DNA of 64,000 bases from Thermoproteota archaeon (GTDB lineage Archaea; Korarchaeota; Korarchaeia; Korarchaeales; JAOZGB01): contig JAVCBU010000011.1 in NCBI GenBank assembly GCA_037917685.1, forward strand, positions 1 to 64,000. Direction: 5' to 3'. Positions 1 through 64,000 of the stretch are shown piece after piece. A program made the position numbers and the translations under genes. The stretch's first letter is position 1. Every line of letters begins with the position of its first letter. Under the pieces are notes generated by a model. The model worked only from the letters and a program-made list of their open reading frames with translations, was not told the DNA's origin and searched no databases.

Positions 1-435
1 AGGATTAGGGGTAAAGTATAGGGAGGCTGAGACGAACCTTTAGTGGTGAGCTATGGCCGCGCTTTTCGTGGAGAGGGCTGACATCGACCAAACTCTGGCC
101 GGTAATCCTTACGCGCGTGGATCTTTCCATGATCATGTAAGCATCGCTCGACAACACAGCAACGGAACATGTAGAAACAACTGTTTTAGGTTTATATTCA
201 AGCATTCTTTCAAAGAAGTTTTAATTTATCCTGCTGAGCTCGCCGCCCAGAAAACTGTATCCTATGAAAAGTAGCGCGCGTGATAGACTGGTACTCCGTT
301 GTGGCTTGTGCGGAGAGGAGCGCGCTAGGTGTGTAATGCGAGATCATATGAAAATGTAAAGTAAAGTTTAGAGACTCTCGAATAGATCCTTTGTATCGTG
401 GTTGTATGTCTTCCTCTTGCAGGCTTGAAAGCTTT

Positions 436-2751
436 TTACGCTTTCTTCGCTCTTCTGTAGCAGTAAAGCCATAGTTCCGTTGAACATGGGGTTTTCATCT
501 CGTATATGTAGCCTATTACACCTTTTAGTTCGAAATTGTCATCCTGTATTTCCTTAGTGGTGAATAGGTAGTCCGCGCCTCTCTCTTTTGCATAGTATTT
601 GTATAAGGGTACGGTTCCAGGTTTTTGTTCTGTGAATATGAAGCCTACTATTTTAATGAACACCATTTCTCGTACTGGTGGTAGGCCTTTTGGTTCCTCA
701 TTTAGATCTGTGGTTAGGAAAAACTCTGTTTCATCGGGGTCATAGACCATAATTAAGGGTTTTGTGCCTTCCACCGGGTTGTAGGGAATGTATCCTATTA
801 TGTACTCCCTCGACAGGTGGAAGAGATCCGTATCTCCATCTTTATCTACTACTGTGTAGGGGAATGTCTGAGTTCCAGCGGCGATGTCTGTTGATAGGAA
901 GTACACACCTCCAGTTGCGTTGAAAAGCCATAAGATGTTCGAGTTTTCTTGGTGATAGAGGGGTAAGTATAGGTTCTTCACGCTGTCTTCATACTGTATG
1001 TTATATGGCTTGAGACAGTCTTCCCCAAGCCTTACACTTGGCGTTGTGGGCTGGGTTGTCAACGCGTATCCCAATAGGCCTATGGGGTATTGATGCGTAT
1101 CTGCATTTAGTGTTACAGGTTCGTCAGGATTTGTGGATATTCTATATCCTATGATCTTCCTTGTCCTCGGGTTTATCAGCTGGTACTCATATATCGGTGT
1201 CCTATCGTTTCCAGGCTCGGCGTAGAGATATCCTAACGCAATTTCCCTTATCATACCGTTAATAAGGTAGGGTGTGTCAGCTGTAGGACTCTGAGAGTAG
1301 TAATAATAGTAATATAGTTTTGTCTCTGGGCATCCTACCCCGAATAACTTGCATCCGAACTTTTTCAGACCCTCCCAGATTTTTCTCCCTAACCATTTGA
1401 ATGCTTCCCCAATGGCTTTCACAAGCCATGCAAGCCCCGCAGTTATCCATGCAAATAATTCTGTAAAGGCCCCTCCAACTATGTAAATTATCGCTGGAAG
1501 GTAGAATCCTTGGTGCCAAAATTTCAACCCAGTTCCTAGAATTTCATGGGCTTTACTGGTGAATTTCGATATTTTGAATATGATTTTTTGCCCGGCGTCT
1601 ATGTTGCTTGTTGGAAGCCCTTGGGGCTTATCACCCATCCATACTGCTACGTATACCCGGTTCCATAGGGTGATGCCACCCATTGTTGTTTCCTTCCAGT
1701 ATCTTTCGAGCCTATCCTCCGGAATTGCACATTGGTAGCCCCATGGATTGTAGTAGCCTATCATTATATGGGAGTTAAGCCCATATGTTAGGGTTTCGTC
1801 CTCCCAGTAGCATATCGGTACGATCCAGTGTACCCCCTTAAGGAGCCCTGTCTTCCCTGTTACTGTAATTAGCATTAGTACTGGTATTCCATGGTCTATG
1901 AACCATTTTATATCTGAAAGGGATCCGTCTACGTAGACTCTGGCTCCCAATCCGTAGTGTTCAGCCGCGTCTTTTATGCTATACGGGTCTGTATAGACAT
2001 CTAGTTCGTTTCCACCCCTATAAAGACTGTCAATCATGTTGTGGTCATACGTGGCTGTGTTTTTGAGATATCTGAGAAGAGCCGCTAGAGAAGTTGTCCC
2101 GCACGCGCTTTCCTCTTTGCGTTTCCACGTATCCGGGTCGAGGTTCTGCGATTCAAATTTCGAGTTTGGATCTCCCGGATCTCTTCTTCCAATTACATGA
2201 TAATTGGGGAGCGACTTGAATGTAGGGTTCAGCTCTACAGTTGTTAGCAGGCTTGTTGTACATGGAGTTCTACCGCCACATGGCAAGAAGCCCCATTTTC
2301 CCTCTTCCGTTTCGAGATCAAGCTCTGAAACCTCTATCCTCTCTTTTGTAAAGAGCTTGACCTCGAAATCCTTGTTTAACTGGTTGTTTGACCTGTCAAC
2401 GTCGGGTAGTCTTCCGTCAGGGTCGACTTTGACGTTCATCGTGTATTCGCCTGCATGCTGGAATATTGTGCTGTAAATCACCGTTACTGCTTCCCCAGGT
2501 CCTATTACATGAGTTATGTTTACAAGTATACAATCTCCGATGTCCACTACAACCTTAACATCCTCGGCGACGGCATCCCCACTATTTTCCACAGTCACCA
2601 TTAAGAGGCAGTTAAAGCCTGCAATAGGCTTTGAAGGTATGAAGATCGCATCCACAACCCTTAGATCCAACGCTGGAGATTCGTATGAGTATGTGGATGG
2701 GCTTAAGGTTAAGATTAGAAGCATGAATGGGAGGATAGAGCTGTTTCTCAT
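436..2751 (-). CDS. Secreted multidomain protein: signal peptide, CARDB Ig-like domain, papain-fold C39-like peptidase, amphipathic segment, C-terminal GY(I/L)Y...PLY repeats
   Basis: Hydrophobic N-terminus; CARDB-type motifs VTVENSG and VDPDG..D.DRSNN; SACGTTSLAALLRY (C217), GVHWIV (H308), YYNPWG (N335); repeated GYIPYNP/GFIFTEQKPGTVPLYKYY/GYIY units. Confidence 0.7.
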   Translation of the reverse strand: MRNSSILPFMLLILTLSPSTYSYESPALDLRVVDAIFIPSKPIAGFNCLLMVTVENSGDAVAEDVKVVVDIGDCILVNITHVIGPGEAVTVIYSTIFQHAGEYTMNVKVDPDGRLPDVDRSNNQLNKDFEVKLFTKERIEVSELDLETEEGKWGFLPCGGRTPCTTSLLTTVELNPTFKSLPNYHVIGRRDPGDPNSKFESQNLDPDTWKRKEESACGTTSLAALLRYLKNTATYDHNMIDSLYRGGNELDVYTDPYSIKDAAEHYGLGARVYVDGSLSDIKWFIDHGIPVLMLITVTGKTGLLKGVHWIVPICYWEDETLTYGLNSHIMIGYYNPWGYQCAIPEDRLERYWKETTMGGITLWNRVYVAVWMGDKPQGLPTSNIDAGQKIIFKISKFTSKAHEILGTGLKFWHQGFYLPAIIYIVGGAFTELFAWITAGLAWLVKAIGEAFKWLGRKIWEGLKKFGCKLFGVGCPETKLYYYYYYSQSPTADTPYLINGMIREIALGYLYAEPGNDRTPIYEYQLINPRTRKIIGYRISTNPDEPVTLNADTHQYPIGLLGYALTTQPTTPSVRLGEDCLKPYNIQYEDSVKNLYLPLYHQENSNILWLFNATGGVYFLSTDIAAGTQTFPYTVVDKDGDTDLFHLSREYIIGYIPYNPVEGTKPLIMVYDPDETEFFLTTDLNEEPKGLPPVREMVFIKIVGFIFTEQKPGTVPLYKYYAKERGADYLFTTKEIQDDNFELKGVIGYIYEMKTPCSTELWLYCYRRAKKA

Positions 2752-5063
2752 GTTATCACCTTTCTTATCACTATCTTCGGTATTATAAACCCTGAAATGC
2801 CGGAATCTTCAGCTGTGACTTTCCCCACGTAGATCTTATCGTCCTCGTCAACTGCTACTAGGATTTCGTCCTTACCATCCAGATCTGTGTCACCACATGT
2901 CAAACCATCGTACTTGGTGAACTTGATATATTGGATCTTCAATAGGCCGATTCTAAGATCGTAGACATATACCGCCCTATCCTCATCTATACCTATTATT
3001 AGTTCCTTTTTCTCATCCCCCGCCACATCTCCCAACGTTATTCCATCGTACTTAGTAAATCTCAAGGTTAAATTGGTCTTAAACTCCAGAAATCCATGGT
3101 TGTATCCATAGACCATCGCCTCGCTTTCATCTCCGTTATCGTTTTTTACAAGTATTATCTCTGCTTCGTCCCCACCCACCACGTCTCCGACTAGAAAACC
3201 ATCATAAGCCGACCCCGCATGGTTCTTGCCGTATGTGTAGCGGCATCCATCAAATTTCCACCCTAAAACAGACTTACTGATGTCTATTTTTCCCTCATTG
3301 ATGAGCTGCAGGCTCTCAGAATCGGTCTCAAGAACGCTGTAGATGTAGATTGCATCATCCTCATCGACGGCTATCAGGATCTCGTTGACCCCATCCCCGT
3401 CCACGTCGCCTATCCTAATCCCATCGTACTTTGTAAACCTAATGTCGAACTCCCCGATCCTGAGACCGTACTTGATCTCCTCCTGGTAGGCCGTGTAAAC
3501 CCAGAGTTTCCCTCCATCATCGTTTGCAACCACGATAAGCTCATCCCCAGGCCGCGACTCCACCACGTCTCCTATCAAGATTCTGTCGTGGCGGGTGTAA
3601 AATGCTTCAAACGTGCACAGTAGATCTCCAGTGCCGTCGTAAATATAGAATATGCCATTGTCCCCATCCGCATCCTCGTCTATAGCAATGACTATTTCGT
3701 CGCCCTCAACACTTGGTAAGATGTCTCCTGAGGCAAAGTCATCACAGTGGGTGAATCTGGCTTCGAACGTGTTGCTCCACCTGCATCCGCATGTAACTCT
3801 CATTACTTCAATTACGAGGTCGAAGTGTCCGTGATTGCCGCTGTGGTCGCATACATCCACCGAAAGTGTGGCTGATGCACAATCTCTGTATGGGCCGAGG
3901 GTGTATGAAAGCTTCCTTCTGTAGACCATTGGTGTGTCAATCCTAATGTCGTCGAGGATTCTTTCCTCCCTTTCCCCGCTCCTCTTCGCCAGTGTCTCTT
4001 TGGCTCTTATCGTGTATATTCCCGCGCCTCCTTCGTTGTCCCTCACAACAAGGGCGATTTTGAGCTTCTGCATGCTGGTGATCCTTCTATCAAGCCTCTC
4101 AACTGGGCCTGAGGGTACAGGGGCCCCGAGCTTCCTGAGAATATCCGTGAAGGGTGATTCGCCGAGTTCAACCCATGGATTGACCGTGTCGGCCGGTATG
4201 TATGTAAATGTTGCAAGTGCCCCTGCTGGTCCTACGATGATTGTGGCAACGTTAGGGGAGCATGGTAGCTCGGGTTTCAGAACCCATGTCCCCTGCGTAA
4301 CCTCGTAGGTACATGAAAACGTGTTTTCAGGCTCCCCCTTGGAGTAGGTTGCGATCAGGTTCTGGGATTCTACGACAGAGTAGCTCTGCGGGTCTACGCG
4401 TTGAGCCTCCACAACACATTCCTTTCCCTCAAGGCAGGCAGGTACATTTCCTATAACAACAGTTAGTGTAGTTGGAGCAGGTGTTGGAGTTGCGGTGGGA
4501 GGGAGTGTAATGGGAGGAGGAGTTGTAGTTGGCGGGGGTGTAGTGGTTGGCGGCGGAGATGAAACATCGATATAGCAGGCGTGCCAGTATTCCGGCCCAT
4601 TCTTTATTATTGGTGTAGTTGTGATACCACCTTGGACATGTATTGTATAGGATGGCCATATTATCCACTCCCCCTCCTCTCCCAGAACTATCCTACTTGC
4701 TGTCAGCGTAGCGGTCTCCTCCCAACCCAATGTCTCGACTGGAAGCGTGAACAGGTCAATCTTCCTTCCAGATGGGCTTTGAGCCCTCAGTACAAGGCCA
4801 CCCCTACCAAAATAAAAGCCGAACTCGCTCTTTCCAACATAGGTGATCTTGAACGAAGCCGTGAGAACAGTTTCAGTTGTGACGAGGAAGTCCATGCTCT
4901 CAACCTTAAAGTCCGTTAGTTGAAGCTCGTCCTCCGAGGTATCAGGACCTGGGTAATAGCAAACCGTATAGGGCGGTGGTGGATCGGCGGTCAGCTGGAG
5001 TACCATTTGTGCAACAAAGAGATAAACAACCAACTTACAAATCAATTTGATTTGTAACCTCAA
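2748..5063 (-). CDS. Secreted protein with Ig-like N-terminus, Pro/Thr linker and six FG-GAP/VCBS-like repeats (probable beta-propeller)
   Basis: Signal peptide; PPPTTTPPPTTTPPP linker; six copies of FTKYDG..GD.DGD..EI.IA.DEDD-like repeat; 4-nt overlap with the downstream gene. Confidence 0.7.
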   Translation of the reverse strand: MRLQIKLICKLVVYLFVAQMVLQLTADPPPPYTVCYYPGPDTSEDELQLTDFKVESMDFLVTTETVLTASFKITYVGKSEFGFYFGRGGLVLRAQSPSGRKIDLFTLPVETLGWEETATLTASRIVLGEEGEWIIWPSYTIHVQGGITTTPIIKNGPEYWHACYIDVSSPPPTTTPPPTTTPPPITLPPTATPTPAPTTLTVVIGNVPACLEGKECVVEAQRVDPQSYSVVESQNLIATYSKGEPENTFSCTYEVTQGTWVLKPELPCSPNVATIIVGPAGALATFTYIPADTVNPWVELGESPFTDILRKLGAPVPSGPVERLDRRITSMQKLKIALVVRDNEGGAGIYTIRAKETLAKRSGEREERILDDIRIDTPMVYRRKLSYTLGPYRDCASATLSVDVCDHSGNHGHFDLVIEVMRVTCGCRWSNTFEARFTHCDDFASGDILPSVEGDEIVIAIDEDADGDNGIFYIYDGTGDLLCTFEAFYTRHDRILIGDVVESRPGDELIVVANDDGGKLWVYTAYQEEIKYGLRIGEFDIRFTKYDGIRIGDVDGDGVNEILIAVDEDDAIYIYSVLETDSESLQLINEGKIDISKSVLGWKFDGCRYTYGKNHAGSAYDGFLVGDVVGGDEAEIILVKNDNGDESEAMVYGYNHGFLEFKTNLTLRFTKYDGITLGDVAGDEKKELIIGIDEDRAVYVYDLRIGLLKIQYIKFTKYDGLTCGDTDLDGKDEILVAVDEDDKIYVGKVTAEDSGISGFIIPKIVIRKVIT

Positions 5064-5239
5064 GTCTATCCATTAATTACTATTATTACGTATTTATAAA
5101 TTTTAGGAAGAAAACTGTATATCAAAATCTTACAAATATCTAAAATTCCGCATACAAACCAGCATATCCAATACAAGCCCTCTTGCCACTACAGACGCGC
5201 GCAACTTGAAATGAGGAACCTTTAGATACTTAGACCTTT

Positions 5240-5760
5240 GTGGGTGCAGACCCGAAGAAGGGTGAGGGGAAGGGTGTTGTAAGCACGTGTAACTATAAGG
5301 CTATGAGATACGGTGTATGCTCATATCGACGGTGCGGAGACTGTGTCCCCATGCTGTTTACCTTCCTGTCAACTACAAGCTCTACAGGGAGGTTTCATCC
5401 AGGATTACGGAGATCCTGCGGGGATGCGTGGACAGGTTTGAGCAGGGGGGTATCGATGAGGCCTTCCTAGACGTGGTTCGATGGTTGGGAGTTATGATGA
5501 GGCTAAAAACTGGTGGAGAAGATAAAACTTGAGGTTCTGGAGAGGGATGGCTTAACTTGTTCGATTGGCTGGGCCTAAACAAGCTTGTAGCTAAGATAGC
5601 GAGGACTTTAAGAAAGCCGGACGGCCTTATAGTTGTTGAGGAGAGGGATGTTAAGGATTTCCTTGCACCTTACCAGCAGATAAGTTGCTGTGGGTAGGGA
5701 GGAAACGGCTCAGAAGCTTAAAATGTATGGGGAGGAGATTTTGGGTAGATCTAGCAAATC
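5240..5760 (+). pseudogene. dinB: DNA polymerase IV (DinB/Dbh) remnant with several frameshifts and no N-terminus
   Basis: Y-family motifs spread over different frames: GVVSTCNY.A..YGV, LCPHAVYLPVN..LY..VS, GIDEAFLDV, GLTCSIG, NKLVAKIA, KPDGL, LLWVG. Confidence 0.85.
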
Positions 5761-5805
5761 CGCCTCCGGCATCTCTCCATGGAATACTGCCGCCTCTGTG
5801 GAGGC

Positions 5806-7041
5806 TTATCTGTTGAGCTTTCTCTCGAACCTGTTCTCTGCGACGATCTTTCCCTCTTTGATCACGTAGAGCCTTGCGGGCTGGAGTCTCAATGCTTCCC
5901 ATACGGTTTCGGTGTCTAGGACTACTAGGTCCGCCCTTCTTCCAACCTCTATACCGTAGTCGGTAACCCCAAGTGTTTTGGCTGCGTTAAATGTCATCAT
6001 GTCAAAAACCATTTCTATCTCAGAGGGAGATGTCATCTGTTCTGCTAGGGCTAGGACGAAGCCAACTTGAAGAAGATCGCACTTTCCAAAGGGATAAAAT
6101 GCATCTCTAACGCAGTCTTGCCCAAAGGTTACATTTACCCCTGCCTTTAGAAGTTGTTTTACTCTAGTGAGACCTCTCCTCTTAGGGTATGTATCAAGTC
6201 TACCCTCAACGACAAGGTTCGTCTCAGGATTTGTCTCGATATTCATTTTAGCAGCTTTTATCCATCTGATGACCTTGTTAGCGTGGTAATCGTCATAAGA
6301 CGCAAGAGCACAGACATGGTCAGCCGTTACGCGGCCTTCGTACCCCTCTTGGATGGTCTTCCACGCCATGTACTCTACACATCTTGAAGAGGGGTCATCT
6401 GTTTCGTCAACATGTGAGTCTATATCGGCGTCATATTCCTTCGCTAGTTCGAAGAGGAAGTCCACATGCTTCTTCGCTATGTCGTCTGTCGCCTCGGTAT
6501 GGGGCATGCCTCCTACAACGTCTGCCCCTAGTTCCATTGCCTTCCTCATGAGTTCATCCGTTCCTGGATCCGTGTAAATTCCTTCCTGTGGGAAGGCTAC
6601 AATCTGAATGTCAACTATGTCCCTGTATTCTTTCTTAAGCTCCAGAAGTGCTTTTAATGCCGTCAATCCTCCAATCGTGTCTATATCGCAGTGGGTTCTT
6701 ATCCTTGTTACTCCATTCATAACCTCCCATTCTATAACCTTTGAGGCTCGCTTTTTAACATCTTCTATCGTATACCTTCGCTTGGCCTCCCATAATATTT
6801 CTATGGCTTCCATTAAGGTTCCTGAGACGTTTACACGAACCATTTCCGCAGTAAGGACTTTATCGAGATGTATGTGTGGATCTATGAGGGCAGGAACAAC
6901 AAGCTTGCAGCCAGCATCAATCTCAACTTCACCTTTCTCTCTAACTCTTTCGGAAATGGAGACTACTTTGCCGTTTTCTACACCAATATCATAGAGGCCC
7001 TCCTTACCTCTAAGTCTCGCCCTTCTTATTACCAAGTCCAA
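5806..7041 (-). CDS. Cytosine deaminase (CodA)-family amidohydrolase
   Basis: DPHIHLDK, QIVAFPQEG, GGMPH, HVDETDDP, GQD motifs. Confidence 0.85.
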   Translation of the reverse strand: MDLVIRRARLRGKEGLYDIGVENGKVVSISERVREKGEVEIDAGCKLVVPALIDPHIHLDKVLTAEMVRVNVSGTLMEAIEILWEAKRRYTIEDVKKRASKVIEWEVMNGVTRIRTHCDIDTIGGLTALKALLELKKEYRDIVDIQIVAFPQEGIYTDPGTDELMRKAMELGADVVGGMPHTEATDDIAKKHVDFLFELAKEYDADIDSHVDETDDPSSRCVEYMAWKTIQEGYEGRVTADHVCALASYDDYHANKVIRWIKAAKMNIETNPETNLVVEGRLDTYPKRRGLTRVKQLLKAGVNVTFGQDCVRDAFYPFGKCDLLQVGFVLALAEQMTSPSEIEMVFDMMTFNAAKTLGVTDYGIEVGRRADLVVLDTETVWEALRLQPARLYVIKEGKIVAENRFERKLNR

Positions 7042-7131
7042 TAATCAACACCTTTAAGGAGATTTATTCTCAGAATAATAAAAACCTAAAGAGCTCCACG
7101 ATTCCGTCTGGCTCATGGATGAGATTAGTTT

Positions 7132-9057
7132 TCAGATCTTCAACTCCTTTGCAACATCTTCTAGGCCAAGTTCCTTGAGCTTCTGGTAGGTCGGGAGCCC
7201 TCTCTCGTCGTAACCTCTAAGTCTATAGTACTCCGGGAGCATCTTGTCAAGCTCTACAATATGGCCTTTTGCTCCCCCGGCAGGTGCAGGTTCCTTCAGG
7301 AATCTCTCTGGAAGCCTGTCGTCATCTTTGGTTAGGCCTTCCCTCACATTGAAACATCTTTCAAGGATAAATATTCTCTCTCCTATAATTCTTAGATCTT
7401 TCTCGGTATATTTTATACCTGTAGCATACGTGAGAGCTTTAGCCGCATCCCTAAAGTATATTACCGGAGGCCAGTGAGTTGTGAACTTACACACAACCAA
7501 GGAGTCTGATATTGCTGCCATATTCTCGCTATCATAGACCATGAGGGGCTTGAAAACAGGGCTAAGCCTGTCAGCTCCCTCCGGCATTATCGACCTTCCG
7601 TATAGCTTTTGAGCTCTCTTCTCAAACCTTTCAATTATCGCGTCGGGAAAGCCAACCTCGCTTAGGAACTCCGCTGAGGTAAGATGGTCTGCACCCCTAT
7701 TAGCTGTTACGTGACTTAGACCCATTGATTTCTGAGCCCTTCCATCCTGAGCAGGAATATCAACCTTCTTGACAACCATCGCATACTTCATCGCTTCAGG
7801 GCCGAATTTTAGGGCTACACGGTAAGTTCCCTCTGCAAGCAGGTCTCCAAAACCTTCTCTGCGGGCGGTCATCTCTATAAGCTTTATTATTAATTCAGGA
7901 TTCCCCCACTCAAGCTTTAAACCACCCGTGTCCTCCTTGGTGATGATCCCTCTCTCCCACAGCTCCATGACATGTGCTATCACACCACCCATGCCATCGG
8001 TGTCAAAGCCGTACTCGTTGCAAAGTCTGTTTCCATATATAATTGACTCGAGATCCTTGTTCCAAACGAGACTCCCTAACGCGTGTAGTGTTTCATATTC
8101 GAGGCCTAGGCCACCGTCACACTTCCACCTGCCCTTCTCCACTATGTGGTACTTCTTACAAGCGAAAGGACAGGCGAAGCAGGACTGGTCACGGACATGA
8201 TACTCCCTTCGAAGCCTCTCTCCACTTATAAGGTCTGCATATGACTTGCCCGTCTTTAGATCTACAAAGGATCCTAACTGACAGTTCTTCGTTGGGAACC
8301 TACCTATCTCGTGCATGATATTCACCAACAGCGGGGTTCCATATGTCATTAGGTCCTTGCTGAACCGATTCTTAAGGAGCCTCTCTTTGGCTCTCATAGA
8401 GAGCTCGTAGAATATTCCCCGATTGTAAAGTTTAACCCCGCCTGTGCCGTGTACTACTATTCCCTTAAGCTTCTTCGAGCCCATGACCCCTCCAAGCCCT
8501 GACCTTGCCACCGCGTGCCACCTGTCGACCTGTATGGAGGCGATGCGTGCAAGATTTTCACCAGCCGGGCCTATAAGGGCTGTACTGATACCCTTGCCAT
8601 GCTCCTTCCTCAGGGCCATGTCCGCCTGGCTTACCTTCAAGCCCCAGAGCTTATCAGCTTTTTTTATCTCGATATCCTCATCATGTATCCATAAGTATAC
8701 AGGCTTTTCCGATGCCCCTTCTACTATGATCATGTCATATCCGGCGTACTTTAGCTCTGGTGCAAAGTATCCACCACAGTTACCCTCACCCCATGCCTCA
8801 GACAGCGGGGACTTGGCGGCGACGTGAAGCCTCCCAGCTGAGGGCCAGGTCGTCCCGGATAGAGGCCCTGCAGCTATAACCATCTTATTGTCTGGGGAGA
8901 AGGGATCGACGCCGGGACTGAGTTCATCCCAGAGTACCCTGGCTGCGAAACCGTTCCCACCAATGTATCTCTGAGCGAACTCGCTGTCAAGCTTCTCAAC
9001 TTTTACCCTTAAGTCTGATAGATTAACCCTCAAAAACCTGCCGCTCCAACCGTACAT
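7132..9057 (-). CDS. Tungsten aldehyde:ferredoxin oxidoreductase (AOR)-family protein (AOR-1)
   Basis: KSPLS, IGPAGENL, GVMGSKKLK, CxxCxxxC (CFACPFAC), EYET, RGADH, EYYRLRG. Confidence 0.92.
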   Translation of the reverse strand: MYGWSGRFLRVNLSDLRVKVEKLDSEFAQRYIGGNGFAARVLWDELSPGVDPFSPDNKMVIAAGPLSGTTWPSAGRLHVAAKSPLSEAWGEGNCGGYFAPELKYAGYDMIIVEGASEKPVYLWIHDEDIEIKKADKLWGLKVSQADMALRKEHGKGISTALIGPAGENLARIASIQVDRWHAVARSGLGGVMGSKKLKGIVVHGTGGVKLYNRGIFYELSMRAKERLLKNRFSKDLMTYGTPLLVNIMHEIGRFPTKNCQLGSFVDLKTGKSYADLISGERLRREYHVRDQSCFACPFACKKYHIVEKGRWKCDGGLGLEYETLHALGSLVWNKDLESIIYGNRLCNEYGFDTDGMGGVIAHVMELWERGIITKEDTGGLKLEWGNPELIIKLIEMTARREGFGDLLAEGTYRVALKFGPEAMKYAMVVKKVDIPAQDGRAQKSMGLSHVTANRGADHLTSAEFLSEVGFPDAIIERFEKRAQKLYGRSIMPEGADRLSPVFKPLMVYDSENMAAISDSLVVCKFTTHWPPVIYFRDAAKALTYATGIKYTEKDLRIIGERIFILERCFNVREGLTKDDDRLPERFLKEPAPAGGAKGHIVELDKMLPEYYRLRGYDERGLPTYQKLKELGLEDVAKELKI

Positions 9058-9058
9058 G

Positions 9059-9469
9059 TCACACCACCTTGACCTCTCTCTCCTTTAGGTTGAAAACCCC
9101 CCGAGGACACATCTCGATGCACGCCCTGCAACTAACGCATTTGACAGGGTACTCCAGACCAGGCCTCCACCATATAGCTTCAAACGGACAAACCTCGATG
9201 CAAACACCACACTTTGTGCATCTTTCAATATCTATGACGTAGACACCATTGACCAATGCGATAGCCCTCTCCGGACACTTTTCTGCGCAAACCCCACACT
9301 GTGTACATATCTTGACATAGAAGCCTTCAGCTTCAGGTTTTTTCTCGACTATCCAGACTGCGGATTGCTTCGGATTCACACTCCTAAAGTTATAGTTTGA
9401 ACAGGCAAGCTCGCACAAGTGGCACCCGACGCACAGCTCCTCATTGGCAGAAACCCAAGTAATTATCAT
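9059..9469 (-). CDS. 4Fe-4S dicluster ferredoxin-like subunit of the AOR
   Basis: Four Cys clusters (CVGCHLCELAC, CTQCGVC..CP, CTKCGVCIEVCP, CVSCRACIEMCP); directly upstream of AOR-1. Confidence 0.9.
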   Translation of the reverse strand: MIITWVSANEELCVGCHLCELACSNYNFRSVNPKQSAVWIVEKKPEAEGFYVKICTQCGVCAEKCPERAIALVNGVYVIDIERCTKCGVCIEVCPFEAIWWRPGLEYPVKCVSCRACIEMCPRGVFNLKEREVKVV

Positions 9470-9634
9470 AAAGACCCCAGTTAACCCCTATATAAAATTT
9501 TAAAAGTATAACCTGTAGAAGATTACACCTCTAAGATGCCATCTACAAGTCTACCATTAGAGTTACAAGTGGTCTTAGACGGTCTAGGACTATATTTAAA
9601 TTTTCTCAATATTCTATGCCATAAGTGGCTGGAA

Positions 9635-9808
9635 ATGGCATATCATAAGGATGCTGTAGTAAAAATGGTTGGAATTACCAAGAGGTTTCCTGGTGTTGTA
9701 GCAAATGATAATATAAACTTCGAACTTTATAAGGGAGAGATCCACGCGTTGCTTGGTGAGAATGGGGCTGGGAAGACGACCCTGATGAATATATTATATG
9801 GTCTCTAT
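9635..9808 (+). pseudogene. N-terminal fragment of a sugar/nucleoside (CUT2) ABC transporter ATPase
   Basis: [44 protein letters not shown]; similarity then ends abruptly. Confidence 0.85.
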
Positions 9809-10006
9809 ATTTTCTCTAGCCGCATGATTCTTGAGGACCATGATGGGCATAGGCTTGGGCTGGAAGGATTGTATGGGACCAGCATTCTCCACATATAGGC
9901 TTCTAGAAGAGCCTCATCAACCTCTTCTTTGCCTCCGGCTCCCAGGGCTTCCTGGTATGATATTCTCCCCTTGGCTGCTGCCTGGAGAGGCAGTCTTGAG
10001 AGAAGT

Positions 10007-10342
10007 CTCCCAGCCCCATACGGGAAGGCTCCATTCATAAAGGAAAGGTATATACAGGTAGCTCACAGCCTGTCTTTTCCATTCTACCACCTAAAAAGAA
10101 CATTCCCGATGCCGAGCGGAGGGATCACCCCTGCAATGGTGCCGGAGGTCATAAAGGACCTGGGCTACGACGTGGTTATAGGTACAGGGGGAGCAATCCA
10201 CGCCCACCCAATGGGCGCAACTGCGGGGGAAAGAGCTTTCAGACAGGCCGTTGAGGCATCTGTGAACGGTATCCCGCTGGATGAGGCTGCTAAAGAGCAT
10301 GAGGAGCTCAGGGTTGCACTGGAATCACTAAAGGTAAGATAG
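10007..10342 (+). pseudogene. C-terminal fragment of a RuBisCO-family protein (probably form IV RuBisCO-like)
   Basis: PAPYGK, FPMPSGG, GGAIHAHPMG..AG..AFRQAVEA...GIPL.EAAKEHEELRVAL; no N-terminal domain or KxDE motif. Confidence 0.8.
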
Positions 10343-10373
10343 TTACCATTGAAGTAGCATGCCCTAGCCTTTC

Positions 10374-10766
10374 CTACTCCTCAATGTAGGCCTTAGCCTT
10401 GAAAAGGCTGAGACCATCGTACAAGATGATAGAGCCCTCAAGCATCTTTGAGACTAGGGGGCTATCGACATCCTCTAGGCCTATGACCGTGAGATCCAGG
10501 CTCAAGCCCCTAGGCTTGAGCCTCCTATAGCGCTCGATATCCATTAGGGGGTCTTCAACGGTTCTCGCTATGATCATCAGGTCGTAGTCACTGTAGGGGT
10601 TATGGCTCTTTAAAGCCCTACTTCCATAGAGGACCACTGTAACATTAGGGCTCATGCCTGCTATCCTCCGAACATACTCTTCAAGGAGGCTTTTGCTTTC
10701 CCTGAGCCTTTCAGCTCTCTTTCTGAGAAGCCTCGCTCTTAACCCATGAGATGATCCTCCTGGCAT
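10374..10766 (-). CDS. Minimal nucleotidyltransferase (MNT), partner of HEPN
   Basis: VLYGSRA.....SDYDL motif; overlaps the HEPN gene; true start uncertain. Confidence 0.85.
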   Translation of the reverse strand: MPGGSSHGLRARLLRKRAERLRESKSLLEEYVRRIAGMSPNVTVVLYGSRALKSHNPYSDYDLMIIARTVEDPLMDIERYRRLKPRGLSLDLTVIGLEDVDSPLVSKMLEGSIILYDGLSLFKAKAYIEE

Positions 10767-11106
10767 AGTCTATACACCTCGAAGCAACCTCACGTCTGTA
10801 TTTAACCAGGGGTTTTCCAGGGTATCTTGCAAGCGTGTAGTAAGGTGTTAACGCGTCAGCATATACCTCAAGGTTCTCTGGAGGGTTGAGCCCGGCATCA
10901 GCTAGGTAGTTTATAAGCTCTACAAGGTCGTAGGTGAAGGGATGAATCCCTGTAACCTGCAGGCAAAGGGCCTTTAAGTAGAGTTCACAAGCCTGCTGGG
11001 CCTCAAAGCAGGAAAGCCAGTAGTTTCCTTCCTCTAAATGCTTCTCGGCATCCCTGATGAAGACTTCAGCCTTCCGAACCCAGTCTTTAGGGAGGTTTAG
11101 GGACAA
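10711..11106 (-). CDS. HEPN domain protein (MNT-HEPN module)
   Basis: SCFEAQQACELYLKAL, YTLARYP. Confidence 0.85.
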   Translation of the reverse strand: MSLNLPKDWVRKAEVFIRDAEKHLEEGNYWLSCFEAQQACELYLKALCLQVTGIHPFTYDLVELINYLADAGLNPPENLEVYADALTPYYTLARYPGKPLVKYRREVASRCIDYARRIISWVKSEASQKES

Positions 11107-11194
11107 ACGCCACCACGCTTATAGTTATCTGGCATATTTTAAAATATGTCTGGTAAACATTTTATTTGAGAAGAGCTTACCCATTTTGAGAAAC

Positions 11195-11455
11195 TTGGCT
11201 GAGGAGAAGCTTGTCGGAAGAGTAACACACTATTTTACAAAGATAAGTGTTGCAGTTGTGGAGCTTGCCGACACCCTGAAAGTGGGTGATGAAATAATTA
11301 TTAGAGGGGCCACCACTAATTTAAGGCAGAAGGTTGAGTCGATGCAAATAATGCATAAACCGGTCACAGAGGCTAAGCCTGGCCAGTCTGTAGGTTTAAA
11401 GGTTGTCGACAGGGTTAGAGAGGGAGACAAAGTCTATAAGATAGTGGAGCGGTAA
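11195..11455 (+). CDS. Small beta-barrel protein (translation-factor domain II / U32 peptidase C-terminal-like)
   Basis: VGRVTHYF.KISVA, LKVGDEI, Q.VESMQI, G..VG.KV..RVREGDKVY; TTG start at 11195 preferred over 11057. Confidence 0.75.
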   Translation: MAEEKLVGRVTHYFTKISVAVVELADTLKVGDEIIIRGATTNLRQKVESMQIMHKPVTEAKPGQSVGLKVVDRVREGDKVYKIVER

Positions 11456-11781
11456 CACGGGGATGCCTTATCCTGGAGGCTTGTTATAGTTCGAATAGTA
11501 ATATTCCATCAACCCACCATCTCACACATGGCTCAATAGCCTCCCTAATCTCGAGTGTATAGGATACATTTAGATCTATTAGCAGCCTTAAATTTGGCGG
11601 CCTGAAACGTTTACGTAATACTGTTACATAGAAACAGCAGTCTTAGAACAAAAATATAATTGTAGGTTTGACGTCTCGCTTCCGCCGGCTGCGTTGAGAT
11701 GACAACGAGGGAGAATAATACTTGTATTAGAAGGGTTTGCCCAGGTAACATGTGTGATTTCCCTACAGGCCCAGCCATTGC

Positions 11782-13200
11782 TTATATCCCATTCTGTACT
11801 GGTGGTCTTCTACGTAGAAGTTTTGATAGGTAGCTGTCTAGCTCCTTGCTTATCCCTACGATTCTGTCTATTGTTTCAGGGGTTAGAACTGTAACTCCGT
11901 ATGAGAGTACTGACTGCTTGACATGGCTTGGTATGCCAGCCTCAGCTATACCTTTAGGGTCTGTAAGATGGTATAATATGATGTCTTCGGGTTTCACCCG
12001 GCTTCTAAGCGTACCCACATACCATCTGTCGCCGTGTATGTACGGCCCTTTCACGGCTTTTCCCAGCCACTTTTCAAGGAATTTGTCCTCCTGGCCGTCC
12101 ATCCCAACCTTTGGCCCCTTTCTAACGGTCATCTTGGGGACGATGTTCCTGTCAAGCTCGTATAGTGCCACAGCTATTCTCTCGGTGTCTGTCCAGCATC
12201 CGCCGTCGACTACTTTGAAACCTTCACCTTCCAGGATTCTTTCAAGCTGCCTCCAGAGCTTGGCTAGCTGGGTCCACATTATCTCTGGTGCTGGTCCTGG
12301 AGGCCTTATGAGGATGGCGTACAGATATGTTCCTCTTTCCCTTATGGTTTCGGAGGGTTTAGGCCTAGGCTGCTCCGCCTGGTAGATGTGGAAGTATGAT
12401 AGGGCCGGCTTTTTAAGGAAGAGTCTTGAGTATGCTTTAAACTTGTAGTACTGGGTATTACTTAGGGCTGCAGCTGCGTTTCTTCTCCAGTCAACAGGAT
12501 CTATAACTATTAGTGGATTCTGGAATATCTCCTCAGGCTTTTTATCCTTCCAGTATTCTTCAAGATCTATGATGGTAGGCTCATCCCAGCGGCATGCTTC
12601 TGACAGAAGCTGCTGGAACGTGCCGTATCGTAGGATTAGGAGTTCGCATAGGTATCCGGAGAAACCTTGGGTCGCCGCCTCAGCCCCGTAGGCGTCCAGA
12701 GATAGGAGGAAGCTTTTTAGGAGTCTAACCTCGTCTCCCACCTTCATAATCCCCTTCTCTACGAGATATTTGTGGTGTAGCGGCGTCCTGTCCACTGCTG
12801 ACTTAATAGTGCCTCCTATCTTAGCCTCGAAGCAGGGGACTATATCTATCCAGAATCCTTCAATCCATACCGTTACGTAGGGGTGGCTTGCATATCTAAG
12901 CTTGTATCTCCCCTGGGATATTTCTATACCTGCCTTAAGCCCTCTATTCCTTAGTTCCTCAACCGTTAGATCCCTTGGGAATACAAGGAATATGTCAATG
13001 TCGACTCTGCCAGGCAGCCATGTATCTCTCGCTACAGATCCTACAGGCAAAGGCTTGAAACCGTACCTGTCAGCCAGTGGTTTAAGCCTTTCAATGGTTG
13101 TTTTAGTAGCATTTTCGACTCTCACTCTTTGATCGGGGCTAGGTTTAAGCCTTTTCTTAACCTTTGATAGCAGCTCGGATAGACTATTCGACGCTTGCAT
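11782..13200 (-). CDS. cca: Archaeal (class I) CCA-adding enzyme
   Basis: VGSVARDTWL...DIDIF, YASHPY, DIVPC, SAVDRTPLH, GFSGYLCELL, IDPVD..RNAAAA. Confidence 0.95.
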   Translation of the reverse strand: MQASNSLSELLSKVKKRLKPSPDQRVRVENATKTTIERLKPLADRYGFKPLPVGSVARDTWLPGRVDIDIFLVFPRDLTVEELRNRGLKAGIEISQGRYKLRYASHPYVTVWIEGFWIDIVPCFEAKIGGTIKSAVDRTPLHHKYLVEKGIMKVGDEVRLLKSFLLSLDAYGAEAATQGFSGYLCELLILRYGTFQQLLSEACRWDEPTIIDLEEYWKDKKPEEIFQNPLIVIDPVDWRRNAAAALSNTQYYKFKAYSRLFLKKPALSYFHIYQAEQPRPKPSETIRERGTYLYAILIRPPGPAPEIMWTQLAKLWRQLERILEGEGFKVVDGGCWTDTERIAVALYELDRNIVPKMTVRKGPKVGMDGQEDKFLEKWLGKAVKGPYIHGDRWYVGTLRSRVKPEDIILYHLTDPKGIAEAGIPSHVKQSVLSYGVTVLTPETIDRIVGISKELDSYLSKLLRRRPPVQNGI

Positions 13201-13777
13201 GTCGACTCCTCAGATCTTCCTCTGTTTTACCCATTCTCTCAGTCAGCTCTGCTATTAGGGCATCACATAGCACCGATGTTGAGAGCTCGAACAGGGTTCC
13301 CATCGGTGTTAGAGGCTCATGCTGGCCCATAAGCTGCCTCAGTATGTAGTCTCTACCCTCAACGGGCTGCTTCCTCCCGCCTACTATCACCTTGTGGTCT
13401 GCTATCCTGCCCAGCGTGGAGTCTGGATATGAGGTTATGGCCACGACTATGGCGCCAAGCTTTTTAGCCTCCTCCGCTATGCTGACGGGATACTTTGTCT
13501 CACCGCTCCCGCTTATAGCTATAAGGAGGTCCCCCCTCTTCAGTGCTGGCGTCACGGTTTCCCCAACCACGTAGACGTTGAAGCCTACATGCATGAGCCT
13601 GTTCGCTAGGGATCGCCCCACGAGCCCAGATCTCCCGGCGCCAACTATAAATATCTTCCTGGTACCCACAGTGCTCAGAATAAGCTTTATCAGCCTTTCA
13701 AACGAGTCCTCGTCAACCCTCTCTATGTTTTTAAGAATTCTCTCCGTTAGCTTTCTAGCCTTATCTTTAACAGGCAA
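13184..13777 (-). CDS. hxlB: 6-phospho-3-hexuloisomerase (SIS fold)
   Basis: GAGRSGLVG...RLMH.G, GETVTP, ISGSGET, PMGTLFE, RHA. Confidence 0.9.
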   Translation of the reverse strand: MPVKDKARKLTERILKNIERVDEDSFERLIKLILSTVGTRKIFIVGAGRSGLVGRSLANRLMHVGFNVYVVGETVTPALKRGDLLIAISGSGETKYPVSIAEEAKKLGAIVVAITSYPDSTLGRIADHKVIVGGRKQPVEGRDYILRQLMGQHEPLTPMGTLFELSTSVLCDALIAELTERMGKTEEDLRSRHASVE

Positions 13778-13878
13778 ACCTATGACCCCATGTTGAGCAT
13801 AACAAGCCAGTCTAAAATAAAACTATCCTTTCATGTTACCACCGGGTCATGTTTAAGACTTAGATATGTATCTAAGTA

Positions 13879-14901
13879 TTGATGTCTGAAGAGCTTCACG
13901 AAGCCATATTTTACAGGGTTATGGACGGTGGGAAGGTTAAATGCAGCCTCTGCCCAAGAGGGTGTGTTATCTCCCAGGGCTCAGTAGGTTTCTGCAGGGT
14001 TAGGATAAATCTGGAGGGAAAGCTTTACAGCTGGATATATGGTCGTACATCCTCGGTAGCCATCGACCCAATAGAGAAAAAACCTCTATTCCACTTCCTG
14101 CCTGGATCAGACATTTACAGTGTTGGAACGGTAGGCTGTAACCTAGCGTGCCTCCACTGCCAGAACTGGTCAATTAGCCAGGCAGGGATGAAGTATCCCT
14201 ATATAAGAATGTACCCACCACGCCAGATTGTTGAGGAAGCCCTGAGATATGGGTGTAAGTCTATAGCTTTCACCTATAATGAGCCTACCATAGCCTACGA
14301 GTACATGCTTGACACATTTAAGCTTGCAAAAGAGGAAGGGCTGAGAACCGTGTCTGTTACAAATGGGTACATTAATAGGGAGCCTTTGCTAGAGCTTATA
14401 CCATACCTGGATGCTGCGAACGTGGATGTTAAGGCATTCACAGATGATTTCTACATGAAGATCTGCGGTGGCGCAAGGCTTAAACCGGTTCTCGAAACTG
14501 TTGAGACAATGCACAGGCACGGTGTCCACGTTGAGGTAACATATCTCGTAATCCCAGGCCTAAACGATGATGAGGAAGAGTTTAGAGAGTTTGCTGCATG
14601 GGTCGCAAGTATAGACCCGGAAATGCCCACCCACTTCTCTAGGTTTTTCCCCATGTACCGGATGACAGGTAAGCCGCCGACACCAGTTGAAACTCTAAAG
14701 AAGGCTAGAAAGACCGCCATCGAGCAAGGTCTTAAATACGTGTACATCGGAAATGTGCCGGGAGAGGAGGGTGAGACAACCTTCTGCCCAAGATGCGGGA
14801 AGCCCTTGATAAGGAGATACGGCTTTACCATCCTAGACTACAATTTAACAGAGGACGGTAGATGTAAATTCTGCGATCGCAAAATTAAAATCATAGTTTA
14901 A
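13879..14901 (+). CDS. amrS: AmmeMemoRadiSam system radical SAM enzyme
   Basis: C.LCPR.C, DPIEKKPLFHF.PG, GCNLACLHCQNWSISQ, FTYNEP, YIGNV, C-terminal CxxC pairs. Confidence 0.92.
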   Translation: MMSEELHEAIFYRVMDGGKVKCSLCPRGCVISQGSVGFCRVRINLEGKLYSWIYGRTSSVAIDPIEKKPLFHFLPGSDIYSVGTVGCNLACLHCQNWSISQAGMKYPYIRMYPPRQIVEEALRYGCKSIAFTYNEPTIAYEYMLDTFKLAKEEGLRTVSVTNGYINREPLLELIPYLDAANVDVKAFTDDFYMKICGGARLKPVLETVETMHRHGVHVEVTYLVIPGLNDDEEEFREFAAWVASIDPEMPTHFSRFFPMYRMTGKPPTPVETLKKARKTAIEQGLKYVYIGNVPGEEGETTFCPRCGKPLIRRYGFTILDYNLTEDGRCKFCDRKIKIIV

Positions 14902-14961
14902 GCCGCCTAACCCACGGGGGTGTAGATATCGTTATAAAAAACAGAGGATAGCTATAGGGAT

Positions 14962-15726
14962 ATGATAGATGTCCACTGTCACTTGGAACAGCCGGACTAT
15001 GACAGGGATAGATGGGAGGTAATAGAAAGCCTAAGGGAGGAGGTTAAGGCCTTTATAACATGCTGTGCTAACCCTAAGAACTGGGATATAACCATTGAGA
15101 TGGTTAAACGCTACAGGGGCTTCGTATACGCCTCTGCGAGCATCCACCCCATATACATCAAGGACTATGGGGGCAGGGATGAGAGGGAAAAGTATTACAG
15201 GCTGATAGCTGAAAACAGGGACTTAATAGTCGCAATCGGCGAGACGGGGCTGGACTACCACTGGGTTAAAGAAGGCGGGTGGAGGGCTGAGCAGGAGGAG
15301 ATGTTCCGGGAGCACATATCACTTGCCAGAAAGCTTGGACTACCTCTTATAATACACTCGAGAAACTCGAATGAGAGAGTCATCGAGGTTTTAGAGTCTG
15401 AAGAGGCAGGGAATGTCGACATGCACATGTTCGGCGACAGGAAGCTTGTTAACAGGGTAATCGACAATGGATGGTACATCTCGTTCAACACCATGGTTCT
15501 GACAAGCAAGGCTTACAGGAAAACAGCTAGGGACACCCCTCTCGACAGGCTCCTACTTGAGACGGACAGTCCCTGGCTGGATCCAAATAAGGGTAGGAAT
15601 ACTCCTGCGTCGATAAGGCTTGTAGCTATGAAGATCGCTGAGATAAAAAAGACCAGCTTCGAAGAGGTTTGGGGGGCTGCATGCGTAAATGCTAACAGGC
15701 TCTTCAACCTTGGAGTAACATGTTAA
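14962..15726 (+). CDS. tatD: TatD-family nuclease
   Basis: IDVHCH, IHP, AIGETGLDY, IHSR, LLETDSP. Confidence 0.9.
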   Translation: MIDVHCHLEQPDYDRDRWEVIESLREEVKAFITCCANPKNWDITIEMVKRYRGFVYASASIHPIYIKDYGGRDEREKYYRLIAENRDLIVAIGETGLDYHWVKEGGWRAEQEEMFREHISLARKLGLPLIIHSRNSNERVIEVLESEEAGNVDMHMFGDRKLVNRVIDNGWYISFNTMVLTSKAYRKTARDTPLDRLLLETDSPWLDPNKGRNTPASIRLVAMKIAEIKKTSFEEVWGAACVNANRLFNLGVTC

Positions 15727-15736
15727 ATCTGGGCTA

Positions 15737-18484
15737 TTATAGGTTGAAGGTTTGATATTGAAATTCGCATCCTCGAATCAGCAGGACTGATACCTCCGAG
15801 ATTTCCCCCTCCACCCTTACTGTAAGCCTTACCTCACCACCCATTAACATCAGCAAATCGTAGGTTCTATTGCCCATTCGCACGCTCTCAACATAGGCGG
15901 CATGCGGCTTACAACCAACTATTTTAATCGTAGAGTTTAACGATCTGTTAAGCATTATACACACTATTTCGGAGTTTCCATCCACGTTAACCCTAAGGAT
16001 TCCAGCCTTATATGCAACGTTAATGTTTGATTTTATGGGTATGGCTACATGCCTCGGCTTGGATCCGAAGGGTAGCAGCTGAGGCCCTCCAGCCTGTGAT
16101 GGAAGTGGTGGTGGGTCAACGGGCCCGTCAAGCCATTGTGCAGTATAGTTGTAGTCCCAGCTGCTCTCCACATCTCCAACAGTTCTAAGCCACCTTATAC
16201 CTGCGGCCCACGCATCATCTAGCACAAGTATTGGGTCTGGATCCGGGGGTGGCTGCCAGAAATACGTGATAAAAACGTAGTAGGTCGAGTTAAACATGAA
16301 GTAATAAACGCTTTTCTCCCCGTTCTCAAGGTACTTCCCCCATGGCGTGGAGGGTATGTCGGGTAGTGTGAGGTTCCACTCATACCTGCCGTCGCCGTCG
16401 CTGTCTACAGGGCCGGAAACCACGATGTAGGACGTTACATCTATAGTGGTGGTGGAGTTCACCAGTAACACTTGGTAGAAGCCTCTGTTGAATTCCTCAG
16501 GGGTTTCATCCTTTAGGATGGTTGAGTCGAGGCCTAGGCTTCCATTGTTCTCAGCGTCGACCCTTTTTATCACCGACCAGTGCATTATGTAAATCCGGTA
16601 GGGCCCCCATTTTATTATCCTGTCAATGTACCACTTGAAGGTGGAGCTGTAGTAGGATATGTAGGTAATCCTTATGAACGGCTTGTCGACGTTGAGGGTC
16701 ATCTCTATATTTGTCGTCATTGTCTCGGAGCCTTCAGCGTCCGACAGGTTTAGGATTAGGACACCGGCATACGCCCTTCTCTGGGCGTCCTGGGACACTG
16801 TAAAGTAGAAGTCAAGGTATGCTTCTCCCCCAGGGTTTATGTTGGCCTTCAGCTGGGGTGACCCGTCCCATAGTAGAACGCCGTCACAGTATATGTAGTC
16901 TATAAACTGTCCTATTTCACCGTCTACATCTACGGATAATAGGGCGTTTTCATCGTCGTAGTTAACAACTTTTAACGCGTTGTCAAGGAGTACATCACTG
17001 TAGCCGGGAGGTATTATCTCAAAGTCTAGGATTATGAAGTCTAGGTAGTAGCGGCTCCAATTGTACTCGTTTAACGCGTAGTTTGCCTGTGTAACCCCAA
17101 CTATTGAGAGAGAGGCGTCCACAGGGTAGCTTACATACTCGAATGCAAGTGCCACGTTCAGAATTAAGATCAACCCTATAACCGGGAGGATCCTTGAGAA
17201 CTTCACACTAAAACTTCGATTCCTACGAGGTATACTGAAACTTTCCAGCATCCTAACAGTCTCAAACAGTGTCTTCCCCTTAGATTTCACAGTTTTAACC
17301 TCTCTTTCTCTTCTGCCGTGCCTATCTCTATCAAGGCTTTCTATCTCATATGCTGACTTTATAAGCCTAAGTATACGCATTCTTATGTTTCTGGTCAGAT
17401 ATAGAATCAAAAGGTAGAGGATGATAAGTGGAAGCGAGAAGAATCCGAAAACTATTCCCGTTAAAGCCATAAAACATGCTAGAGGCTGAAGCTTTGACAT
17501 TGGACTTAGGATTTCGACAGGAAGCAGTTGGGCTAGAGGAATGTTCCAGACGTATATTTTACCCTGAATAACAAGTCTTTCATCGCAGGTTGGAGCCTCA
17601 AACACTACCTGTATGGGCCTCTTCTCCCCAGGCTTTAAAGCTAGTATTCTCCTGGAAAATTGAATGTAGCCGGCCACGTCTTGATCAACTGTTACGGCTG
17701 CCAAGGTTGATATTAACCCGTGGTTTGAAATATTCAGTGTTTCAGTAAAATTGGAGCCGGGTCTTAGAATCTTCCCGCCGCCTATAAGAATCCCCTCAGC
17801 CGCACAGGCAGGTTCAACCACCACCCTGAAGTTTGAGATTGAACTGTTTCTAAAATTTGTGAAAAGTAAGGCAACATAGAATATTAATAGGAAAACCAGA
17901 AGGGTTGAGTATTTCCCTTTGAGGTTCGCTTTCACCTTTCCAAGCTTCATTTCAGACATTAGAAGATATAAAGCGGATGAAAACCCGATAGCCGCAATAA
18001 ATAGGGCTGTGTTCCTTGTGTTACTTAGGAGTAGGAAGGTCCAGGATCTGAGCTTCAGAGGCACGAGTCCAACAATAGGAATCTTAACCGGTGAACCTAA
18101 CGCCATTAATAGTTTCCCTCTCACCTCTTCTACAGGTGAATATGGTATTCCAGCCATCTGCTGATCTGAAACCCTGTTAGCGTCACCCTTAGTTATTATC
18201 CCAATGGTATTGTTCGCCTCTACAATGTTAACCACTCTATGAAGTAGGTATCGTCCGTTTAACCTGAGTAAAACTATATCTCCAACCTCAACATGTTTTG
18301 AAGGTAAAATTATAACCACGTCCCCCTTCTCGAGGGTGGGCTTCATACTGTATGTGGAAACCACCATTAGGGGGTATGGAATGTTCAACAGGAAAGAAAG
18401 GGGGAAGAGTACTATTAGTATACTTAGCACTATCCCCGCTATGTCGACCACGAGTTGCTGAGCCTCTTTGGCATTTAACCCCAT
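15737..18484 (-). CDS. SipW/Sec11-type signal peptidase I fused to Ig-like domain, TM segments, an internal signal peptide, a pilin-like domain and C-terminal extracellular domains
   Basis: VVSTYSMKPTL..GD (Ser), LLHRVV (His), TKGDAN..D; internal RILPVIGLILILNVALA|FEY at about residue 448; DSDGDG motif in the C-terminal part. Confidence 0.8.
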   Translation of the reverse strand: MGLNAKEAQQLVVDIAGIVLSILIVLFPLSFLLNIPYPLMVVSTYSMKPTLEKGDVVIILPSKHVEVGDIVLLRLNGRYLLHRVVNIVEANNTIGIITKGDANRVSDQQMAGIPYSPVEEVRGKLLMALGSPVKIPIVGLVPLKLRSWTFLLLSNTRNTALFIAAIGFSSALYLLMSEMKLGKVKANLKGKYSTLLVFLLIFYVALLFTNFRNSSISNFRVVVEPACAAEGILIGGGKILRPGSNFTETLNISNHGLISTLAAVTVDQDVAGYIQFSRRILALKPGEKRPIQVVFEAPTCDERLVIQGKIYVWNIPLAQLLPVEILSPMSKLQPLACFMALTGIVFGFFSLPLIILYLLILYLTRNIRMRILRLIKSAYEIESLDRDRHGRREREVKTVKSKGKTLFETVRMLESFSIPRRNRSFSVKFSRILPVIGLILILNVALAFEYVSYPVDASLSIVGVTQANYALNEYNWSRYYLDFIILDFEIIPPGYSDVLLDNALKVVNYDDENALLSVDVDGEIGQFIDYIYCDGVLLWDGSPQLKANINPGGEAYLDFYFTVSQDAQRRAYAGVLILNLSDAEGSETMTTNIEMTLNVDKPFIRITYISYYSSTFKWYIDRIIKWGPYRIYIMHWSVIKRVDAENNGSLGLDSTILKDETPEEFNRGFYQVLLVNSTTTIDVTSYIVVSGPVDSDGDGRYEWNLTLPDIPSTPWGKYLENGEKSVYYFMFNSTYYVFITYFWQPPPDPDPILVLDDAWAAGIRWLRTVGDVESSWDYNYTAQWLDGPVDPPPLPSQAGGPQLLPFGSKPRHVAIPIKSNINVAYKAGILRVNVDGNSEIVCIMLNRSLNSTIKIVGCKPHAAYVESVRMGNRTYDLLMLMGGEVRLTVRVEGEISEVSVLLIRGCEFQYQTFNL

Positions 18485-18488
18485 TTTC

Positions 18489-19052
18489 TTACCCTGACGG
18501 CTCTCCAGGTGCCGATGGAGTCCCTGTTGCTCCCTGTTCCTGGCCGTAGATGTAGAGTGTCCAGCTCTGACTTCCTGAAGGAGCTGCGGTTGATATCTGG
18601 AACTCTATCCCTATTGACTGGGTCTCCCCGCTTGCTAGAGTAAGCCTAGTGGTATCAGTGATTGTCTGCCATGAAGAGCCATCCCAGTACTTGAATGTTA
18701 AGGTTATCCCAGCCGGGGTTCCAGATACGTCAAACCAGAACTCCCACGTTTCATCGTCGTAATTTGTGATGTTGAAGACGTTTGAAAAGAAGACTTTATA
18801 CCTCTTTGCCCATGGACCCAGCCTGAGTTCAAGCCAGCCGTTAGATATATCACCTACGTTTGTGGCTGCACCTCCTGGACCCTGCCATGTGTCAGCCCCT
18901 GGGATTAGTGCTATATTAGCGGAATCAGGTGCTACAATGTTTAGCGTTATTGGAACCTCAACTGTAAGATACTCGTATGCTGAGACCACGAGGAGCATTG
19001 AGAGCAGAGTAATTGTAAGGAATAGTACTCGCCTCCCGGTCATCAGACGCAT
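18489..19052 (-). CDS. Secreted beta-rich protein, probable SipW-processed fibre subunit
   Basis: Signal peptide ending VVSA|YEY; VFNITNYDD and LASGETQSIGIEF motifs; 4 nt upstream of the SipW fusion. Confidence 0.65.
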   Translation of the reverse strand: MRLMTGRRVLFLTITLLSMLLVVSAYEYLTVEVPITLNIVAPDSANIALIPGADTWQGPGGAATNVGDISNGWLELRLGPWAKRYKVFFSNVFNITNYDDETWEFWFDVSGTPAGITLTFKYWDGSSWQTITDTTRLTLASGETQSIGIEFQISTAAPSGSQSWTLYIYGQEQGATGTPSAPGEPSG

Positions 19053-19223
19053 ACTTATATTATCTTCGATGGTTATTTTTAAAATTTGTTCTTTAAATTT
19101 AACATTAGAAACAGTTATTTTACATTTAGCTTCATATTAAATGTCTTTTTTAACTTTGAATTTGTTATCATCTATTCTTATTTTGTAATCATAGGTAAAT
19201 AATTATAACTTGTATATCATGTT

Positions 19224-19889
19224 TTATTCATGGTAGATCCTTATACCTCCTCTGCCGATTTCGTACCTGTGGGGTTGAGGGTTAATGGGTAGGCCTCTAG
19301 CCTTTAATATTCGTAGAACACGTTTCGGGGGTTTACTATCGACACTTATTGACAGGTTTATAAGTAGGTCGCTTATGAACTCCACTTCCGACGCCCCGAT
19401 ATCCTCTGGGCTGTTTTTCTCCTCCACGAATATTGTTAAACCCTTAATTTCCCTGGTGTAGTGCGCTAGCTGAAGGGTAAGCATTCTCTTCAACCATTTA
19501 TCCCTGAAGAAGCTTGTAAGGGTTGTGTAGGTATCGATAACTATTCTATTCGCCTTCATGGTTTCAACAGCGGATGCTACATCTGCGATTATATCGCTGG
19601 GTTTAAGATCGTAGAGCCTATCATAGTATAATATCTTAAGCCATCCAGTTTTAACTGCCAATTCCACAGGGAAGCCTATTGACTCCATTGCCCTGATGTA
19701 GATGTCTGGGGAGGAGGTTGTACATAGATATATCGCTTTTTTCTTAAGCTGTATCCCCCTCATTATCATCTGAGTTGCAAGTGTGGTCTTGCCGACACCG
19801 ACCCAGCCGGTTATTGAGATAGTGCTTCCGCTGTATACACCACCGAGCGTTTTATCTATTAATGCTAAACCGATGGGCTCTCGCTCCAT
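19224..19889 (-). CDS. KaiC/RAD55-family single-domain ATPase
   Basis: GWVGVGKTT Walker A, RIVIDT Walker B, EFISD, RVLRILKARG. Confidence 0.85.
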   Translation of the reverse strand: MEREPIGLALIDKTLGGVYSGSTISITGWVGVGKTTLATQMIMRGIQLKKKAIYLCTTSSPDIYIRAMESIGFPVELAVKTGWLKILYYDRLYDLKPSDIIADVASAVETMKANRIVIDTYTTLTSFFRDKWLKRMLTLQLAHYTREIKGLTIFVEEKNSPEDIGASEVEFISDLLINLSISVDSKPPKRVLRILKARGLPINPQPHRYEIGRGGIRIYHE

Positions 19890-20099
19890 ACTTACTCCTA
19901 AGGGATTCGGACCATGGTTATATTAAAATGTTAGAAAGTTTAAAATTCAAAATTAAACTGGTATGGTTTATTTCAAGTATGAACTATTCTATCGTTCTAT
20001 TTTCAGTTGTAATCTTTTGATAAAATATGTTATTTCTTAGCTCAAATATTATCTTCTATGAATATGCTAACCCCACAGTGAAAGCCCTCTCTCTGAATG

Positions 20100-20551
20100 C
20101 CTAGGATATGATTATTTTACATGGGAACTCGCTTTCATGTATTAGAAGCCAGCAAATCCCACAATACCAGCCTGGCGGTATGTTTTGGTCTGTTTTCTCA
20201 ATCATCCAACCCACTCTGGGTACTGTCCATCCTTATTATAGATTACAGCGAAGACCCCTATATACTTAAGGGGTTTGAGGGCTGCAACAGTCATGCCCAC
20301 CACGTAGAGTTTGGTTTGCCTTTCATAGTCTCGCAGGGGATAGTATGGGGTTGCCTCTGAACTATGCATGGAGGTTCTGTAACGCTCCTGTCGTAATCAG
20401 GTATGTCAGGGTTGACCTCTACAGTTTCGATGTCTATGGCAGCATAGGTGTACACTCGGATCTCTGTTTCATATTTGTATTCAGGGTTCGTGAAGAGGGA
20501 AATAGCAACTATTATTGTTGCAAATACCTTTGAGATTCCTAGTTGTTTCAT
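20100..20551 (-). pseudogene. Possible decayed exported protein
   Basis: Signal-peptide-like start (MKQLGISKVFATIIVAISLF); protein-like sequence continues in other frames (KLYVVGMTVAALKPLKYIGVFAVIYNKDGQYPEW; EKTDQNIPPGWYCG). Confidence 0.35.
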
Positions 20552-20649
20552 TCCGTTTACCTTTCATTTAGCCTGGAATATAAATTATGTACTACAACAA
20601 TGGGTCACGGGCTTATACAAACTGGCACAAACATGCCGGTTCTCCTTGG

Positions 20650-21927
20650 TTATGTGAGCATAAATGATGGGTATCTAGCTTGGTCGGAAAGTTCGGTTTC
20701 TATCTCTAAGAGCCTGTTATACTTGGATGTTCTCTCAGACCTTGCTGGGGCCCCGGTCTTTATCAGGCCGGTGTTTAACGCCACTGAAAGGTCTGCTATT
20801 GTTGTGTCCTCTGTTTCTCCCGACCTATGGCTTACTATAACCCTGTAGCCCGCCCTAAAAGCAGTACTTGCAGCTTCAAGCGCCTCTGTTAGCGTGCCAA
20901 CCTGGTTGAGCTTGAAGAGTAGGGCGTTGCATGACCCGAGGCTGATTCCCTGCTGAAGTCTGTCCTTGTTTGTTACGAACAAGTCGTCACCGACTATCTG
21001 CACCTTGCCCTCCAGTTTCCTGGTGATCTGGCTGTGGTGGTAGAAGTCATCCTCCTGGAAGGGGTCCTCTATAGATTTTATAGGGTATTTCTCTACCAGG
21101 TCTAGGTAATAGTCTACGAGTTCTCCAGGCGTATATGAACGCTGGTCTACAAGGTATTTTCCATCCTTGTAGAACGTTGAGGCCGCGCAATCGAGCCCTA
21201 GTACAACTTGCCTGTCGGGCTCGTACCCTGCCTGCTCGACGGCTTTGACAAGCATTTCAAGAGCCTCCTCTGTTCTGCTCATTGGGGGCGCAAATCCCCC
21301 CTCATCTCCAACATTGACAGCTGAAATGCCATATTTATCCTTTAGAAGCTGTTTTAAAGTCTGGTAGACCTCGACACCAGCCCTTAGGGCTTCGCTGAAA
21401 GTCTCGAATCCTGTTGGGATTATCATGAACTCCTGGAATGCAAGCCTGTTCCCTGCGTGCAGTCCACCATTGATAATGTTCATCATAGGTGTTGGAAGCA
21501 AGTAGGAGTCTACTCCTCCCAGGTACTTGTAAAGAGGCAGGTCCGCCGTAGCAGCGGCCGCCTTTGCTACCGCCATAGAAACTGAGAGAATGGCATTCGC
21601 GCCCAGCCTAGACTTGTTCTCCGTACCGTCAAGCTCAACGAGGATCTTATCTACAAGCCTCTGATCCCTGGAGTCTAGACCTACTATTTTATCGGCTATA
21701 ATTTCGTTCACATTTTTGACAGCTTTCCTGACCCCCCGGCCCATAAATCTTTTATCACCGTCCCGAAGCTCCAGCGCCTCAAACTTCCCCTTTGAGGCCC
21801 CTGATGGAACCTTAAAACACGCCCTTCGTAGAGCCTCCGTCTCAACCCATGCTTCAACCGTTGGATTCCCCCTTGAATCAAGGATTTCAAGGGCCCATAC
21901 ACGTCTTATCCTAAAGAGATCTTCCAC
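20650..21927 (-). CDS. eno: Enolase
   Basis: EILDSRGNPTVE, VPSGAS.G..EALELRD, GDEGGFAP, VGDDLFVTN, VSHRSGETED, KTGAPARSER. Confidence 0.97.
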   Translation of the reverse strand: MEDLFRIRRVWALEILDSRGNPTVEAWVETEALRRACFKVPSGASKGKFEALELRDGDKRFMGRGVRKAVKNVNEIIADKIVGLDSRDQRLVDKILVELDGTENKSRLGANAILSVSMAVAKAAAATADLPLYKYLGGVDSYLLPTPMMNIINGGLHAGNRLAFQEFMIIPTGFETFSEALRAGVEVYQTLKQLLKDKYGISAVNVGDEGGFAPPMSRTEEALEMLVKAVEQAGYEPDRQVVLGLDCAASTFYKDGKYLVDQRSYTPGELVDYYLDLVEKYPIKSIEDPFQEDDFYHHSQITRKLEGKVQIVGDDLFVTNKDRLQQGISLGSCNALLFKLNQVGTLTEALEAASTAFRAGYRVIVSHRSGETEDTTIADLSVALNTGLIKTGAPARSERTSKYNRLLEIETELSDQARYPSFMLT

Positions 21928-22098
21928 ACCCTACATGGCCAGGCTAAACCTTTAAAATGTTGCACTAAAATGTGTTGTATACTTATTCTTGTGGCATGTT
22001 CCACCTTGACTGTCCGACAGCTCAATCCCGGCTTTGAAGAGGCCTAGCCGGGTGGATAACTTATAACTTTCCATGGCTGTAATAGTGAGGGTGTACTG

Positions 22099-22512
22099 AT
22101 GAGCTGGCTTGTATATGCGGTCCTGTCCGCGCTTTTCGCCGCACTTGTCGGGATTGTTGGTAAGATCGGGGTGTCAGAGGTTGACCCTGTAACTGCTACA
22201 GCAATTAGAGCAGTTATAATGGCATTTCTTTCGGTTTTATTCACTTACGGGCTGGGTAAGACAGACTTATCAAAGGTTGACAGGAACGCTTTGTTTTTCA
22301 TATCGCTTGCAGGACTCTTCGGAGCACTTTCATGGATGGCTTATTTTAAGGCTTTGTCGATAGGGGAGGCCTCACGTGTAATACCTGTGGACAGGGCTAG
22401 CGTTCTAATAGCTTTAGTCTTGGCTGTTCTCGTCCTGGGTGAGTCTCTTACATTGCAGAAGGTGATCGGCGGGGTTCTAGTCTTTATAGGTGTGTTAATA
22501 ATCTCACTCTAA
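22099..22512 (+). CDS. EamA/DMT-family small transporter
   Basis: W..YA.LSALFAAL..I.GK.G, ALSW..YFKAL..G.AS.V.PVD. Confidence 0.88.
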   Translation: MSWLVYAVLSALFAALVGIVGKIGVSEVDPVTATAIRAVIMAFLSVLFTYGLGKTDLSKVDRNALFFISLAGLFGALSWMAYFKALSIGEASRVIPVDRASVLIALVLAVLVLGESLTLQKVIGGVLVFIGVLIISL

Positions 22513-22545
22513 TAATGGGAGAGGGGAGGGCCTGGGATACGTGTT

Positions 22546-23049
22546 TTAACCCCGCCAAAGCTTTACTGAACGGTGGATTAGCACCGATACAGCTATGTTT
22601 ATGCCTCCCTGAATGGTATTGAAGATTCCTATTGCTGGCAGCATTGATATTACACTTGCCCTGGGGATCCCGTAGGCTACTGGTAAAACCATTATGCAGG
22701 CTATGCTCATAACAGCCACCCTTAGTAGTATGCAGGCCACAGGGTAGAAGGGTCTCTCCTTTGTAAGTGGATATAATGCTATGGTTGACAGTTCTGCAAG
22801 GGCTTTCATAAAGCCTGATACTATGTTCCTCATGCTTATCACCATTCCAGCAACTAGAACATTGATGATTCCCACAGATGCCCCGAAAAGCATCGTTGAG
22901 AGAAATATGGGTATACCTGTTGGGTCCAGGGTTAGTTTCACGCCTAGGATTGGGACTGGTATGTCCAAGGGGAGGATCTCAGATGCTGCTGTTAGAGCCG
23001 CGAAAACCGCGGCCTGGGACACGGTCTTACTATTAAGTTTCAGCCTCAT
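22546..23049 (-). CDS. ECF transporter S-component (RibU-like)
   Basis: AVFAAL start helix, LTLDPTGIP, IFNTIQG; about 6 TM helices in 167 aa. Confidence 0.7.
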   Translation of the reverse strand: MRLKLNSKTVSQAAVFAALTAASEILPLDIPVPILGVKLTLDPTGIPIFLSTMLFGASVGIINVLVAGMVISMRNIVSGFMKALAELSTIALYPLTKERPFYPVACILLRVAVMSIACIMVLPVAYGIPRASVISMLPAIGIFNTIQGGINIAVSVLIHRSVKLWRG

Positions 23050-23078
23050 AGGGGAAAGGTCTCACTGCTATTTTTAAA

Positions 23079-23831
23079 CTATCTAAATAGGTCCTCATCC
23101 ATGGGCCTTGCTAGCACGGTGGCCTTCTCTTCTCCACGCTCGTAATTGTATCCTCTTATTATCACAGCTGGGATCCCCTCGTCCCCCTCACCCATTAGTA
23201 GTTCAGCTGCTGAGGCAAGCTCATCGGCCACCGCGACGACGGTAACTCTCATCGTATACCCGTACAGGTCCTGTTTCCCACGGTAGTTTTTAAGGGGTTT
23301 GATGCCTGAGCATCCTATCGCCACATTTATCACTCCTCTCCGGAGAGGCCTGCCATGGGTGTCACTGATAATAACTGCGACCTCCCGCCCCGTAAGCCTG
23401 AATATTCCATCTCTTATATTCCTAGCCGACCTGTCGGGGTCTAATGGGAGTAATGTCGCGGATTTGCCTCCATTAACATTTGAAAGGTCTACTCCAGCGT
23501 TTGCGCATACAAACCCATGTATGGTTTCACATATGAGATGCTTATCGGACATCCTAACTATACTCTTGGATTCTCGAAGTATAAGCTCAACCAGTTCCGC
23601 CTTCTTCCCTGTATACTCTGCAATTTTAAGTGCGAAGGGACTTGGCTTAACCTCTGAAAGACTAACAGTCCTACCCTCCGCCTTTGATACTATCTTCTGT
23701 GAGATAACTATCACATCTCCATCCTTGATATCTATTTTGGACGCCTTCGCACATTCAACAATAAGCTTAGAAATGTCGTCCCCTTTTTTAACCCTTGGTA
23801 TTCCCTTCAAAGGTATTATTTCCATCTTCAA
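23079..23831 (-). CDS. cofE: Coenzyme F420-0:L-glutamate ligase
   Basis: QKIVSKAEGR, CANAGVD.SN, LLP.DPD.SA, ISDT.GRPLR.G, ADELASAAEL.MGE..EG.P, DLFR. Confidence 0.93.
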   Translation of the reverse strand: MKMEIIPLKGIPRVKKGDDISKLIVECAKASKIDIKDGDVIVISQKIVSKAEGRTVSLSEVKPSPFALKIAEYTGKKAELVELILRESKSIVRMSDKHLICETIHGFVCANAGVDLSNVNGGKSATLLPLDPDRSARNIRDGIFRLTGREVAVIISDTHGRPLRRGVINVAIGCSGIKPLKNYRGKQDLYGYTMRVTVVAVADELASAAELLMGEGDEGIPAVIIRGYNYERGEEKATVLARPMDEDLFR

Positions 23832-23841
23832 TCTTGAGACC

Positions 23842-24417
23842 TTACATTAGAATTGCATACCCAAGTACTAGGAGACCCATGGATATTATTGAAAGCCCCG
23901 GGATAAGGTTTACCATCAGTATTATAACTCCTGAAGACCATAAAACTGCTGCAACCGCCATTAGGATCGCCTTTGTACTACGGACAATCTTGTATCCGTA
24001 GAGGAATATTCCTGTAACAAGGGCTGCGGTAATACCCGAAAAAACGTTTGAAATGAGTATTTCATCCATAAGTCTTGTCACAAGGATTAGGATTGTCAAA
24101 ACTGCAGGTATCGTATAGTACTCCTTTTTCTCGGTTATTATCATTAGAGCCCCTAGCAGGAATAATCCTTCACAAATGCTACTGGTTACGATTTCTATGA
24201 ATCTTGCTACCTCACGGGGTATGACAGGGGTTAGCTCAACATAGGGTTTTGTTGGGTATGCAGCCAGCTGGGCAACCCCAAGAAGTAGAAGGAAGACACC
24301 CCACACTTTAAGGGTGGGATACCTCCTTCTTGTTGTTTGATATTCTATTAGAACTATTCCTGATAATATTAGACTTATAGTTGCAACTATTATTCTAAGT
24401 ACAGCTTCAGCCTCCAT
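23842..24417 (-). CDS. Hypothetical polytopic membrane protein
   Basis: About 7 hydrophobic segments; in-operon spacing. Confidence 0.6.
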   Translation of the reverse strand: MEAEAVLRIIVATISLILSGIVLIEYQTTRRRYPTLKVWGVFLLLLGVAQLAAYPTKPYVELTPVIPREVARFIEIVTSSICEGLFLLGALMIITEKKEYYTIPAVLTILILVTRLMDEILISNVFSGITAALVTGIFLYGYKIVRSTKAILMAVAAVLWSSGVIILMVNLIPGLSIISMGLLVLGYAILM

Positions 24418-24486
24418 TACTGATCAAGCCTAAAGATGAAACACTAATTTATTAAAACTATCATCAAAGATGTTGCAAGAAACCAG

Positions 24487-26166
24487 TCAAGTTTGAAGTT
24501 CAACGATTTCACCCCTTGCAACGTCTACTAGGCCTTTATCTGTTATCTTCAGCTCAGGTACTGACACAAGAGTTAGAAAGGATAATGTGGAAAACGGCTC
24601 TCTCAGAATGCATCCTGAAGATCTCGCCTCATCGAAAGCCTTTCTCAACATTTCAGCAGTCGACTCTGCGGAGTACTCAGACATCAAGCCTGCAACCCTC
24701 AGACTTACAAAGGCTCTCACCGATCCCTTTCTTGCAACGGAAAGTCCACCGTTCTCCATGGCAACTGTTGAGGCTGCGATGAACATGTCATAATCATTGG
24801 ATCCTACGACAACTATATTATGCGAGTCATGGGCAACGCTGGACGCAATTGCCCCCCTTAGTTCGCCGAATCCCTCAACAAATCCTAACCCTATGTTTCC
24901 CGTCATTCTATGCCTCTCTATAACCGCCACCTTTAACATGCATCCTGAAGCCTCAAGATACTCATCTAACGGGTGGACTTTTCTCAGTGCCATGCCCGTG
25001 TATATCGAACCATCCTGGGCGAGAATAACCCTAATATTTTCCCCTTTACGTCTGATTCTGAAGGACTCCGGTGTAAACTTAAAAGTTCTAAAAGTTTCGG
25101 CCACATGGCTCGGCGGGCTTTTAACTTGGAGCGGGACCGTCAAGCCGTCTCTAAAGACTATCTTGCCACCAAGTAGAACCGTATCAACCCTAAAATCATC
25201 CAGAGATTTGAAAAGCACAAGATCCGCATATTTCCCTGGCTCGACGGTTCCAAGTTTACTTTCAAGCTTGAAGTATCTTGCTGTGTTTAGTGTTGCGTAC
25301 CTGACAGCTTTAACAGGATCCAATCCCTGCTCCACCGCAAGCCTTAATAGATGGTCAATATGGCCAACCCTGAGGATTCTCTCAGCCGTGATATCATCGG
25401 TGCATAGGCAGATCTTATCATAGCCATCCCACGACACCCTGATGACATCCCTTAGATTCCTTGCTGCAGATCCCTCCCTGGCCATGATCCACAGACCATG
25501 TTTTGCTTTTACCAGCGCCTCTTCATAGCTTGAACTCTCATGGCATGACATTAGACCGAGCTTTGCAGATGTTTCAACCTTGGACTCTTCGATTGTCGGT
25601 ATGTGACCGTCTACAGGCATTCCTAAGTTAAGAGCAGCCTTAACAGCTGCAGTGACGTCAGGATCGCCCTTTAAAAGGTAGGTGTAGACCACCTCGCCGA
25701 GCCCGGTGAAGCCTAGCCTACCAAGGTATTTGGGAACCATTTTTGCCTCTAAGACTTCTCCCCTTGTCTCAAGTTTTCTATCCCACTTTATGACAGGTGC
25801 AAGAAAGAATACTCTAACGAGGGCAGATTTCGCTTCCTCCATCATGAACAGTAGACCGTTTAACCCGAGCACGCTACATATTTCCCTGCAGTCAGCAAAC
25901 ACGCCGGTTGTCCCATGGGTCACAATCACCCTTGAAAGCTCCGGGAGCCTCACCATACTACTCTCAGGGTGCATGTGAGCGTCTAGAAGGCCTGGTGAAA
26001 GGTAGAGACCAGAGCAGTCTATGGAGACTCCTTGCTTTGAGGGTGGATTGGGGCCTACATATACTATCTTTTCCCCACCTATTAGTACGTCTGCCTCTTT
26101 TAGCTCTCCACTAGCAACATCTATTATGGTGGCATTTTTCAGGGTCTTCCAATAGGGATCCTGCAT
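24487..26166 (-). CDS. ade: Adenine deaminase family protein
   Basis: DAHMHPESS, DGH, CHES, REGSAA, CTDD, VIERH, ASSVAHDSHN. Confidence 0.85.
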   Translation of the reverse strand: MQDPYWKTLKNATIIDVASGELKEADVLIGGEKIVYVGPNPPSKQGVSIDCSGLYLSPGLLDAHMHPESSMVRLPELSRVIVTHGTTGVFADCREICSVLGLNGLLFMMEEAKSALVRVFFLAPVIKWDRKLETRGEVLEAKMVPKYLGRLGFTGLGEVVYTYLLKGDPDVTAAVKAALNLGMPVDGHIPTIEESKVETSAKLGLMSCHESSSYEEALVKAKHGLWIMAREGSAARNLRDVIRVSWDGYDKICLCTDDITAERILRVGHIDHLLRLAVEQGLDPVKAVRYATLNTARYFKLESKLGTVEPGKYADLVLFKSLDDFRVDTVLLGGKIVFRDGLTVPLQVKSPPSHVAETFRTFKFTPESFRIRRKGENIRVILAQDGSIYTGMALRKVHPLDEYLEASGCMLKVAVIERHRMTGNIGLGFVEGFGELRGAIASSVAHDSHNIVVVGSNDYDMFIAASTVAMENGGLSVARKGSVRAFVSLRVAGLMSEYSAESTAEMLRKAFDEARSSGCILREPFSTLSFLTLVSVPELKITDKGLVDVARGEIVELQT

Positions 26167-26747
26167 TTATATATCTCCCTTTGTAACGGTGGGAGGATAG
26201 GATTTGAAAAGTCTATGTGTTCCGCGTCGATTACGATTTTTTCTCCTTCCCTTTCAAGTTCTACCTGTTCAACAAGGCCGGTTTGAATGTTTATTTTCAA
26301 ATCTTTAATCCTAGCCCTTTCACCGTTGGCGTCTGTAACTAGGGCATCTCTAAGGTAGGGGTTAAACCTGTCAGGCATGGCGTTAACACTCAAACTTTTA
26401 CCTTCAAAGGTAATCTTAACCTGTGATGGGAGAAGGTATACTCCATTTTCCCCGCTCCTGGGAGGCTCGGGTGTCTCGAGAGTCATGTCTGAAAATTTTA
26501 AGTTGTAAGCCGGGACGAAGCCCTGCCCCTCCGTGCATCCAGGCCTGGAAGCCCTAATGACCTCCATTATCAGCCCACCGAAGAGGCCGTATCCCCTCTT
26601 TCTCCCTTTAAGATCAGAGAAGTATATGAAGGCTCTACAAGTTACAGGTTTGAAAAGTAGGTTAACGGCGTAGCCTAATAGAACCCTTTTAAATAGCACC
26701 CTGGCGCCTAAAAGCTGCCTATAGAAAAAGAATGTGGGTGATTGCAT
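26139..26747 (-). CDS. Hypothetical protein with two PRC-barrel-like segments
   Basis: YRQLLGARV..LGYAVNLLF and LRDALVTDANGERARIKDL; ATG at 26747 follows the stop of a small upstream ORF. Confidence 0.5.
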   Translation of the reverse strand: MQSPTFFFYRQLLGARVLFKRVLLGYAVNLLFKPVTCRAFIYFSDLKGRKRGYGLFGGLIMEVIRASRPGCTEGQGFVPAYNLKFSDMTLETPEPPRSGENGVYLLPSQVKITFEGKSLSVNAMPDRFNPYLRDALVTDANGERARIKDLKINIQTGLVEQVELEREGEKIVIDAEHIDFSNPILPPLQREIYKCRIPIGRP

Positions 26748-26749
26748 GA

Positions 26750-26860
26750 CTATTTCTTCTCCGGCTTTTTCATGATGTACCATACAACTAAAATTAGCAG
26801 CACTAGTGCTATGACGCCTGCGATGGCCTGCGTAGCTGTAACCTGGAATGATACTTGCAT
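26750..26860 (-). CDS. 36-aa single-TM microprotein MQVSFQVTATQAIAGVIALVLLILVVWYIMKKPEKK (below the ORF-track cutoff)
   Basis: GGGGTG RBS-like motif upstream of ATG; TM helix followed by a basic tail; stop 2 nt before the next ATG. Confidence 0.6.
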   Translation of the reverse strand: MQVSFQVTATQAIAGVIALVLLILVVWYIMKKPEKK

Positions 26861-26933
26861 ATTAGCACCCCTGGAAGCTGTGAACCTATCTAATAAAAAG
26901 GTTTCGGCATTTGCTATATCGAAGCTTCTAATA

Positions 26934-27920
26934 TTATGCTGTATACCTAAAGCTTTCCCCTATCAACTTTAACATTTCGGCTGCGGGGAATCCTATAGGT
27001 GCTGATAACACTAGTTGTGTTACACCAGCCTCGAAGTATTCTCTAATTTTCCCGGTGCATTCCTCCGGACTTCCCGCTATGGCGAACTTTTCAACCATTT
27101 CATCGGTGACATGGGTTGAAGCAGCGTCCAGATCTGGGAGGGACTCCCTTATAGGCTTAATATCCTCAGTTGAAAGCCCAACTGTATCGAGAACGTACTC
27201 TGGGGTCACTGCCATGCTGTATACAAGGTATTTTCTAGCCTTCCTGAATGCCTCTTCCTTGTCTTTCATGCAGCAACAGATCACAGAGTTCGCTATGTCA
27301 AATTTATCCAGCGATCTGCCAGACATTTTTAGGCCCTTAGAGATCTCCCTTAATGCGACAGGTATGTACTCCGCGGGGACACTGCCAAGTAAGACTCCGT
27401 CAGCTATTTTCCCGGCAAGTTTCAGCATTTGGGGGCCCCGGCAGGCCAGGTATACCGGAATAGGGGAGGGGTTTAAAAATCCCATGGTGCACTTGAAGCC
27501 CTTAACATGGAATCCGTCCATAGATGCCTCTTTACCGCCTGTGAACTCTTTAAAGAATGTTATAGCCTCCCTGAGGACTCTCACAGGACTTTCCAGCCTA
27601 TAGCCCAGGGGGTTAAGAATGTTCAAGCCTCCGGTTCCTATGGCAAATACTGCTCTGCCGCCTGACAGCTCGTTAAGCGTTGCAGTAGCAATTGCATTCA
27701 TGGCTATATGCCTAGTGTAAGGGTTCACGCATCCAGGTCCAAGCCTTATCCTCCTAGTTTTCAACGCTATAGCTGTTAGAGTAACATATACGTCTCTGTA
27801 GAAGTCTTCGTCGGCAACCCATACATAGCTGAATCCAGAGTTTTCAGCAGCTATCGATATCTCTACTGCCCTGTATACTTCTATGTCTGGTATGAGTAGT
27901 ATCCCAAGCCTTCTCTCCAA
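26934..27920 (-). CDS. LLM-class (Mer-like, probably F420-dependent) oxidoreductase
   Basis: WVADE..YRD.Y, IRLGPG..NPYTRH, SGGRA..IG.G, GPQML.LAGKIADGVL, AGSPEEC. Confidence 0.88.
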   Translation of the reverse strand: MERRLGILLIPDIEVYRAVEISIAAENSGFSYVWVADEDFYRDVYVTLTAIALKTRRIRLGPGCVNPYTRHIAMNAIATATLNELSGGRAVFAIGTGGLNILNPLGYRLESPVRVLREAITFFKEFTGGKEASMDGFHVKGFKCTMGFLNPSPIPVYLACRGPQMLKLAGKIADGVLLGSVPAEYIPVALREISKGLKMSGRSLDKFDIANSVICCCMKDKEEAFRKARKYLVYSMAVTPEYVLDTVGLSTEDIKPIRESLPDLDAASTHVTDEMVEKFAIAGSPEECTGKIREYFEAGVTQLVLSAPIGFPAAEMLKLIGESFRYTA

Positions 27921-27922
27921 GC

Positions 27923-28888
27923 CTATTCCTCTGCGGCTTCCTTGTAGAGCGGTACATGGGTTACGTATCTTGTCTCAGGGTATACTCCGGCTTCAAGAAG
28001 TTTTTCCTCAGCCATCTTTAGGGATGTTGTCTCCATTAAGGCTTTGGCCGGGCTGTACTTCATAACTACTTCAGGGTCGAAGAACAGGATTACAGACGCC
28101 AACGGTGTAACCTTTATGATCCTGAATTTTAAGGCCCTATGTATACCAACATTTCCCTTTGCAGCCTCCAAGACAAGGGCATCTATCGGGTCGTAAGCCT
28201 TGCTGTAGACCCTTTCAAGAAGATCCGCGTCCTCAGGGGTTATTCCTATTGCACCCATGAATCCCCTGTCTGCAATAAGCCTCCCAACAAGCTTGTCAAC
28301 CTCCTCCAGCGCTAGTTCACCGTCAACCGCATAGCCTGTCAAGGCTAAAACCGAGTCTGCCTTAACCTGAACTGAGGAAGCCAGCATAATAAAGTCATGT
28401 AAGGGTGTTATAGCCTCACCTGTCTCGCCGTCATAGAGGGAGTCCGCTCCACAGTCCACGTTTACAAACAGGTCTATCCCGTACTCCTCGAAGAACTTGT
28501 TGAGTCCCTCCACGAGGCCCTTAACACCCTTGCTTGCCGAGAGTAAGACTACAGGCTCCCCTATGATCTCTGAAACCTTAGCCTCTGGGAGCCTTCCCTC
28601 GTAGATCCTTGTCTTAACCCTGGAATCTTTGTTCACCAGCGCAACAGTATCAGCTATCCTCTCGGCATTCTCTACACAGTCTATGCTGAATAGTTCGGGG
28701 GAAAGGGTTATCTGGCCTTTCTTCTCCCACCAGTGGCAAGCAAGATTGCCAAGATAGACTTTCTCCACGCCAAGCTTTTTAAGATATGATATTATCGGAA
28801 GCCCATTCACGAAATCTGAGGCGCCTCCCCCCGCTACAAGCACGCCCTTAGACTTTAAGGCCAGGTCGAGAAAAGATTTACCAGCCAT
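27923..28888 (-). CDS. DUF1152-like protein
   Basis: AGGGASD, VD.GADSL..GE....TPL.D...LA, GYAVDGEL. Confidence 0.7.
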   Translation of the reverse strand: MAGKSFLDLALKSKGVLVAGGGASDFVNGLPIISYLKKLGVEKVYLGNLACHWWEKKGQITLSPELFSIDCVENAERIADTVALVNKDSRVKTRIYEGRLPEAKVSEIIGEPVVLLSASKGVKGLVEGLNKFFEEYGIDLFVNVDCGADSLYDGETGEAITPLHDFIMLASSVQVKADSVLALTGYAVDGELALEEVDKLVGRLIADRGFMGAIGITPEDADLLERVYSKAYDPIDALVLEAAKGNVGIHRALKFRIIKVTPLASVILFFDPEVVMKYSPAKALMETTSLKMAEEKLLEAGVYPETRYVTHVPLYKEAAEE

Positions 28889-29045
28889 CTTTCATCAATC
28901 CTGTCCTTCGTATTCTAACCTATAAAATTAAGGGGGAAGATGTTTTGATATACATGAGTTTTACAGACAGATGAATTCAAATAATATCATGATGATAACA
29001 GAAGTTTAAGCAGGTAGGTGTCCAGTTAATTTTAAACCTTTAAAC

Positions 29046-30062
29046 TTGGAGATGCCCATGATGGCTAAGCCTAAAGTTTTCTATGATAAAGATGCCGATC
29101 TAACAGTTCTGAAGGGTAAGGTTATAGCAGTTATAGGATACGGGAACCAGGGTAGAGCTCAATCGCTAAATATGAGGGATAGCGGGCTTAAAGTTATAGT
29201 GGGAAACAGGAAGGATGAATACTATGATATCGCCGTTAGAGACGGATTTGAGGTATACAGTATAGACGAGGCTGTAGAACTAGCTGACGTGATATGCCTT
29301 CTTATCCCTGACGAGGTTCAACCTGCCGTTTTCGAAAAGTATGTGCGGCCTAACCTTAAGGAGGGGGCAGTGTTAGACTTCGCTTCGGGCTATACGATAC
29401 ATTTCGGCTTTATAGAACCCCCGGGAAAATCGGATGTAATAATGGTAGCCCCGAAGATGATAGGCGCCTCAGTCAGAGAACTGTATATTAAAGGGTTAGG
29501 ATGCACATCCCTGGTAGCAGTACATCAAGACTACTCTGGAAAGGCTCTGGACTATGCTCTCGCACTGGCGAAAGCTATAGGGTCAACAAGATCTGGGGCT
29601 ATCCTAACCACTTTTGAGGAGGAGGCTGTAACAGATCTTTTCGGGGAGCAGGTACTAGCGGGGGGACAGCTATTCCTGCTGAGATTTGCGTTTGATCTTC
29701 TGGTTTCAGCTGGGTATAACCCGTACGTTGTCCTACTTGAACTCTACATGTCAGGGGAGGCTGCCGAGGAGGCTAAAAAGATAGTTAGAATGGGGTTATT
29801 CAAGCAGCTCAGCCTGCACTCTCCTACAAGCCAGTATGGCCAGCTGACAAGAGGCCCTAGGATGATAAACAAGCAAGCCCGGGAAACCCTGAGGCAAATA
29901 TTGGATGAGATAGTTGACGGTAGGTTCGCAAAGGAATGGGAGCTTGAGAAGAAGGCTAACTACGTCCGCATGCGAATATTGAAGAAAAAGGCGCTGGAGC
30001 ACCCGTTGAACAGGTTCGAGGAGGAGCTTAGGAAGATGGTTAAAATAGTCCTACCAGAATAA
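29046..30062 (+). CDS. ilvC: Ketol-acid reductoisomerase (class I) family
   Basis: IGYGNQGRAQ.LNMRDSG, LIPDE.Q, MVAPK, TTFEEE..TDLFGEQ, HSPTSQYG; start may be ATG at 29055/29058. Confidence 0.88.
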   Translation: MEMPMMAKPKVFYDKDADLTVLKGKVIAVIGYGNQGRAQSLNMRDSGLKVIVGNRKDEYYDIAVRDGFEVYSIDEAVELADVICLLIPDEVQPAVFEKYVRPNLKEGAVLDFASGYTIHFGFIEPPGKSDVIMVAPKMIGASVRELYIKGLGCTSLVAVHQDYSGKALDYALALAKAIGSTRSGAILTTFEEEAVTDLFGEQVLAGGQLFLLRFAFDLLVSAGYNPYVVLLELYMSGEAAEEAKKIVRMGLFKQLSLHSPTSQYGQLTRGPRMINKQARETLRQILDEIVDGRFAKEWELEKKANYVRMRILKKKALEHPLNRFEEELRKMVKIVLPE

Positions 30063-30091
30063 AGGGGAGGCAGGGAGGCTATTGCCTGTAC

Positions 30092-31912
30092 TCATTCTAT
30101 CCCTAGACTTCTAATCTTCTCGACTGTAGGCATACCTGACTCAGGATCCCATCCTCTAAGCCTGTAGTACTCGCCGAGCATCTCTGAAAGCTTGACGGTT
30201 ACGCCTTTCGCACCTCCGCTAGTCTTCGCCTCCTTGAGAAGCCTATCAGGAAGGGTGTCCTCCGACGGTTTAAGCCCGTACCTGCAGTTTACAATCCTCC
30301 TAAGGTTGAAAATTCTTTCGCCAGCCGTCATGAACTCTTCTTTCCCCATCTCAACGCCTGTTACAAGCTTGTATATGCTTGTCATATCTTTGATCGTGGC
30401 CCATCCTATTTCGACGAACAAGCAGAAGCCCATGGACGAGAGCGCACATAGATAGTTCTGCCTTGCTATTACAAGCTTGGCCTTCCCAACCGGGCTGAAC
30501 CTGTCCGTAGGTTTGAATCCAAGTTCCCCGGCTCCAAAAAGTTCCCAGAATATTGTAAGATCCTCTGTATGTCTGCCTCCAGTGATGGCTGTCGCATAGT
30601 TCAGCCCGCCACCCTGGGATGCTCTTGGATCATGCATGGCGATCTCAACACCCTTGACTTGTATGGCATAACGCTCAGACCCTGGAATATGCATGGATGC
30701 TACCCTTGATCCCTCAGCAAGCAGGTCTCCTATCCCCCTTCTATACGTAACGTCCTCGGCAAGCCTCTTTAAAGCCTCAGAATCTCCGAATCTTAACTCA
30801 AAACCAACTTCATCCTTTGACAATAGTCCCCTCTCATAGCATTCCATTGTGAAAGCCGCCGTCGACCCGAATGATATGGTGTCAAGTCCAAGCCTGTTGC
30901 AAAGGTCATTTACTTCAGCTACAGCCTTCAAATCAGTTATTCCACAGTTTGAACCTAGAGCAGCTACAGTTTCATATTCAGGTCCTTCCACCCTCTTATC
31001 GCCGAGCTTCACTATCCTCCTACACGCTACGGGGCAGTTGTAGCAGGCTCTTCTCCCAGCATATATTTCCTTCTCATATGACTCCCACGCCAGACCCTGC
31101 CAACCCTCTAGGTTGCCTTCAGACCAGTTTTTAATTGGGACATCGCCAAGCTCGTAGACGAATTCAAAATCACCCGGGGTTCCCTTGAGACTGAAGTTTA
31201 CAGCCACTTTGCTCTCCTTCCTCCTTTCAGTCATCTCCTTAACATAGTCTAGTAGCTCGTCTGGCATTGCAATCTTCACGCTCCCTGAGCTCCTCACAGC
31301 TACGGCCTTTAGCCTCTTGCTTCCCATAACCGCCCCTAATCCACATCTTGCAGCGAACCTCTCAGCATTATCGTTTGCTATAACCGCGTACCTCACAAGA
31401 TTCTCCCCTGCGGGGCCGATGGTTGCAACCTTAAAGTCGTCGCCAAGCCTACCCCTCACAGCCTCGTCAGCTTCCCTTGCATCCAAACCCCACATTCCGC
31501 TTGCATCTTCAACCCTAACATCTCCATCCTCAGCCACTATTATTGCCGGCTTGCTGCTTCTGCCTTTAACTACTAGCATGTCAAGTCCAGCCATCTTAAG
31601 CTCAGGACCGAAGAATCCTCCACCATTGGCGTCTCCAAGATAGCCGGTCAAAGGAGACCTCGATACAACGGTATACCTTGAAGCAGCTGGCGCAGGGGTT
31701 CCCGTGACAGGGCCTGTCGCGAATATCAGCAGGTTTAGAGGGTTAAAGGGTGAGACCCACGATGGAACGTGATCATAGAGAATCCTGGCACCCACCCCGT
31801 ATCCGCCGATGTAAAGCTTTAAAATGGATGGATCAGTTTCTTCCATGTAAACTTTCTTCCTGGAGAGGTCAACCCAGCAAGTCTTACCAGCATACCCTCC
31901 CTTAAACTCCAC
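30092..31912 (-). CDS. Tungsten AOR-family protein (AOR-2)
   Basis: RSPLTG, IGPAGENLV, GAVMGSKRLK, CYNCPVAC, GPEYET, HDPR, EYYRLRGW. Confidence 0.92.
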   Translation of the reverse strand: MEFKGGYAGKTCWVDLSRKKVYMEETDPSILKLYIGGYGVGARILYDHVPSWVSPFNPLNLLIFATGPVTGTPAPAASRYTVVSRSPLTGYLGDANGGGFFGPELKMAGLDMLVVKGRSSKPAIIVAEDGDVRVEDASGMWGLDAREADEAVRGRLGDDFKVATIGPAGENLVRYAVIANDNAERFAARCGLGAVMGSKRLKAVAVRSSGSVKIAMPDELLDYVKEMTERRKESKVAVNFSLKGTPGDFEFVYELGDVPIKNWSEGNLEGWQGLAWESYEKEIYAGRRACYNCPVACRRIVKLGDKRVEGPEYETVAALGSNCGITDLKAVAEVNDLCNRLGLDTISFGSTAAFTMECYERGLLSKDEVGFELRFGDSEALKRLAEDVTYRRGIGDLLAEGSRVASMHIPGSERYAIQVKGVEIAMHDPRASQGGGLNYATAITGGRHTEDLTIFWELFGAGELGFKPTDRFSPVGKAKLVIARQNYLCALSSMGFCLFVEIGWATIKDMTSIYKLVTGVEMGKEEFMTAGERIFNLRRIVNCRYGLKPSEDTLPDRLLKEAKTSGGAKGVTVKLSEMLGEYYRLRGWDPESGMPTVEKIRSLGIE

Positions 31913-32015
31913 AAGTCACCGTTTAGGTTATTAATTCATAAAATTATCCGTTCTAACTCCATGTAATCTAAGAAGAACCTATGTAGATTGTTGAGTTTAA
32001 CCATACCTTGGTAAA

Positions 32016-32981
32016 TCATCCCCGATTATTGGATGCCTTTCCAAGTAGGAAATATAGAATACTCCATGTAGCTATGTGATAAATACTTGGATGAAAGCTT
32101 GGGAATGTTTCTATGTTATACACCCTAGCCCCCTCCCCAGCCTTCATCAAGGTTTGGAGCAGCTGCCATGTTGAGATTCCAAGAGGCTCGTCCAAACCCT
32201 CTGACATAGACAGATCAAGAACGTCAAAGTCCACATTAACCATGAAGGTGTCAGTTCCATCTTTCACCCGCTCCAACGCCTCCTCTAAAACATTCTTATA
32301 GCCCTTATTAACTATGTCCCTGTACGTGTATATCTTGGATCCATGCTTCCTGTACCATTCTATCTGGCTTTTCATGTTCCTCGGGCCTCTAAGCCCTATC
32401 AGTATGAAATTCCTCATGTCCAGGTTCTTCAGCTCTGAAGCTCTCCTCACCCAGCATGCCAAGCTATATTTTGTACCGGAGTGCTCATGGAGATTATCGC
32501 CGTGAGCGTCGAGATGTAGAACTCCTATCTTCCCCTGGGAAGAGAGTGATTCTGCAGCTGCAAATGGGTGTCCCGTAACTACAATAGGGGCGCAGCCGGC
32601 TGAAAGTACCTTTTCGACTTTTTCCCTATTCTTTCTGATTGCATATAGGTAGTCATCATCTGATGAGACTGGTGATAATAACTTTATGTCTCCTAAATCT
32701 CCGAGCCTCACTTTTTCCAGGACGTCGATGTCGTATTCTGGCAGATAGCTTCCATATTTCAGGGAGTGAACCCTTAGGTTGTGAGTATGAAGAATTGAAG
32801 GCTTCAATGATCTTCCGGCAGGGGGAGTCGTCCTCTGCAAGGGTACACCTATTATTACTGCGTCGTACCCGTCTAAGTCCTCTTCTGAGATGCTTGGAAC
32901 CCCCAGGAATGTTGGAGTTCCAGGGTGGATTGTGGGAACCTTGAAGACTGTGAACTCTTCCATTGACTTTCTAGGTTTCAA
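32016..32981 (-). CDS. Ureohydrolase (agmatinase/arginase) family protein
   Basis: TFLGVP, GDLGD, HLDAHGD, IGLRG, DFDVLD, EPLG. Confidence 0.82.
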   Translation of the reverse strand: MKPRKSMEEFTVFKVPTIHPGTPTFLGVPSISEEDLDGYDAVIIGVPLQRTTPPAGRSLKPSILHTHNLRVHSLKYGSYLPEYDIDVLEKVRLGDLGDIKLLSPVSSDDDYLYAIRKNREKVEKVLSAGCAPIVVTGHPFAAAESLSSQGKIGVLHLDAHGDNLHEHSGTKYSLACWVRRASELKNLDMRNFILIGLRGPRNMKSQIEWYRKHGSKIYTYRDIVNKGYKNVLEEALERVKDGTDTFMVNVDFDVLDLSMSEGLDEPLGISTWQLLQTLMKAGEGARVYNIETFPSFHPSIYHIATWSILYFLLGKASNNRG

Positions 32982-32993
32982 CCTTGTGGCACC

Positions 32994-33833
32994 CTATAAA
33001 GGTAGCACACCTTTACCTGTCACTCTAAGATATATCCCAGCTATTAATAGAAGTATCGAGAACGCTAGGAACAAGTAGTCTCCAGCTGACATTTTGAATG
33101 TTTTATAGAAGGTTCTCTTAGGTACGGCTCCAAAGGCCTTTAGCTCCATCGCTATGGTCATGTCATAGGCGCTCTTTAGAGAGGTGTCTATGAGGGGGAC
33201 GAATAGTGTGATGTATTTTCTACCCTTCTCTATGATCCCTCCCTTATCCAGGGCAACCGCTCTTGACAGGTATGCCTCCTTTATTGTCCCGAAGGCTCCG
33301 ACGAATGATGGAAGGAATCTAAAGGACGAAACAACCATGTAGGGATACTTGTATGAGCCTCCAAGCCTCTGGAAGTCTTCCCCTATGCAGTTTGCAAGGT
33401 CGATCATGTCTGTGCATAGGACAAAGAACATGCTGGCCGTGACTGCTACGGCTATCCTTAGGGCCATAGCTGTCCCATAAATCAGTCCCTCAACGGTGTA
33501 GGCTCCTTTCCCACCTATGAGGGGCACCCATTTCGGTATCAAGGTGAATATAACCCTTCCCCCTTTATCGTAGAAGAAGGGCCAAGTTAGAATTATGAAG
33601 CCGAGCAAGGCTGGATATGTTACTAGAAGATACCTACCGAGGCTTTTATGCACCCTTGCCACAACTGCGAGGACCCAGCTTAATAGTACTAGTGGAATTG
33701 TATAGATGTAGTGGGTCACTAGGATTGGCAGGATTATCATTACAATCCACCAGATCAGCTTGACCTTTGGATTTAGCTTGTGTATGGGGCTTTTCATCTT
33801 ACCAGATTCAAGGATTTCGAGAAGCAGGGACAA
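32994..33833 (-). CDS. ecfT: ECF transporter T component
   Basis: HKLNP.VKL, FRFLP, AYLSR, AMELKAF. Confidence 0.88.
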   Translation of the reverse strand: MSLLLEILESGKMKSPIHKLNPKVKLIWWIVMIILPILVTHYIYTIPLVLLSWVLAVVARVHKSLGRYLLVTYPALLGFIILTWPFFYDKGGRVIFTLIPKWVPLIGGKGAYTVEGLIYGTAMALRIAVAVTASMFFVLCTDMIDLANCIGEDFQRLGGSYKYPYMVVSSFRFLPSFVGAFGTIKEAYLSRAVALDKGGIIEKGRKYITLFVPLIDTSLKSAYDMTIAMELKAFGAVPKRTFYKTFKMSAGDYLFLAFSILLLIAGIYLRVTGKGVLPL

Positions 33834-33837
33834 AATA

Positions 33838-34662
33838 TCACCTCCTACATGCCTGATATATCTTTTCAGCTAGATCTTCAACTCTAAGTGAGGGTTTTCC
33901 GCCCAGCAGGTTTCTAAGCCTGAAATCTATAAGCACGACGTCTGGAGGCTTAATATATGCTTCCCTTAGTGTTTCAATGTCGTACATTACTTGCTCAGTT
34001 GGGCCGTCGAGCAGGATACGACCGTTCTTCATAACTATTACTCGCTTTGCGAACATTGAGACGAGCTTCATGTTATGGGTCACCATTATGATTGTGTGTC
34101 CCTCCTTGTTTAGCCTATCCATGAACTCTACAAGTTTGACACACTCCTTCCAGTCCTGTCCCGTCGTGGGTTCATCTACAACAAGCACTTCAGGCTTCAT
34201 GGCAAGGATTGATGCAACAGCCAGCCTCTGTCTTAAACCCTTACCAAGCATGAAGGGTGGAGTGTCGACGTATTCTGATAGTTCAAGTTCTTCAAGGACA
34301 TGTTTAACTATTTCTTTGATCTCGTCCTCGGGGAACCCTAGGTTTCGGGGCCCGAATGCTACTTCGTCGTATACGCTGTCTGAGTATATTTGGTGATCAG
34401 GGTTTTGAAAGACATATCCTACTTTTCTAGACAGCTCGTACGTGGACGCTTTGGAGGTGTCAACCCCGTAGACGTAGACCTTCCCCCTTGTCGGCTTGAG
34501 GAGCCCATTAAAGTGTTTAACCAGTGTTGTCTTGCCTGAGCCGTTCTGCCCTATGATAGCTATGAACTCTCCACGTTTGATGGTTAAGTCTACGCCGCGA
34601 AGGGCTTCTATGCCGCCTGGGTAGACGTGCCATAATCCCTCAACCTTTATTATCTCCTCCAC
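33838..34662 (-). CDS. ecfA: ECF transporter ATPase
   Basis: GQNGSGKTT, FQNPDHQ, DEPTTGQD, VTHN. Confidence 0.9.
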   Translation of the reverse strand: MEEIIKVEGLWHVYPGGIEALRGVDLTIKRGEFIAIIGQNGSGKTTLVKHFNGLLKPTRGKVYVYGVDTSKASTYELSRKVGYVFQNPDHQIYSDSVYDEVAFGPRNLGFPEDEIKEIVKHVLEELELSEYVDTPPFMLGKGLRQRLAVASILAMKPEVLVVDEPTTGQDWKECVKLVEFMDRLNKEGHTIIMVTHNMKLVSMFAKRVIVMKNGRILLDGPTEQVMYDIETLREAYIKPPDVVLIDFRLRNLLGGKPSLRVEDLAEKIYQACRR

Positions 34663-34664
34663 TT

Positions 34665-35516
34665 CTATTCACCCCTAACTATCTCGCTGAACACATCAAC
34701 TGCTTCATCCACTGTTAGCGGAAACTTATCTATGTTAATCCCACGTTTCTTAAGCAGATATGCTATCTGAGTTGCCTGAGGAGAATCTACACCTATCCTC
34801 TTGAGCAGCTCAACGTCTGAAAGTACTTCTCTGGTTGGGCCGCTCTCTATGATTCTCCCCCCATCCATAACAATAACCCTGTCCGAGAATACTGAGAGAA
34901 GCTCTGTTTTATGTTCAACCATAACTATCGTCTTACCCTCGGCTTTGAGTTTTCTAACAGTTTTGAAAACCTCCTCTGTTCCTATAGGATCCAGCTCTGA
35001 CGTTGGCTCGTCCAGTATCATTATCTCCGGCAGCATTGCAAGCGAAGCTGCTACGGCAACTTTTTGCTTTTGCCCCCCGGACATTAGGAAGGGGTGTCTG
35101 CTCCTGAACTCTTCAAGGCCTACAACTTTAAGTGCATAGTCTATTCTCCTCCTGATCTCATCCCTCGGCAAACCAAGGTTTTCCGGGCCGAATGCTATCT
35201 CCCTCTCCACATCGGGCATTAGCAGCTGTGACTCTGGATCCTGCATGGTCATCCCCACCTTCTGGGATATCTCTGAAACCTCGTGTTCCGTTGTTTTCAT
35301 GCCGGCAGTGATGACTTCCCCTGTAAAGTCTCCCCTAAGGATGTTTGGGACAATACCAACCATTGTTAAGCATAAAGTTGTCTTCCCGGCACCCGTGGGA
35401 CCTATAATACCGAGAAATTCCCCCCTGTAAACTGTTAGGTTTATGTTTAGCAGTGAGGGTTTCTCTGCTCTCCTATACTTGAACGTTACATTTCTAATTT
35501 CTATGGCTGGCTCCAT
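34665..35516 (-). CDS. ecfA: ECF transporter ATPase
   Basis: GPTGAGKTT, QDPESQ, MSGGQKQ, LDEPTSELD, VEH. Confidence 0.9.
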   Translation of the reverse strand: MEPAIEIRNVTFKYRRAEKPSLLNINLTVYRGEFLGIIGPTGAGKTTLCLTMVGIVPNILRGDFTGEVITAGMKTTEHEVSEISQKVGMTMQDPESQLLMPDVEREIAFGPENLGLPRDEIRRRIDYALKVVGLEEFRSRHPFLMSGGQKQKVAVAASLAMLPEIMILDEPTSELDPIGTEEVFKTVRKLKAEGKTIVMVEHKTELLSVFSDRVIVMDGGRIIESGPTREVLSDVELLKRIGVDSPQATQIAYLLKKRGINIDKFPLTVDEAVDVFSEIVRGE

Positions 35517-35715
35517 TCCCCATCCTTACCCTACAACCTAATGTTGGAATATTTAAAACCCAAGCATGGGTCTGATAGATTAAAGTATATTGTTGAAATA
35601 CCACATGCAGGTATACAGTAATAATTTTTCTGTTTAACCAAGTATACTTTTATTTTACGACATTTCGCTAAAATTTATTATTAAATCGTGTAAGCCACAT
35701 ATCGGCGATGAGACG

Positions 35716-36234
35716 ATGGCAAAATTCACAACTCTAGATGTGGCACTCACAATCATAGGCGCCGTAATCTACGGGCTAGGGTGCTTCGCTACAATGGGGA
35801 TAGCAATATCATTTATGACGGTTAGGCCAGCATCATGCATAGCATGTGTATGGGGCATATTATTCGGCCCATGGGTCGGAGGACTCGCGGCCGGCATAGG
35901 GAACACGTTCATATCTGATGTCCTCGCCGGATGGCTAGGCGTCGGAGGAGTTGGAGGATTCGTTGGAAACTTCGTAATGGGCTGGATGCCAGGCCAGTTC
36001 GTGAAAGACCCTGAAGACATGGTTCAGGTCATATTCTGGTCAGGCCTCTCAGCTGTCGTCTGCGCTGTAATAGTCGCGGCATGGATATCATTCCTCGGAT
36101 ACGCCCCGTTCATGACGCTATTCATCCTTATCACCGCGAGTGACCTGACAGCCAACGTAATCGGCACGCCAATACTGATCAAACTGTTATATGAGAGGGT
36201 AAGGAGGAGAGGACTGTACTGGAGGGAACGCTAA
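35716..36234 (+). CDS. ECF transporter S-component
   Basis: IGAVIY, VRPA, LFGPWVG..AAGIGN..SD; divergent from the ecfAAT genes. Confidence 0.82.
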   Translation: MAKFTTLDVALTIIGAVIYGLGCFATMGIAISFMTVRPASCIACVWGILFGPWVGGLAAGIGNTFISDVLAGWLGVGGVGGFVGNFVMGWMPGQFVKDPEDMVQVIFWSGLSAVVCAVIVAAWISFLGYAPFMTLFILITASDLTANVIGTPILIKLLYERVRRRGLYWRER

Positions 36235-36271
36235 GCAGAACTTCAAGAACCCCCATTCTTTATTTTTAACG

Positions 36272-37660
36272 TTACCCTAAACATCTATCCTCATCCCACC
36301 TGGCTATCCTGTCCCTATAGTTGAAGGGTATAAGCCTGGCTTTGCCTCTGGGCTGGAGTTCACCCCTTTCATAAATAATGCTTCCGGAGACGATCGTGTA
36401 TACAATCCTTCCTTTAAGGGTTAAACCCTCATAGGGCGTCCAGTCAGCCTTCTGGTGGAGCATGTCCAAGTCTAGCTTGTACTCGTCTTTTAGGTTGATA
36501 ATTGTTAGGTCAGCGTCTGCCCCTGGGATAATTGCCCCTTTCAACGGGTATAGGCGATATATTCTGGCAGCTCCAGTGGAGACAGCATCTACAAATCTTT
36601 TGAGGGTTAGTCTCCCCTTGAGGTATCCTTCACTTAACATTAGAGGGAGTCTGGTCTCAACGCCTGGCACTCCCGCCTCAACATTCCATATGTCGTCCCA
36701 GCACTTCTCTTTCTCCTCCCTTAGGGGTGCATAGTGGTCTGAGGTTACTATGTCTACTGTTCCATCCGCAAGAGCTTTCCACAGCATGGCCCTGTCTTCT
36801 TTTGTCCCAAGCGGTGGGTTTATCGCCAGGAAAGGCCCCATATCCTTAACGTCCTCCCGTGTGAATATAAGGTAGTGAGGGCATGTTTCAACAGTGACAC
36901 CCTTCTGTTTGGCTGCTACTATATCTGGCAGAACCCTGGCGGTTGAAAGGTGAAATATGTGCAGCCTCACGTTCATGTAGGTGGCAAGGAGTATAGCTCT
37001 TTTTACAGCTTCAACCTGAGCTATGTCAGGTCTTGCCTGCCAGTGAGCGTCGGGGTCTCTCCTTCCAGCATCAACCAGTAGTTTCTGGGCTTCTCTTCTG
37101 ATCCACTCGTCCTCAGCGTGGACCGTGGCTATTAGGTTCTTTCCTGAAAGCGTTAGGAAGGATTTGTACATGAAGCCTGTATCTACGTATGGTGTTCCGT
37201 CACAGTTTGCCATCATGTGTTTATAGGATAGGGCGCCCATCCTCGCAAGCTTTTCAACCTCCCCTATATCCCTATCTCTCCATAACACTGTGTGTAGGCA
37301 AAAGTCGCACCGGGCGAGCCTCAGGCCTACTTCTACTTTCCGCCTGAAGGCTTCAACTAGGCTTTCCCTCTCCCCTGCCCTTGCAAAGTCTGCTACTAGT
37401 GTTGTTCCTCCAGCTATGGCTGCAAGGCTTCCTGTTTTAAAGTCTCCCCTGCGGGCAACCCTGGGATGTATGTGTACGTGGCTGTCGAACCCGCCGGGTA
37501 TCACCAGAAGCCCCGTCGCGTCAATATTCTCTGCAGCCTCCCCTATCGCTGCGTTTCCGCCTATGGATACAATCTTACCGTCTTTGATGCCTATTGATGC
37601 CTTAACCACGGCACCCCCAGGGAGGTAGACGTTGCCATTTCTAACTGCGAGGTCGAACAT
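36272..37660 (-). CDS. Cyclic amidohydrolase (dihydropyrimidinase/allantoinase/dihydroorotase family)
   Basis: DSHVH, GGTT, SYKHMM (carbamylated Lys position), HAED, HIFHLS, ETCPHYL, NPPL, SDH.P. Confidence 0.88.
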   Translation of the reverse strand: MFDLAVRNGNVYLPGGAVVKASIGIKDGKIVSIGGNAAIGEAAENIDATGLLVIPGGFDSHVHIHPRVARRGDFKTGSLAAIAGGTTLVADFARAGERESLVEAFRRKVEVGLRLARCDFCLHTVLWRDRDIGEVEKLARMGALSYKHMMANCDGTPYVDTGFMYKSFLTLSGKNLIATVHAEDEWIRREAQKLLVDAGRRDPDAHWQARPDIAQVEAVKRAILLATYMNVRLHIFHLSTARVLPDIVAAKQKGVTVETCPHYLIFTREDVKDMGPFLAINPPLGTKEDRAMLWKALADGTVDIVTSDHYAPLREEKEKCWDDIWNVEAGVPGVETRLPLMLSEGYLKGRLTLKRFVDAVSTGAARIYRLYPLKGAIIPGADADLTIINLKDEYKLDLDMLHQKADWTPYEGLTLKGRIVYTIVSGSIIYERGELQPRGKARLIPFNYRDRIARWDEDRCLG

Positions 37661-37666
37661 AAAGCA

Positions 37667-39583
37667 TCAACCTGGAAGTTTCCCTAGGCTTTCAAGCTCA
37701 TCTGCCACGGCTTTAAGACCTAGCTGCTCGAACTTTTCCCTGGTAACCATTCCCGTCTTGGGATCCCATCCTCTAAGCTTGTAATACTCGTCCAGCATTT
37801 GGTCGAGCTCGACAACCTGACCTTTGGCTGGCCCCTCTGGTGATGGTACCTTGGTGAATCTCTCAGGGAGTCTGTCATCCTTCCTGGCCAGTCCAAGCCT
37901 CTGATTATACGCTCTCTCAAGATTGTAGATTCTCTCACCTGCAAGCCTTATGTCTTCAGCTGACACCTGGATGCCCACGGCGAGGCTGAAGCCCATTGCT
38001 ATTTCAGGGTAGTAGACCGCCCCGCTTTCAAGTGGAAGTAGGGTTCCGGTACTCTTGCACAGCAGCAGGCTATCGCATAGGGCGGCCAGTTCTTCGCAGT
38101 CTTTTACAAGGAAGGGTTTATACTTTGGGTTTAGCCTCTCTCCAAGCTCTGGCAGATACTTCCTCCCATATCTGACGATGATCTTGCTTTCCCATATACT
38201 CTCGTCTAGAATTGGAAAGGCCTTTAGGTGGTCGGCGCCCCTGGTGGCGGTGACATGGGCCAGCCCCATGGATTTCTGGGCCCTGCCGTCCTGTGCTGGA
38301 ATTTCCATCCCCTTAACCGCCATTACATATTTATCTGAGCCTCTTCCGATCTTCTTTGACGCCCTGTGGCTTCCCTCCGCAAGTAGGTTGCCGAATCCCT
38401 TTCTGTAGGCTATCATCTCTATGAGTTTGATCATTGTGTCGTAGTCTCCCCAGTAAAGCTCTAGGCCACCAGTATCCTCCCTTGTTATTATTCCCTTCTC
38501 GTAGCATTCCATAGCCCATGCTATCGTCCCACCGGTCGAGATGGTGTCCATTCCATACTCGTTGCATAGGTAATTCATGTATATTATTGCCTCGAGATCT
38601 CCCACATAACATCTTGGCCCGAGGCTTGAGATTGTCTCATATTCAGGGTTCTTATATATTCCTTTAAACTGGCCCTTTCTTATGAGAACAGGCTTCTCGC
38701 ACAGGCACAGACAGGCGTAGCATCCTCTATCCTTAATCCGATACTCAGATCTAAGCCTTTCCCCACCAATTCTCTCAACATCTGGGAACATTCCACGCTG
38801 GAAGTTCTTGACAGGCCATCTTGCAATCTCATTCATGAGTTCTGCAAGTATTGGGGTCCCATACTTTCGACGCCTCATAATGTGCGGGTCTCTTAAGTAC
38901 TCCTCTGAAAGCTTATCCACCAGCTCCTGGAACTTGTCTGGGTAGGCGACTCTCACATCCTTTGAACCTCTGACAACTATTCCCTTAACCCTCTTAGATC
39001 CGAGGACAGCTCCTATCCCCGCTCTAGCTGCGACCCTAGTGTCATGGAATATTCCGGAATATCTTACAAGGTTCTCGCCAGCCGGGCCTATAACGGCGGC
39101 CTGGCAGGACCAGTCTCCAACCTCCTCCTTTAGGGCTTTTTCAGCCTCGGATGTCTTGAGACCCCATAACCCGTTAGCGTCTCTAATCTCAACATTATCT
39201 TCATCTATGTAGATGTAGACTGGTTTTGAGGATCTACCACTGATAATTATCATGTCATACCCTGCAAGTTTAAGCTCCGGCCCTAGGAACCCGCAGCAAG
39301 AGGAGTCTCCATATACACCAGTAAGAGGCGACCTAGCCCCAACTTGGAACCTCCCGGACTGGGGCCAAGATGTGCCTGTGAATGGCCCCACTGCCAGAAT
39401 GAAGCGGTTTTCAGGGCTGAAAGGCTTAGTATCCGGGCTTGTCTCATCCCATAGGGTTTTAGCTATGAAGCCTGCTCCCCCTATGAATTTAAGAGCAGTC
39501 TCACCTGGCAAAGGCTGGGTGAAAGTTTTCATTCTGTCAAGATCGACCCTTAGGATTCTACCTGCATACGCGTAAAATTTCAT
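37667..39583 (-). CDS. Tungsten AOR-family protein (AOR-3)
   Basis: RSPLTG, IGPAGENLV, CYACLCLC, PEYET, QDGRAQKSMGL, RGADH. Confidence 0.92.
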   Translation of the reverse strand: MKFYAYAGRILRVDLDRMKTFTQPLPGETALKFIGGAGFIAKTLWDETSPDTKPFSPENRFILAVGPFTGTSWPQSGRFQVGARSPLTGVYGDSSCCGFLGPELKLAGYDMIIISGRSSKPVYIYIDEDNVEIRDANGLWGLKTSEAEKALKEEVGDWSCQAAVIGPAGENLVRYSGIFHDTRVAARAGIGAVLGSKRVKGIVVRGSKDVRVAYPDKFQELVDKLSEEYLRDPHIMRRRKYGTPILAELMNEIARWPVKNFQRGMFPDVERIGGERLRSEYRIKDRGCYACLCLCEKPVLIRKGQFKGIYKNPEYETISSLGPRCYVGDLEAIIYMNYLCNEYGMDTISTGGTIAWAMECYEKGIITREDTGGLELYWGDYDTMIKLIEMIAYRKGFGNLLAEGSHRASKKIGRGSDKYVMAVKGMEIPAQDGRAQKSMGLAHVTATRGADHLKAFPILDESIWESKIIVRYGRKYLPELGERLNPKYKPFLVKDCEELAALCDSLLLCKSTGTLLPLESGAVYYPEIAMGFSLAVGIQVSAEDIRLAGERIYNLERAYNQRLGLARKDDRLPERFTKVPSPEGPAKGQVVELDQMLDEYYKLRGWDPKTGMVTREKFEQLGLKAVADELESLGKLPG

Positions 39584-40029
39584 GGAGATTCACCTCTTAA
39601 CATTCTTGTAAGATACTCTATTTGCTTTCTTTGCGAAACCTGGCTTGGCGTCACTATTTTTAAAGCCTGGTTTGGACATTTCTCAACGCACACTCCGCAG
39701 AGATCACAGATGTACGCGTAGCCATCCGGGTGTATGTCTATGGCTCCTATTATGCAGGCCTCGACACAAAGTCCACAGCCTATACATCTCTCCGCGATCA
39801 CCTTCACTATCTCGTCTTCTTCGATGGCGTTTACAGGGCATACCCTGGCGCATTGAGGGCTGTAGCAGTGGACGCATGCTATAGGTAGGTCTATTAGCTC
39901 CCTTGTCCTGACAACTCTGATCCTTGACTTCCTCGGGTTATAAACTTTCTCCTTCTCAAAGGAGCATACTATTTCGCAGATCCTACAGCCCGAGCATTGA
40001 AGCGGATCAGCATAAATAAACTTCTTCAT
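39580..40029 (-). CDS. 4Fe-4S dicluster subunit
   Basis: CSGCRICEIVC, CVHC...C..VCP, CIGCGLCVEAC, CDLCGVCVEKCP. Confidence 0.9.
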   Translation of the reverse strand: MKKFIYADPLQCSGCRICEIVCSFEKEKVYNPRKSRIRVVRTRELIDLPIACVHCYSPQCARVCPVNAIEEDEIVKVIAERCIGCGLCVEACIIGAIDIHPDGYAYICDLCGVCVEKCPNQALKIVTPSQVSQRKQIEYLTRMLRGESP

Positions 40030-40033
40030 AATA

Positions 40034-41125
40034 CTACACCTCCACGATCATTCTGATGGCATGTACGGGGCAAACTGAGCTGCAAAGTCCGCACCCCTCG
40101 CATCTTTCAACAATATTGGAGGCCCTGCCGTCAACCATTTCCATGGCTTGGTATGGGCAAACCTTGACACATAGCCCGCAACCCGTACACTTCTCCTGGA
40201 TCACACTTGACTTCCAGGAGCGGTAGTCAGGTTTGCCAGTAATATTTCTAGCTGCTGATCCCACAGCCTCTGAAACACTTGAATATCCTAGAGACTCCAA
40301 TTCCTGCTCGAATTCGTTTACTATACGGTCTAGCTTCTCTACGCCGTGGATCAGCGCTGCTGTAAGCACACCGAAAGCATCGGCCCCTGCCATAACCATC
40401 TCAACGGCATCTCTTCCGTTCGAAATCCCTCCTCCACCTATGATTGGATTCTTAAAGCTCCTGTATAATTCGCTTACAACCCTGAGGGCGATCGGCTTCA
40501 ACGCGGGCCCGCTTACATATCCATAACCGTACTTTGCCCCGAGCACCGGCCTCCTATTCTCTATATCAAGAAGCAGGCCAGGGCCTATAGTATTGATTCC
40601 GGATAGAACCTTACAACCTGCCTCAACAGCCGCCTTCACATGGGACATAGGGGTTAGCGGGCCCACCTTGACAGCCAATGGCACGCTGACTTTCTCAAGT
40701 GCTGCTTTGACCGTATGAGTAATCCATTTTTCACCTATGGTTGAGGGGATCGGAATCTCTATAAGGTCTGCACCCGCATCCTGAAGTATCCCGGCCATCC
40801 AGGCTGTCTTTTCAGGATCCATGTCTAGCACACTGACAAATACTGGCTTGTTGGACTCAGCCTTTAGCTGAGGAAGCTCACGGGAAATCATGTCTATTGA
40901 CGGGGCTGACCAATCATAGTTTATCAGGCCCCCGCTGAAATGGTACATGTTAGGCTTTGGTGTATCCATGGCTCTTGCTTTGACTGTTTTTATTGTTATC
41001 GCTCCGATCTTAAAGTTTAACAGTCTTTTAGCCGCCGTACAGTCTCTTGTGAGAGGTCCTGGAAAAACTACAAGGGGATATTCAAGGGTTAACCCCCTTT
41101 CTATGGTTACGGTCAGATCTACCAT
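40034..41125 (-). CDS. PreA/dihydroorotate dehydrogenase-like FMN protein with C-terminal 2x[4Fe-4S] domain
   Basis: IKT, GLIN, INT, SGPALKP, GGGG, then CTGCGLCVKVCP and CEGCGLCSSVCP. Confidence 0.85.
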   Translation of the reverse strand: MVDLTVTIERGLTLEYPLVVFPGPLTRDCTAAKRLLNFKIGAITIKTVKARAMDTPKPNMYHFSGGLINYDWSAPSIDMISRELPQLKAESNKPVFVSVLDMDPEKTAWMAGILQDAGADLIEIPIPSTIGEKWITHTVKAALEKVSVPLAVKVGPLTPMSHVKAAVEAGCKVLSGINTIGPGLLLDIENRRPVLGAKYGYGYVSGPALKPIALRVVSELYRSFKNPIIGGGGISNGRDAVEMVMAGADAFGVLTAALIHGVEKLDRIVNEFEQELESLGYSSVSEAVGSAARNITGKPDYRSWKSSVIQEKCTGCGLCVKVCPYQAMEMVDGRASNIVERCEGCGLCSSVCPVHAIRMIVEV

Positions 41126-41128
41126 CTA

Positions 41129-42988
41129 CTATTCACCCTTAACCTTTATCTTGAGTTCTACAAGCTTTTCCTCTGGGACTATTCCGTCACTGGTCCATCC
41201 TCTAAGCTTGTAGTACTCGTCAAGCATGGGGTCAAGCTCTACAGTCTGGCCTTTAAGGCCACCCTCTGGTAGAGGCTCTTCTAGAAGCCTCCTTGGAAGC
41301 TGGTCGTCCTTCCTTGTAATCCCGTGGAGATTATTGTAGTGCCTCTCCAAGTTTATTATCCTCTCACCTATCCTCATAATCTTTTCAACAGTAAACTCTA
41401 CACCTGTTAGATGGCTTAGCGCCTCTGCCAGTAGCTCCGCTGATAATGTGTAGAAGGTAAAGAAGGTATACTTGCAGGCGATTACAGAGTCTAGTACAGC
41501 CCCAAGATCCTCGTGATACTTAACCATAGGCGCTTTTCCTCTTATTGAGAGGGGGTCAACTGAGTCAGGGCTTCCATAGAGTTTCTCCCCAAGCTCCGGG
41601 GGGAAGCCTATAAGTTCAAAGTTTACTAGGGCCCTTAGATGGTCTGCTCCTCTACTTGCAACTGCAAGCCCCAGGCCAAATCCCTTTGCCCCCCTAACCT
41701 CTACCGCCGGAAGCTCCATACCTTTAACATGCATAGCACATCTTGAGGCTTCCTCTCCAAACTTTCTTGAGGCTCTTGCACAGCCCTCAGCCAGCACGTT
41801 CCCGAATCCTTCACGCCTAGCTATCATCTTTATGAGTCTTATCATGACTTCGCTGTCACCCCACAGGATGTCTATACCCCCTGTATCCTCCCTTGTTATT
41901 ATTCCCTTCTCGTAGCACTCCATAGCCCACGCTATCGTCCCACCGGTCGAGATGGTGTCGAGGCCAAGGCGATTGCATAGCTCATTCATTTCTATTATTG
42001 AAGCGAGGTCTGAGTTCCAGCAGTTTGAACCGAGGCATACTAGGGTTTCATATTCTGGCCCTTCTCCCCCTACACATTTGGAGCCGCTCACAAACATGGC
42101 ATAGTTACTGCAGTGGATAAGGCATGCAAAGCATGCCCTATCCTTAACCTTGTACCTGGAGTCAAGCTCCTCAGCAGATAATAGCTCTCCCTCGGGGAAT
42201 ATTGAGGTCTGCCTATTCCCAGTTGAGATTCTGCCTGCCAGTAGCGCCCTGTCAACTATTGATGGGGTTCCATACCTGGAGAAATACTCGTAGCCTGGTG
42301 CCTCCATTATGAGCTCTGAGGCTTTGTCGCATACCTCCTCAAACTTTCGAATGTTGGCAGCTTCAACCATGCCTTCACCTGAGACTGCTACCGCCTTAAG
42401 CCTTTTAGACCCCATTACAGCTCCTACACCTGTTCTAGCAGCCAGCCGGTACTTCTCATTTACTATACCAGCATACCTCACCAGGTTTTCCCCTGCCGGC
42501 CCTATACATGCAACCCTAACGCCTGGGAGGGTGGACTCCTTTATTCTATCTTCGGTTTCCCATGTGTCTAGGCCCCACAGGTTAGAGGCGTCTCTTATCT
42601 CAGCCTCACCGTCAAATATCATTATGTACACAGGCTTTTCAGCTCTCCCCACTATGACGATGGCGTCAAAACCTGCATACTTCAGCTCTGGTCCAAAGTA
42701 ACCGCCTGAGTTGGCGTCTCCAAGTATACCTGTAAGGGGTGACTTTGCTGTTACGGAGTAGCGGCCTGATCCCGGGAACCTTGTCCCGACAAGCGGGCCT
42801 ACCGAGAATATTAGGTAGTTATCTGGCGAATATGGATCGACATCCGGGTTTGTGGTTTCGTATAGGATTCTTGATCCTATTCCCCTGCCTCCAAGGTAGA
42901 GTCTAAGGTTTTCCCGACTGGATTCCTGCAGTACAACTTTCCCCTTGGAGAGGTCTATAAATAGGGTTTTCCCAGTCCAGCCGTACAT
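41129..42988 (-). CDS. Tungsten AOR-family protein (AOR-4)
   Basis: KSPLTG, IGPAGENLV, CFACLIHC, GPEYET, RGADH, EYYKLRGW. Confidence 0.92.
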   Translation of the reverse strand: MYGWTGKTLFIDLSKGKVVLQESSRENLRLYLGGRGIGSRILYETTNPDVDPYSPDNYLIFSVGPLVGTRFPGSGRYSVTAKSPLTGILGDANSGGYFGPELKYAGFDAIVIVGRAEKPVYIMIFDGEAEIRDASNLWGLDTWETEDRIKESTLPGVRVACIGPAGENLVRYAGIVNEKYRLAARTGVGAVMGSKRLKAVAVSGEGMVEAANIRKFEEVCDKASELIMEAPGYEYFSRYGTPSIVDRALLAGRISTGNRQTSIFPEGELLSAEELDSRYKVKDRACFACLIHCSNYAMFVSGSKCVGGEGPEYETLVCLGSNCWNSDLASIIEMNELCNRLGLDTISTGGTIAWAMECYEKGIITREDTGGIDILWGDSEVMIRLIKMIARREGFGNVLAEGCARASRKFGEEASRCAMHVKGMELPAVEVRGAKGFGLGLAVASRGADHLRALVNFELIGFPPELGEKLYGSPDSVDPLSIRGKAPMVKYHEDLGAVLDSVIACKYTFFTFYTLSAELLAEALSHLTGVEFTVEKIMRIGERIINLERHYNNLHGITRKDDQLPRRLLEEPLPEGGLKGQTVELDPMLDEYYKLRGWTSDGIVPEEKLVELKIKVKGE

Positions 42989-43450
42989 TTAAACACCCAG
43001 CTGGATATCTCCCGCTATCTCAATCATGGTGTTCCACAGCTTTGTTTTTCTATGATCCCAGCTGTCGGTAACTTTTAGTTTTTTAACAGGGCATTTTTCA
43101 ATGCACACCCCGCAAAGGTCGCACTTAAAGGCTTTCCCATTATAATAGGCTACTGCTCCGAACGGGCACGCCACTATGCAGAGCCCACAGCCAATGCACT
43201 TTTCCTGGCTTAGCTGTACGATGTTGTTCTCTCTGTACAGTGCGTCTGTCGGACATACGTCTATGCAGGGGGCTTTATTGCAGTTCTTACATGTAGTGAT
43301 GTAATCCCCCTCTTTGAGTCTTACAACCGTTATAGCTGAGGATGTAGGCTTATATACGCCGAGGTTCTCGGCAGTACACGCCAGCATACATATTTTGCAG
43401 CCTACACATTCTAGCGGGCTTATTGAAATGTAGACCGGCATTTCAACCAC
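42989..43450 (-). CDS. 4Fe-4S dicluster subunit
   Basis: CVGCKICMLAC, CKNC..APC..VCP, CIGCGLCIVACP, CDLCGVCIEKCP. Confidence 0.9.
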   Translation of the reverse strand: MVEMPVYISISPLECVGCKICMLACTAENLGVYKPTSSAITVVRLKEGDYITTCKNCNKAPCIDVCPTDALYRENNIVQLSQEKCIGCGLCIVACPFGAVAYYNGKAFKCDLCGVCIEKCPVKKLKVTDSWDHRKTKLWNTMIEIAGDIQLGV

Positions 43451-44846
43451 TCATCCAGGGTGGCTCCCAGGGCGGTGAGACTGGTGTTTCCTCAGCCTTC
43501 TCTCTGAACTTGTATGCGTTCTCCTCAATCTTCCTGTACGCCTCTTCCTCATCAACCTTTAATATTCTTCCTTTCTCAGAGACGAGTTCCCCGTCTATGA
43601 AAACGTACTCCACGTCGAATCCCCGGACATAATTTGCAACGAGGCTAAGCTTGTCCTCTACAGGCTGAAATCTGGGCTTATCTATGTCGATAACTATTAT
43701 ATCCGCCTTCTTGCCAGGCTCGATGCTTCCTATCTCATGGTCTAACCCCAAAGCCTTAGCTCCGTTTATCGTGGCCATCTCTAAAGCCTGCATTGGTGTT
43801 ATTAGGCTCCTGTCTAGATGGTGTACTCTCAACAGGTATGTTGATATCATCATAAACTCGAACATGTCTGACCAGCCGCCGTCTAGCCCGTAGGCAACAT
43901 TAACTCCTCTACGTAATAGTTCTACGACGGGTGCAATGCCGTGTCCGCCGCGCATGTTACTTTTTACGTTGAAGGCCACGTTTATCCCTGTCCTCTGTAT
44001 TGTGTTTAGCTCGTCCTCATATACGTAGATGCAGTGCGCAACTATCACGTCAGGCTTTAAGAAGCCGAGGCTGTGGAGGAAGTCTATAGATCCCTTCTTC
44101 CCATACCATTTCTTTATTAGGTTAACCTCGTATGGGCTTTGGGCCACGTGCAGTTGGATGCCTGCTTTGTACTCATCAGACAGCTCTCTAACTTTCCTGA
44201 AATACTCTGGTGAGCTTGAAAATGGAGCGTGAACCCCGAACATTCCTCTAATCCTTGAATCTGGCTTAGAATTCCACTTCCTGATAAACTCTAGGTTCGC
44301 TTCAAGCCCCTTATAGCCATGCTCCACCCCCAGCCTTTGGCTTGCCTCGAACGAGATTACAGCCCTAATCCCAACCTCCATCACCGCCTTCGCCTCCCAG
44401 TCCAGGGCTTCCGGAATATCGTTTGGAACCTCCATCAGATCCGAGGTTGTTGTAACACCAGCCCGAACCATGTCCATTGACATGGCTAGAGCTCCATAGT
44501 AGGCTTCTTCGCGTGTGGCTGTCTCCTCAAACCTTGGCCAGTAAACCCTTGTAAGTAGATCTCCGAACTTATCGACAGTAGCCATACCAGGTGGAGGATA
44601 GGTCACCCTCAGGTTTCTTAAATGATAAACCGGCATGTGATTATGCACGTTAACCATGCCCGGCATTATTATCTTGTTAGAAGCATCTATGTCAAGGTCA
44701 GCCTCACCATAAAGCTCAGAAGCCTTATCCGACTCCCCAACGAAAGTTATCCTTCCATCTTCAACGATTACCGTCCCGTCCTCGATTAGCCTTCTATTGG
44801 CGTCCATAGTAATTATAAAACCATGTCTTAGAGCTATATCAGCCAT
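43443..44846 (-). CDS. SsnA/MtaD/guanine deaminase-like amidohydrolase
   Basis: PGMVNVHNH, GVTT, GVHAPFS, LHVAQ, AHC, SNM, GLDG, MATINGAKALG. Confidence 0.85.
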   Translation of the reverse strand: MADIALRHGFIITMDANRRLIEDGTVIVEDGRITFVGESDKASELYGEADLDIDASNKIIMPGMVNVHNHMPVYHLRNLRVTYPPPGMATVDKFGDLLTRVYWPRFEETATREEAYYGALAMSMDMVRAGVTTTSDLMEVPNDIPEALDWEAKAVMEVGIRAVISFEASQRLGVEHGYKGLEANLEFIRKWNSKPDSRIRGMFGVHAPFSSSPEYFRKVRELSDEYKAGIQLHVAQSPYEVNLIKKWYGKKGSIDFLHSLGFLKPDVIVAHCIYVYEDELNTIQRTGINVAFNVKSNMRGGHGIAPVVELLRRGVNVAYGLDGGWSDMFEFMMISTYLLRVHHLDRSLITPMQALEMATINGAKALGLDHEIGSIEPGKKADIIVIDIDKPRFQPVEDKLSLVANYVRGFDVEYVFIDGELVSEKGRILKVDEEEAYRKIEENAYKFREKAEETPVSPPWEPPWMSG

Positions 44847-45414
44847 ACCTCCTCAAATCTACACAGGATATGAAAGCCTTAAGAGTTTTTGAACCACAGG
44901 TTACTTATCGTAGTACAACAGAAGGTTAATGTTAATCTATATATATCATGTTGATACGTGAAAATGTGAAAACATGTATATACATGATTCAAAATATAGA
45001 TAACTTGTCACTATACACCAGAACCTAAGCCCTAAACCTTGATGCTTTACTCTTAAAGGTTTCCAATAGAAGTTCCGCATCTACTCTACTTTTATAACGG
45101 TAAAATGTTAGACTAAAGAAATCTACCGCCCTACACCAGCCGAACCATTTATCATTTCACAATAGTCCCATTGTAATTGGATGAAGGCCTCATTTCACCT
45201 GATTCAAACAGGTCTATGTAGTCTTCGACATTCCACATTTTAAATATAAGTCTTCGGGCTTTAAGGAGATACAAGCTCGTCCTTCTCGCTGCTTGAAAGG
45301 TGAAGTTCCAATGGTTTATAATATTTTCTCGTGACCATATCAAGGTTTAGATCTCTCCACTCAGCGTATTTTCCTCCCAGCAGATAAAGTTAATAAATTA
45401 TTAGGGTTACTGAT

Positions 45415-46170
45415 TTGTTAAGAGATTGGATGTGGATTCCCAGGTGGCTTGGTGAATGTTATTCGAAGCTTTACTTAAAGTTCGGTCAAGAACCCTTCAC
45501 CTTCTCCGAAGCTAGGGATTTCCTATCATTTAGTGAGAACAAGCTTTCCGTCGCATTCAGTAAGCTCCATTCTAAAAGAATTCTACTAGTTTTTAAACGG
45601 GGAAAACCTAGGCTTTATAGACTTTTAGATCCTGAAAACTTCATCTTTATGGCCTCAGGGGCCGTGAAAAACGTTGAGAGGGTTGCTTCTGAAAAATATC
45701 TTAAGCTTATACTTGATTGTCTGAGGGCTCTTTTAAAAACCATAGAGTTGGAGTCCTTCGCCGTTTACGGATCTGTGGCTCGTGGATCAGCATCCAACTA
45801 CAGCGATGTTGACATACTCATAGTCTCGGATTCGCTGAAGGGAAGCTTAGCCTCCAGAATAGATAAGTTATATCATTTGGAGGATGAACTTGAGGAGCTT
45901 AAATGGCTTAGGAAGCATGGGATATATACGTCACTCAGCTTCTACCCCTTAAGGAGGGATGAGGCTCAGAGACTGCCGCTGCTTTTCCTTGATTTAACGG
46001 AAGAGGCGGCAATTATTTACGATAGGAATGGATTCCTTGAGGCGGTGTTGTTGGAGTTTAGAGGTAGGCTGTTAAGGCAGGGAGCGAAACGGGTGATCCT
46101 AGATAGGAAGCATTGGTACTGGGACCTAAAGCCAGACTACAAGTTTGGTGAAAAGGTTGAGATTGCTTAA
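45415..46170 (+). CDS. MNT nucleotidyltransferase with N-terminal winged-HTH-like extension
   Basis: FTFSEA..L..., YRLLDP in the N-terminal part; YGSVARG....SDVDILIV; WYWDLKP.YK.GE..EI. Confidence 0.8.
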   Translation: MLRDWMWIPRWLGECYSKLYLKFGQEPFTFSEARDFLSFSENKLSVAFSKLHSKRILLVFKRGKPRLYRLLDPENFIFMASGAVKNVERVASEKYLKLILDCLRALLKTIELESFAVYGSVARGSASNYSDVDILIVSDSLKGSLASRIDKLYHLEDELEELKWLRKHGIYTSLSFYPLRRDEAQRLPLLFLDLTEEAAIIYDRNGFLEAVLLEFRGRLLRQGAKRVILDRKHWYWDLKPDYKFGEKVEIA

Positions 46171-46585
46171 AATCGCTAAGTCATACCTCCGACAGGCCGA
46201 AGCTAGGATTGAAGATGCCAAAGACGCCCTTCTGGAAAGCAATCACCCTTACGCGGTAAGGCTAAGTCAAGAATGTGTTGAACTGTCCCTAAAGGCTGTT
46301 CTAAAAGCTGTCGGAATAGAATATCCTAAAGTACACGACGTTTCAGATGTCCTAGATGCGGTTAAGGACAGGTTTCCCCAATGGTTTAGAGCTGAAATAG
46401 GGTTTTTACGTGAATCAAGTAAAGCTCTTGCTAAAAAGAGGGAAATAAGTTTTTACGGAGGGGAGGAGGCTTTCCTATCCCCAGACGAGGTTATAAGCAA
46501 GGAGGATGCGATAGACGCTGTACAAAGGGCTACAAAAACACTCAAGTTATGCAAGAAGCTTATCAAAGAAATCAAGAGGATATAG
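46145..46585 (+). CDS. HEPN domain protein
   Basis: RLSQECVELSLKAVL..VGIEYPKVHDV, KREISFYG. Confidence 0.88.
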   Translation: MVKRLRLLKIAKSYLRQAEARIEDAKDALLESNHPYAVRLSQECVELSLKAVLKAVGIEYPKVHDVSDVLDAVKDRFPQWFRAEIGFLRESSKALAKKREISFYGGEEAFLSPDEVISKEDAIDAVQRATKTLKLCKKLIKEIKRI

Positions 46586-46750
46586 ATATATTTACGAATG
46601 ATGAGTATAGATCGTTCGTTCTACTCCATGAGGAGAGAAAGTCTAAGAGTAGGATCCCTAAAGAATATTTTCTCCTCTGGCACTGATTTCTTTTCAAATG
46701 ATTTATGAAATGTTTTCGCCCTTGCATATATCACAGTAATCTTTAAATTA

Positions 46751-46780
46751 TAGTAGACATCTACATAGTAGGGGTCTACA
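46751..46780. promoter_or_regulatory. Probable PadR operator: two tandem GTAG-N4-CTAC palindromes just downstream of a TTTAAAT box
   Basis: TAGTAGACATCTACA TAGTAGGGGTCTACA immediately before the padR ORF. Confidence 0.55.
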
Positions 46781-47302
46781 ATGTGTGTTGGTGGTGTGCT
46801 TTGGAGGTGGAAAAGAGTAAGTCCTATAGAGCTCTTGATACTCCTACAACTCAGAAGAGAGCCACTCTACGGCTACGAGATCATCAAGAAGCTCAAAGAA
46901 GAGTTTAAGGGTGTATGGGAGCCTAAAACAGGCACGATTTACCCGGCTTTGAGAAGGCTGGAGGGTAGAGGCCTAATAAGGACTGAGGTTAGGGATGAGC
47001 GTGAATATTATCATATAACACCGCGGGGCGAGGAAGCCCTAAGGGAAAGCTTACTTGCCCTTGAAGAGAGCCTTAGCTTTGCAGGTAGATATTTCAGATG
47101 CCTGTTCAGGCATGTACCCCCACACCCTAGGATTTTAAGAGTGATATCGTCTGGAATGGACCTTCCTATGCTCGACATCGAGAGCCTTACAGGCTGGGAT
47201 AGGGAGGCTGTCCTATCCATCCTGAAAAGTATTAGGGAAGTGCTTAAGGCAAGACTGAAGTATGTTGAGAGTAAGATTAGAGAGCTTGAACAGTCACAGT
47301 AA
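46781..47302 (+). CDS. PadR-family transcriptional regulator
   Basis: YGYEIIK, GTIYPALRRLE..GLI, YY.IT..G. Confidence 0.9.
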   Translation: MCVGGVLWRWKRVSPIELLILLQLRREPLYGYEIIKKLKEEFKGVWEPKTGTIYPALRRLEGRGLIRTEVRDEREYYHITPRGEEALRESLLALEESLSFAGRYFRCLFRHVPPHPRILRVISSGMDLPMLDIESLTGWDREAVLSILKSIREVLKARLKYVESKIRELEQSQ

Positions 47303-47319
47303 TAGCGGGGTGTACATGC

Positions 47320-48249
47320 TTGACCGAGGCAATAGAGGCTTATGGGCTTACAAAGTGGTATGGAAAGTTTCTAGCAGTTGATCATATTAGCTTTACGGTC
47401 CCGAAAGGTGAGATTTTCGGGTTTCTGGGGCCGAACGGTGCAGGTAAGACGACAACTGTAAGGATGCTGACGGGAATGTCAAAGCCTTCCGAAGGGACGG
47501 CAAGAATAATGGGCTATGACATACAGGCTGATGCTGTCAAGGCAAAGGAGCATATAGGAGTGGTCCCGGACATATCAAACGTTTATGTTGAACTGACGAC
47601 GTGGGAGAACCTTCTGTTTACCGGAAAGCTCTATGGAATACCGAGACATGAGAGGCGGAAGAGGGCGGAAAGCCTTCTCGAACTCTTTGATCTTGAGGAG
47701 AAAAAGCTTGAGCCTGCGGGTAGGCTGTCGAAGGGGATGAGGAGGCGTCTATGCATCGCGATGGCTCTGATGAACAATTCTTCCATCTTATTCCTAGATG
47801 AGCCTACCACAGGCCTAGATGTTCAAAGCGTTATAAAGATAAGAGACCTCATAAGAACTCTAAACCGGCGGGGTCTAACAATATTTCTAACAACACATAA
47901 CATGCAGGAAGCAAATATAATGTGCGAGCGAATAGCAATAATAAACAAAGGAAGAATAGTGGCTGTAGATACCCCGGAAAAGCTTAAGAACAGGGCGAGA
48001 AGGCTACAGTCGGTGGTAGTATCGTTCGACAAGACCGGAAGATGGGTTGAAGAGCATCTTAGAAAGCTCCAAGAACCGTTAAGGGTTGTAAAGGAGGGAG
48101 ATAAGTATAGAATTTACACATCTGATCCTTCAGAGGTGGTGAGGGCGGTATGCGACTTCGCCTGGAAGCAGGGCTTGAAAATAGTATCTATAAATACGGT
48201 GAAACCCAGCTTGGAAGACATATTCCTAGAACTGACAGAAATAGGGTGA
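47320..48249 (+). CDS. ABC-2 type exporter ATPase
   Basis: [28 protein letters not shown]. Confidence 0.92.
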   Translation: MTEAIEAYGLTKWYGKFLAVDHISFTVPKGEIFGFLGPNGAGKTTTVRMLTGMSKPSEGTARIMGYDIQADAVKAKEHIGVVPDISNVYVELTTWENLLFTGKLYGIPRHERRKRAESLLELFDLEEKKLEPAGRLSKGMRRRLCIAMALMNNSSILFLDEPTTGLDVQSVIKIRDLIRTLNRRGLTIFLTTHNMQEANIMCERIAIINKGRIVAVDTPEKLKNRARRLQSVVVSFDKTGRWVEEHLRKLQEPLRVVKEGDKYRIYTSDPSEVVRAVCDFAWKQGLKIVSINTVKPSLEDIFLELTEIG

Positions 48250-48262
48250 GAGGTGGCAGGCT

Positions 48263-49006
48263 ATGAGTAGACTCTTAAGGGAGGCATCTGTCGGGCTTGC
48301 TGTTGCGGAGAAGGACATAAAGGTGTACTACGCCAAGCCAGGCACGGTGATGTTCGGATTCCTGTTTCCACTCTCAATGTTCCTATCCTACATCGCAGGT
48401 AGAGGAGTAACCGTGGATAAAGCAATACCAGTCCTCATAGCGATAACCCCACTCTTTGCATCCTCTTCCATAGGACCGGTGACAATACCTATGGAGAGAA
48501 GGACTAAGACATTTGACAGGTTCCTGACAGCCCCAGTCACACTGCAGGCAATCCTGATTGGGAAGACGATTGCAGGCCTAACATACGGTGCGCTGACATC
48601 CCTGATACCGGTAGTAATAGGCCTGCTCGTAGGGATGAGCATTGTAAGCCCGCTAAAACTTGCGTTAGCCATAACCCTCTCATCCGCGACATTCTCATGT
48701 ATGGGAGTTATGTTCGCAAGTATCCCAACACAGAACCCAGGCCAGGTGATGATGCCCCTAAACTTCGTGAGAATACCACTCCTATTCATAAGTGGAGTAT
48801 TCATCCCCATAGAACAGCTACCAGCATGGGGAAGGACGTTGGCGGCGCTGTCTCCACTGTCATATTCCATGGACCTTGTAAGAGCCGGAATAAAAGGTGT
48901 AGAGTACTACGGCCTAACAGCTTCGGTTGTTGGGCTTATCGTTTACTTTATCCTCTTCTTAATGGTGAGTGTAAAGTTTCACATGGTAATACAGAAAAGA
49001 GAATAG
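48263..49006 (+). CDS. ABC-2 type exporter permease
   Basis: ER...FDR.LTAP, P..FISG.F.P...LP.W, PLSY. Confidence 0.9.
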   Translation: MSRLLREASVGLAVAEKDIKVYYAKPGTVMFGFLFPLSMFLSYIAGRGVTVDKAIPVLIAITPLFASSSIGPVTIPMERRTKTFDRFLTAPVTLQAILIGKTIAGLTYGALTSLIPVVIGLLVGMSIVSPLKLALAITLSSATFSCMGVMFASIPTQNPGQVMMPLNFVRIPLLFISGVFIPIEQLPAWGRTLAALSPLSYSMDLVRAGIKGVEYYGLTASVVGLIVYFILFLMVSVKFHMVIQKRE

Positions 49007-49067
49007 AAGGCGACGTGTAGACTCCGGTGTAAAGGCCAAGCTAAAGATTGTTTTGGGATTTAGCCTT

Positions 49068-49270
49068 TCAGGTGGTAATAGTAGTATTATTAGCTTTCAG
49101 CTGATAATAGCATTGATAAGGGTTAAATACATGCCAAAAGGAGAAGCCAAGGCCAGAAATGTAGGTTGCTGCCATAATAATTATAGCCGCTCCTATTACT
49201 AGCCTTGCTGCCCCGCCGGATAGTGAAAGTGCGAATTCAGACTTAGGTTTAGCGTTCACTACCTCCCACA
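49068..49270 (-). pseudogene. Truncated small membrane protein (KP..F.LSL.GG family), paralogue of 51210-51992
   Basis: AKPKSEFALSLSGGAARLVIG resembles AKPKFPYVLSLFDGAAELIVG at protein and DNA level. Confidence 0.5.
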
Positions 49271-49323
49271 GGGGCAACCATCCCATGAAATGATAAATTT
49301 TAGATAACATTTTTACCCAAGAT

Positions 49324-50218
49324 TTACAAGTTGCTGTATTCGAATGCTATTCTATGTGCAAGTTTCTTTGAGAAAGCTATGATTGTTTGGACTGGAGGTA
49401 CGCCTGGCGCTTTTGGAGGATGCTACAATCTGACACGAAGAGCCGGCTTATCTCAGTCTCCTGCTCTCTGTTTACAACGCGTCCTATCCCAGCTGTTCCT
49501 CCAACATGTGCCCCTCTGACAGCTGTGGTGAATATGGATTTAGGATTCGACCCTGCATGGGCGATTATGTCAGTTGAAATCTGAATTCCCCTCCTCAGTT
49601 TCTCCCCGTCGCTCCTTGTAACAGTCTTTCTTATTGTGCCATCAGCGTCTACATTTCCTGAATCTTCGTCCGAAATCTTAGTCATAACGCCCAACAGCCT
49701 TTCTCTCCTTAGGGCGATAGATTTACGGAGTATTGGTAGGTACAGAAACATGTGGAGAGGCGTATCTAGGACTGGAGAGAGTATAAATCCGTGTTCACTA
49801 TGGAACTCGTCTATTAGTGTTGCCATGCCGGCCTCATTTCCCATTTTATCGTCTACCATCCCGTAAGTGTCGACGAAGAGGTCAACGAATAAGTTTCCCC
49901 CAGCGTTGGTTAAGCCTGATTTTTGGAGAATAATGGGTGTCCCTATCCCTCCTGCGGATAGTATGACGTTTCCAGCTTCAATCTCGTATACCTCCTGGGG
50001 ACCGTGGACCTTAACTCCCTTTACCTCTCCCCCTGAATGTAAAACCCTTTCAACAGAGGTATTCAGGATCATCTTTGCGCCAGCCTTGAATGCGTCTCCA
50101 ATGTACGTCTGACTGGACCATTTAGCTCCATACTTGCAACCGGTAACACATGCCGCAGCTTCTACACTTTGAGAAATCCACGGATTTAGGCATGGGCTTA
50201 ACATTGTACCCCAGCTCC
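49324..50218 (-). pseudogene. GMC oxidoreductase remnant, copy 1 (no N-terminal FAD-binding motif, frameshifted)
   Basis: C..GC.YGAKW, SAGGIGTP.IL.KSG, GAHVGGTA, LFVSD.S; indels relative to copy 2 near 49418 and 50148. Confidence 0.8.
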
Positions 50219-50221
50219 TGG

Positions 50222-50263
50222 GAATGCTAGGATCCTCACGTCTGAGAATGCTAGGATCCTCAC
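50222..50263. repeat. 18-bp perfect direct repeat (GAATGCTAGGATCCTCAC x2, 24-bp period)
   Basis: Copies at 50222-50239 and 50246-50263, at the point where GMC similarity ends. Confidence 0.85.
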
Positions 50264-50378
50264 ATATTTGAGGTGCCACACTATAAATATAGTAGTGCTT
50301 GGGAGCTATAGGCTGGCTCCATTTGCATGAGCGATATGATTTTATTTTTCTGGTTTTCTATAGTGGAGGGCTGCAGAT

Positions 50379-51197
50379 TTGGACTTGTTTTATGTCGGCT
50401 TGGTTTTCCTAGGCTTGGTGGTCGGCTGCATTGGTGCCTATGTTGGGATAGGGGGAGGATCTATTATCAGCCCAACACTGATCCTTATAGGGATAGACCC
50501 GCACATGGCAGCTGGAACTAGTCTCGCCGTGGTTTTCTTTACAGGTCTATCTTCGGCGATAGCCTACGCCCGTAAACGCCTGGTGGACTGGAAAATAGGT
50601 TTAATCCTCGAATTATCCTTATTCCCAGGGGGCTACGTGGGTTCTAGACTTACAGGAATAACAGCCAGCCAGACGATGAAGAAAGCCTACACCATACTAT
50701 TATTTGCCCTGTCAGCTTACATGTGGGTTTCTCAGAGTAGGAGAAAGGGGGAAGAGACCAGAGACCCTAAGTACAGGATCAACCTGTCGGTTGCGCTTCC
50801 ACTAAGCTTCATCGCAGGCTTATCATCGGGATTCTTCGGAATTGGTGGAGGCGTGATAAAAGTGCCGCTACTCACCTTCCTCGGAATGCCGGTACATAAT
50901 GCAGTGGCAACATCGACATTTATGATAATGATAACCTCGATAGGGGGGCTAATGGGACACATACACCTTGGAAATGTAAATCCAATATACGCCCTGGCAA
51001 TAGCGCCTGGAATATTCCTCGGGGCACAGTGCGGGTCAAAACTCGCCTACAAGTCTAAACCAGAAATGGTGGCCAAAATATTCTCTATAGTCCTCATAAC
51101 AATAGCATTTTCAATACTGTTAAGGGGTAGAACAGGCCGCCAGGCCCTTCTACCCTGTATGCCTACGGCTACGCCCCTATACGGTATAGTGCAGTAA
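50379..51197 (+). CDS. TauE/SafE-family (TSUP) transporter
   Basis: GIGGG..I.P twice, AAGTSL, AVATS. Confidence 0.9.
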   Translation: MDLFYVGLVFLGLVVGCIGAYVGIGGGSIISPTLILIGIDPHMAAGTSLAVVFFTGLSSAIAYARKRLVDWKIGLILELSLFPGGYVGSRLTGITASQTMKKAYTILLFALSAYMWVSQSRRKGEETRDPKYRINLSVALPLSFIAGLSSGFFGIGGGVIKVPLLTFLGMPVHNAVATSTFMIMITSIGGLMGHIHLGNVNPIYALAIAPGIFLGAQCGSKLAYKSKPEMVAKIFSIVLITIAFSILLRGRTGRQALLPCMPTATPLYGIVQ

Positions 51198-51209
51198 CCT
51201 TTTACGATG

Positions 51210-51992
51210 CTACATTGAACACCCGGCGGAGGCAGCCGTGTACCCGGATGCTACGCTTTCACGACTCGCATTGTTCCATACAGGCTTTGAAGCTCCTTCA
51301 GGGGCCTTTGGCTTCCATATAAGTGCCAGGATCCCCCCAGTAAAGCATAACGGTTTCGGCCCAACGATAACCGGAGATATAAGGATCATTATCCCAAGGT
51401 CTTCCGCTCTCCCAGGATACTTGTAGAGGGCTATGGCTTCAGCTATAATTACCAGGTCCGCGAAGATGTTGCACAGTATTAACATGGAGATGAGCCTGTT
51501 AAAGTTGATTGAGGCAGGAAATTTAGTCCGAGCATCGGTCCCGCATGCATCAGAAGCTCAACTAATCCCCCAATCAGCGTAACCGCAAACGCCGCTCTAG
51601 GCTTAGACCTTGTAACCGCCAGCTTCGGGGTGCCATACATCTTTGACCTCCATTTAATCGCTAGAATCCCTCCTGCTAGGCTTAACACGTTCGGTAACAG
51701 TAAAATGAAAACTTTCCCATCGACGAAATATTCGCAGGATTCAACATCACGGTTGATAACACTACTATTATTACGCCCAAAATTTGGCCGCCGTAGGATT
51801 TCTGTAGAGAAGCACAGCCCCTAAGATGATTATAGCATTGACAATGGTGAAATGCAGACCAATAATGAAGCCGAGCGCGGAGTCACTGTCCCATGCAGTT
51901 ATCAACATAGCTAAACCTACTATTAGCTCCGCCGCACCATCGAACAGTGAAAGTACATATGGAAACTTGGGTTTAGCATCCACTATAATCAC
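51210..51992 (-). pseudogene. Frameshifted tandem two-repeat membrane protein (KP..AF..LIGG...GGILA..W family)
   Basis: Fragments at 51771-51992, 51479-51688 and 51210-51485 join into two repeats, each ending GGILA(I/L).W. Confidence 0.6.
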
Positions 51993-52117
51993 CAGGGTAG
52001 CCGCGCCTTAATAGATGATAAAGTTTAGATAACATTGTTACTGTAATCCTACCATTACCTGTCTAGCCTGCAGCCTCATGACCATAGGCTATTAAGCTAA
52101 TTTCTGGTAAGAGGCAT

Positions 52118-52987
52118 GTGATGTTTACCAAAGGCCGGGGCACTACACTCGCATCCATATTAGCCTATATACCATTATCTGCTGTCTGCTTATACATTAG
52201 ACTCTACACGCTTGTCATAGCATTCATAGGAGCCGCCGTATTCGCGTTGTCGCTACGGAAGCCCCGCAGATCAGTAGTAGTATTAGCCGTAAGCATACTC
52301 TTCCTAAGCCCAAACCCGTACAGGCTTCTACAGCAGTGCCCTAGGTACTGGGAGCCCTCAGCCCTTGTAGAGCCTGTCTACATTAATGTGAGCTTCTCCA
52401 GCTGGGAAGTGTTTGAAAAACAGATATATGAGATGCTCCCCTACCAGTTTGACTATCTAAACTGGAATACAGCTGACTACTGGCCCACACCAGCCGAAGC
52501 CCTAAGGGCTGGCTGTGAGGACTGCGACGGAAGAGCAATCCTAGCCTGCAGCATTCTCAGAGACATGGGATACCATGCTAGGGTCGTTGTAGGCTTAGAT
52601 CACGCATGGGTTGAGGTTAAAGAAGGGGATGAATGGGTTGGGATTCTATGGCCAAGGCCGCCGGGGCTCTTAAGCTTCAATGATACCCACACATGCCATG
52701 TCGGTTTTCTTAGGGAGTTGAAGATACGCCTACTACCGCCCCTGTTCTACATGGACTGGCTGATGATCGTCGGAGTATCCATGTGGCTTGCCACCTGCCT
52801 ACTCATCGCATCACCAGATGTAAAGAGAGGGTTGAGAGCTTTCATCCTAGGCATCGCCGTCTACACGCCTCTCGCCTACTTGTACTCAGAGGTGTCCCAC
52901 CATGTACCCATACTGTCTACAGTCTTAGGCCTAGCCCTTTCATATGCGGGTTTAAAGCTGGTAGCTAGGCTTACAGGAATCGCCTAG
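52118..52987 (+). CDS. Membrane-anchored transglutaminase-like Cys protease
   Basis: P.EAL..GCEDCDGRAILACSIL..G..ARVVVG..HAWVEV between TM segments. Confidence 0.75.
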   Translation: MMFTKGRGTTLASILAYIPLSAVCLYIRLYTLVIAFIGAAVFALSLRKPRRSVVVLAVSILFLSPNPYRLLQQCPRYWEPSALVEPVYINVSFSSWEVFEKQIYEMLPYQFDYLNWNTADYWPTPAEALRAGCEDCDGRAILACSILRDMGYHARVVVGLDHAWVEVKEGDEWVGILWPRPPGLLSFNDTHTCHVGFLRELKIRLLPPLFYMDWLMIVGVSMWLATCLLIASPDVKRGLRAFILGIAVYTPLAYLYSEVSHHVPILSTVLGLALSYAGLKLVARLTGIA

Positions 52988-53029
52988 CTTTACTATACTT
53001 TCCCATCCACTAAACCCTGCATAGAGGTT

Positions 53030-53915
53030 TTAGTTGTGGTACTCGGATGCTATCCTGTGTGCGAGTTTCTTTGAGAGGGCTATGATTGTTAGGACTGGAG
53101 GTACACCTGGCGCTTTTGGAAGGATGCTACCATCTGACACGAAGAGCCGGCTTATCTCCGTCTCTTGCTCGCTGTTCACAACACGGTCTATTCCGGCCGT
53201 TCCGCCGACATGTGCGCCTCTAACTCCTGTTGTGAATATGGACTTAGGATTAGACCCTGCACTGGCAAGTATGTCCTTTGATATTTGGATTCCCCTCCTT
53301 AATCTCTCATCATCTTTACTTGTAACACTTTTACTTATGGTGCCGTCAGCGTGCACCACGCCTGAGTCCTCCTGTGGAATTCATCTATTAGTGTTGCCAT
53401 GCCAGCTTCCTCCTCCATTTTACTGCCCATCATCCCGTAGGTATTAACGAATAGATCGACGAATAGGTTTCCCCCGGCGTTGGTTAAGCCCGATTTCTGA
53501 AGAATAATAGGCGTACCTATTCCTCCAGCCGCCAGTACTACATTTTTAGCCTCAATCTCGTATGATCCTTTAGCACCATGCACCTTAACTCCTTTGACTT
53601 CTCCTCCGGAATGTAAAACCTCGTCTACGGAGGTATTTAAAAGCATTCTTGCGCCTGCCCTAAATACATCCCAAATGTACATCTGACTTGACCATTTAGC
53701 TCCGTACTTGCAACCAGTAACACACATGCCGCAACTTCTACACTTAGAGAAATCTATGAATTTAGGCATTGGTTTTACATTGTATCCCAGCTCCTCTGCC
53801 GCTGTTTTCAGCCTCCTCGTCCTCTCACCCATCATCTTCTCAGGAAATGGTGAAACGTGAAGCTCCCTTTCAGCCTCCCTAAACTCATCCTCTAACTCTA
53901 TCCCATAGTTTTTCA
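53030..53915 (-). pseudogene. GMC oxidoreductase remnant, copy 2 (N-truncated, internal deletion near 53375)
   Basis: CRSCGMCVTGCKYGAKW, AAGGIGTP, GAHVGGTA, PP.LTIIALS; lacks the HGFILSP..MTKI segment present in copy 1. Confidence 0.8.
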
Positions 53916-54023
53916 GGGTGGCTTACATATCAGTTAACATATAAAACTAACTAGCAAAGAAATTTTATCTGTTATGTTTAAATAGTAAACTTGAATAATA
54001 TGTAAATTCTATGTATACATGGG

Positions 54024-54782
54024 CTACTGAAATCCTAAGTCTAAACCTATGGGGGGTGCGGCCCCTACATTATGTCCTTCGTAGATGTTTAGAGCTATTC
54101 TAAATGTTTCTTCAACCTCAGACTCCGATGACGCGCCGATTACTACACCGTGAACCTTGTTGACATGAGATATGAAGTTTAAAGCCTCTTTTGGCTTCAG
54201 CCTCCCAGCGGCAAGCACTTTCTTCGCCAGAACGATACCTTTAAACATGGATATTAGCTCGACGATCCTTCTGAAAGGCATATCAGCCATATATCCAATC
54301 TTGTTTAGTGGAAGCAAGAGTATTGGGCATTCAAGCTTGGATCGTATTAGCCATTCTAAAAGTCTTCCAGGCCTATGGGTAACAAGCCCGTAGCTCATCC
54401 CCTCTTCCCTTATTACATCGTAAACCTCAAGAATTCGAGTGGCCTTTAGGCTATCTGTTATCGACGCGTGCACCAGGCAGGCTTTAGCCTCAAGACCCTT
54501 AAGGACGTCAATTTCCGATTTGTAATCATTACAGCCTACAGTACCAACTATGTGCTCTGGACATTCATTCTCCAGCTTCAATTTTTTGGCGGCTACCACT
54601 AGAGGCTTGAAGGGTAGAAGCTGGAATCCCTTTACTCCCAGTTTGTACGCCGCTGAAACAACCTTTACGATGTTTCTAGGCTGCAGATAGAATTTCCTGT
54701 AATATTCCAACGCTCGGAGGCCGAACTGTCCAGCCCCTATGAATGGGCTTGACCCAATGAAAACACGGGGTAGATGGTTCAC
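54024..54782 (-). CDS. Aldo-keto-reductase-like TIM-barrel hypothetical protein
   Basis: GSSPFIGAGQFG, PLNK.GY, AKKVLAAG.L.P.EA, IG.SS..EV.ET. Confidence 0.6.
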   Translation of the reverse strand: MNHLPRVFIGSSPFIGAGQFGLRALEYYRKFYLQPRNIVKVVSAAYKLGVKGFQLLPFKPLVVAAKKLKLENECPEHIVGTVGCNDYKSEIDVLKGLEAKACLVHASITDSLKATRILEVYDVIREEGMSYGLVTHRPGRLLEWLIRSKLECPILLLPLNKIGYMADMPFRRIVELISMFKGIVLAKKVLAAGRLKPKEALNFISHVNKVHGVVIGASSESEVEETFRIALNIYEGHNVGAAPPIGLDLGFQ

Positions 54783-54867
54783 GTAACGTCTACCCCTGCC
54801 TAAACTATAATTTTACCTTTAAGCTGGAAATGGTAACCTACCGTGTATGCTTAAGTGTAAGCGGTTT

Positions 54868-56013
54868 TTAGACATGTAACTGTGGTGCAAAGCATGAGAG
54901 AATCTTATAGGGGATAAATGCTTTAAGCCTTCCCTGAAGAGTGTTTCTCCCTAGCACCCTAAATTTTCCCTTCCCAAGGGATACTACTATGTCTCCAATT
55001 TCGTATCGTGGTAGTACGCTTGTTGAGACTATCAGGCTTCCATGCTGGCCTCTTTCCAGCATGTATAGTGGTTTAACCTTTCCCCCACATTTAACTTCGT
55101 AAAAGTAGATGTCATACATGGGCTTAAGCCCCAGCGTAGGCCCCTCTTGGACTCCGAAGGCTCCCTCGCAGGCACCGTAGAGTTCGACCACGTCGGCTTT
55201 CCTCCAGTAATGTTTGAGGAATGGCTTGTATACCATGTGGATGTCGGGAACTCCGGAGAGGAATATTACGCTAAAGTCGAACATGCTGGATACCTTCCTG
55301 TTTATCCTTCTTTCCACGTATCGGGCGAGCATGTAGAGTGGAATGGGGGATGAAACCGTGAATGAGACCTCTTTGCCGGCTGACTCCCCTAATGCCATGT
55401 TGTAGAGCTTTACCCACCACTTTCTTCCAATCTTCAGCCCAAGCCGGTCCACAAGTTCAGGTGTAGGTATCTGTTTAAGGCTGAAAGCAGGAGTTATTAG
55501 TCTTGCATGCATTCCTGAGATATGCCCGTAAGGAGCCTTAGACTCAGCCTTCCCGGCAAGCCCCTGGATGCTCGGTGGATGGAGGGAAAGAACGTAGCCC
55601 GCTAGGTATTCGAAGCTTGTTGAGAGGCCATATAGTGCTAGGGCTCTTGCTGAGACAACTATTCTATCTGATAGGTCCCTTGTGGTTACGGGTATAAGCT
55701 TCGGCGGACCCCGAGTCCTGGAGCTGGCGGCATAGTATAATGGGGCTGAGTCTAAACCGGCTTTCCACCGGCCCTGAAGAATATTTCTAAGAATACTTTT
55801 GTACTCCTTATACCTTAAGACTTTAAATTTCAGCTTGTAGGACTTAAGATCCTTAACCTCCCCTGCTTTCTCGGACCACGCCTCAGTCTTCTCGTAGGCT
55901 TTCAGCAGTGATTCTAACACTTCGGCCTGGCTTCTGGCAGGGTTATCTTGAGCCCTTCTATAGTCTTCAAGCCTGGCTTTTCCTATTATTGCGTCCTCGA
56001 GGCTCCCCAACAT
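54868..56013 (-). CDS. GH3-family (ANL superfamily) acyl-adenylate/amido synthetase
   Basis: SSRTRGPPKLIPVT (P-loop-like), ELYGACEG, YFYE, LPRYEIGDIV, GR. Confidence 0.75.
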   Translation of the reverse strand: MLGSLEDAIIGKARLEDYRRAQDNPARSQAEVLESLLKAYEKTEAWSEKAGEVKDLKSYKLKFKVLRYKEYKSILRNILQGRWKAGLDSAPLYYAASSRTRGPPKLIPVTTRDLSDRIVVSARALALYGLSTSFEYLAGYVLSLHPPSIQGLAGKAESKAPYGHISGMHARLITPAFSLKQIPTPELVDRLGLKIGRKWWVKLYNMALGESAGKEVSFTVSSPIPLYMLARYVERRINRKVSSMFDFSVIFLSGVPDIHMVYKPFLKHYWRKADVVELYGACEGAFGVQEGPTLGLKPMYDIYFYEVKCGGKVKPLYMLERGQHGSLIVSTSVLPRYEIGDIVVSLGKGKFRVLGRNTLQGRLKAFIPYKILSCFAPQLHV

Positions 56014-56090
56014 TTAGACTTTAGGTTTGGATTCTAATATAATCGTCTCGGATGCAACTCTAAATTTAAGCATACCCTCGAAATAATTCG

Positions 56091-57464
56091 ATGAATGTTA
56101 CCCTTGTCGACCCACCGAGAGGTCTATGGGACCTGCTTGGGGAAAGCGTGATGCCTCCACTTGGCCTGGCGTATGTTGCGGCATACCTCAGGGAGAGGGG
56201 GCATAATGTTAGCATTATAGACTGCAACGCTGAAAAGATAGGATGGGATGGGCTTGAAAAGAGGCTTAGAAGCACACATCCTGACGTTGTAGGCGTAGGT
56301 GGTGAAACCTGCCATGTGTACAAGGCTTACAGAGTATTCAAGATGGCTAAGGAGCTGGGTGTAGAGTATACAGTTGCTGGAGGCCCGCATTTCACCTTGA
56401 ACTATAGGGAGGCGCTGACTGAATGCCCCCATCTAGACTACGTGGTGGTGGGAGAAGGCGAGATAACCACGGCTGAACTCCTTACAGCTCTCGAGTCTGG
56501 TAGAGAGCCTTGGAAGGTTAGGGGGGTGGCCTACAGGAGGGATGGGCGGCCTGTATATAATGGTGACAGACCGCTTATAGAGGACTTGGACAGCCTCCCG
56601 ATGCCGGCCTTCGACCTTTTACCCATGGAGAAGTATAGGCTTGTAGCGTGGGGCGATAGGGTTACAATGCTAGTCTCAAGCAGAGGATGCCCTTACAGGT
56701 GCATATTTTGCAGCGAGAGAGTACTGTGGAGGGGTAAATGGAGGGCGCACAGTGCACGGAGAGTCGTGGACATGATGGAACACCTCAAAGATAGATATGG
56801 TAAAGATATAGTATGGTTTGGGGATGACACGTTCAACCTGGACAGGAATAGGATAGTTGAGATATGCAAGGAGATAAGGGAAAGGGGCCTGGATGTGTGG
56901 TGGGGGTTCGAGGGCCGTGCAGACCTAATACTCAGGGATAAAGATATTTTCGGTTTGATGAAGGATGCTGGGCTATTCTGGATCCTTATAGGGGTTGAAG
57001 CCGCGTCAGACCGTGAGCTTGAAGCCTACAATAAGGGTTTGAGTATAAGTCAGGTTAAGGAGGCCTTCAGACTTCTCAAACAGTATGATATCATAAGCCA
57101 GGCTATGTTCATCCTTGGCGGGTGGTGGGAGACCAGGGAAAGCATAAAGCAGAAGCTGAAGCTTGCAGTAGAGTTAGACCCCGACTTCGCAATATTCACG
57201 CCGCTTACTCCCTTCCCGGGAACCGAGCTCTACAGAATGGCAGGAGAGATGGGGCTTATCGTGGAGCATGACCTGTCCAAGTATGATTTCGCACACTTCG
57301 TCATGAGGTCCAACAGCCTATCCGTAGAAGAACTAAGGGCGCTTAGATCCTACTGTTACAAAAAGTTCTACAGGAGGCCTCTAAAAATTCTTAGAGGCGT
57401 GACGTCAGGGAATCGCTTTAGAAGAAGTTTATACCTATACTTTCTAAGAAGATTCATAATGTAA
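56091..57464 (+). CDS. Cobalamin-binding radical SAM enzyme (BchE-like)
   Basis: PPLGLAYVAAYL, GGPH, GEGE, SRGCPYRCIFC, DDTF, TPFPGT. Confidence 0.92.
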   Translation: MNVTLVDPPRGLWDLLGESVMPPLGLAYVAAYLRERGHNVSIIDCNAEKIGWDGLEKRLRSTHPDVVGVGGETCHVYKAYRVFKMAKELGVEYTVAGGPHFTLNYREALTECPHLDYVVVGEGEITTAELLTALESGREPWKVRGVAYRRDGRPVYNGDRPLIEDLDSLPMPAFDLLPMEKYRLVAWGDRVTMLVSSRGCPYRCIFCSERVLWRGKWRAHSARRVVDMMEHLKDRYGKDIVWFGDDTFNLDRNRIVEICKEIRERGLDVWWGFEGRADLILRDKDIFGLMKDAGLFWILIGVEAASDRELEAYNKGLSISQVKEAFRLLKQYDIISQAMFILGGWWETRESIKQKLKLAVELDPDFAIFTPLTPFPGTELYRMAGEMGLIVEHDLSKYDFAHFVMRSNSLSVEELRALRSYCYKKFYRRPLKILRGVTSGNRFRRSLYLYFLRRFIM

Positions 57465-57505
57465 ATTTTAAATTGTAAACTTAACACTACCAGTAGGGTG
57501 TAGCC

Positions 57506-57706
57506 ATGGAAGAAGAAAAGAAGAGGAGGAAGTGGTCAGTACTCTACGGAAATATAATCGCCGGACTCACGCTGATAGCAATAGGGCTATCATTCCTGTA
57601 CGGTTTTAGATGGGAAATCTTCCTTATAGCCCTAGGAGCTGTTTTAATAGTAGGAGGAATCATCAAATGGTACTCGGGAGAAGAGGAGGAGTTTGAAAAA
57701 CCATAA
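57506..57706 (+). CDS. Small 2-TM membrane protein
   Basis: GL.LI.IG..FL...W..FLI..G pattern; RBS-like GGGTG upstream. Confidence 0.6.
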   Translation: MEEEKKRRKWSVLYGNIIAGLTLIAIGLSFLYGFRWEIFLIALGAVLIVGGIIKWYSGEEEEFEKP

Positions 57707-58076
57707 TAATCCTGACACTCAAGGTAAAAAAGAAATTCCTGTGCTAAGGCTTAAGAAGGCATACAGGGAGCTGGACTACATATTTATAGGAACAGTTCTA
57801 GCTGCTGGCGGAATGTCAAAAATTTACGGGGTGAACCCCTACAGTTCAGTGATTGTTGGGGTCATCTCAGCCCTGATAGTAGATATATCCTTGCGTACAC
57901 TTACTCTTCCACCCGTATTCTACTGGAGAATCGTTCTTGACTATTTCTTACTCCTAGCATCCGTCTCAGCTGTATTTTACATTCATGGTTTCCCATATGT
58001 GTCAGTTTTAGCATTTATTGCTTCGGCTGTAATGCTTTGGATACTCCTGTTTAGAAGACTTTTGACAACGGTTTAA
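57693..58076 (+). CDS. Hypothetical 4-TM membrane protein
   Basis: Four hydrophobic segments; overlaps the previous gene. Confidence 0.55.
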   Translation: MKNHNNPDTQGKKEIPVLRLKKAYRELDYIFIGTVLAAGGMSKIYGVNPYSSVIVGVISALIVDISLRTLTLPPVFYWRIVLDYFLLLASVSAVFYIHGFPYVSVLAFIASAVMLWILLFRRLLTTV

Positions 58077-58106
58077 ACTTTAAATTTAATTTTAAAGGCT
58101 GGCCTG

Positions 58107-58624
58107 ATGCTAAGTATGTCTACGAAAAAGTTAACACTGGCCGCCGTGTTCATGGCTATGGCGTTTGCAGTAAGGAGTTTTAACGTGCTTGTCATAGAAA
58201 CCCCTGTACCGCCGCTGAAGATGGATATCAGAGACATACCGGTTTTCATAGGATCGATCCTAGTCTCTCCATGGCTGGCATGGCTAATCGGTGGGCTGCA
58301 AGCCAGTTCGACCCGGTCTTCGGGTGGGGGATAGACTTTATAGGCTGGATACCTGCAAGCATAGTGTGCAGCCTTATTTGGAGGAAGCTCAAAGGAATCA
58401 AGGTATCATACAGAGTTCCACTGTCTATAATAGGCGGGCAGGCCCTTGGATACTACCTGTTCACAGTTGCCTTTATAGGGTTTTACTGCGTACCCGACGC
58501 AGGCCTGTATGTTTTCCTAACCCTGCTACTGGGTAGAATGATAGGAAGCTTTATAGTGACAAGTATTGTCGGAATTCCTATTGTCAAGTTCATTGAGAGC
58601 CAGTATCCCAACCTGTTAAAATAG
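58107..58624 (+). pseudogene. ECF S-component (RibU-like) split by a 1-nt frameshift
   Basis: AAVFMAM, PLKMDIRDIP; adding one G at GGG 58293-58295 joins the two ORFs (LIGGAASQFDPVFGWG). Confidence 0.7.
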
Positions 58625-58625
58625 G

Positions 58626-59045
58626 GTGCATCTCATGACCGAGTACAAGGTTTCAGCCAGGTATATCGGCGGCCTATCAATACTAGGTCTTACACCTAAC
58701 GGCAGCTACGTACTTATGAGCAGCAAGCGCGATGTAAAAGCCCCATCGCCAGTTCAGCTGCTCCTACTCTCACTTGCAGGATGTACATCTGTCGATATAG
58801 CTGCCTACCTCGAAAATAGAAGGGTATATGATTACTCTCTCGAAGTTACCGTTGAAGGAGAGAGAAGGAAAACACACCCAAGAACATTTAAGTGGGTTAA
58901 GGTAACGTACAGGGTTAGAATAGGGGAAGAGTATAGGAAGATGGTTATGGAGGCTGTTGATCTCTCATGGAACAAGCTCTGCTCAGTACTAGAGACGATA
59001 AGGCAGGTAGCAGACGTTGAGAAGGAGATCGTTTTCCTCGAATAG
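58626..59045 (+). CDS. OsmC/YhfA-family protein
   Basis: SP..LLL.SLAGCT..D, GER...P..F, K.CSV. Confidence 0.88.
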   Translation: MHLMTEYKVSARYIGGLSILGLTPNGSYVLMSSKRDVKAPSPVQLLLLSLAGCTSVDIAAYLENRRVYDYSLEVTVEGERRKTHPRTFKWVKVTYRVRIGEEYRKMVMEAVDLSWNKLCSVLETIRQVADVEKEIVFLE

Positions 59046-59089
59046 CAGGAGGTGAAGCCCAGGCTTTCTACTTAGGATTCATCACTCTA

Positions 59090-59824
59090 TTATTTTCTGG
59101 TTTTAAGTATTAGGTATTCCACAGCCTCTCCGTAGACTTTCCTCGATATCATGCCTGATGTCCTGCTTATCCCCTCTAACACCTTCCTGGGATCTCTTAT
59201 TTTTATCCCAGCAAGCATGTCTACACCATACTTGAACATTATAGGGGTCATAGGCGTTGAAGGCCCGGCTATAATTGTATAGGTGCCCTTTGCAAGTTCC
59301 AAGATCCTCTCAAGAGACTTGTTTATGAGAGTTGAACCGGTTATTAGGGTTACGTCGGATTCCGGTATTAGATATTCGCATGCGGTTGCCGGGTAGATCC
59401 CCTCCTCAGGTGATACTAGCTGAGGGTCAAGTTCTAGGATGTATAGTTGGCTAGCGGACTTCCTAACTCTTTCAATGTACTTTTTGGGGAACATTCCAAC
59501 TATCACAACCCTCTTTTGGCTGCAGATGCCTGGTAGAATATCGAATATATTTGTTTTATCCCCCTCCGGCTGTATTAGTGAGTTTATGGTTGCAACCCCT
59601 ATAGCTGCCTCTATAAGATTCCAGGAGTAGGCGTATTCGGCAAGCTCAAGGGCAGACTTCTCCGTAAGCCTGTCAAAGTCTTTGACATATGAATGTGACC
59701 CGGTGATGTAGGTTTTTGAAACTCCTAAGTTCCTGCTCCAGACCCCAGTCCAAGAGACGCCTACACGTACATCTCTAACTTCACAGTCCTCAAGAGATGA
59801 GATAAGATCCCCAATTATATCCAT
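59090..59824 (-). CDS. DUF364-like Rossmann-fold protein
   Basis: EAAIGVATINSL, VG.F, ITGSTLINKSL..IL, GPSTP..P. Confidence 0.8.
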   Translation of the reverse strand: MDIIGDLISSLEDCEVRDVRVGVSWTGVWSRNLGVSKTYITGSHSYVKDFDRLTEKSALELAEYAYSWNLIEAAIGVATINSLIQPEGDKTNIFDILPGICSQKRVVIVGMFPKKYIERVRKSASQLYILELDPQLVSPEEGIYPATACEYLIPESDVTLITGSTLINKSLERILELAKGTYTIIAGPSTPMTPIMFKYGVDMLAGIKIRDPRKVLEGISRTSGMISRKVYGEAVEYLILKTRK

Positions 59825-59940
59825 AATAACCTATCAATAGTCCACCGCTGAACTATTATTAATTACGCTTCTCTACACTATACCGTCCAGGATCCTTTAG
59901 CCTATAAACAAATAATGGTTCATTATGTTCATTATGTTCA

Positions 59941-60912
59941 TTGGTTGAGCCCGGAATCTCAAAGCCATTAGTAGAGTATTCTAGATCAGTATCAGGCACT
60001 TCCAGACACATAAATGTAAATATACCTCTTTCTGTTGTCATATCGGTAAGTAGCAGAGTTGACATGATAAGCTGGGAAGCTTATCATGGCCTTTCCTCCT
60101 TTACAACTGGGACTCGCAGAAATGGATTGAATACAAGAACTTGTCAGCTGAATCAACACTGATAGTGCTAAGAGCTTTAAGAGACTATTTAAAGTGGAGA
60201 AGTGTAGATATCCCAAGCCCTACAAACATCTACCTTGAAACCTTCCAGCCAGTAGAAGTTAACCCCTGCCTTGTTCTACAAAAACTTCTACATGAAAGAA
60301 GTGTAGTCATTTCGGACTTCAAAAGCCTCGTAGAGCACAGAAGGAAACTTGAGGAAATAATCAGGAAGATTAACATTAAGCCAATAAGGATAGAAAGCCA
60401 TATGAGTTCATGGTACGCCAAAATGCTAGGCATAACACAAGGAAAAATAAAGCTCCTACTTTTAACATCAATGAACAATCCACTTAAAGAGATAGAAAGC
60501 TATCTACAGAACATTTCAAAAGAGCCTGATATCGAAGTTGAAGTCCTATTGTTTGAAGAAGACAAAGACAGAATAAAAATATCGCACTAGCGCTAGGATA
60601 CACGAACATCGAAGCCAATGGGCTTAGAATAGGATTACAACCAGCAGATACATTAAAGGTCACTTCTTCGAAAGGGAATATTACGCTAAGAATACCCAGC
60701 CTCATCATATCCGATCTAGAGGAATACATTGTTCTTCCTGTGGAGGAGCTGAACTTTCAGCAGTTAAGCCTAGCAATCTCGTATTTTAAGAGTAAGATTA
60801 ATGCTGTAGAAAACTGTATGGTTAAAATATTTGACGAAAATATGGAAATGGCATATACTTACTTCTATTGTCGCTCGCGATATAATTTAGAACACACCTA
60901 TCTCAATGTGTA
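59941..60912 (+). pseudogene. Probable decayed hypothetical gene in an A-rich segment
   Basis: Three consecutive open stretches in different frames (59941-60162, about 60090-60590, about 60563-60912); no recognisable motif. Confidence 0.35.
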
Positions 60913-61946
60913 GAGATGATAACCGGCTTTATTATTCCGCCAGTCTTCTTATCGTAATCTTTGAATGCTTGGGGTGACTCTTCGATTGTGTACCTGTGGG
61001 TTATGAATTTCGACAGATCTATTTCAAGCCTTTTAATCGTTTCTGCAACATGTTTCAGGCTTTTAGGCCCTGCCGGGCATAGTGCCCCCTTTAACGTTAT
61101 CTCGTCCATTGTCAGCTTTATGAGGTTTAGCGGTATTTTTTCAGGGTGTAGGGCTGTAACCACGGCAACCCCGCCTCTCCTTACTATTTTCATAACCAGT
61201 GTGATGCTTGCGGGTGTGCTTGCCGTATCAAGCACAGCATTAAACCCGCCTTTAGAGATTTCTAGGAGCTTATCCACCGGGTTTGGAGACTTCATGCTTA
61301 TAACTGTCCGGATTCCCATACCCATCGCCTGCTCCACTTTTTTAGACCCCATCTTGACCCCTACAACCTTTGCCCCAAGCTTCTGTGAGATGAGCGCTGA
61401 GAGTATACCTATAGGCCCCATTCCAAGGACTGCTACGCTCCACCCCGGCTTCACGCCAGCCTTCTCCACAGTGTGAAGAGCTGTGGAGGCTAGATCACCA
61501 TAGAGAGCCGCTTCCTCAAACCCGGTTCCCTCAGGGATTTTCTGCAGGGTTAGGTCTGCCCTTGGGACAAGGAGGTACTCGGCTATGCAGCCGTCAACGT
61601 GGACTCCTATTCCAACTCGGCCTGTGCAGAGCTGGTATGCCCCGCTTTTGCAGTATTCGCATCCGCCGCACGGCGACACCGGGCTTCCATAGACCTTATC
61701 TCCAGGCTTAAAATTGTTAACCCCCTCGCCTACATGCTCCACCACTCCTGAATATTCGTGTCCAAGTGTTATAGGGATCTTAGCAGGGATGGAGTCACCC
61801 CTATAGTAATGGAGGTCTGTGCCGCATATCGAGGATGCCATAATCCTAATGAGAACCTGCCCGCGGCTAGGATACGGGGTGTCTACCTCAACGACCCGTA
61901 TATCTCTGACGGAGAAGAGTCTAGCTGCCTTCAACAAGATTACCAT
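60903..61946 (-). CDS. Zn-dependent medium-chain dehydrogenase (threonine/sorbitol DH-like)
   Basis: ICGTDLH, GHEYSG, CGGCEYC..G..QLC, G.GPIG. Confidence 0.9.
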   Translation of the reverse strand: MVILLKAARLFSVRDIRVVEVDTPYPSRGQVLIRIMASSICGTDLHYYRGDSIPAKIPITLGHEYSGVVEHVGEGVNNFKPGDKVYGSPVSPCGGCEYCKSGAYQLCTGRVGIGVHVDGCIAEYLLVPRADLTLQKIPEGTGFEEAALYGDLASTALHTVEKAGVKPGWSVAVLGMGPIGILSALISQKLGAKVVGVKMGSKKVEQAMGMGIRTVISMKSPNPVDKLLEISKGGFNAVLDTASTPASITLVMKIVRRGGVAVVTALHPEKIPLNLIKLTMDEITLKGALCPAGPKSLKHVAETIKRLEIDLSKFITHRYTIEESPQAFKDYDKKTGGIIKPVIISTH

Positions 61947-62221
61947 TCACATGGCACACTTTAAAAGCTAAGCAAAGCTTCCAGGTACATTTGGGCCTGA
62001 CATCATCTGTTAAATTGATTCAGACTTTTGATATTATATGATGGCTAGTAAGGCCGTTTCAGAGGCCTTGCTCAGAGTTCCGCCTTCTAAAAACGACAGG
62101 GATGCTGAAAGTCTGTAGACCTGTCAAAGGTTTACGATAGTTATATACTCTTAGCATGTTGCAACTTTCCTATACATGGGTTTTTAAGATGTTGATTGTG
62201 AGATGCAATTGGTGATGCTAC

Positions 62222-63490
62222 TTGGATAGAGGCGTTGTGTACAAGGTGTTGGAGAAGGTCAAGGACATGAGAGGCGAAATTATAGAGTTCCTCCAAAGTC
62301 TTATATCTTATAGGAGCGTGACTGGGGAGGAGCTTGAGATTCAGAGGTTTATTGAGGGCTATCTTAAGAGTTTGGATTTGGAGGTTGACGTTTGGGAGCC
62401 TGATTGGGATGAGCTTAGGAGGCATCCAGCCTATGTTCCTGTGGAGATGGGTTACGAGGGGAGGCCGAACGTTGTGGGGCTTTACAAAGGCATCGGTGGG
62501 GGGAGGTCTCTACTCTTTAATGGCCACGTGGATGTTATACCAGCTGATCCTGAGGCTTGGAGTGTTGACCCATGGGCTGGCGTGGTTAAGGATGGAAAGC
62601 TACATGGTAGGGGAGCTTCCGACATGAAGTCAGGCCTTGCGGCTTTCACGATGGCCCTTAAGACAGTTTTGGATCTGGGATTCAAGCTTAAGGGAGATGT
62701 CATACTTGAATATGTGGTTGATGAGGAGTTTAGCGGGCACGGAACCTTGTCGGCGATACTGAGGGGTTACAGGGCTGATGCTGGGATTAGCTGTGAGGCA
62801 AGCGACATGCAGATACAGCCAGCTACAACAGGGTCTATGTGGTTTGAGATAGAGGTTGAAGGTAAGACTGCCTCTATGAGCAGGCGGTGGGAGGCTGTGC
62901 CAGCCATTGATAAGGCCTATAAGGTTTATAGGGCAGTATCAGAGCTTGAAGAGATAAGAATACAGGAGATTAGACACCCCTTATACCCTGACAACAGGGG
63001 TAGCCTGGCATTGTTCATAGGAATGTTTAATGCCGGGAACTATCCTAGTAGCATTGCCGATAGGGCTGTCTTGAAGGGAAGGATGGGTGTACTACCATGC
63101 GAGGATCCCCGCCAGGCGCAGAATCAGCTTAAAGAGTATATTTCTAGGGTTTCGGAGCTTGACCCGTGGCTCAGGAATCATAAGCCTAGGGTTGAGTTTA
63201 AGGGCTACTACGCGGAGCCAGCTGAGATACCAGCAGATCACCCTATCGTTAAGACTCTCGAGGAATGTTATAGGACGGCTCTCGGGAAAAATCCTGTTGT
63301 CAGGGGGCATGATGGGGCTGCGGACACCAGGTTCCTGATAAAGTATGGTAACACTCCTACCCCGATTTTCGGCCCTGGAACAATAACGCAGATGCACGCC
63401 ACGGACGAGTGGGTTAGAGTTGAAGACCTAATCGACTCAGTGAAAGTTTTAGCATTGACTATTCTTGAATGGTGCGATTATGAGGTGTAA
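62222..63490 (+). CDS. M20 metallohydrolase (ArgE/DapE family deacylase)
   Basis: NGHVDVIP, GRGASDMKSG, DEE, FGPG...MH..DE. Confidence 0.9.
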   Translation: MDRGVVYKVLEKVKDMRGEIIEFLQSLISYRSVTGEELEIQRFIEGYLKSLDLEVDVWEPDWDELRRHPAYVPVEMGYEGRPNVVGLYKGIGGGRSLLFNGHVDVIPADPEAWSVDPWAGVVKDGKLHGRGASDMKSGLAAFTMALKTVLDLGFKLKGDVILEYVVDEEFSGHGTLSAILRGYRADAGISCEASDMQIQPATTGSMWFEIEVEGKTASMSRRWEAVPAIDKAYKVYRAVSELEEIRIQEIRHPLYPDNRGSLALFIGMFNAGNYPSSIADRAVLKGRMGVLPCEDPRQAQNQLKEYISRVSELDPWLRNHKPRVEFKGYYAEPAEIPADHPIVKTLEECYRTALGKNPVVRGHDGAADTRFLIKYGNTPTPIFGPGTITQMHATDEWVRVEDLIDSVKVLALTILEWCDYEV

Positions 63491-63495
63491 TAGGA

Positions 63496-64000
63496 ATGTC
63501 TGCAGGTGATATCGTCGAGAAATATCAGAAGTATATCATTCCATCGAGCATTGAGGGCAGAAGGAGCCTGGTTATAGTTAGGGCGAGCGGCGCAGTGGTG
63601 TGGGACTCTGAAGGTAGGGAATACATAGACTGCCACTCCGGATATGCTGCGGTTAATCTTGGCCACTGCCATCCTAGGGTTGTAGAGGCTGTTAAGAGAC
63701 AGCTTGAAAGAGTATGGCATACATCGTGGGATTATAATACTATTCCTACTGCCCTTCTAGCCGAGAAGCTTGTGGATATAACACCTGAAAGCCTCTGCAA
63801 GGTTATGTTTTTAAGTACGGGGGCTGAGGCTGTCGAGAACGCTGTTAAACTCTCGAAGAAGAGGGCATCAAGCCGCGGGAGGCCTGGCTCTTATATTATC
63901 TCCCTTATGGGTGGCTTTCACGGTAGAACTTCCTATGCAATGGCTCTCACAGGCAACGTTAAGTATAAGGCTGGGCTGTCAACCTATGTTCACCAAGGGG
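63496..64000 (+). CDS. Class III PLP aminotransferase (GABA/ornithine AT-like), truncated by the window end
   Basis: Manual translation: VWDSEGREYID..SG...NLGHCHP, STGAEAVENAVK, GFHGRT. Confidence 0.9.
   Translation, partial: MSAGDIVEKYQKYIIPSSIEGRRSLVIVRASGAVVWDSEGREYIDCHSGYAAVNLGHCHPRVVEAVKRQLERVWHTSWDYNTIPTALLAEKLVDITPESLCKVMFLSTGAEAVENAVKLSKKRASSRGRPGSYIISLMGGFHGRTSYAMALTGNVKYKAGLSTYVHQG

Follow-up and report, generated by a model that had tools for sequence, protein, structure and literature searches.

A conserved archaeal operon joining AOR-family enzymes to relatives of the SsnA, DPD-like reductase and HyuA trio: a probable module for N-heterocycle degradation

What would two AOR-family pterin enzymes do in an operon that otherwise encodes two ring-opening amidohydrolases, two polyferredoxins and a flavoprotein? 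The original prediction for this locus was a tungsten-enzyme-based route for anaerobic purine or pyrimidine ring degradation. Following it up in the window (the whole 64,000-nt stretch of DNA analysed) and in other genomes, we found support for its being a conserved module that breaks down a heterocycle of purine/pyrimidine-like type and is homologous to the trio of SsnA, DPD-like reductase and HyuA.

Gene content and family placement

The seven genes, which a Thermoproteota archaeon carries as a single operon, occupy the minus strand between 36272 and 44846, with successive gaps from g1 to g7 of -8, 0, 3, 4, -4 and 6 nt. ORF calls, these gaps and Pfam matches bear out the predicted tight packing and domains. 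The predicted extent was too narrow, as the functional unit reaches farther, to an arginase-family gene, an ECF transporter and a third AOR gene. Relatives of the host from the same order bear the isolate names Kor2 and Kor4.

43443-44846, minus strand: g1 (S'), 467 aa, metal-dependent amidohydrolase (Pfam Amidohydro_1, 198 bits)
42989-43450, minus strand: g2, 153 aa, 16-Cys polyferredoxin with 4x[4Fe-4S] motifs (multiple Pfam 4Fe-4S, or Fer4, families)
41129-42988, minus strand: g3, 619 aa, AOR-family pterin enzyme (AFOR_C, 444 bits; AFOR_N, 272 bits)
40034-41125, minus strand: g4 (P'), 363 aa, DHOD/DPD-fold FMN domain with a C-terminal 2x[4Fe-4S] ferredoxin domain (DHO_dh, 99 bits; Fer4)
39580-40029, minus strand: g5, 149 aa, second 16-Cys polyferredoxin (multiple Pfam 4Fe-4S families)
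37667-39583, minus strand: g6, 638 aa, AOR-family pterin enzyme (AFOR_C, 450 bits; AFOR_N, 246 bits)
36272-37660, minus strand: g7 (H'), 462 aa, cyclic amidohydrolase of hydantoinase/dihydropyrimidinase type (Pfam Amidohydro_1/3)
35716-36234, plus strand: putative ECF-transporter S component, 172 aa, convergent with g7 (PF07155, 31.5 bits)
34665-35516, minus strand: EcfA (ABC_tran)
33838-34662, minus strand: EcfA' (ABC_tran)
32994-33833, minus strand: EcfT (CbiQ)
32016-32981, minus strand: arginase-family (ureohydrolase) enzyme, 321 aa (PF00491, 120 bits)
30092-31912, minus strand: d6, third AOR-family gene, 606 aa (AFOR_N and AFOR_C), catalytic residues retained

None of the seven operon proteins reached a curated cut-off in a search of NCBIfam equivalogs, and the gene names originally given are therefore resemblances rather than memberships. 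For g1, named SsnA/MtaD-like, relatedness to SsnA holds and identity with SsnA proper does not. Its best match is PRK06038 (310 bits, cut-off 609), it scores 268 bits against the SsnA model (cut-off 444), it shares 26% identity with Escherichia coli SsnA and 25% with GuaD, and it branches basal to the SsnA superclade with 95% SH-like support. Where SsnA and the deaminases read HxxE with a catalytic Glu, g1 has an H-x-A-Q motif, whose Gln is kept in all 13 of its nearest homologues and replaced by Glu in all 47 remoter ones. By motif and tree position g1 is thus assigned to an SsnA-related HxAQ subfamily, and a true SsnA is encoded elsewhere in the same genome. The second amidohydrolase, g7, scores 305 bits against TIGR02033 (cut-off 393) and has L-hydantoinase 1GKR as its best PDB match (242 bits, with allantoinase at 189 and dihydroorotase at 151). 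It is 31% identical to E. coli HyuA, with the HxH, Lys, His, His and Asp residues aligned, and 40-49% identical to its orthologues in clusters of the window type.

The flavoprotein g4, described as PreA-like, is homologous to DPD-like reductases without being PreA or UacX proper. It scores 145 bits against PyrD (cut-off 269) and 140 against PreA (cut-off 335), its best PDB match is DHOD B (76 bits), and it has neither the NLSCPH loop, which bears the DPD/PreA catalytic Cys, nor the STHY loop of the UacX clade. Its subfamily carries a short E-[LVI]-P loop and forms a separate clade outside the PreA and UacX-type clades. Because the DPD/DHOD catalytic Cys/Ser loop and the STHY loop are missing, the chemistry of g4 may differ from theirs, or g4 may be a mere electron-transfer flavoprotein.

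Each polyferredoxin precedes an AOR in a translationally coupled order: g2 shares 8 nt with g1 and runs directly into g3, and g5 lies 4 nt past g4 and overlaps g6 by 4 nt. Both are 31-35% identical to YgfS/YgfT of the E. coli cluster, g2 resembling the N-termini of AegA/YgfT and YgfS, and an alignment of 15 polyferredoxins has 16 invariant Cys. NCBIfam labels YgfT/AegA 'formate-dependent uric acid utilization' proteins. Orthologues of g5 (45-55% identity) lie upstream of a g6-type AOR in four related loci.

The cluster AORs look like ordinary AORs, with all catalytic residues retained and Pyrococcus furiosus AOR and AorB as nearest solved relatives (g3: 1AOR, 512 bits, and AorB, 407 bits; g6: 456 and 372 bits). 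In g3 the CxxCxxxC and EYE motifs, the catalytic His and the fourth Cys are kept, and g6 has equivalents of E313, H448 and the four Cys. A g3 orthologue (54% identity) lies between S' and P' in a Bathyarchaeia locus, and g6 orthologues (59-63%) are in-operon in Hadarchaeota, Hecatella and Bathyarchaeia loci; from this distribution, g6 is assigned to an AOR orthogroup conserved in the window-type cluster. The cluster AORs fall into three position-specific orthogroups common to several phyla, and all, g6 included, read RGADH before the catalytic His, as against G(G/A)CH in four solved aldehyde-oxidising AORs, although the aldehyde oxidiser WOR5 also has Asp preceding its His (GGDH). They probably use tungsten rather than molybdenum.

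Downstream, the arginase-family enzyme weakly resembles agmatinase and HutG (56 and 55 bits, far under the cut-offs), and nine of 15 related loci have an orthologue (38-46% identity), which in Hadarchaeota lies within the operon. The d6 gene starts 104 nt beyond it. Homologues of EcfA, EcfA' and EcfT (40-50% identity) adjoin related clusters at three loci, one of which also contains a d6 orthologue (57%). The S-component candidate gave no NCBIfam match and, from its position, may belong to the same system. Elsewhere in the window are an adenine deaminase (24487-26166) and a class-III aminotransferase (63496 onward), and at 62-69 kb the contig has XDH, M20 peptidase and aminotransferase genes; contig C6 harbours a nucleoside-catabolic island. 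The prediction that xdh would be missing is wrong: two XDH-family loci are present on the same contig, one beginning about 1.1 kb beyond the window end.

Distribution of the cluster and its sister type

The cluster type recurs in Hadarchaeota, Bathyarchaeia and Bacillota, where orthologous clusters combine the HxAQ SsnA-related amidohydrolase, the DHOD-fold FMN/FeS protein, and hydantoinase-like and arginase-family enzymes. Among 15 window-type loci found with the g1 subfamily, S' and P' are adjacent in 12 (the P' orthologues being 36-49% identical to g4), H' is present in 10, the arginase-family gene in nine and an AOR in eight, counts that are not independent because many loci are short contigs from related genomes. 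Neighbouring genes encode Bmp/PnrA binding proteins, xanthine/uracil permease, Se-XDH-like proteins and CN hydrolase; in Bacillota S'-P'-H' is directly preceded by a gene for a fused Se-XDH-like protein (935 and 943 aa).

With 13 AOR-family genes in 1.81 Mb, the genome would be expected to carry about 0.14 per 20 kb. Since one to three AORs lie beside the DHOD-like gene in 13 of 14 regions around g4 homologues in same-order genomes, and orthologous clusters occur in other phyla, the arrangement is beyond chance.

A sister type, composed of true SsnA, a UacX-type reductase (P) and a cyclic amidohydrolase (H), occurs in five archaeal groups. In same-order genomes it is laid out f-AOR-P-f-AOR-H-AOR with a true SsnA (555 bits, cut-off 444) and a Bmp ABC transporter, and its P falls in the STHY-motif clade. 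Bacterial members of that clade occupy ygeX-ygeY-ssnA-P-hyuA-xdh clusters, P standing in the position given to UacX in the main text of Li et al. 2025 (10.1101/2025.05.19.654654); SsnA is encoded in 44 of 49 such bacterial loci and YgeY in 41. These bacterial clusters are complete uricolytic ones (2,8-dioxopurine pathway), and the general idea that a purine-like N-heterocycle is broken down reductively and anaerobically is therefore well supported. That AOR-family enzymes are an integral part was confirmed for several archaeal phyla, with polyferredoxin-AOR pairs built into 33 of 80 loci, which are of Korarchaeia-like, Thor/Asgard, Baldr-, Geotherm- and Bathyarchaeial type. The reductase also occurs without adjacent AORs in the sister loci of Hadarchaeota (0/12) and Desulfurococcales (0/33), and AORs are thus not obligatory partners.

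Proposed pathway and competing explanations

Homology places the operon beside the core of the bacterial 2,8-dioxopurine pathway, as a paralogue that has diverged from it. We consider it very probable that it encodes a module for the reductive breakdown of an N-heterocycle in which AOR-polyferredoxin pairs act as dedicated redox partners; substrate class, direction of electron flow and any physical complex are inferred. In the preferred scheme, g4 (FMN/2x[4Fe-4S]) would dearomatise the heterocycle by two-electron reduction, g1 would open the six-membered ring and so draw the unfavourable reduction forward, g7 would open the remaining five-membered or cyclic ureide ring, and the arginase-family enzyme would take off an amidino/guanidino or ureido group. 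Both polyferredoxin-AOR pairs would serve g4: each AOR would oxidise an aldehyde, either generic or a semialdehyde from later in the pathway, and hand very low-potential electrons to its 4x[4Fe-4S] polyferredoxin, from which they would reach g4 at its FeS domain and FMN. A low-potential donor is plausible since YgfK needs SsnA, UacX runs on methyl viologen, a ferredoxin-dependent PydA exists and YgfS/YgfT belong to the E. coli cluster. Against this, two or three AOR orthogroups per cluster exceed what a simple electron-input module seems to need, no stoichiometric aldehyde source was identified, g4 lacks both active-site loops, and g1 has Gln in place of the catalytic Glu of deaminases and SsnA. 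The whole scheme, purine-like ring degradation by operon, arginase-family enzyme, ECF transporter and third AOR with aldehyde-driven electron supply, is accordingly put forward as tentative, its chances being slightly below even.

Both roles originally proposed for the AORs, heterocycle (de)hydroxylation and electron supply in place of PreT, are live options; they may supply low-potential electrons, as we prefer, or be a tungsten substitute for an XdhD-type (de)hydroxylase. The latter, which we regard as rather unlikely, keeps the same pathway and makes the AORs ferredoxin-linked tungsten enzymes doing the job of the Mo/Se XdhD/DOPDH, for example C6 dehydroxylation and C2/C8 hydroxylation, which would ready the substrate for g4, with electrons exchanged via the polyferredoxins. 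Gene replacement speaks for it: XDH-family genes lie beside ssnA-P-hyuA in 41 of 49 bacterial sister loci and an AOR in 1 of 49, whereas in archaea polyferredoxin-AOR is found there; the place of the Bacillota Se-XDH-like gene upstream of S'-P'-H' is likewise taken by polyferredoxin-AOR in archaea; and Hadarchaeal and window-type loci pair a three-subunit XDH with f-AOR where Bacillota pair it with an XdhD-like gene. Yet XDH-family genes and AORs coexist in the window genome, in four Korarchaeia-like genomes and in the Hadarchaeal window-type loci. The distribution of the XDH family (PF02738) speaks for the replacement: it is found in 7 of 18 genomes with cluster AORs, the eight Thor/Asgard-type genomes yielding one weak 34-bit fragment, and in 14 of 17 without, a comparison confounded by phylogeny and MAG incompleteness. 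The three position-specific orthogroups and their shared RGADH also favour a dedicated (de)hydroxylase role; however, the catalytic residues are canonical, the nearest solved relatives are broad-range aldehyde oxidoreductases and the Asp recurs in WOR5. Enzymes of the XO family handle both aldehydes and aza-heterocycles, and AORs reduce acids reversibly at very low potential, but heterocycles are not known to be substrates of any AOR-family enzyme, and our literature searches found no report of such a case.

A ferredoxin-dependent Pyd-type pathway appears improbable. Here g1 would be a cytosine deaminase, g4 a uracil/thymine reductase and g7 a dihydropyrimidinase, with beta-alanine transaminated and the resulting malonate semialdehyde oxidised by an AOR whose electrons go back to g4. 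Such a scheme is redox-neutral and supplies the AOR with an in-pathway aldehyde; g7 is nearest to hydantoinases and dihydropyrimidinases, the class-III aminotransferase could be recruited, and bacterial Pyd clusters hold beta-alanine aminotransferase and malonic semialdehyde dehydrogenase/reductase, a ferredoxin-dependent PydA being known (PMC7332683). Nonetheless, g4 is without the NLSCPH catalytic-Cys loop and far below the PreA cut-off (140 against 335 bits), the deaminase Glu is absent from g1, the operon encodes no beta-ureidopropionase, the scheme leaves the conserved arginase-family gene without a function, and the nearest characterised homologous clusters are uricolytic rather than Pyd.

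It is extremely improbable that g4 and g7 are a biosynthetic dihydroorotate dehydrogenase and dihydroorotase among unrelated neighbours: g4 and a paralogue on contig C1 are indeed the only strong DHO_dh-family genes of a genome without canonical ~300-aa PyrD, and dihydroorotate dehydrogenase is the top NCBIfam match of g4 (145 bits) and dihydroorotase models score 294 bits with g7, but all these scores are far under cut-offs, g4 lacks the catalytic loop, g7 is nearer hydantoinases (242 bits) than dihydroorotases (151 bits), synteny with AOR, S' and arginase-family genes is kept across phyla, and the rest of the de novo pyrimidine route seems absent, as searches of the genome, estimated at 95% complete, found no canonical PyrB (134 bits, cut-off 237) or PyrE (21.5 bits).

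Comparison with characterised systems

A pathway of this kind, with W-pterin enzymes either acting on the heterocycle or supplying electrons, had been thought to lack any described counterpart. This stands for the AOR link and the paralogous subtype, while the core (XdhD, YgfK/UacX, SsnA, HyuA) was published for bacteria in 2025. That reductive uric acid/2,8-dioxopurine pathway comprises XdhD (DOPDH), YgfK or UacX (DOPOR), SsnA, HyuA, YgeW/YqeA, YgeY and YgeX, according to the main texts of Li et al. 2025 (10.1101/2025.05.19.654654) and Liu et al. 2025 (10.1101/2025.04.24.650524), in neither of which archaea or tungsten is mentioned; in the former, YgfK by itself gave no product and required SsnA, and UacX functioned with reduced methyl viologen. 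We found no published description of a uric-acid-type cluster paired with tungsten-type AORs, a pairing recurrent in several archaeal phyla. The archaeal operon shares with the bacterial pathway a DHOD/DPD-fold FeS flavoprotein, SsnA-type and hydantoinase-type amidohydrolases, nearby YgfS-like polyferredoxins and a context of nucleobase uptake and catabolism, and in same-order genomes the sister cluster encodes SsnA proper together with a reductase of the UacX clade. It differs in that g1, g4 and g7 are distinct subfamilies (HxAQ, no STHY loop) under all family cut-offs, an arginase-family enzyme is conserved in the archaeal cluster type while YgeX was not found in the genome, and polyferredoxin-AOR pairs occupy the place of XdhD.

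PydAc of Clostridium chromiireducens is an established ferredoxin-dependent dihydropyrimidine dehydrogenase (PMC7332683). Like g4 it is a DPD-family FMN/FeS reductase without the FAD/NADPH module; its electron donor is reduced ferredoxin, and a cyclic amidohydrolase comes after it. PydAc has both ferredoxin domains in one chain, whereas g4 has the C-terminal one only, lacks the DPD catalytic loop and stands in a purine-type rather than Pyd context (PMC7332683).

BamB (class II benzoyl-CoA reductase, 4Z3W) is a W enzyme of the AOR family and works with an FeS partner in reductive dearomatisation. We rejected g3 and g6 as BamB-like: they match BamB over their own N-terminal ~420 residues only (209 and 238 bits, against 512 and 456 for P. 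furiosus AOR), and by score are AOR sensu stricto-like.

AorABC has its W subunit linked to a flavoprotein subunit through the polyferredoxin. AorABC (Aromatoleum aromaticum, 8C0Z) and WOR5 (P. furiosus, 6X1O/6X6U) are both AOR-family enzymes with a polyferredoxin subunit, and as in the operon the gene for this small multi-[4Fe-4S] subunit directly precedes the AOR gene or is coupled to it. In the operon the complex is putative, its flavoprotein is a DHOD-fold FMN/FeS protein rather than an FAD/NAD subunit, GADH instead of GACH precedes the catalytic His, and the partner genes encode ring-opening amidohydrolases.

Gene content and setting of the operon

The operon g1-g7 quite probably encodes a module that degrades a purine-like heterocycle reductively, and in which pairs of polyferredoxins and AOR-family proteins would act as dedicated redox partners. 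All seven minus-strand ORFs of the original prediction were present, with the domain content it had described (Pfam), and the junctions between successive genes from g1 to g7 measured -8, 0, 3, 4, -4, and 6 nt. None of the seven proteins reached the curated cut-off of an NCBIfam equivalog (0/7), and the names "SsnA," "PreA," and "hydantoinase" therefore denote resemblances. The genome (1.81 Mb, 22 contigs) encodes 13 AOR-family genes.

Features of the operon and its surroundings (coordinates on the window contig, C7; domain content of g1-g7 from Pfam)
36272-44846, minus strand: operon g1-g7
g1: Amidohydro_1 protein
g2 and g5: small multi-cluster ferredoxins
g3 and g6: full-length AOR-family proteins (AFOR_N and AFOR_C)
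g4: DHO_dh domain with a C-terminal 2x[4Fe-4S] domain
g7: cyclic amidohydrolase
Convergent with g7: putative ECF S component
Downstream of the operon, same strand: EcfA, EcfA', EcfT, an arginase-family gene, and a third AOR (d6, 30092-31912)
24487-26166, minus strand: adenine deaminase (Adenine_deam_C and Amidohydro_1), ~10 kb from the operon
23079-23831: F420-0:gamma-glutamyl ligase, flanking the adenine deaminase
26934-27920: luciferase-like, possibly F420-dependent oxidoreductase, flanking the adenine deaminase
Also flanking the adenine deaminase: DUF1152 gene
62222-63490: M20 peptidase of the ArgE/DapE type
From 63496: class-III aminotransferase
65117-68750, directly past the window end (locus L192): XDH-family enzyme of three subunits (Mo-binding, FAD, 2Fe-2S)
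About 92.9-96.7 kb: second XDH-family locus

The absence of xdh had been proposed as a check on the operon's function, and with two XDH-family loci on the operon's own contig this test fails for the window genome. A luciferase-like gene was also found within a related cluster elsewhere (L196), and an F420-type reductase is noted for Chloroflexota uricolytic clusters in the main text of Li et al. 2025 (10.1101/2025.05.19.654654). Directly upstream of the operon's promoter region, a nucleotidyltransferase and HEPN pair (45415-46585, plus strand) is probably a toxin-antitoxin-like module; genes for a PadR regulator and an ABC-2 exporter come next (46781-49006). On another contig (C6:311-320 kb), the genome carries a nucleoside-catabolism island with a sugar/nucleoside-type ABC transporter, an OTC-like carbamoyltransferase, a RuBisCO-like protein, a ribose-1,5-bisphosphate isomerase, and a further hydantoinase-like enzyme that scored 365 bits (cut-off, 393).

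Divergence of g1, g4, and g7 from their namesakes

Two of the names given originally did not hold beyond resemblance. The amidohydrolase g1 fell short of both curated SsnA models (268.3 vs 444 for NF005540; 252.6 vs 455.5 for TIGR03314), and the motif after its beta-strand 5 reads H-V-A-Q where SsnA has HxxE, the Glu being kept in E. coli SsnA. The role of this glutamate is known from deaminases of the amidohydrolase superfamily. The Gln of H-x-A-Q was found in 13/13 of the closest g1 homologs and the Glu in 47/47 more distant ones; g1, on a long branch, was placed basal to a clade of E. coli, clostridial, and archaeal SsnA-like proteins with 95% SH-like support (FastTree, 76 rows). The subfamily to which g1 belongs carries H-x-A-Q in place of HxxE. 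A true SsnA of the same genome, encoded at C1:114098-115414, scored 544.5 bits, and another AOR gene lies about 3 kb from it.

The flavoprotein g4 was likewise below the cut-offs for PreA (NF006183, 140 vs 335) and PyrD (NF005574, 145 vs 269; NF041011, 136 vs 330), and it lacks the N-[LV]-S-C-P loop with its catalytic Cys. At the site where UacX-type isoxanthine reductases have an E[LF]S[TL]HY loop, g4 reads IEIPIPST; its short E-[LVI]-P loop has no Cys, no Ser, and no STHY motif. In the tree, g4 fell outside the 96-row UacX-type clade and formed a separate long-branched clade with four metagenomic relatives, and a second copy in the genome (C1:185001-186209) fell inside the UacX-type clade. 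A locus search seeded with the g4 sequence alone returned one match, an irrelevant ferredoxin-domain protein.

Cyclic amidohydrolases bind a binuclear metal center through HxH, a carboxylated Lys, two His, and an Asp. The g7 protein, at 305.1 bits, was below the D-hydantoinase/dihydropyrimidinase cut-off (TIGR02033, 393.25) and is 31% identical to E. coli HyuA, with its DSHVH, SYK, VHAE, FHLS, and SDH motifs aligning with the corresponding HyuA residues; the ligand set of the superfamily is present in its sequence.

Two paralogous cluster types

Scanning with the g1 subfamily recovered 15 loci, among which the g1-type hydrolase and g4-type reductase were adjacent in 12/15, and a g7-type hydrolase (10/15), an arginase-family gene (9/15), an AOR (8/15), or an XDH-family gene (4/15) was also found. 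In Hadarchaeum, an AOR 59-60% identical to g6 lies in the order (Bmp), g1-type hydrolase, g4-type reductase, polyferredoxin, AOR, arginase, g7-type hydrolase. A Bathyarchaeia contig preserves the order of the operon, with a g1-type hydrolase, a g3-type AOR (54%), a g4-type reductase, and a g6-type AOR (61%), and L196 has ECF genes and a d6-type AOR (57%) in addition. Two Bacillota MAGs encode a fused Se-XDH-like protein (935 and 943 aa) followed by g1-, g4-, and g7-type genes (and by arginase and YgeY genes), with a xanthine/uracil permease and a CN hydrolase near their clusters. A search for the conserved gene order had originally been suggested as a check, and these recurring layouts place the operon in a cluster type conserved across domains, with members in Hadarchaeota, Bathyarchaeia, and Bacillota. 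The arginase-family gene is part of this type and the ECF transporter probably is. Conserved synteny rules out a chance adjacency of the seven genes.

The cluster type of the operon is paralogous to the uricolytic core. In the main text of Li et al. 2025 (10.1101/2025.05.19.654654), XdhD converts urate to 2,8-dioxopurine by reduction, YgfK or the ferredoxin-type UacX dearomatizes this product, SsnA and HyuA then open the rings, and YgeW/YqeA, YgeY, and YgeX carry out the final steps; the main text of Liu et al. 2025 (10.1101/2025.04.24.650524) arrives at the identical pathway. A sister type of cluster encodes UacX-clade reductases whose loop is E-[LF]-S-[TL]-H-Y where DPD and DHOD show N-L-S-C-P-H. 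Its bacterial members (Clostridium, Acidobacteriota, and others, retrieved with hit P0042) sit in complete uricolytic clusters: in the 49 loci remaining from L112-L163 after removal of the archaeal L155-L157, we counted SsnA in 44/49, XDH-family genes in 41/49, YgeY in 41/49, YgeX in 27/49, and an AOR in 1/49. In these clusters, the sister-type reductase occupies the UacX position of the pathway as set out in the main text of Li et al. At the edge of the uricolytic cluster of Maledivibacter halophilus (L136, ordered ygeX-ygeY-ygeW-yqeA-ssnA-UacX-xdh-hyuA), a YgfS-like polyferredoxin and an AOR are encoded at 18375-20659; this AOR has a canonical RGGCH motif and groups with the AOR at C1:16341 of the window genome.

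Among archaea, the sister-type reductase profile found 80 loci, 33 with an AOR. An AOR was present in 8/8 Korarchaeia-like loci, 5/5 Geotherm-, Baldr-, Nitrososphaeria-, and Bathyarchaeial loci, and 20/22 Thor/Asgard-type loci, and in none of 33 Desulfurococcales/Thermoprotei loci (typically with carbamoyltransferase, carbamate kinase, SsnA, and reductase genes) or 12 Hadarchaeota loci (with cyclic amidohydrolase, SsnA, and reductase genes), absences that are soft because many loci are short contigs. In L089, L095, and other Thor/Asgard-type loci, the AOR-adjacent amidohydrolase belongs to a 5'-deoxyadenosine/guanine deaminase-like clade, not an SsnA-like one, and SsnA-like genes (370-383 bits) occur elsewhere in 5/8 of the genomes; interspersed in these clusters are genes for a CLC channel, an M24 peptidase, and a PfkB kinase.

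Around g4 homologs in same-order genomes, AORs stood beside the DHOD-like gene in 13/14 regions, the sole exception (L028) having canonical NLSCPH-type genes. Most of these regions read polyferredoxin, AOR, reductase, polyferredoxin, AOR, cyclic amidohydrolase, AOR. They also contain an ABC transporter that includes a Bmp/PnrA-type binding protein and, divergently oriented, the gene of an amidohydrolase that is a true SsnA (555 vs a cut-off of 444 bits). The window genome itself holds a paralogous set at C1:185001-190798, comprising a UacX-clade DHOD-like FeS protein, a polyferredoxin, and two AORs but no amidohydrolase. It thus carries pieces of the sister cluster at C1:114 kb and at C1:185-191 kb.

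Proposed redox partners and relation to known pathways

The AORs g3, g6, and d6 scored 272/444, 246/450, and 242/421 bits for AFOR_N (PF02730) and AFOR_C (PF01314), against gathering cut-offs of 29.8 and 27. Aligning g6 to 1AOR, and the three proteins to one another, showed that all keep the CxxCxxxC and distal Cys ligands of the [4Fe-4S] cluster and the equivalents of Glu313 and His448 of P. furiosus AOR; a tungsto-bispterin cofactor and aldehyde oxidation are putative for these proteins. To both g3 and g6, P. furiosus AOR was nearest (512 and 456 bits, respectively), then AorB, with BamB and WOR5 not close. A reading as BamB-like ring reductases was rejected, the two resembling AOR sensu stricto. 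The cluster-associated AORs form three position-specific orthogroups common to Korarchaeia-like, Baldr-, Nitrososphaeria-, and Thor-type loci; in a FastTree phylogeny of 71 AORs, with solved reference sequences left out, g6 was sister to these orthogroups and g3 lay just outside. All cluster AORs read RGADH before the catalytic His, where four solved aldehyde-oxidizing AORs have G(G/A)CH and WOR5 has GGDH; RGADH is a clade signature. A further pair of polyferredoxin (136 aa) and AOR (641 aa) genes at 7132-9469 (minus strand) adjoins neither an amidohydrolase nor a DHOD-like gene; its AOR shares 48% identity with g6, to which it is sister in the tree.

The polyferredoxin genes are coupled to g3 and g6. 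Across 15 aligned sequences, small subunits of the g2/g5 type share 16 invariant Cys, arranged as four Cys motifs in about 150 aa. The products of g2 and g5 show 31-35% identity to E. coli YgfS and to the N-terminus of YgfT, and they are polyferredoxins of the AorA/YgfS type. The version we prefer, tentatively and as a whole statement a little short of evenly balanced, is that the AORs would supply aldehyde-driven electrons of very low potential to the flavoprotein g4. We prefer it because the AORs look catalytically ordinary, because E. coli has polyferredoxin proteins in the same cluster, and because heterocycle dearomatization is described as thermodynamically hard and ferredoxin- or viologen-dependent (10.1101/2025.05.19.654654; PMC7332683).

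The main rival, in our view unlikely, has the AORs taking over the role of XdhD as tungsten (de)hydroxylases. AOR and XDH swap positions in both cluster types, each cluster holds two or three distinct AOR orthogroups, and eight Thor-type genomes yielded only one weak XDH-family fragment. XDH-family genes were present in 7/18 genomes with AOR-type clusters vs 14/17 without, although these genomes are phylogenetically non-independent. However, XDH and AOR occur together in the window genome and in Hadarchaeal loci, and such a (de)hydroxylase would be without precedent. To our knowledge, all characterized AOR-family members act on aldehydes, acids, or benzoyl-CoA.

We give still less credence to a joint reading in which the AORs and polyferredoxins are ferredoxin-level purine (de)hydroxylases replacing the Mo/Se enzyme XdhD and the subtype in the window breaks down, by a reductive route, a guanine- or 8-oxoguanine-type heterocycle bearing a 2-amino group. 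The AORs and the flavo-FeS reductase would then form an internal redox loop, and ring opening would leave a guanidino instead of a ureido group, a product that would explain both why an arginase-family enzyme is conserved and why the SsnA-like hydrolase has Gln in place of Glu. A Pyd-type pyrimidine pathway is improbable and biosynthetic PyrC/PyrD very improbable; both fit worse, since the catalytic loop is absent from g4, neither PyrB nor PyrE was found, and uricolytic clusters are the homologous ones. In the window genome, estimated as 95% complete, we provisionally found no canonical PyrD, no PyrB at cut-off, and no PyrE, and the organism may rely on salvage of pyrimidines.

The core chemistry is already known from bacteria, as of 2025. 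Our literature search found no report of an archaeal distribution of the pathway, of its association with AORs and polyferredoxins, or of the subtype with HxAQ, a short loop, and an arginase-family gene; "archaea" and "tungsten" do not occur in the main texts of Li et al. and Liu et al. 2025, whose supplementary neighborhood tables might list such clusters. In these lineages, several thousand annotations that read "dihydroorotate dehydrogenase," "amidohydrolase," or "dihydroorotase" will probably have to be revised. The preferred reading and its main rival both place the AOR family in a conserved, directly testable physiological context, where the AORs would either pump electrons of very low potential into heterocycle dearomatization or represent a new tungsten (de)hydroxylase chemistry, and offer candidate functions for some of the many unexplained AOR paralogs of peptide- and nucleic-acid-scavenging archaea. 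If correct, the oxygen-free degradation of the purine ring found in gut bacteria in 2025 reaches at least five archaeal lineages and has at least two paralogous forms that act on different substrates.
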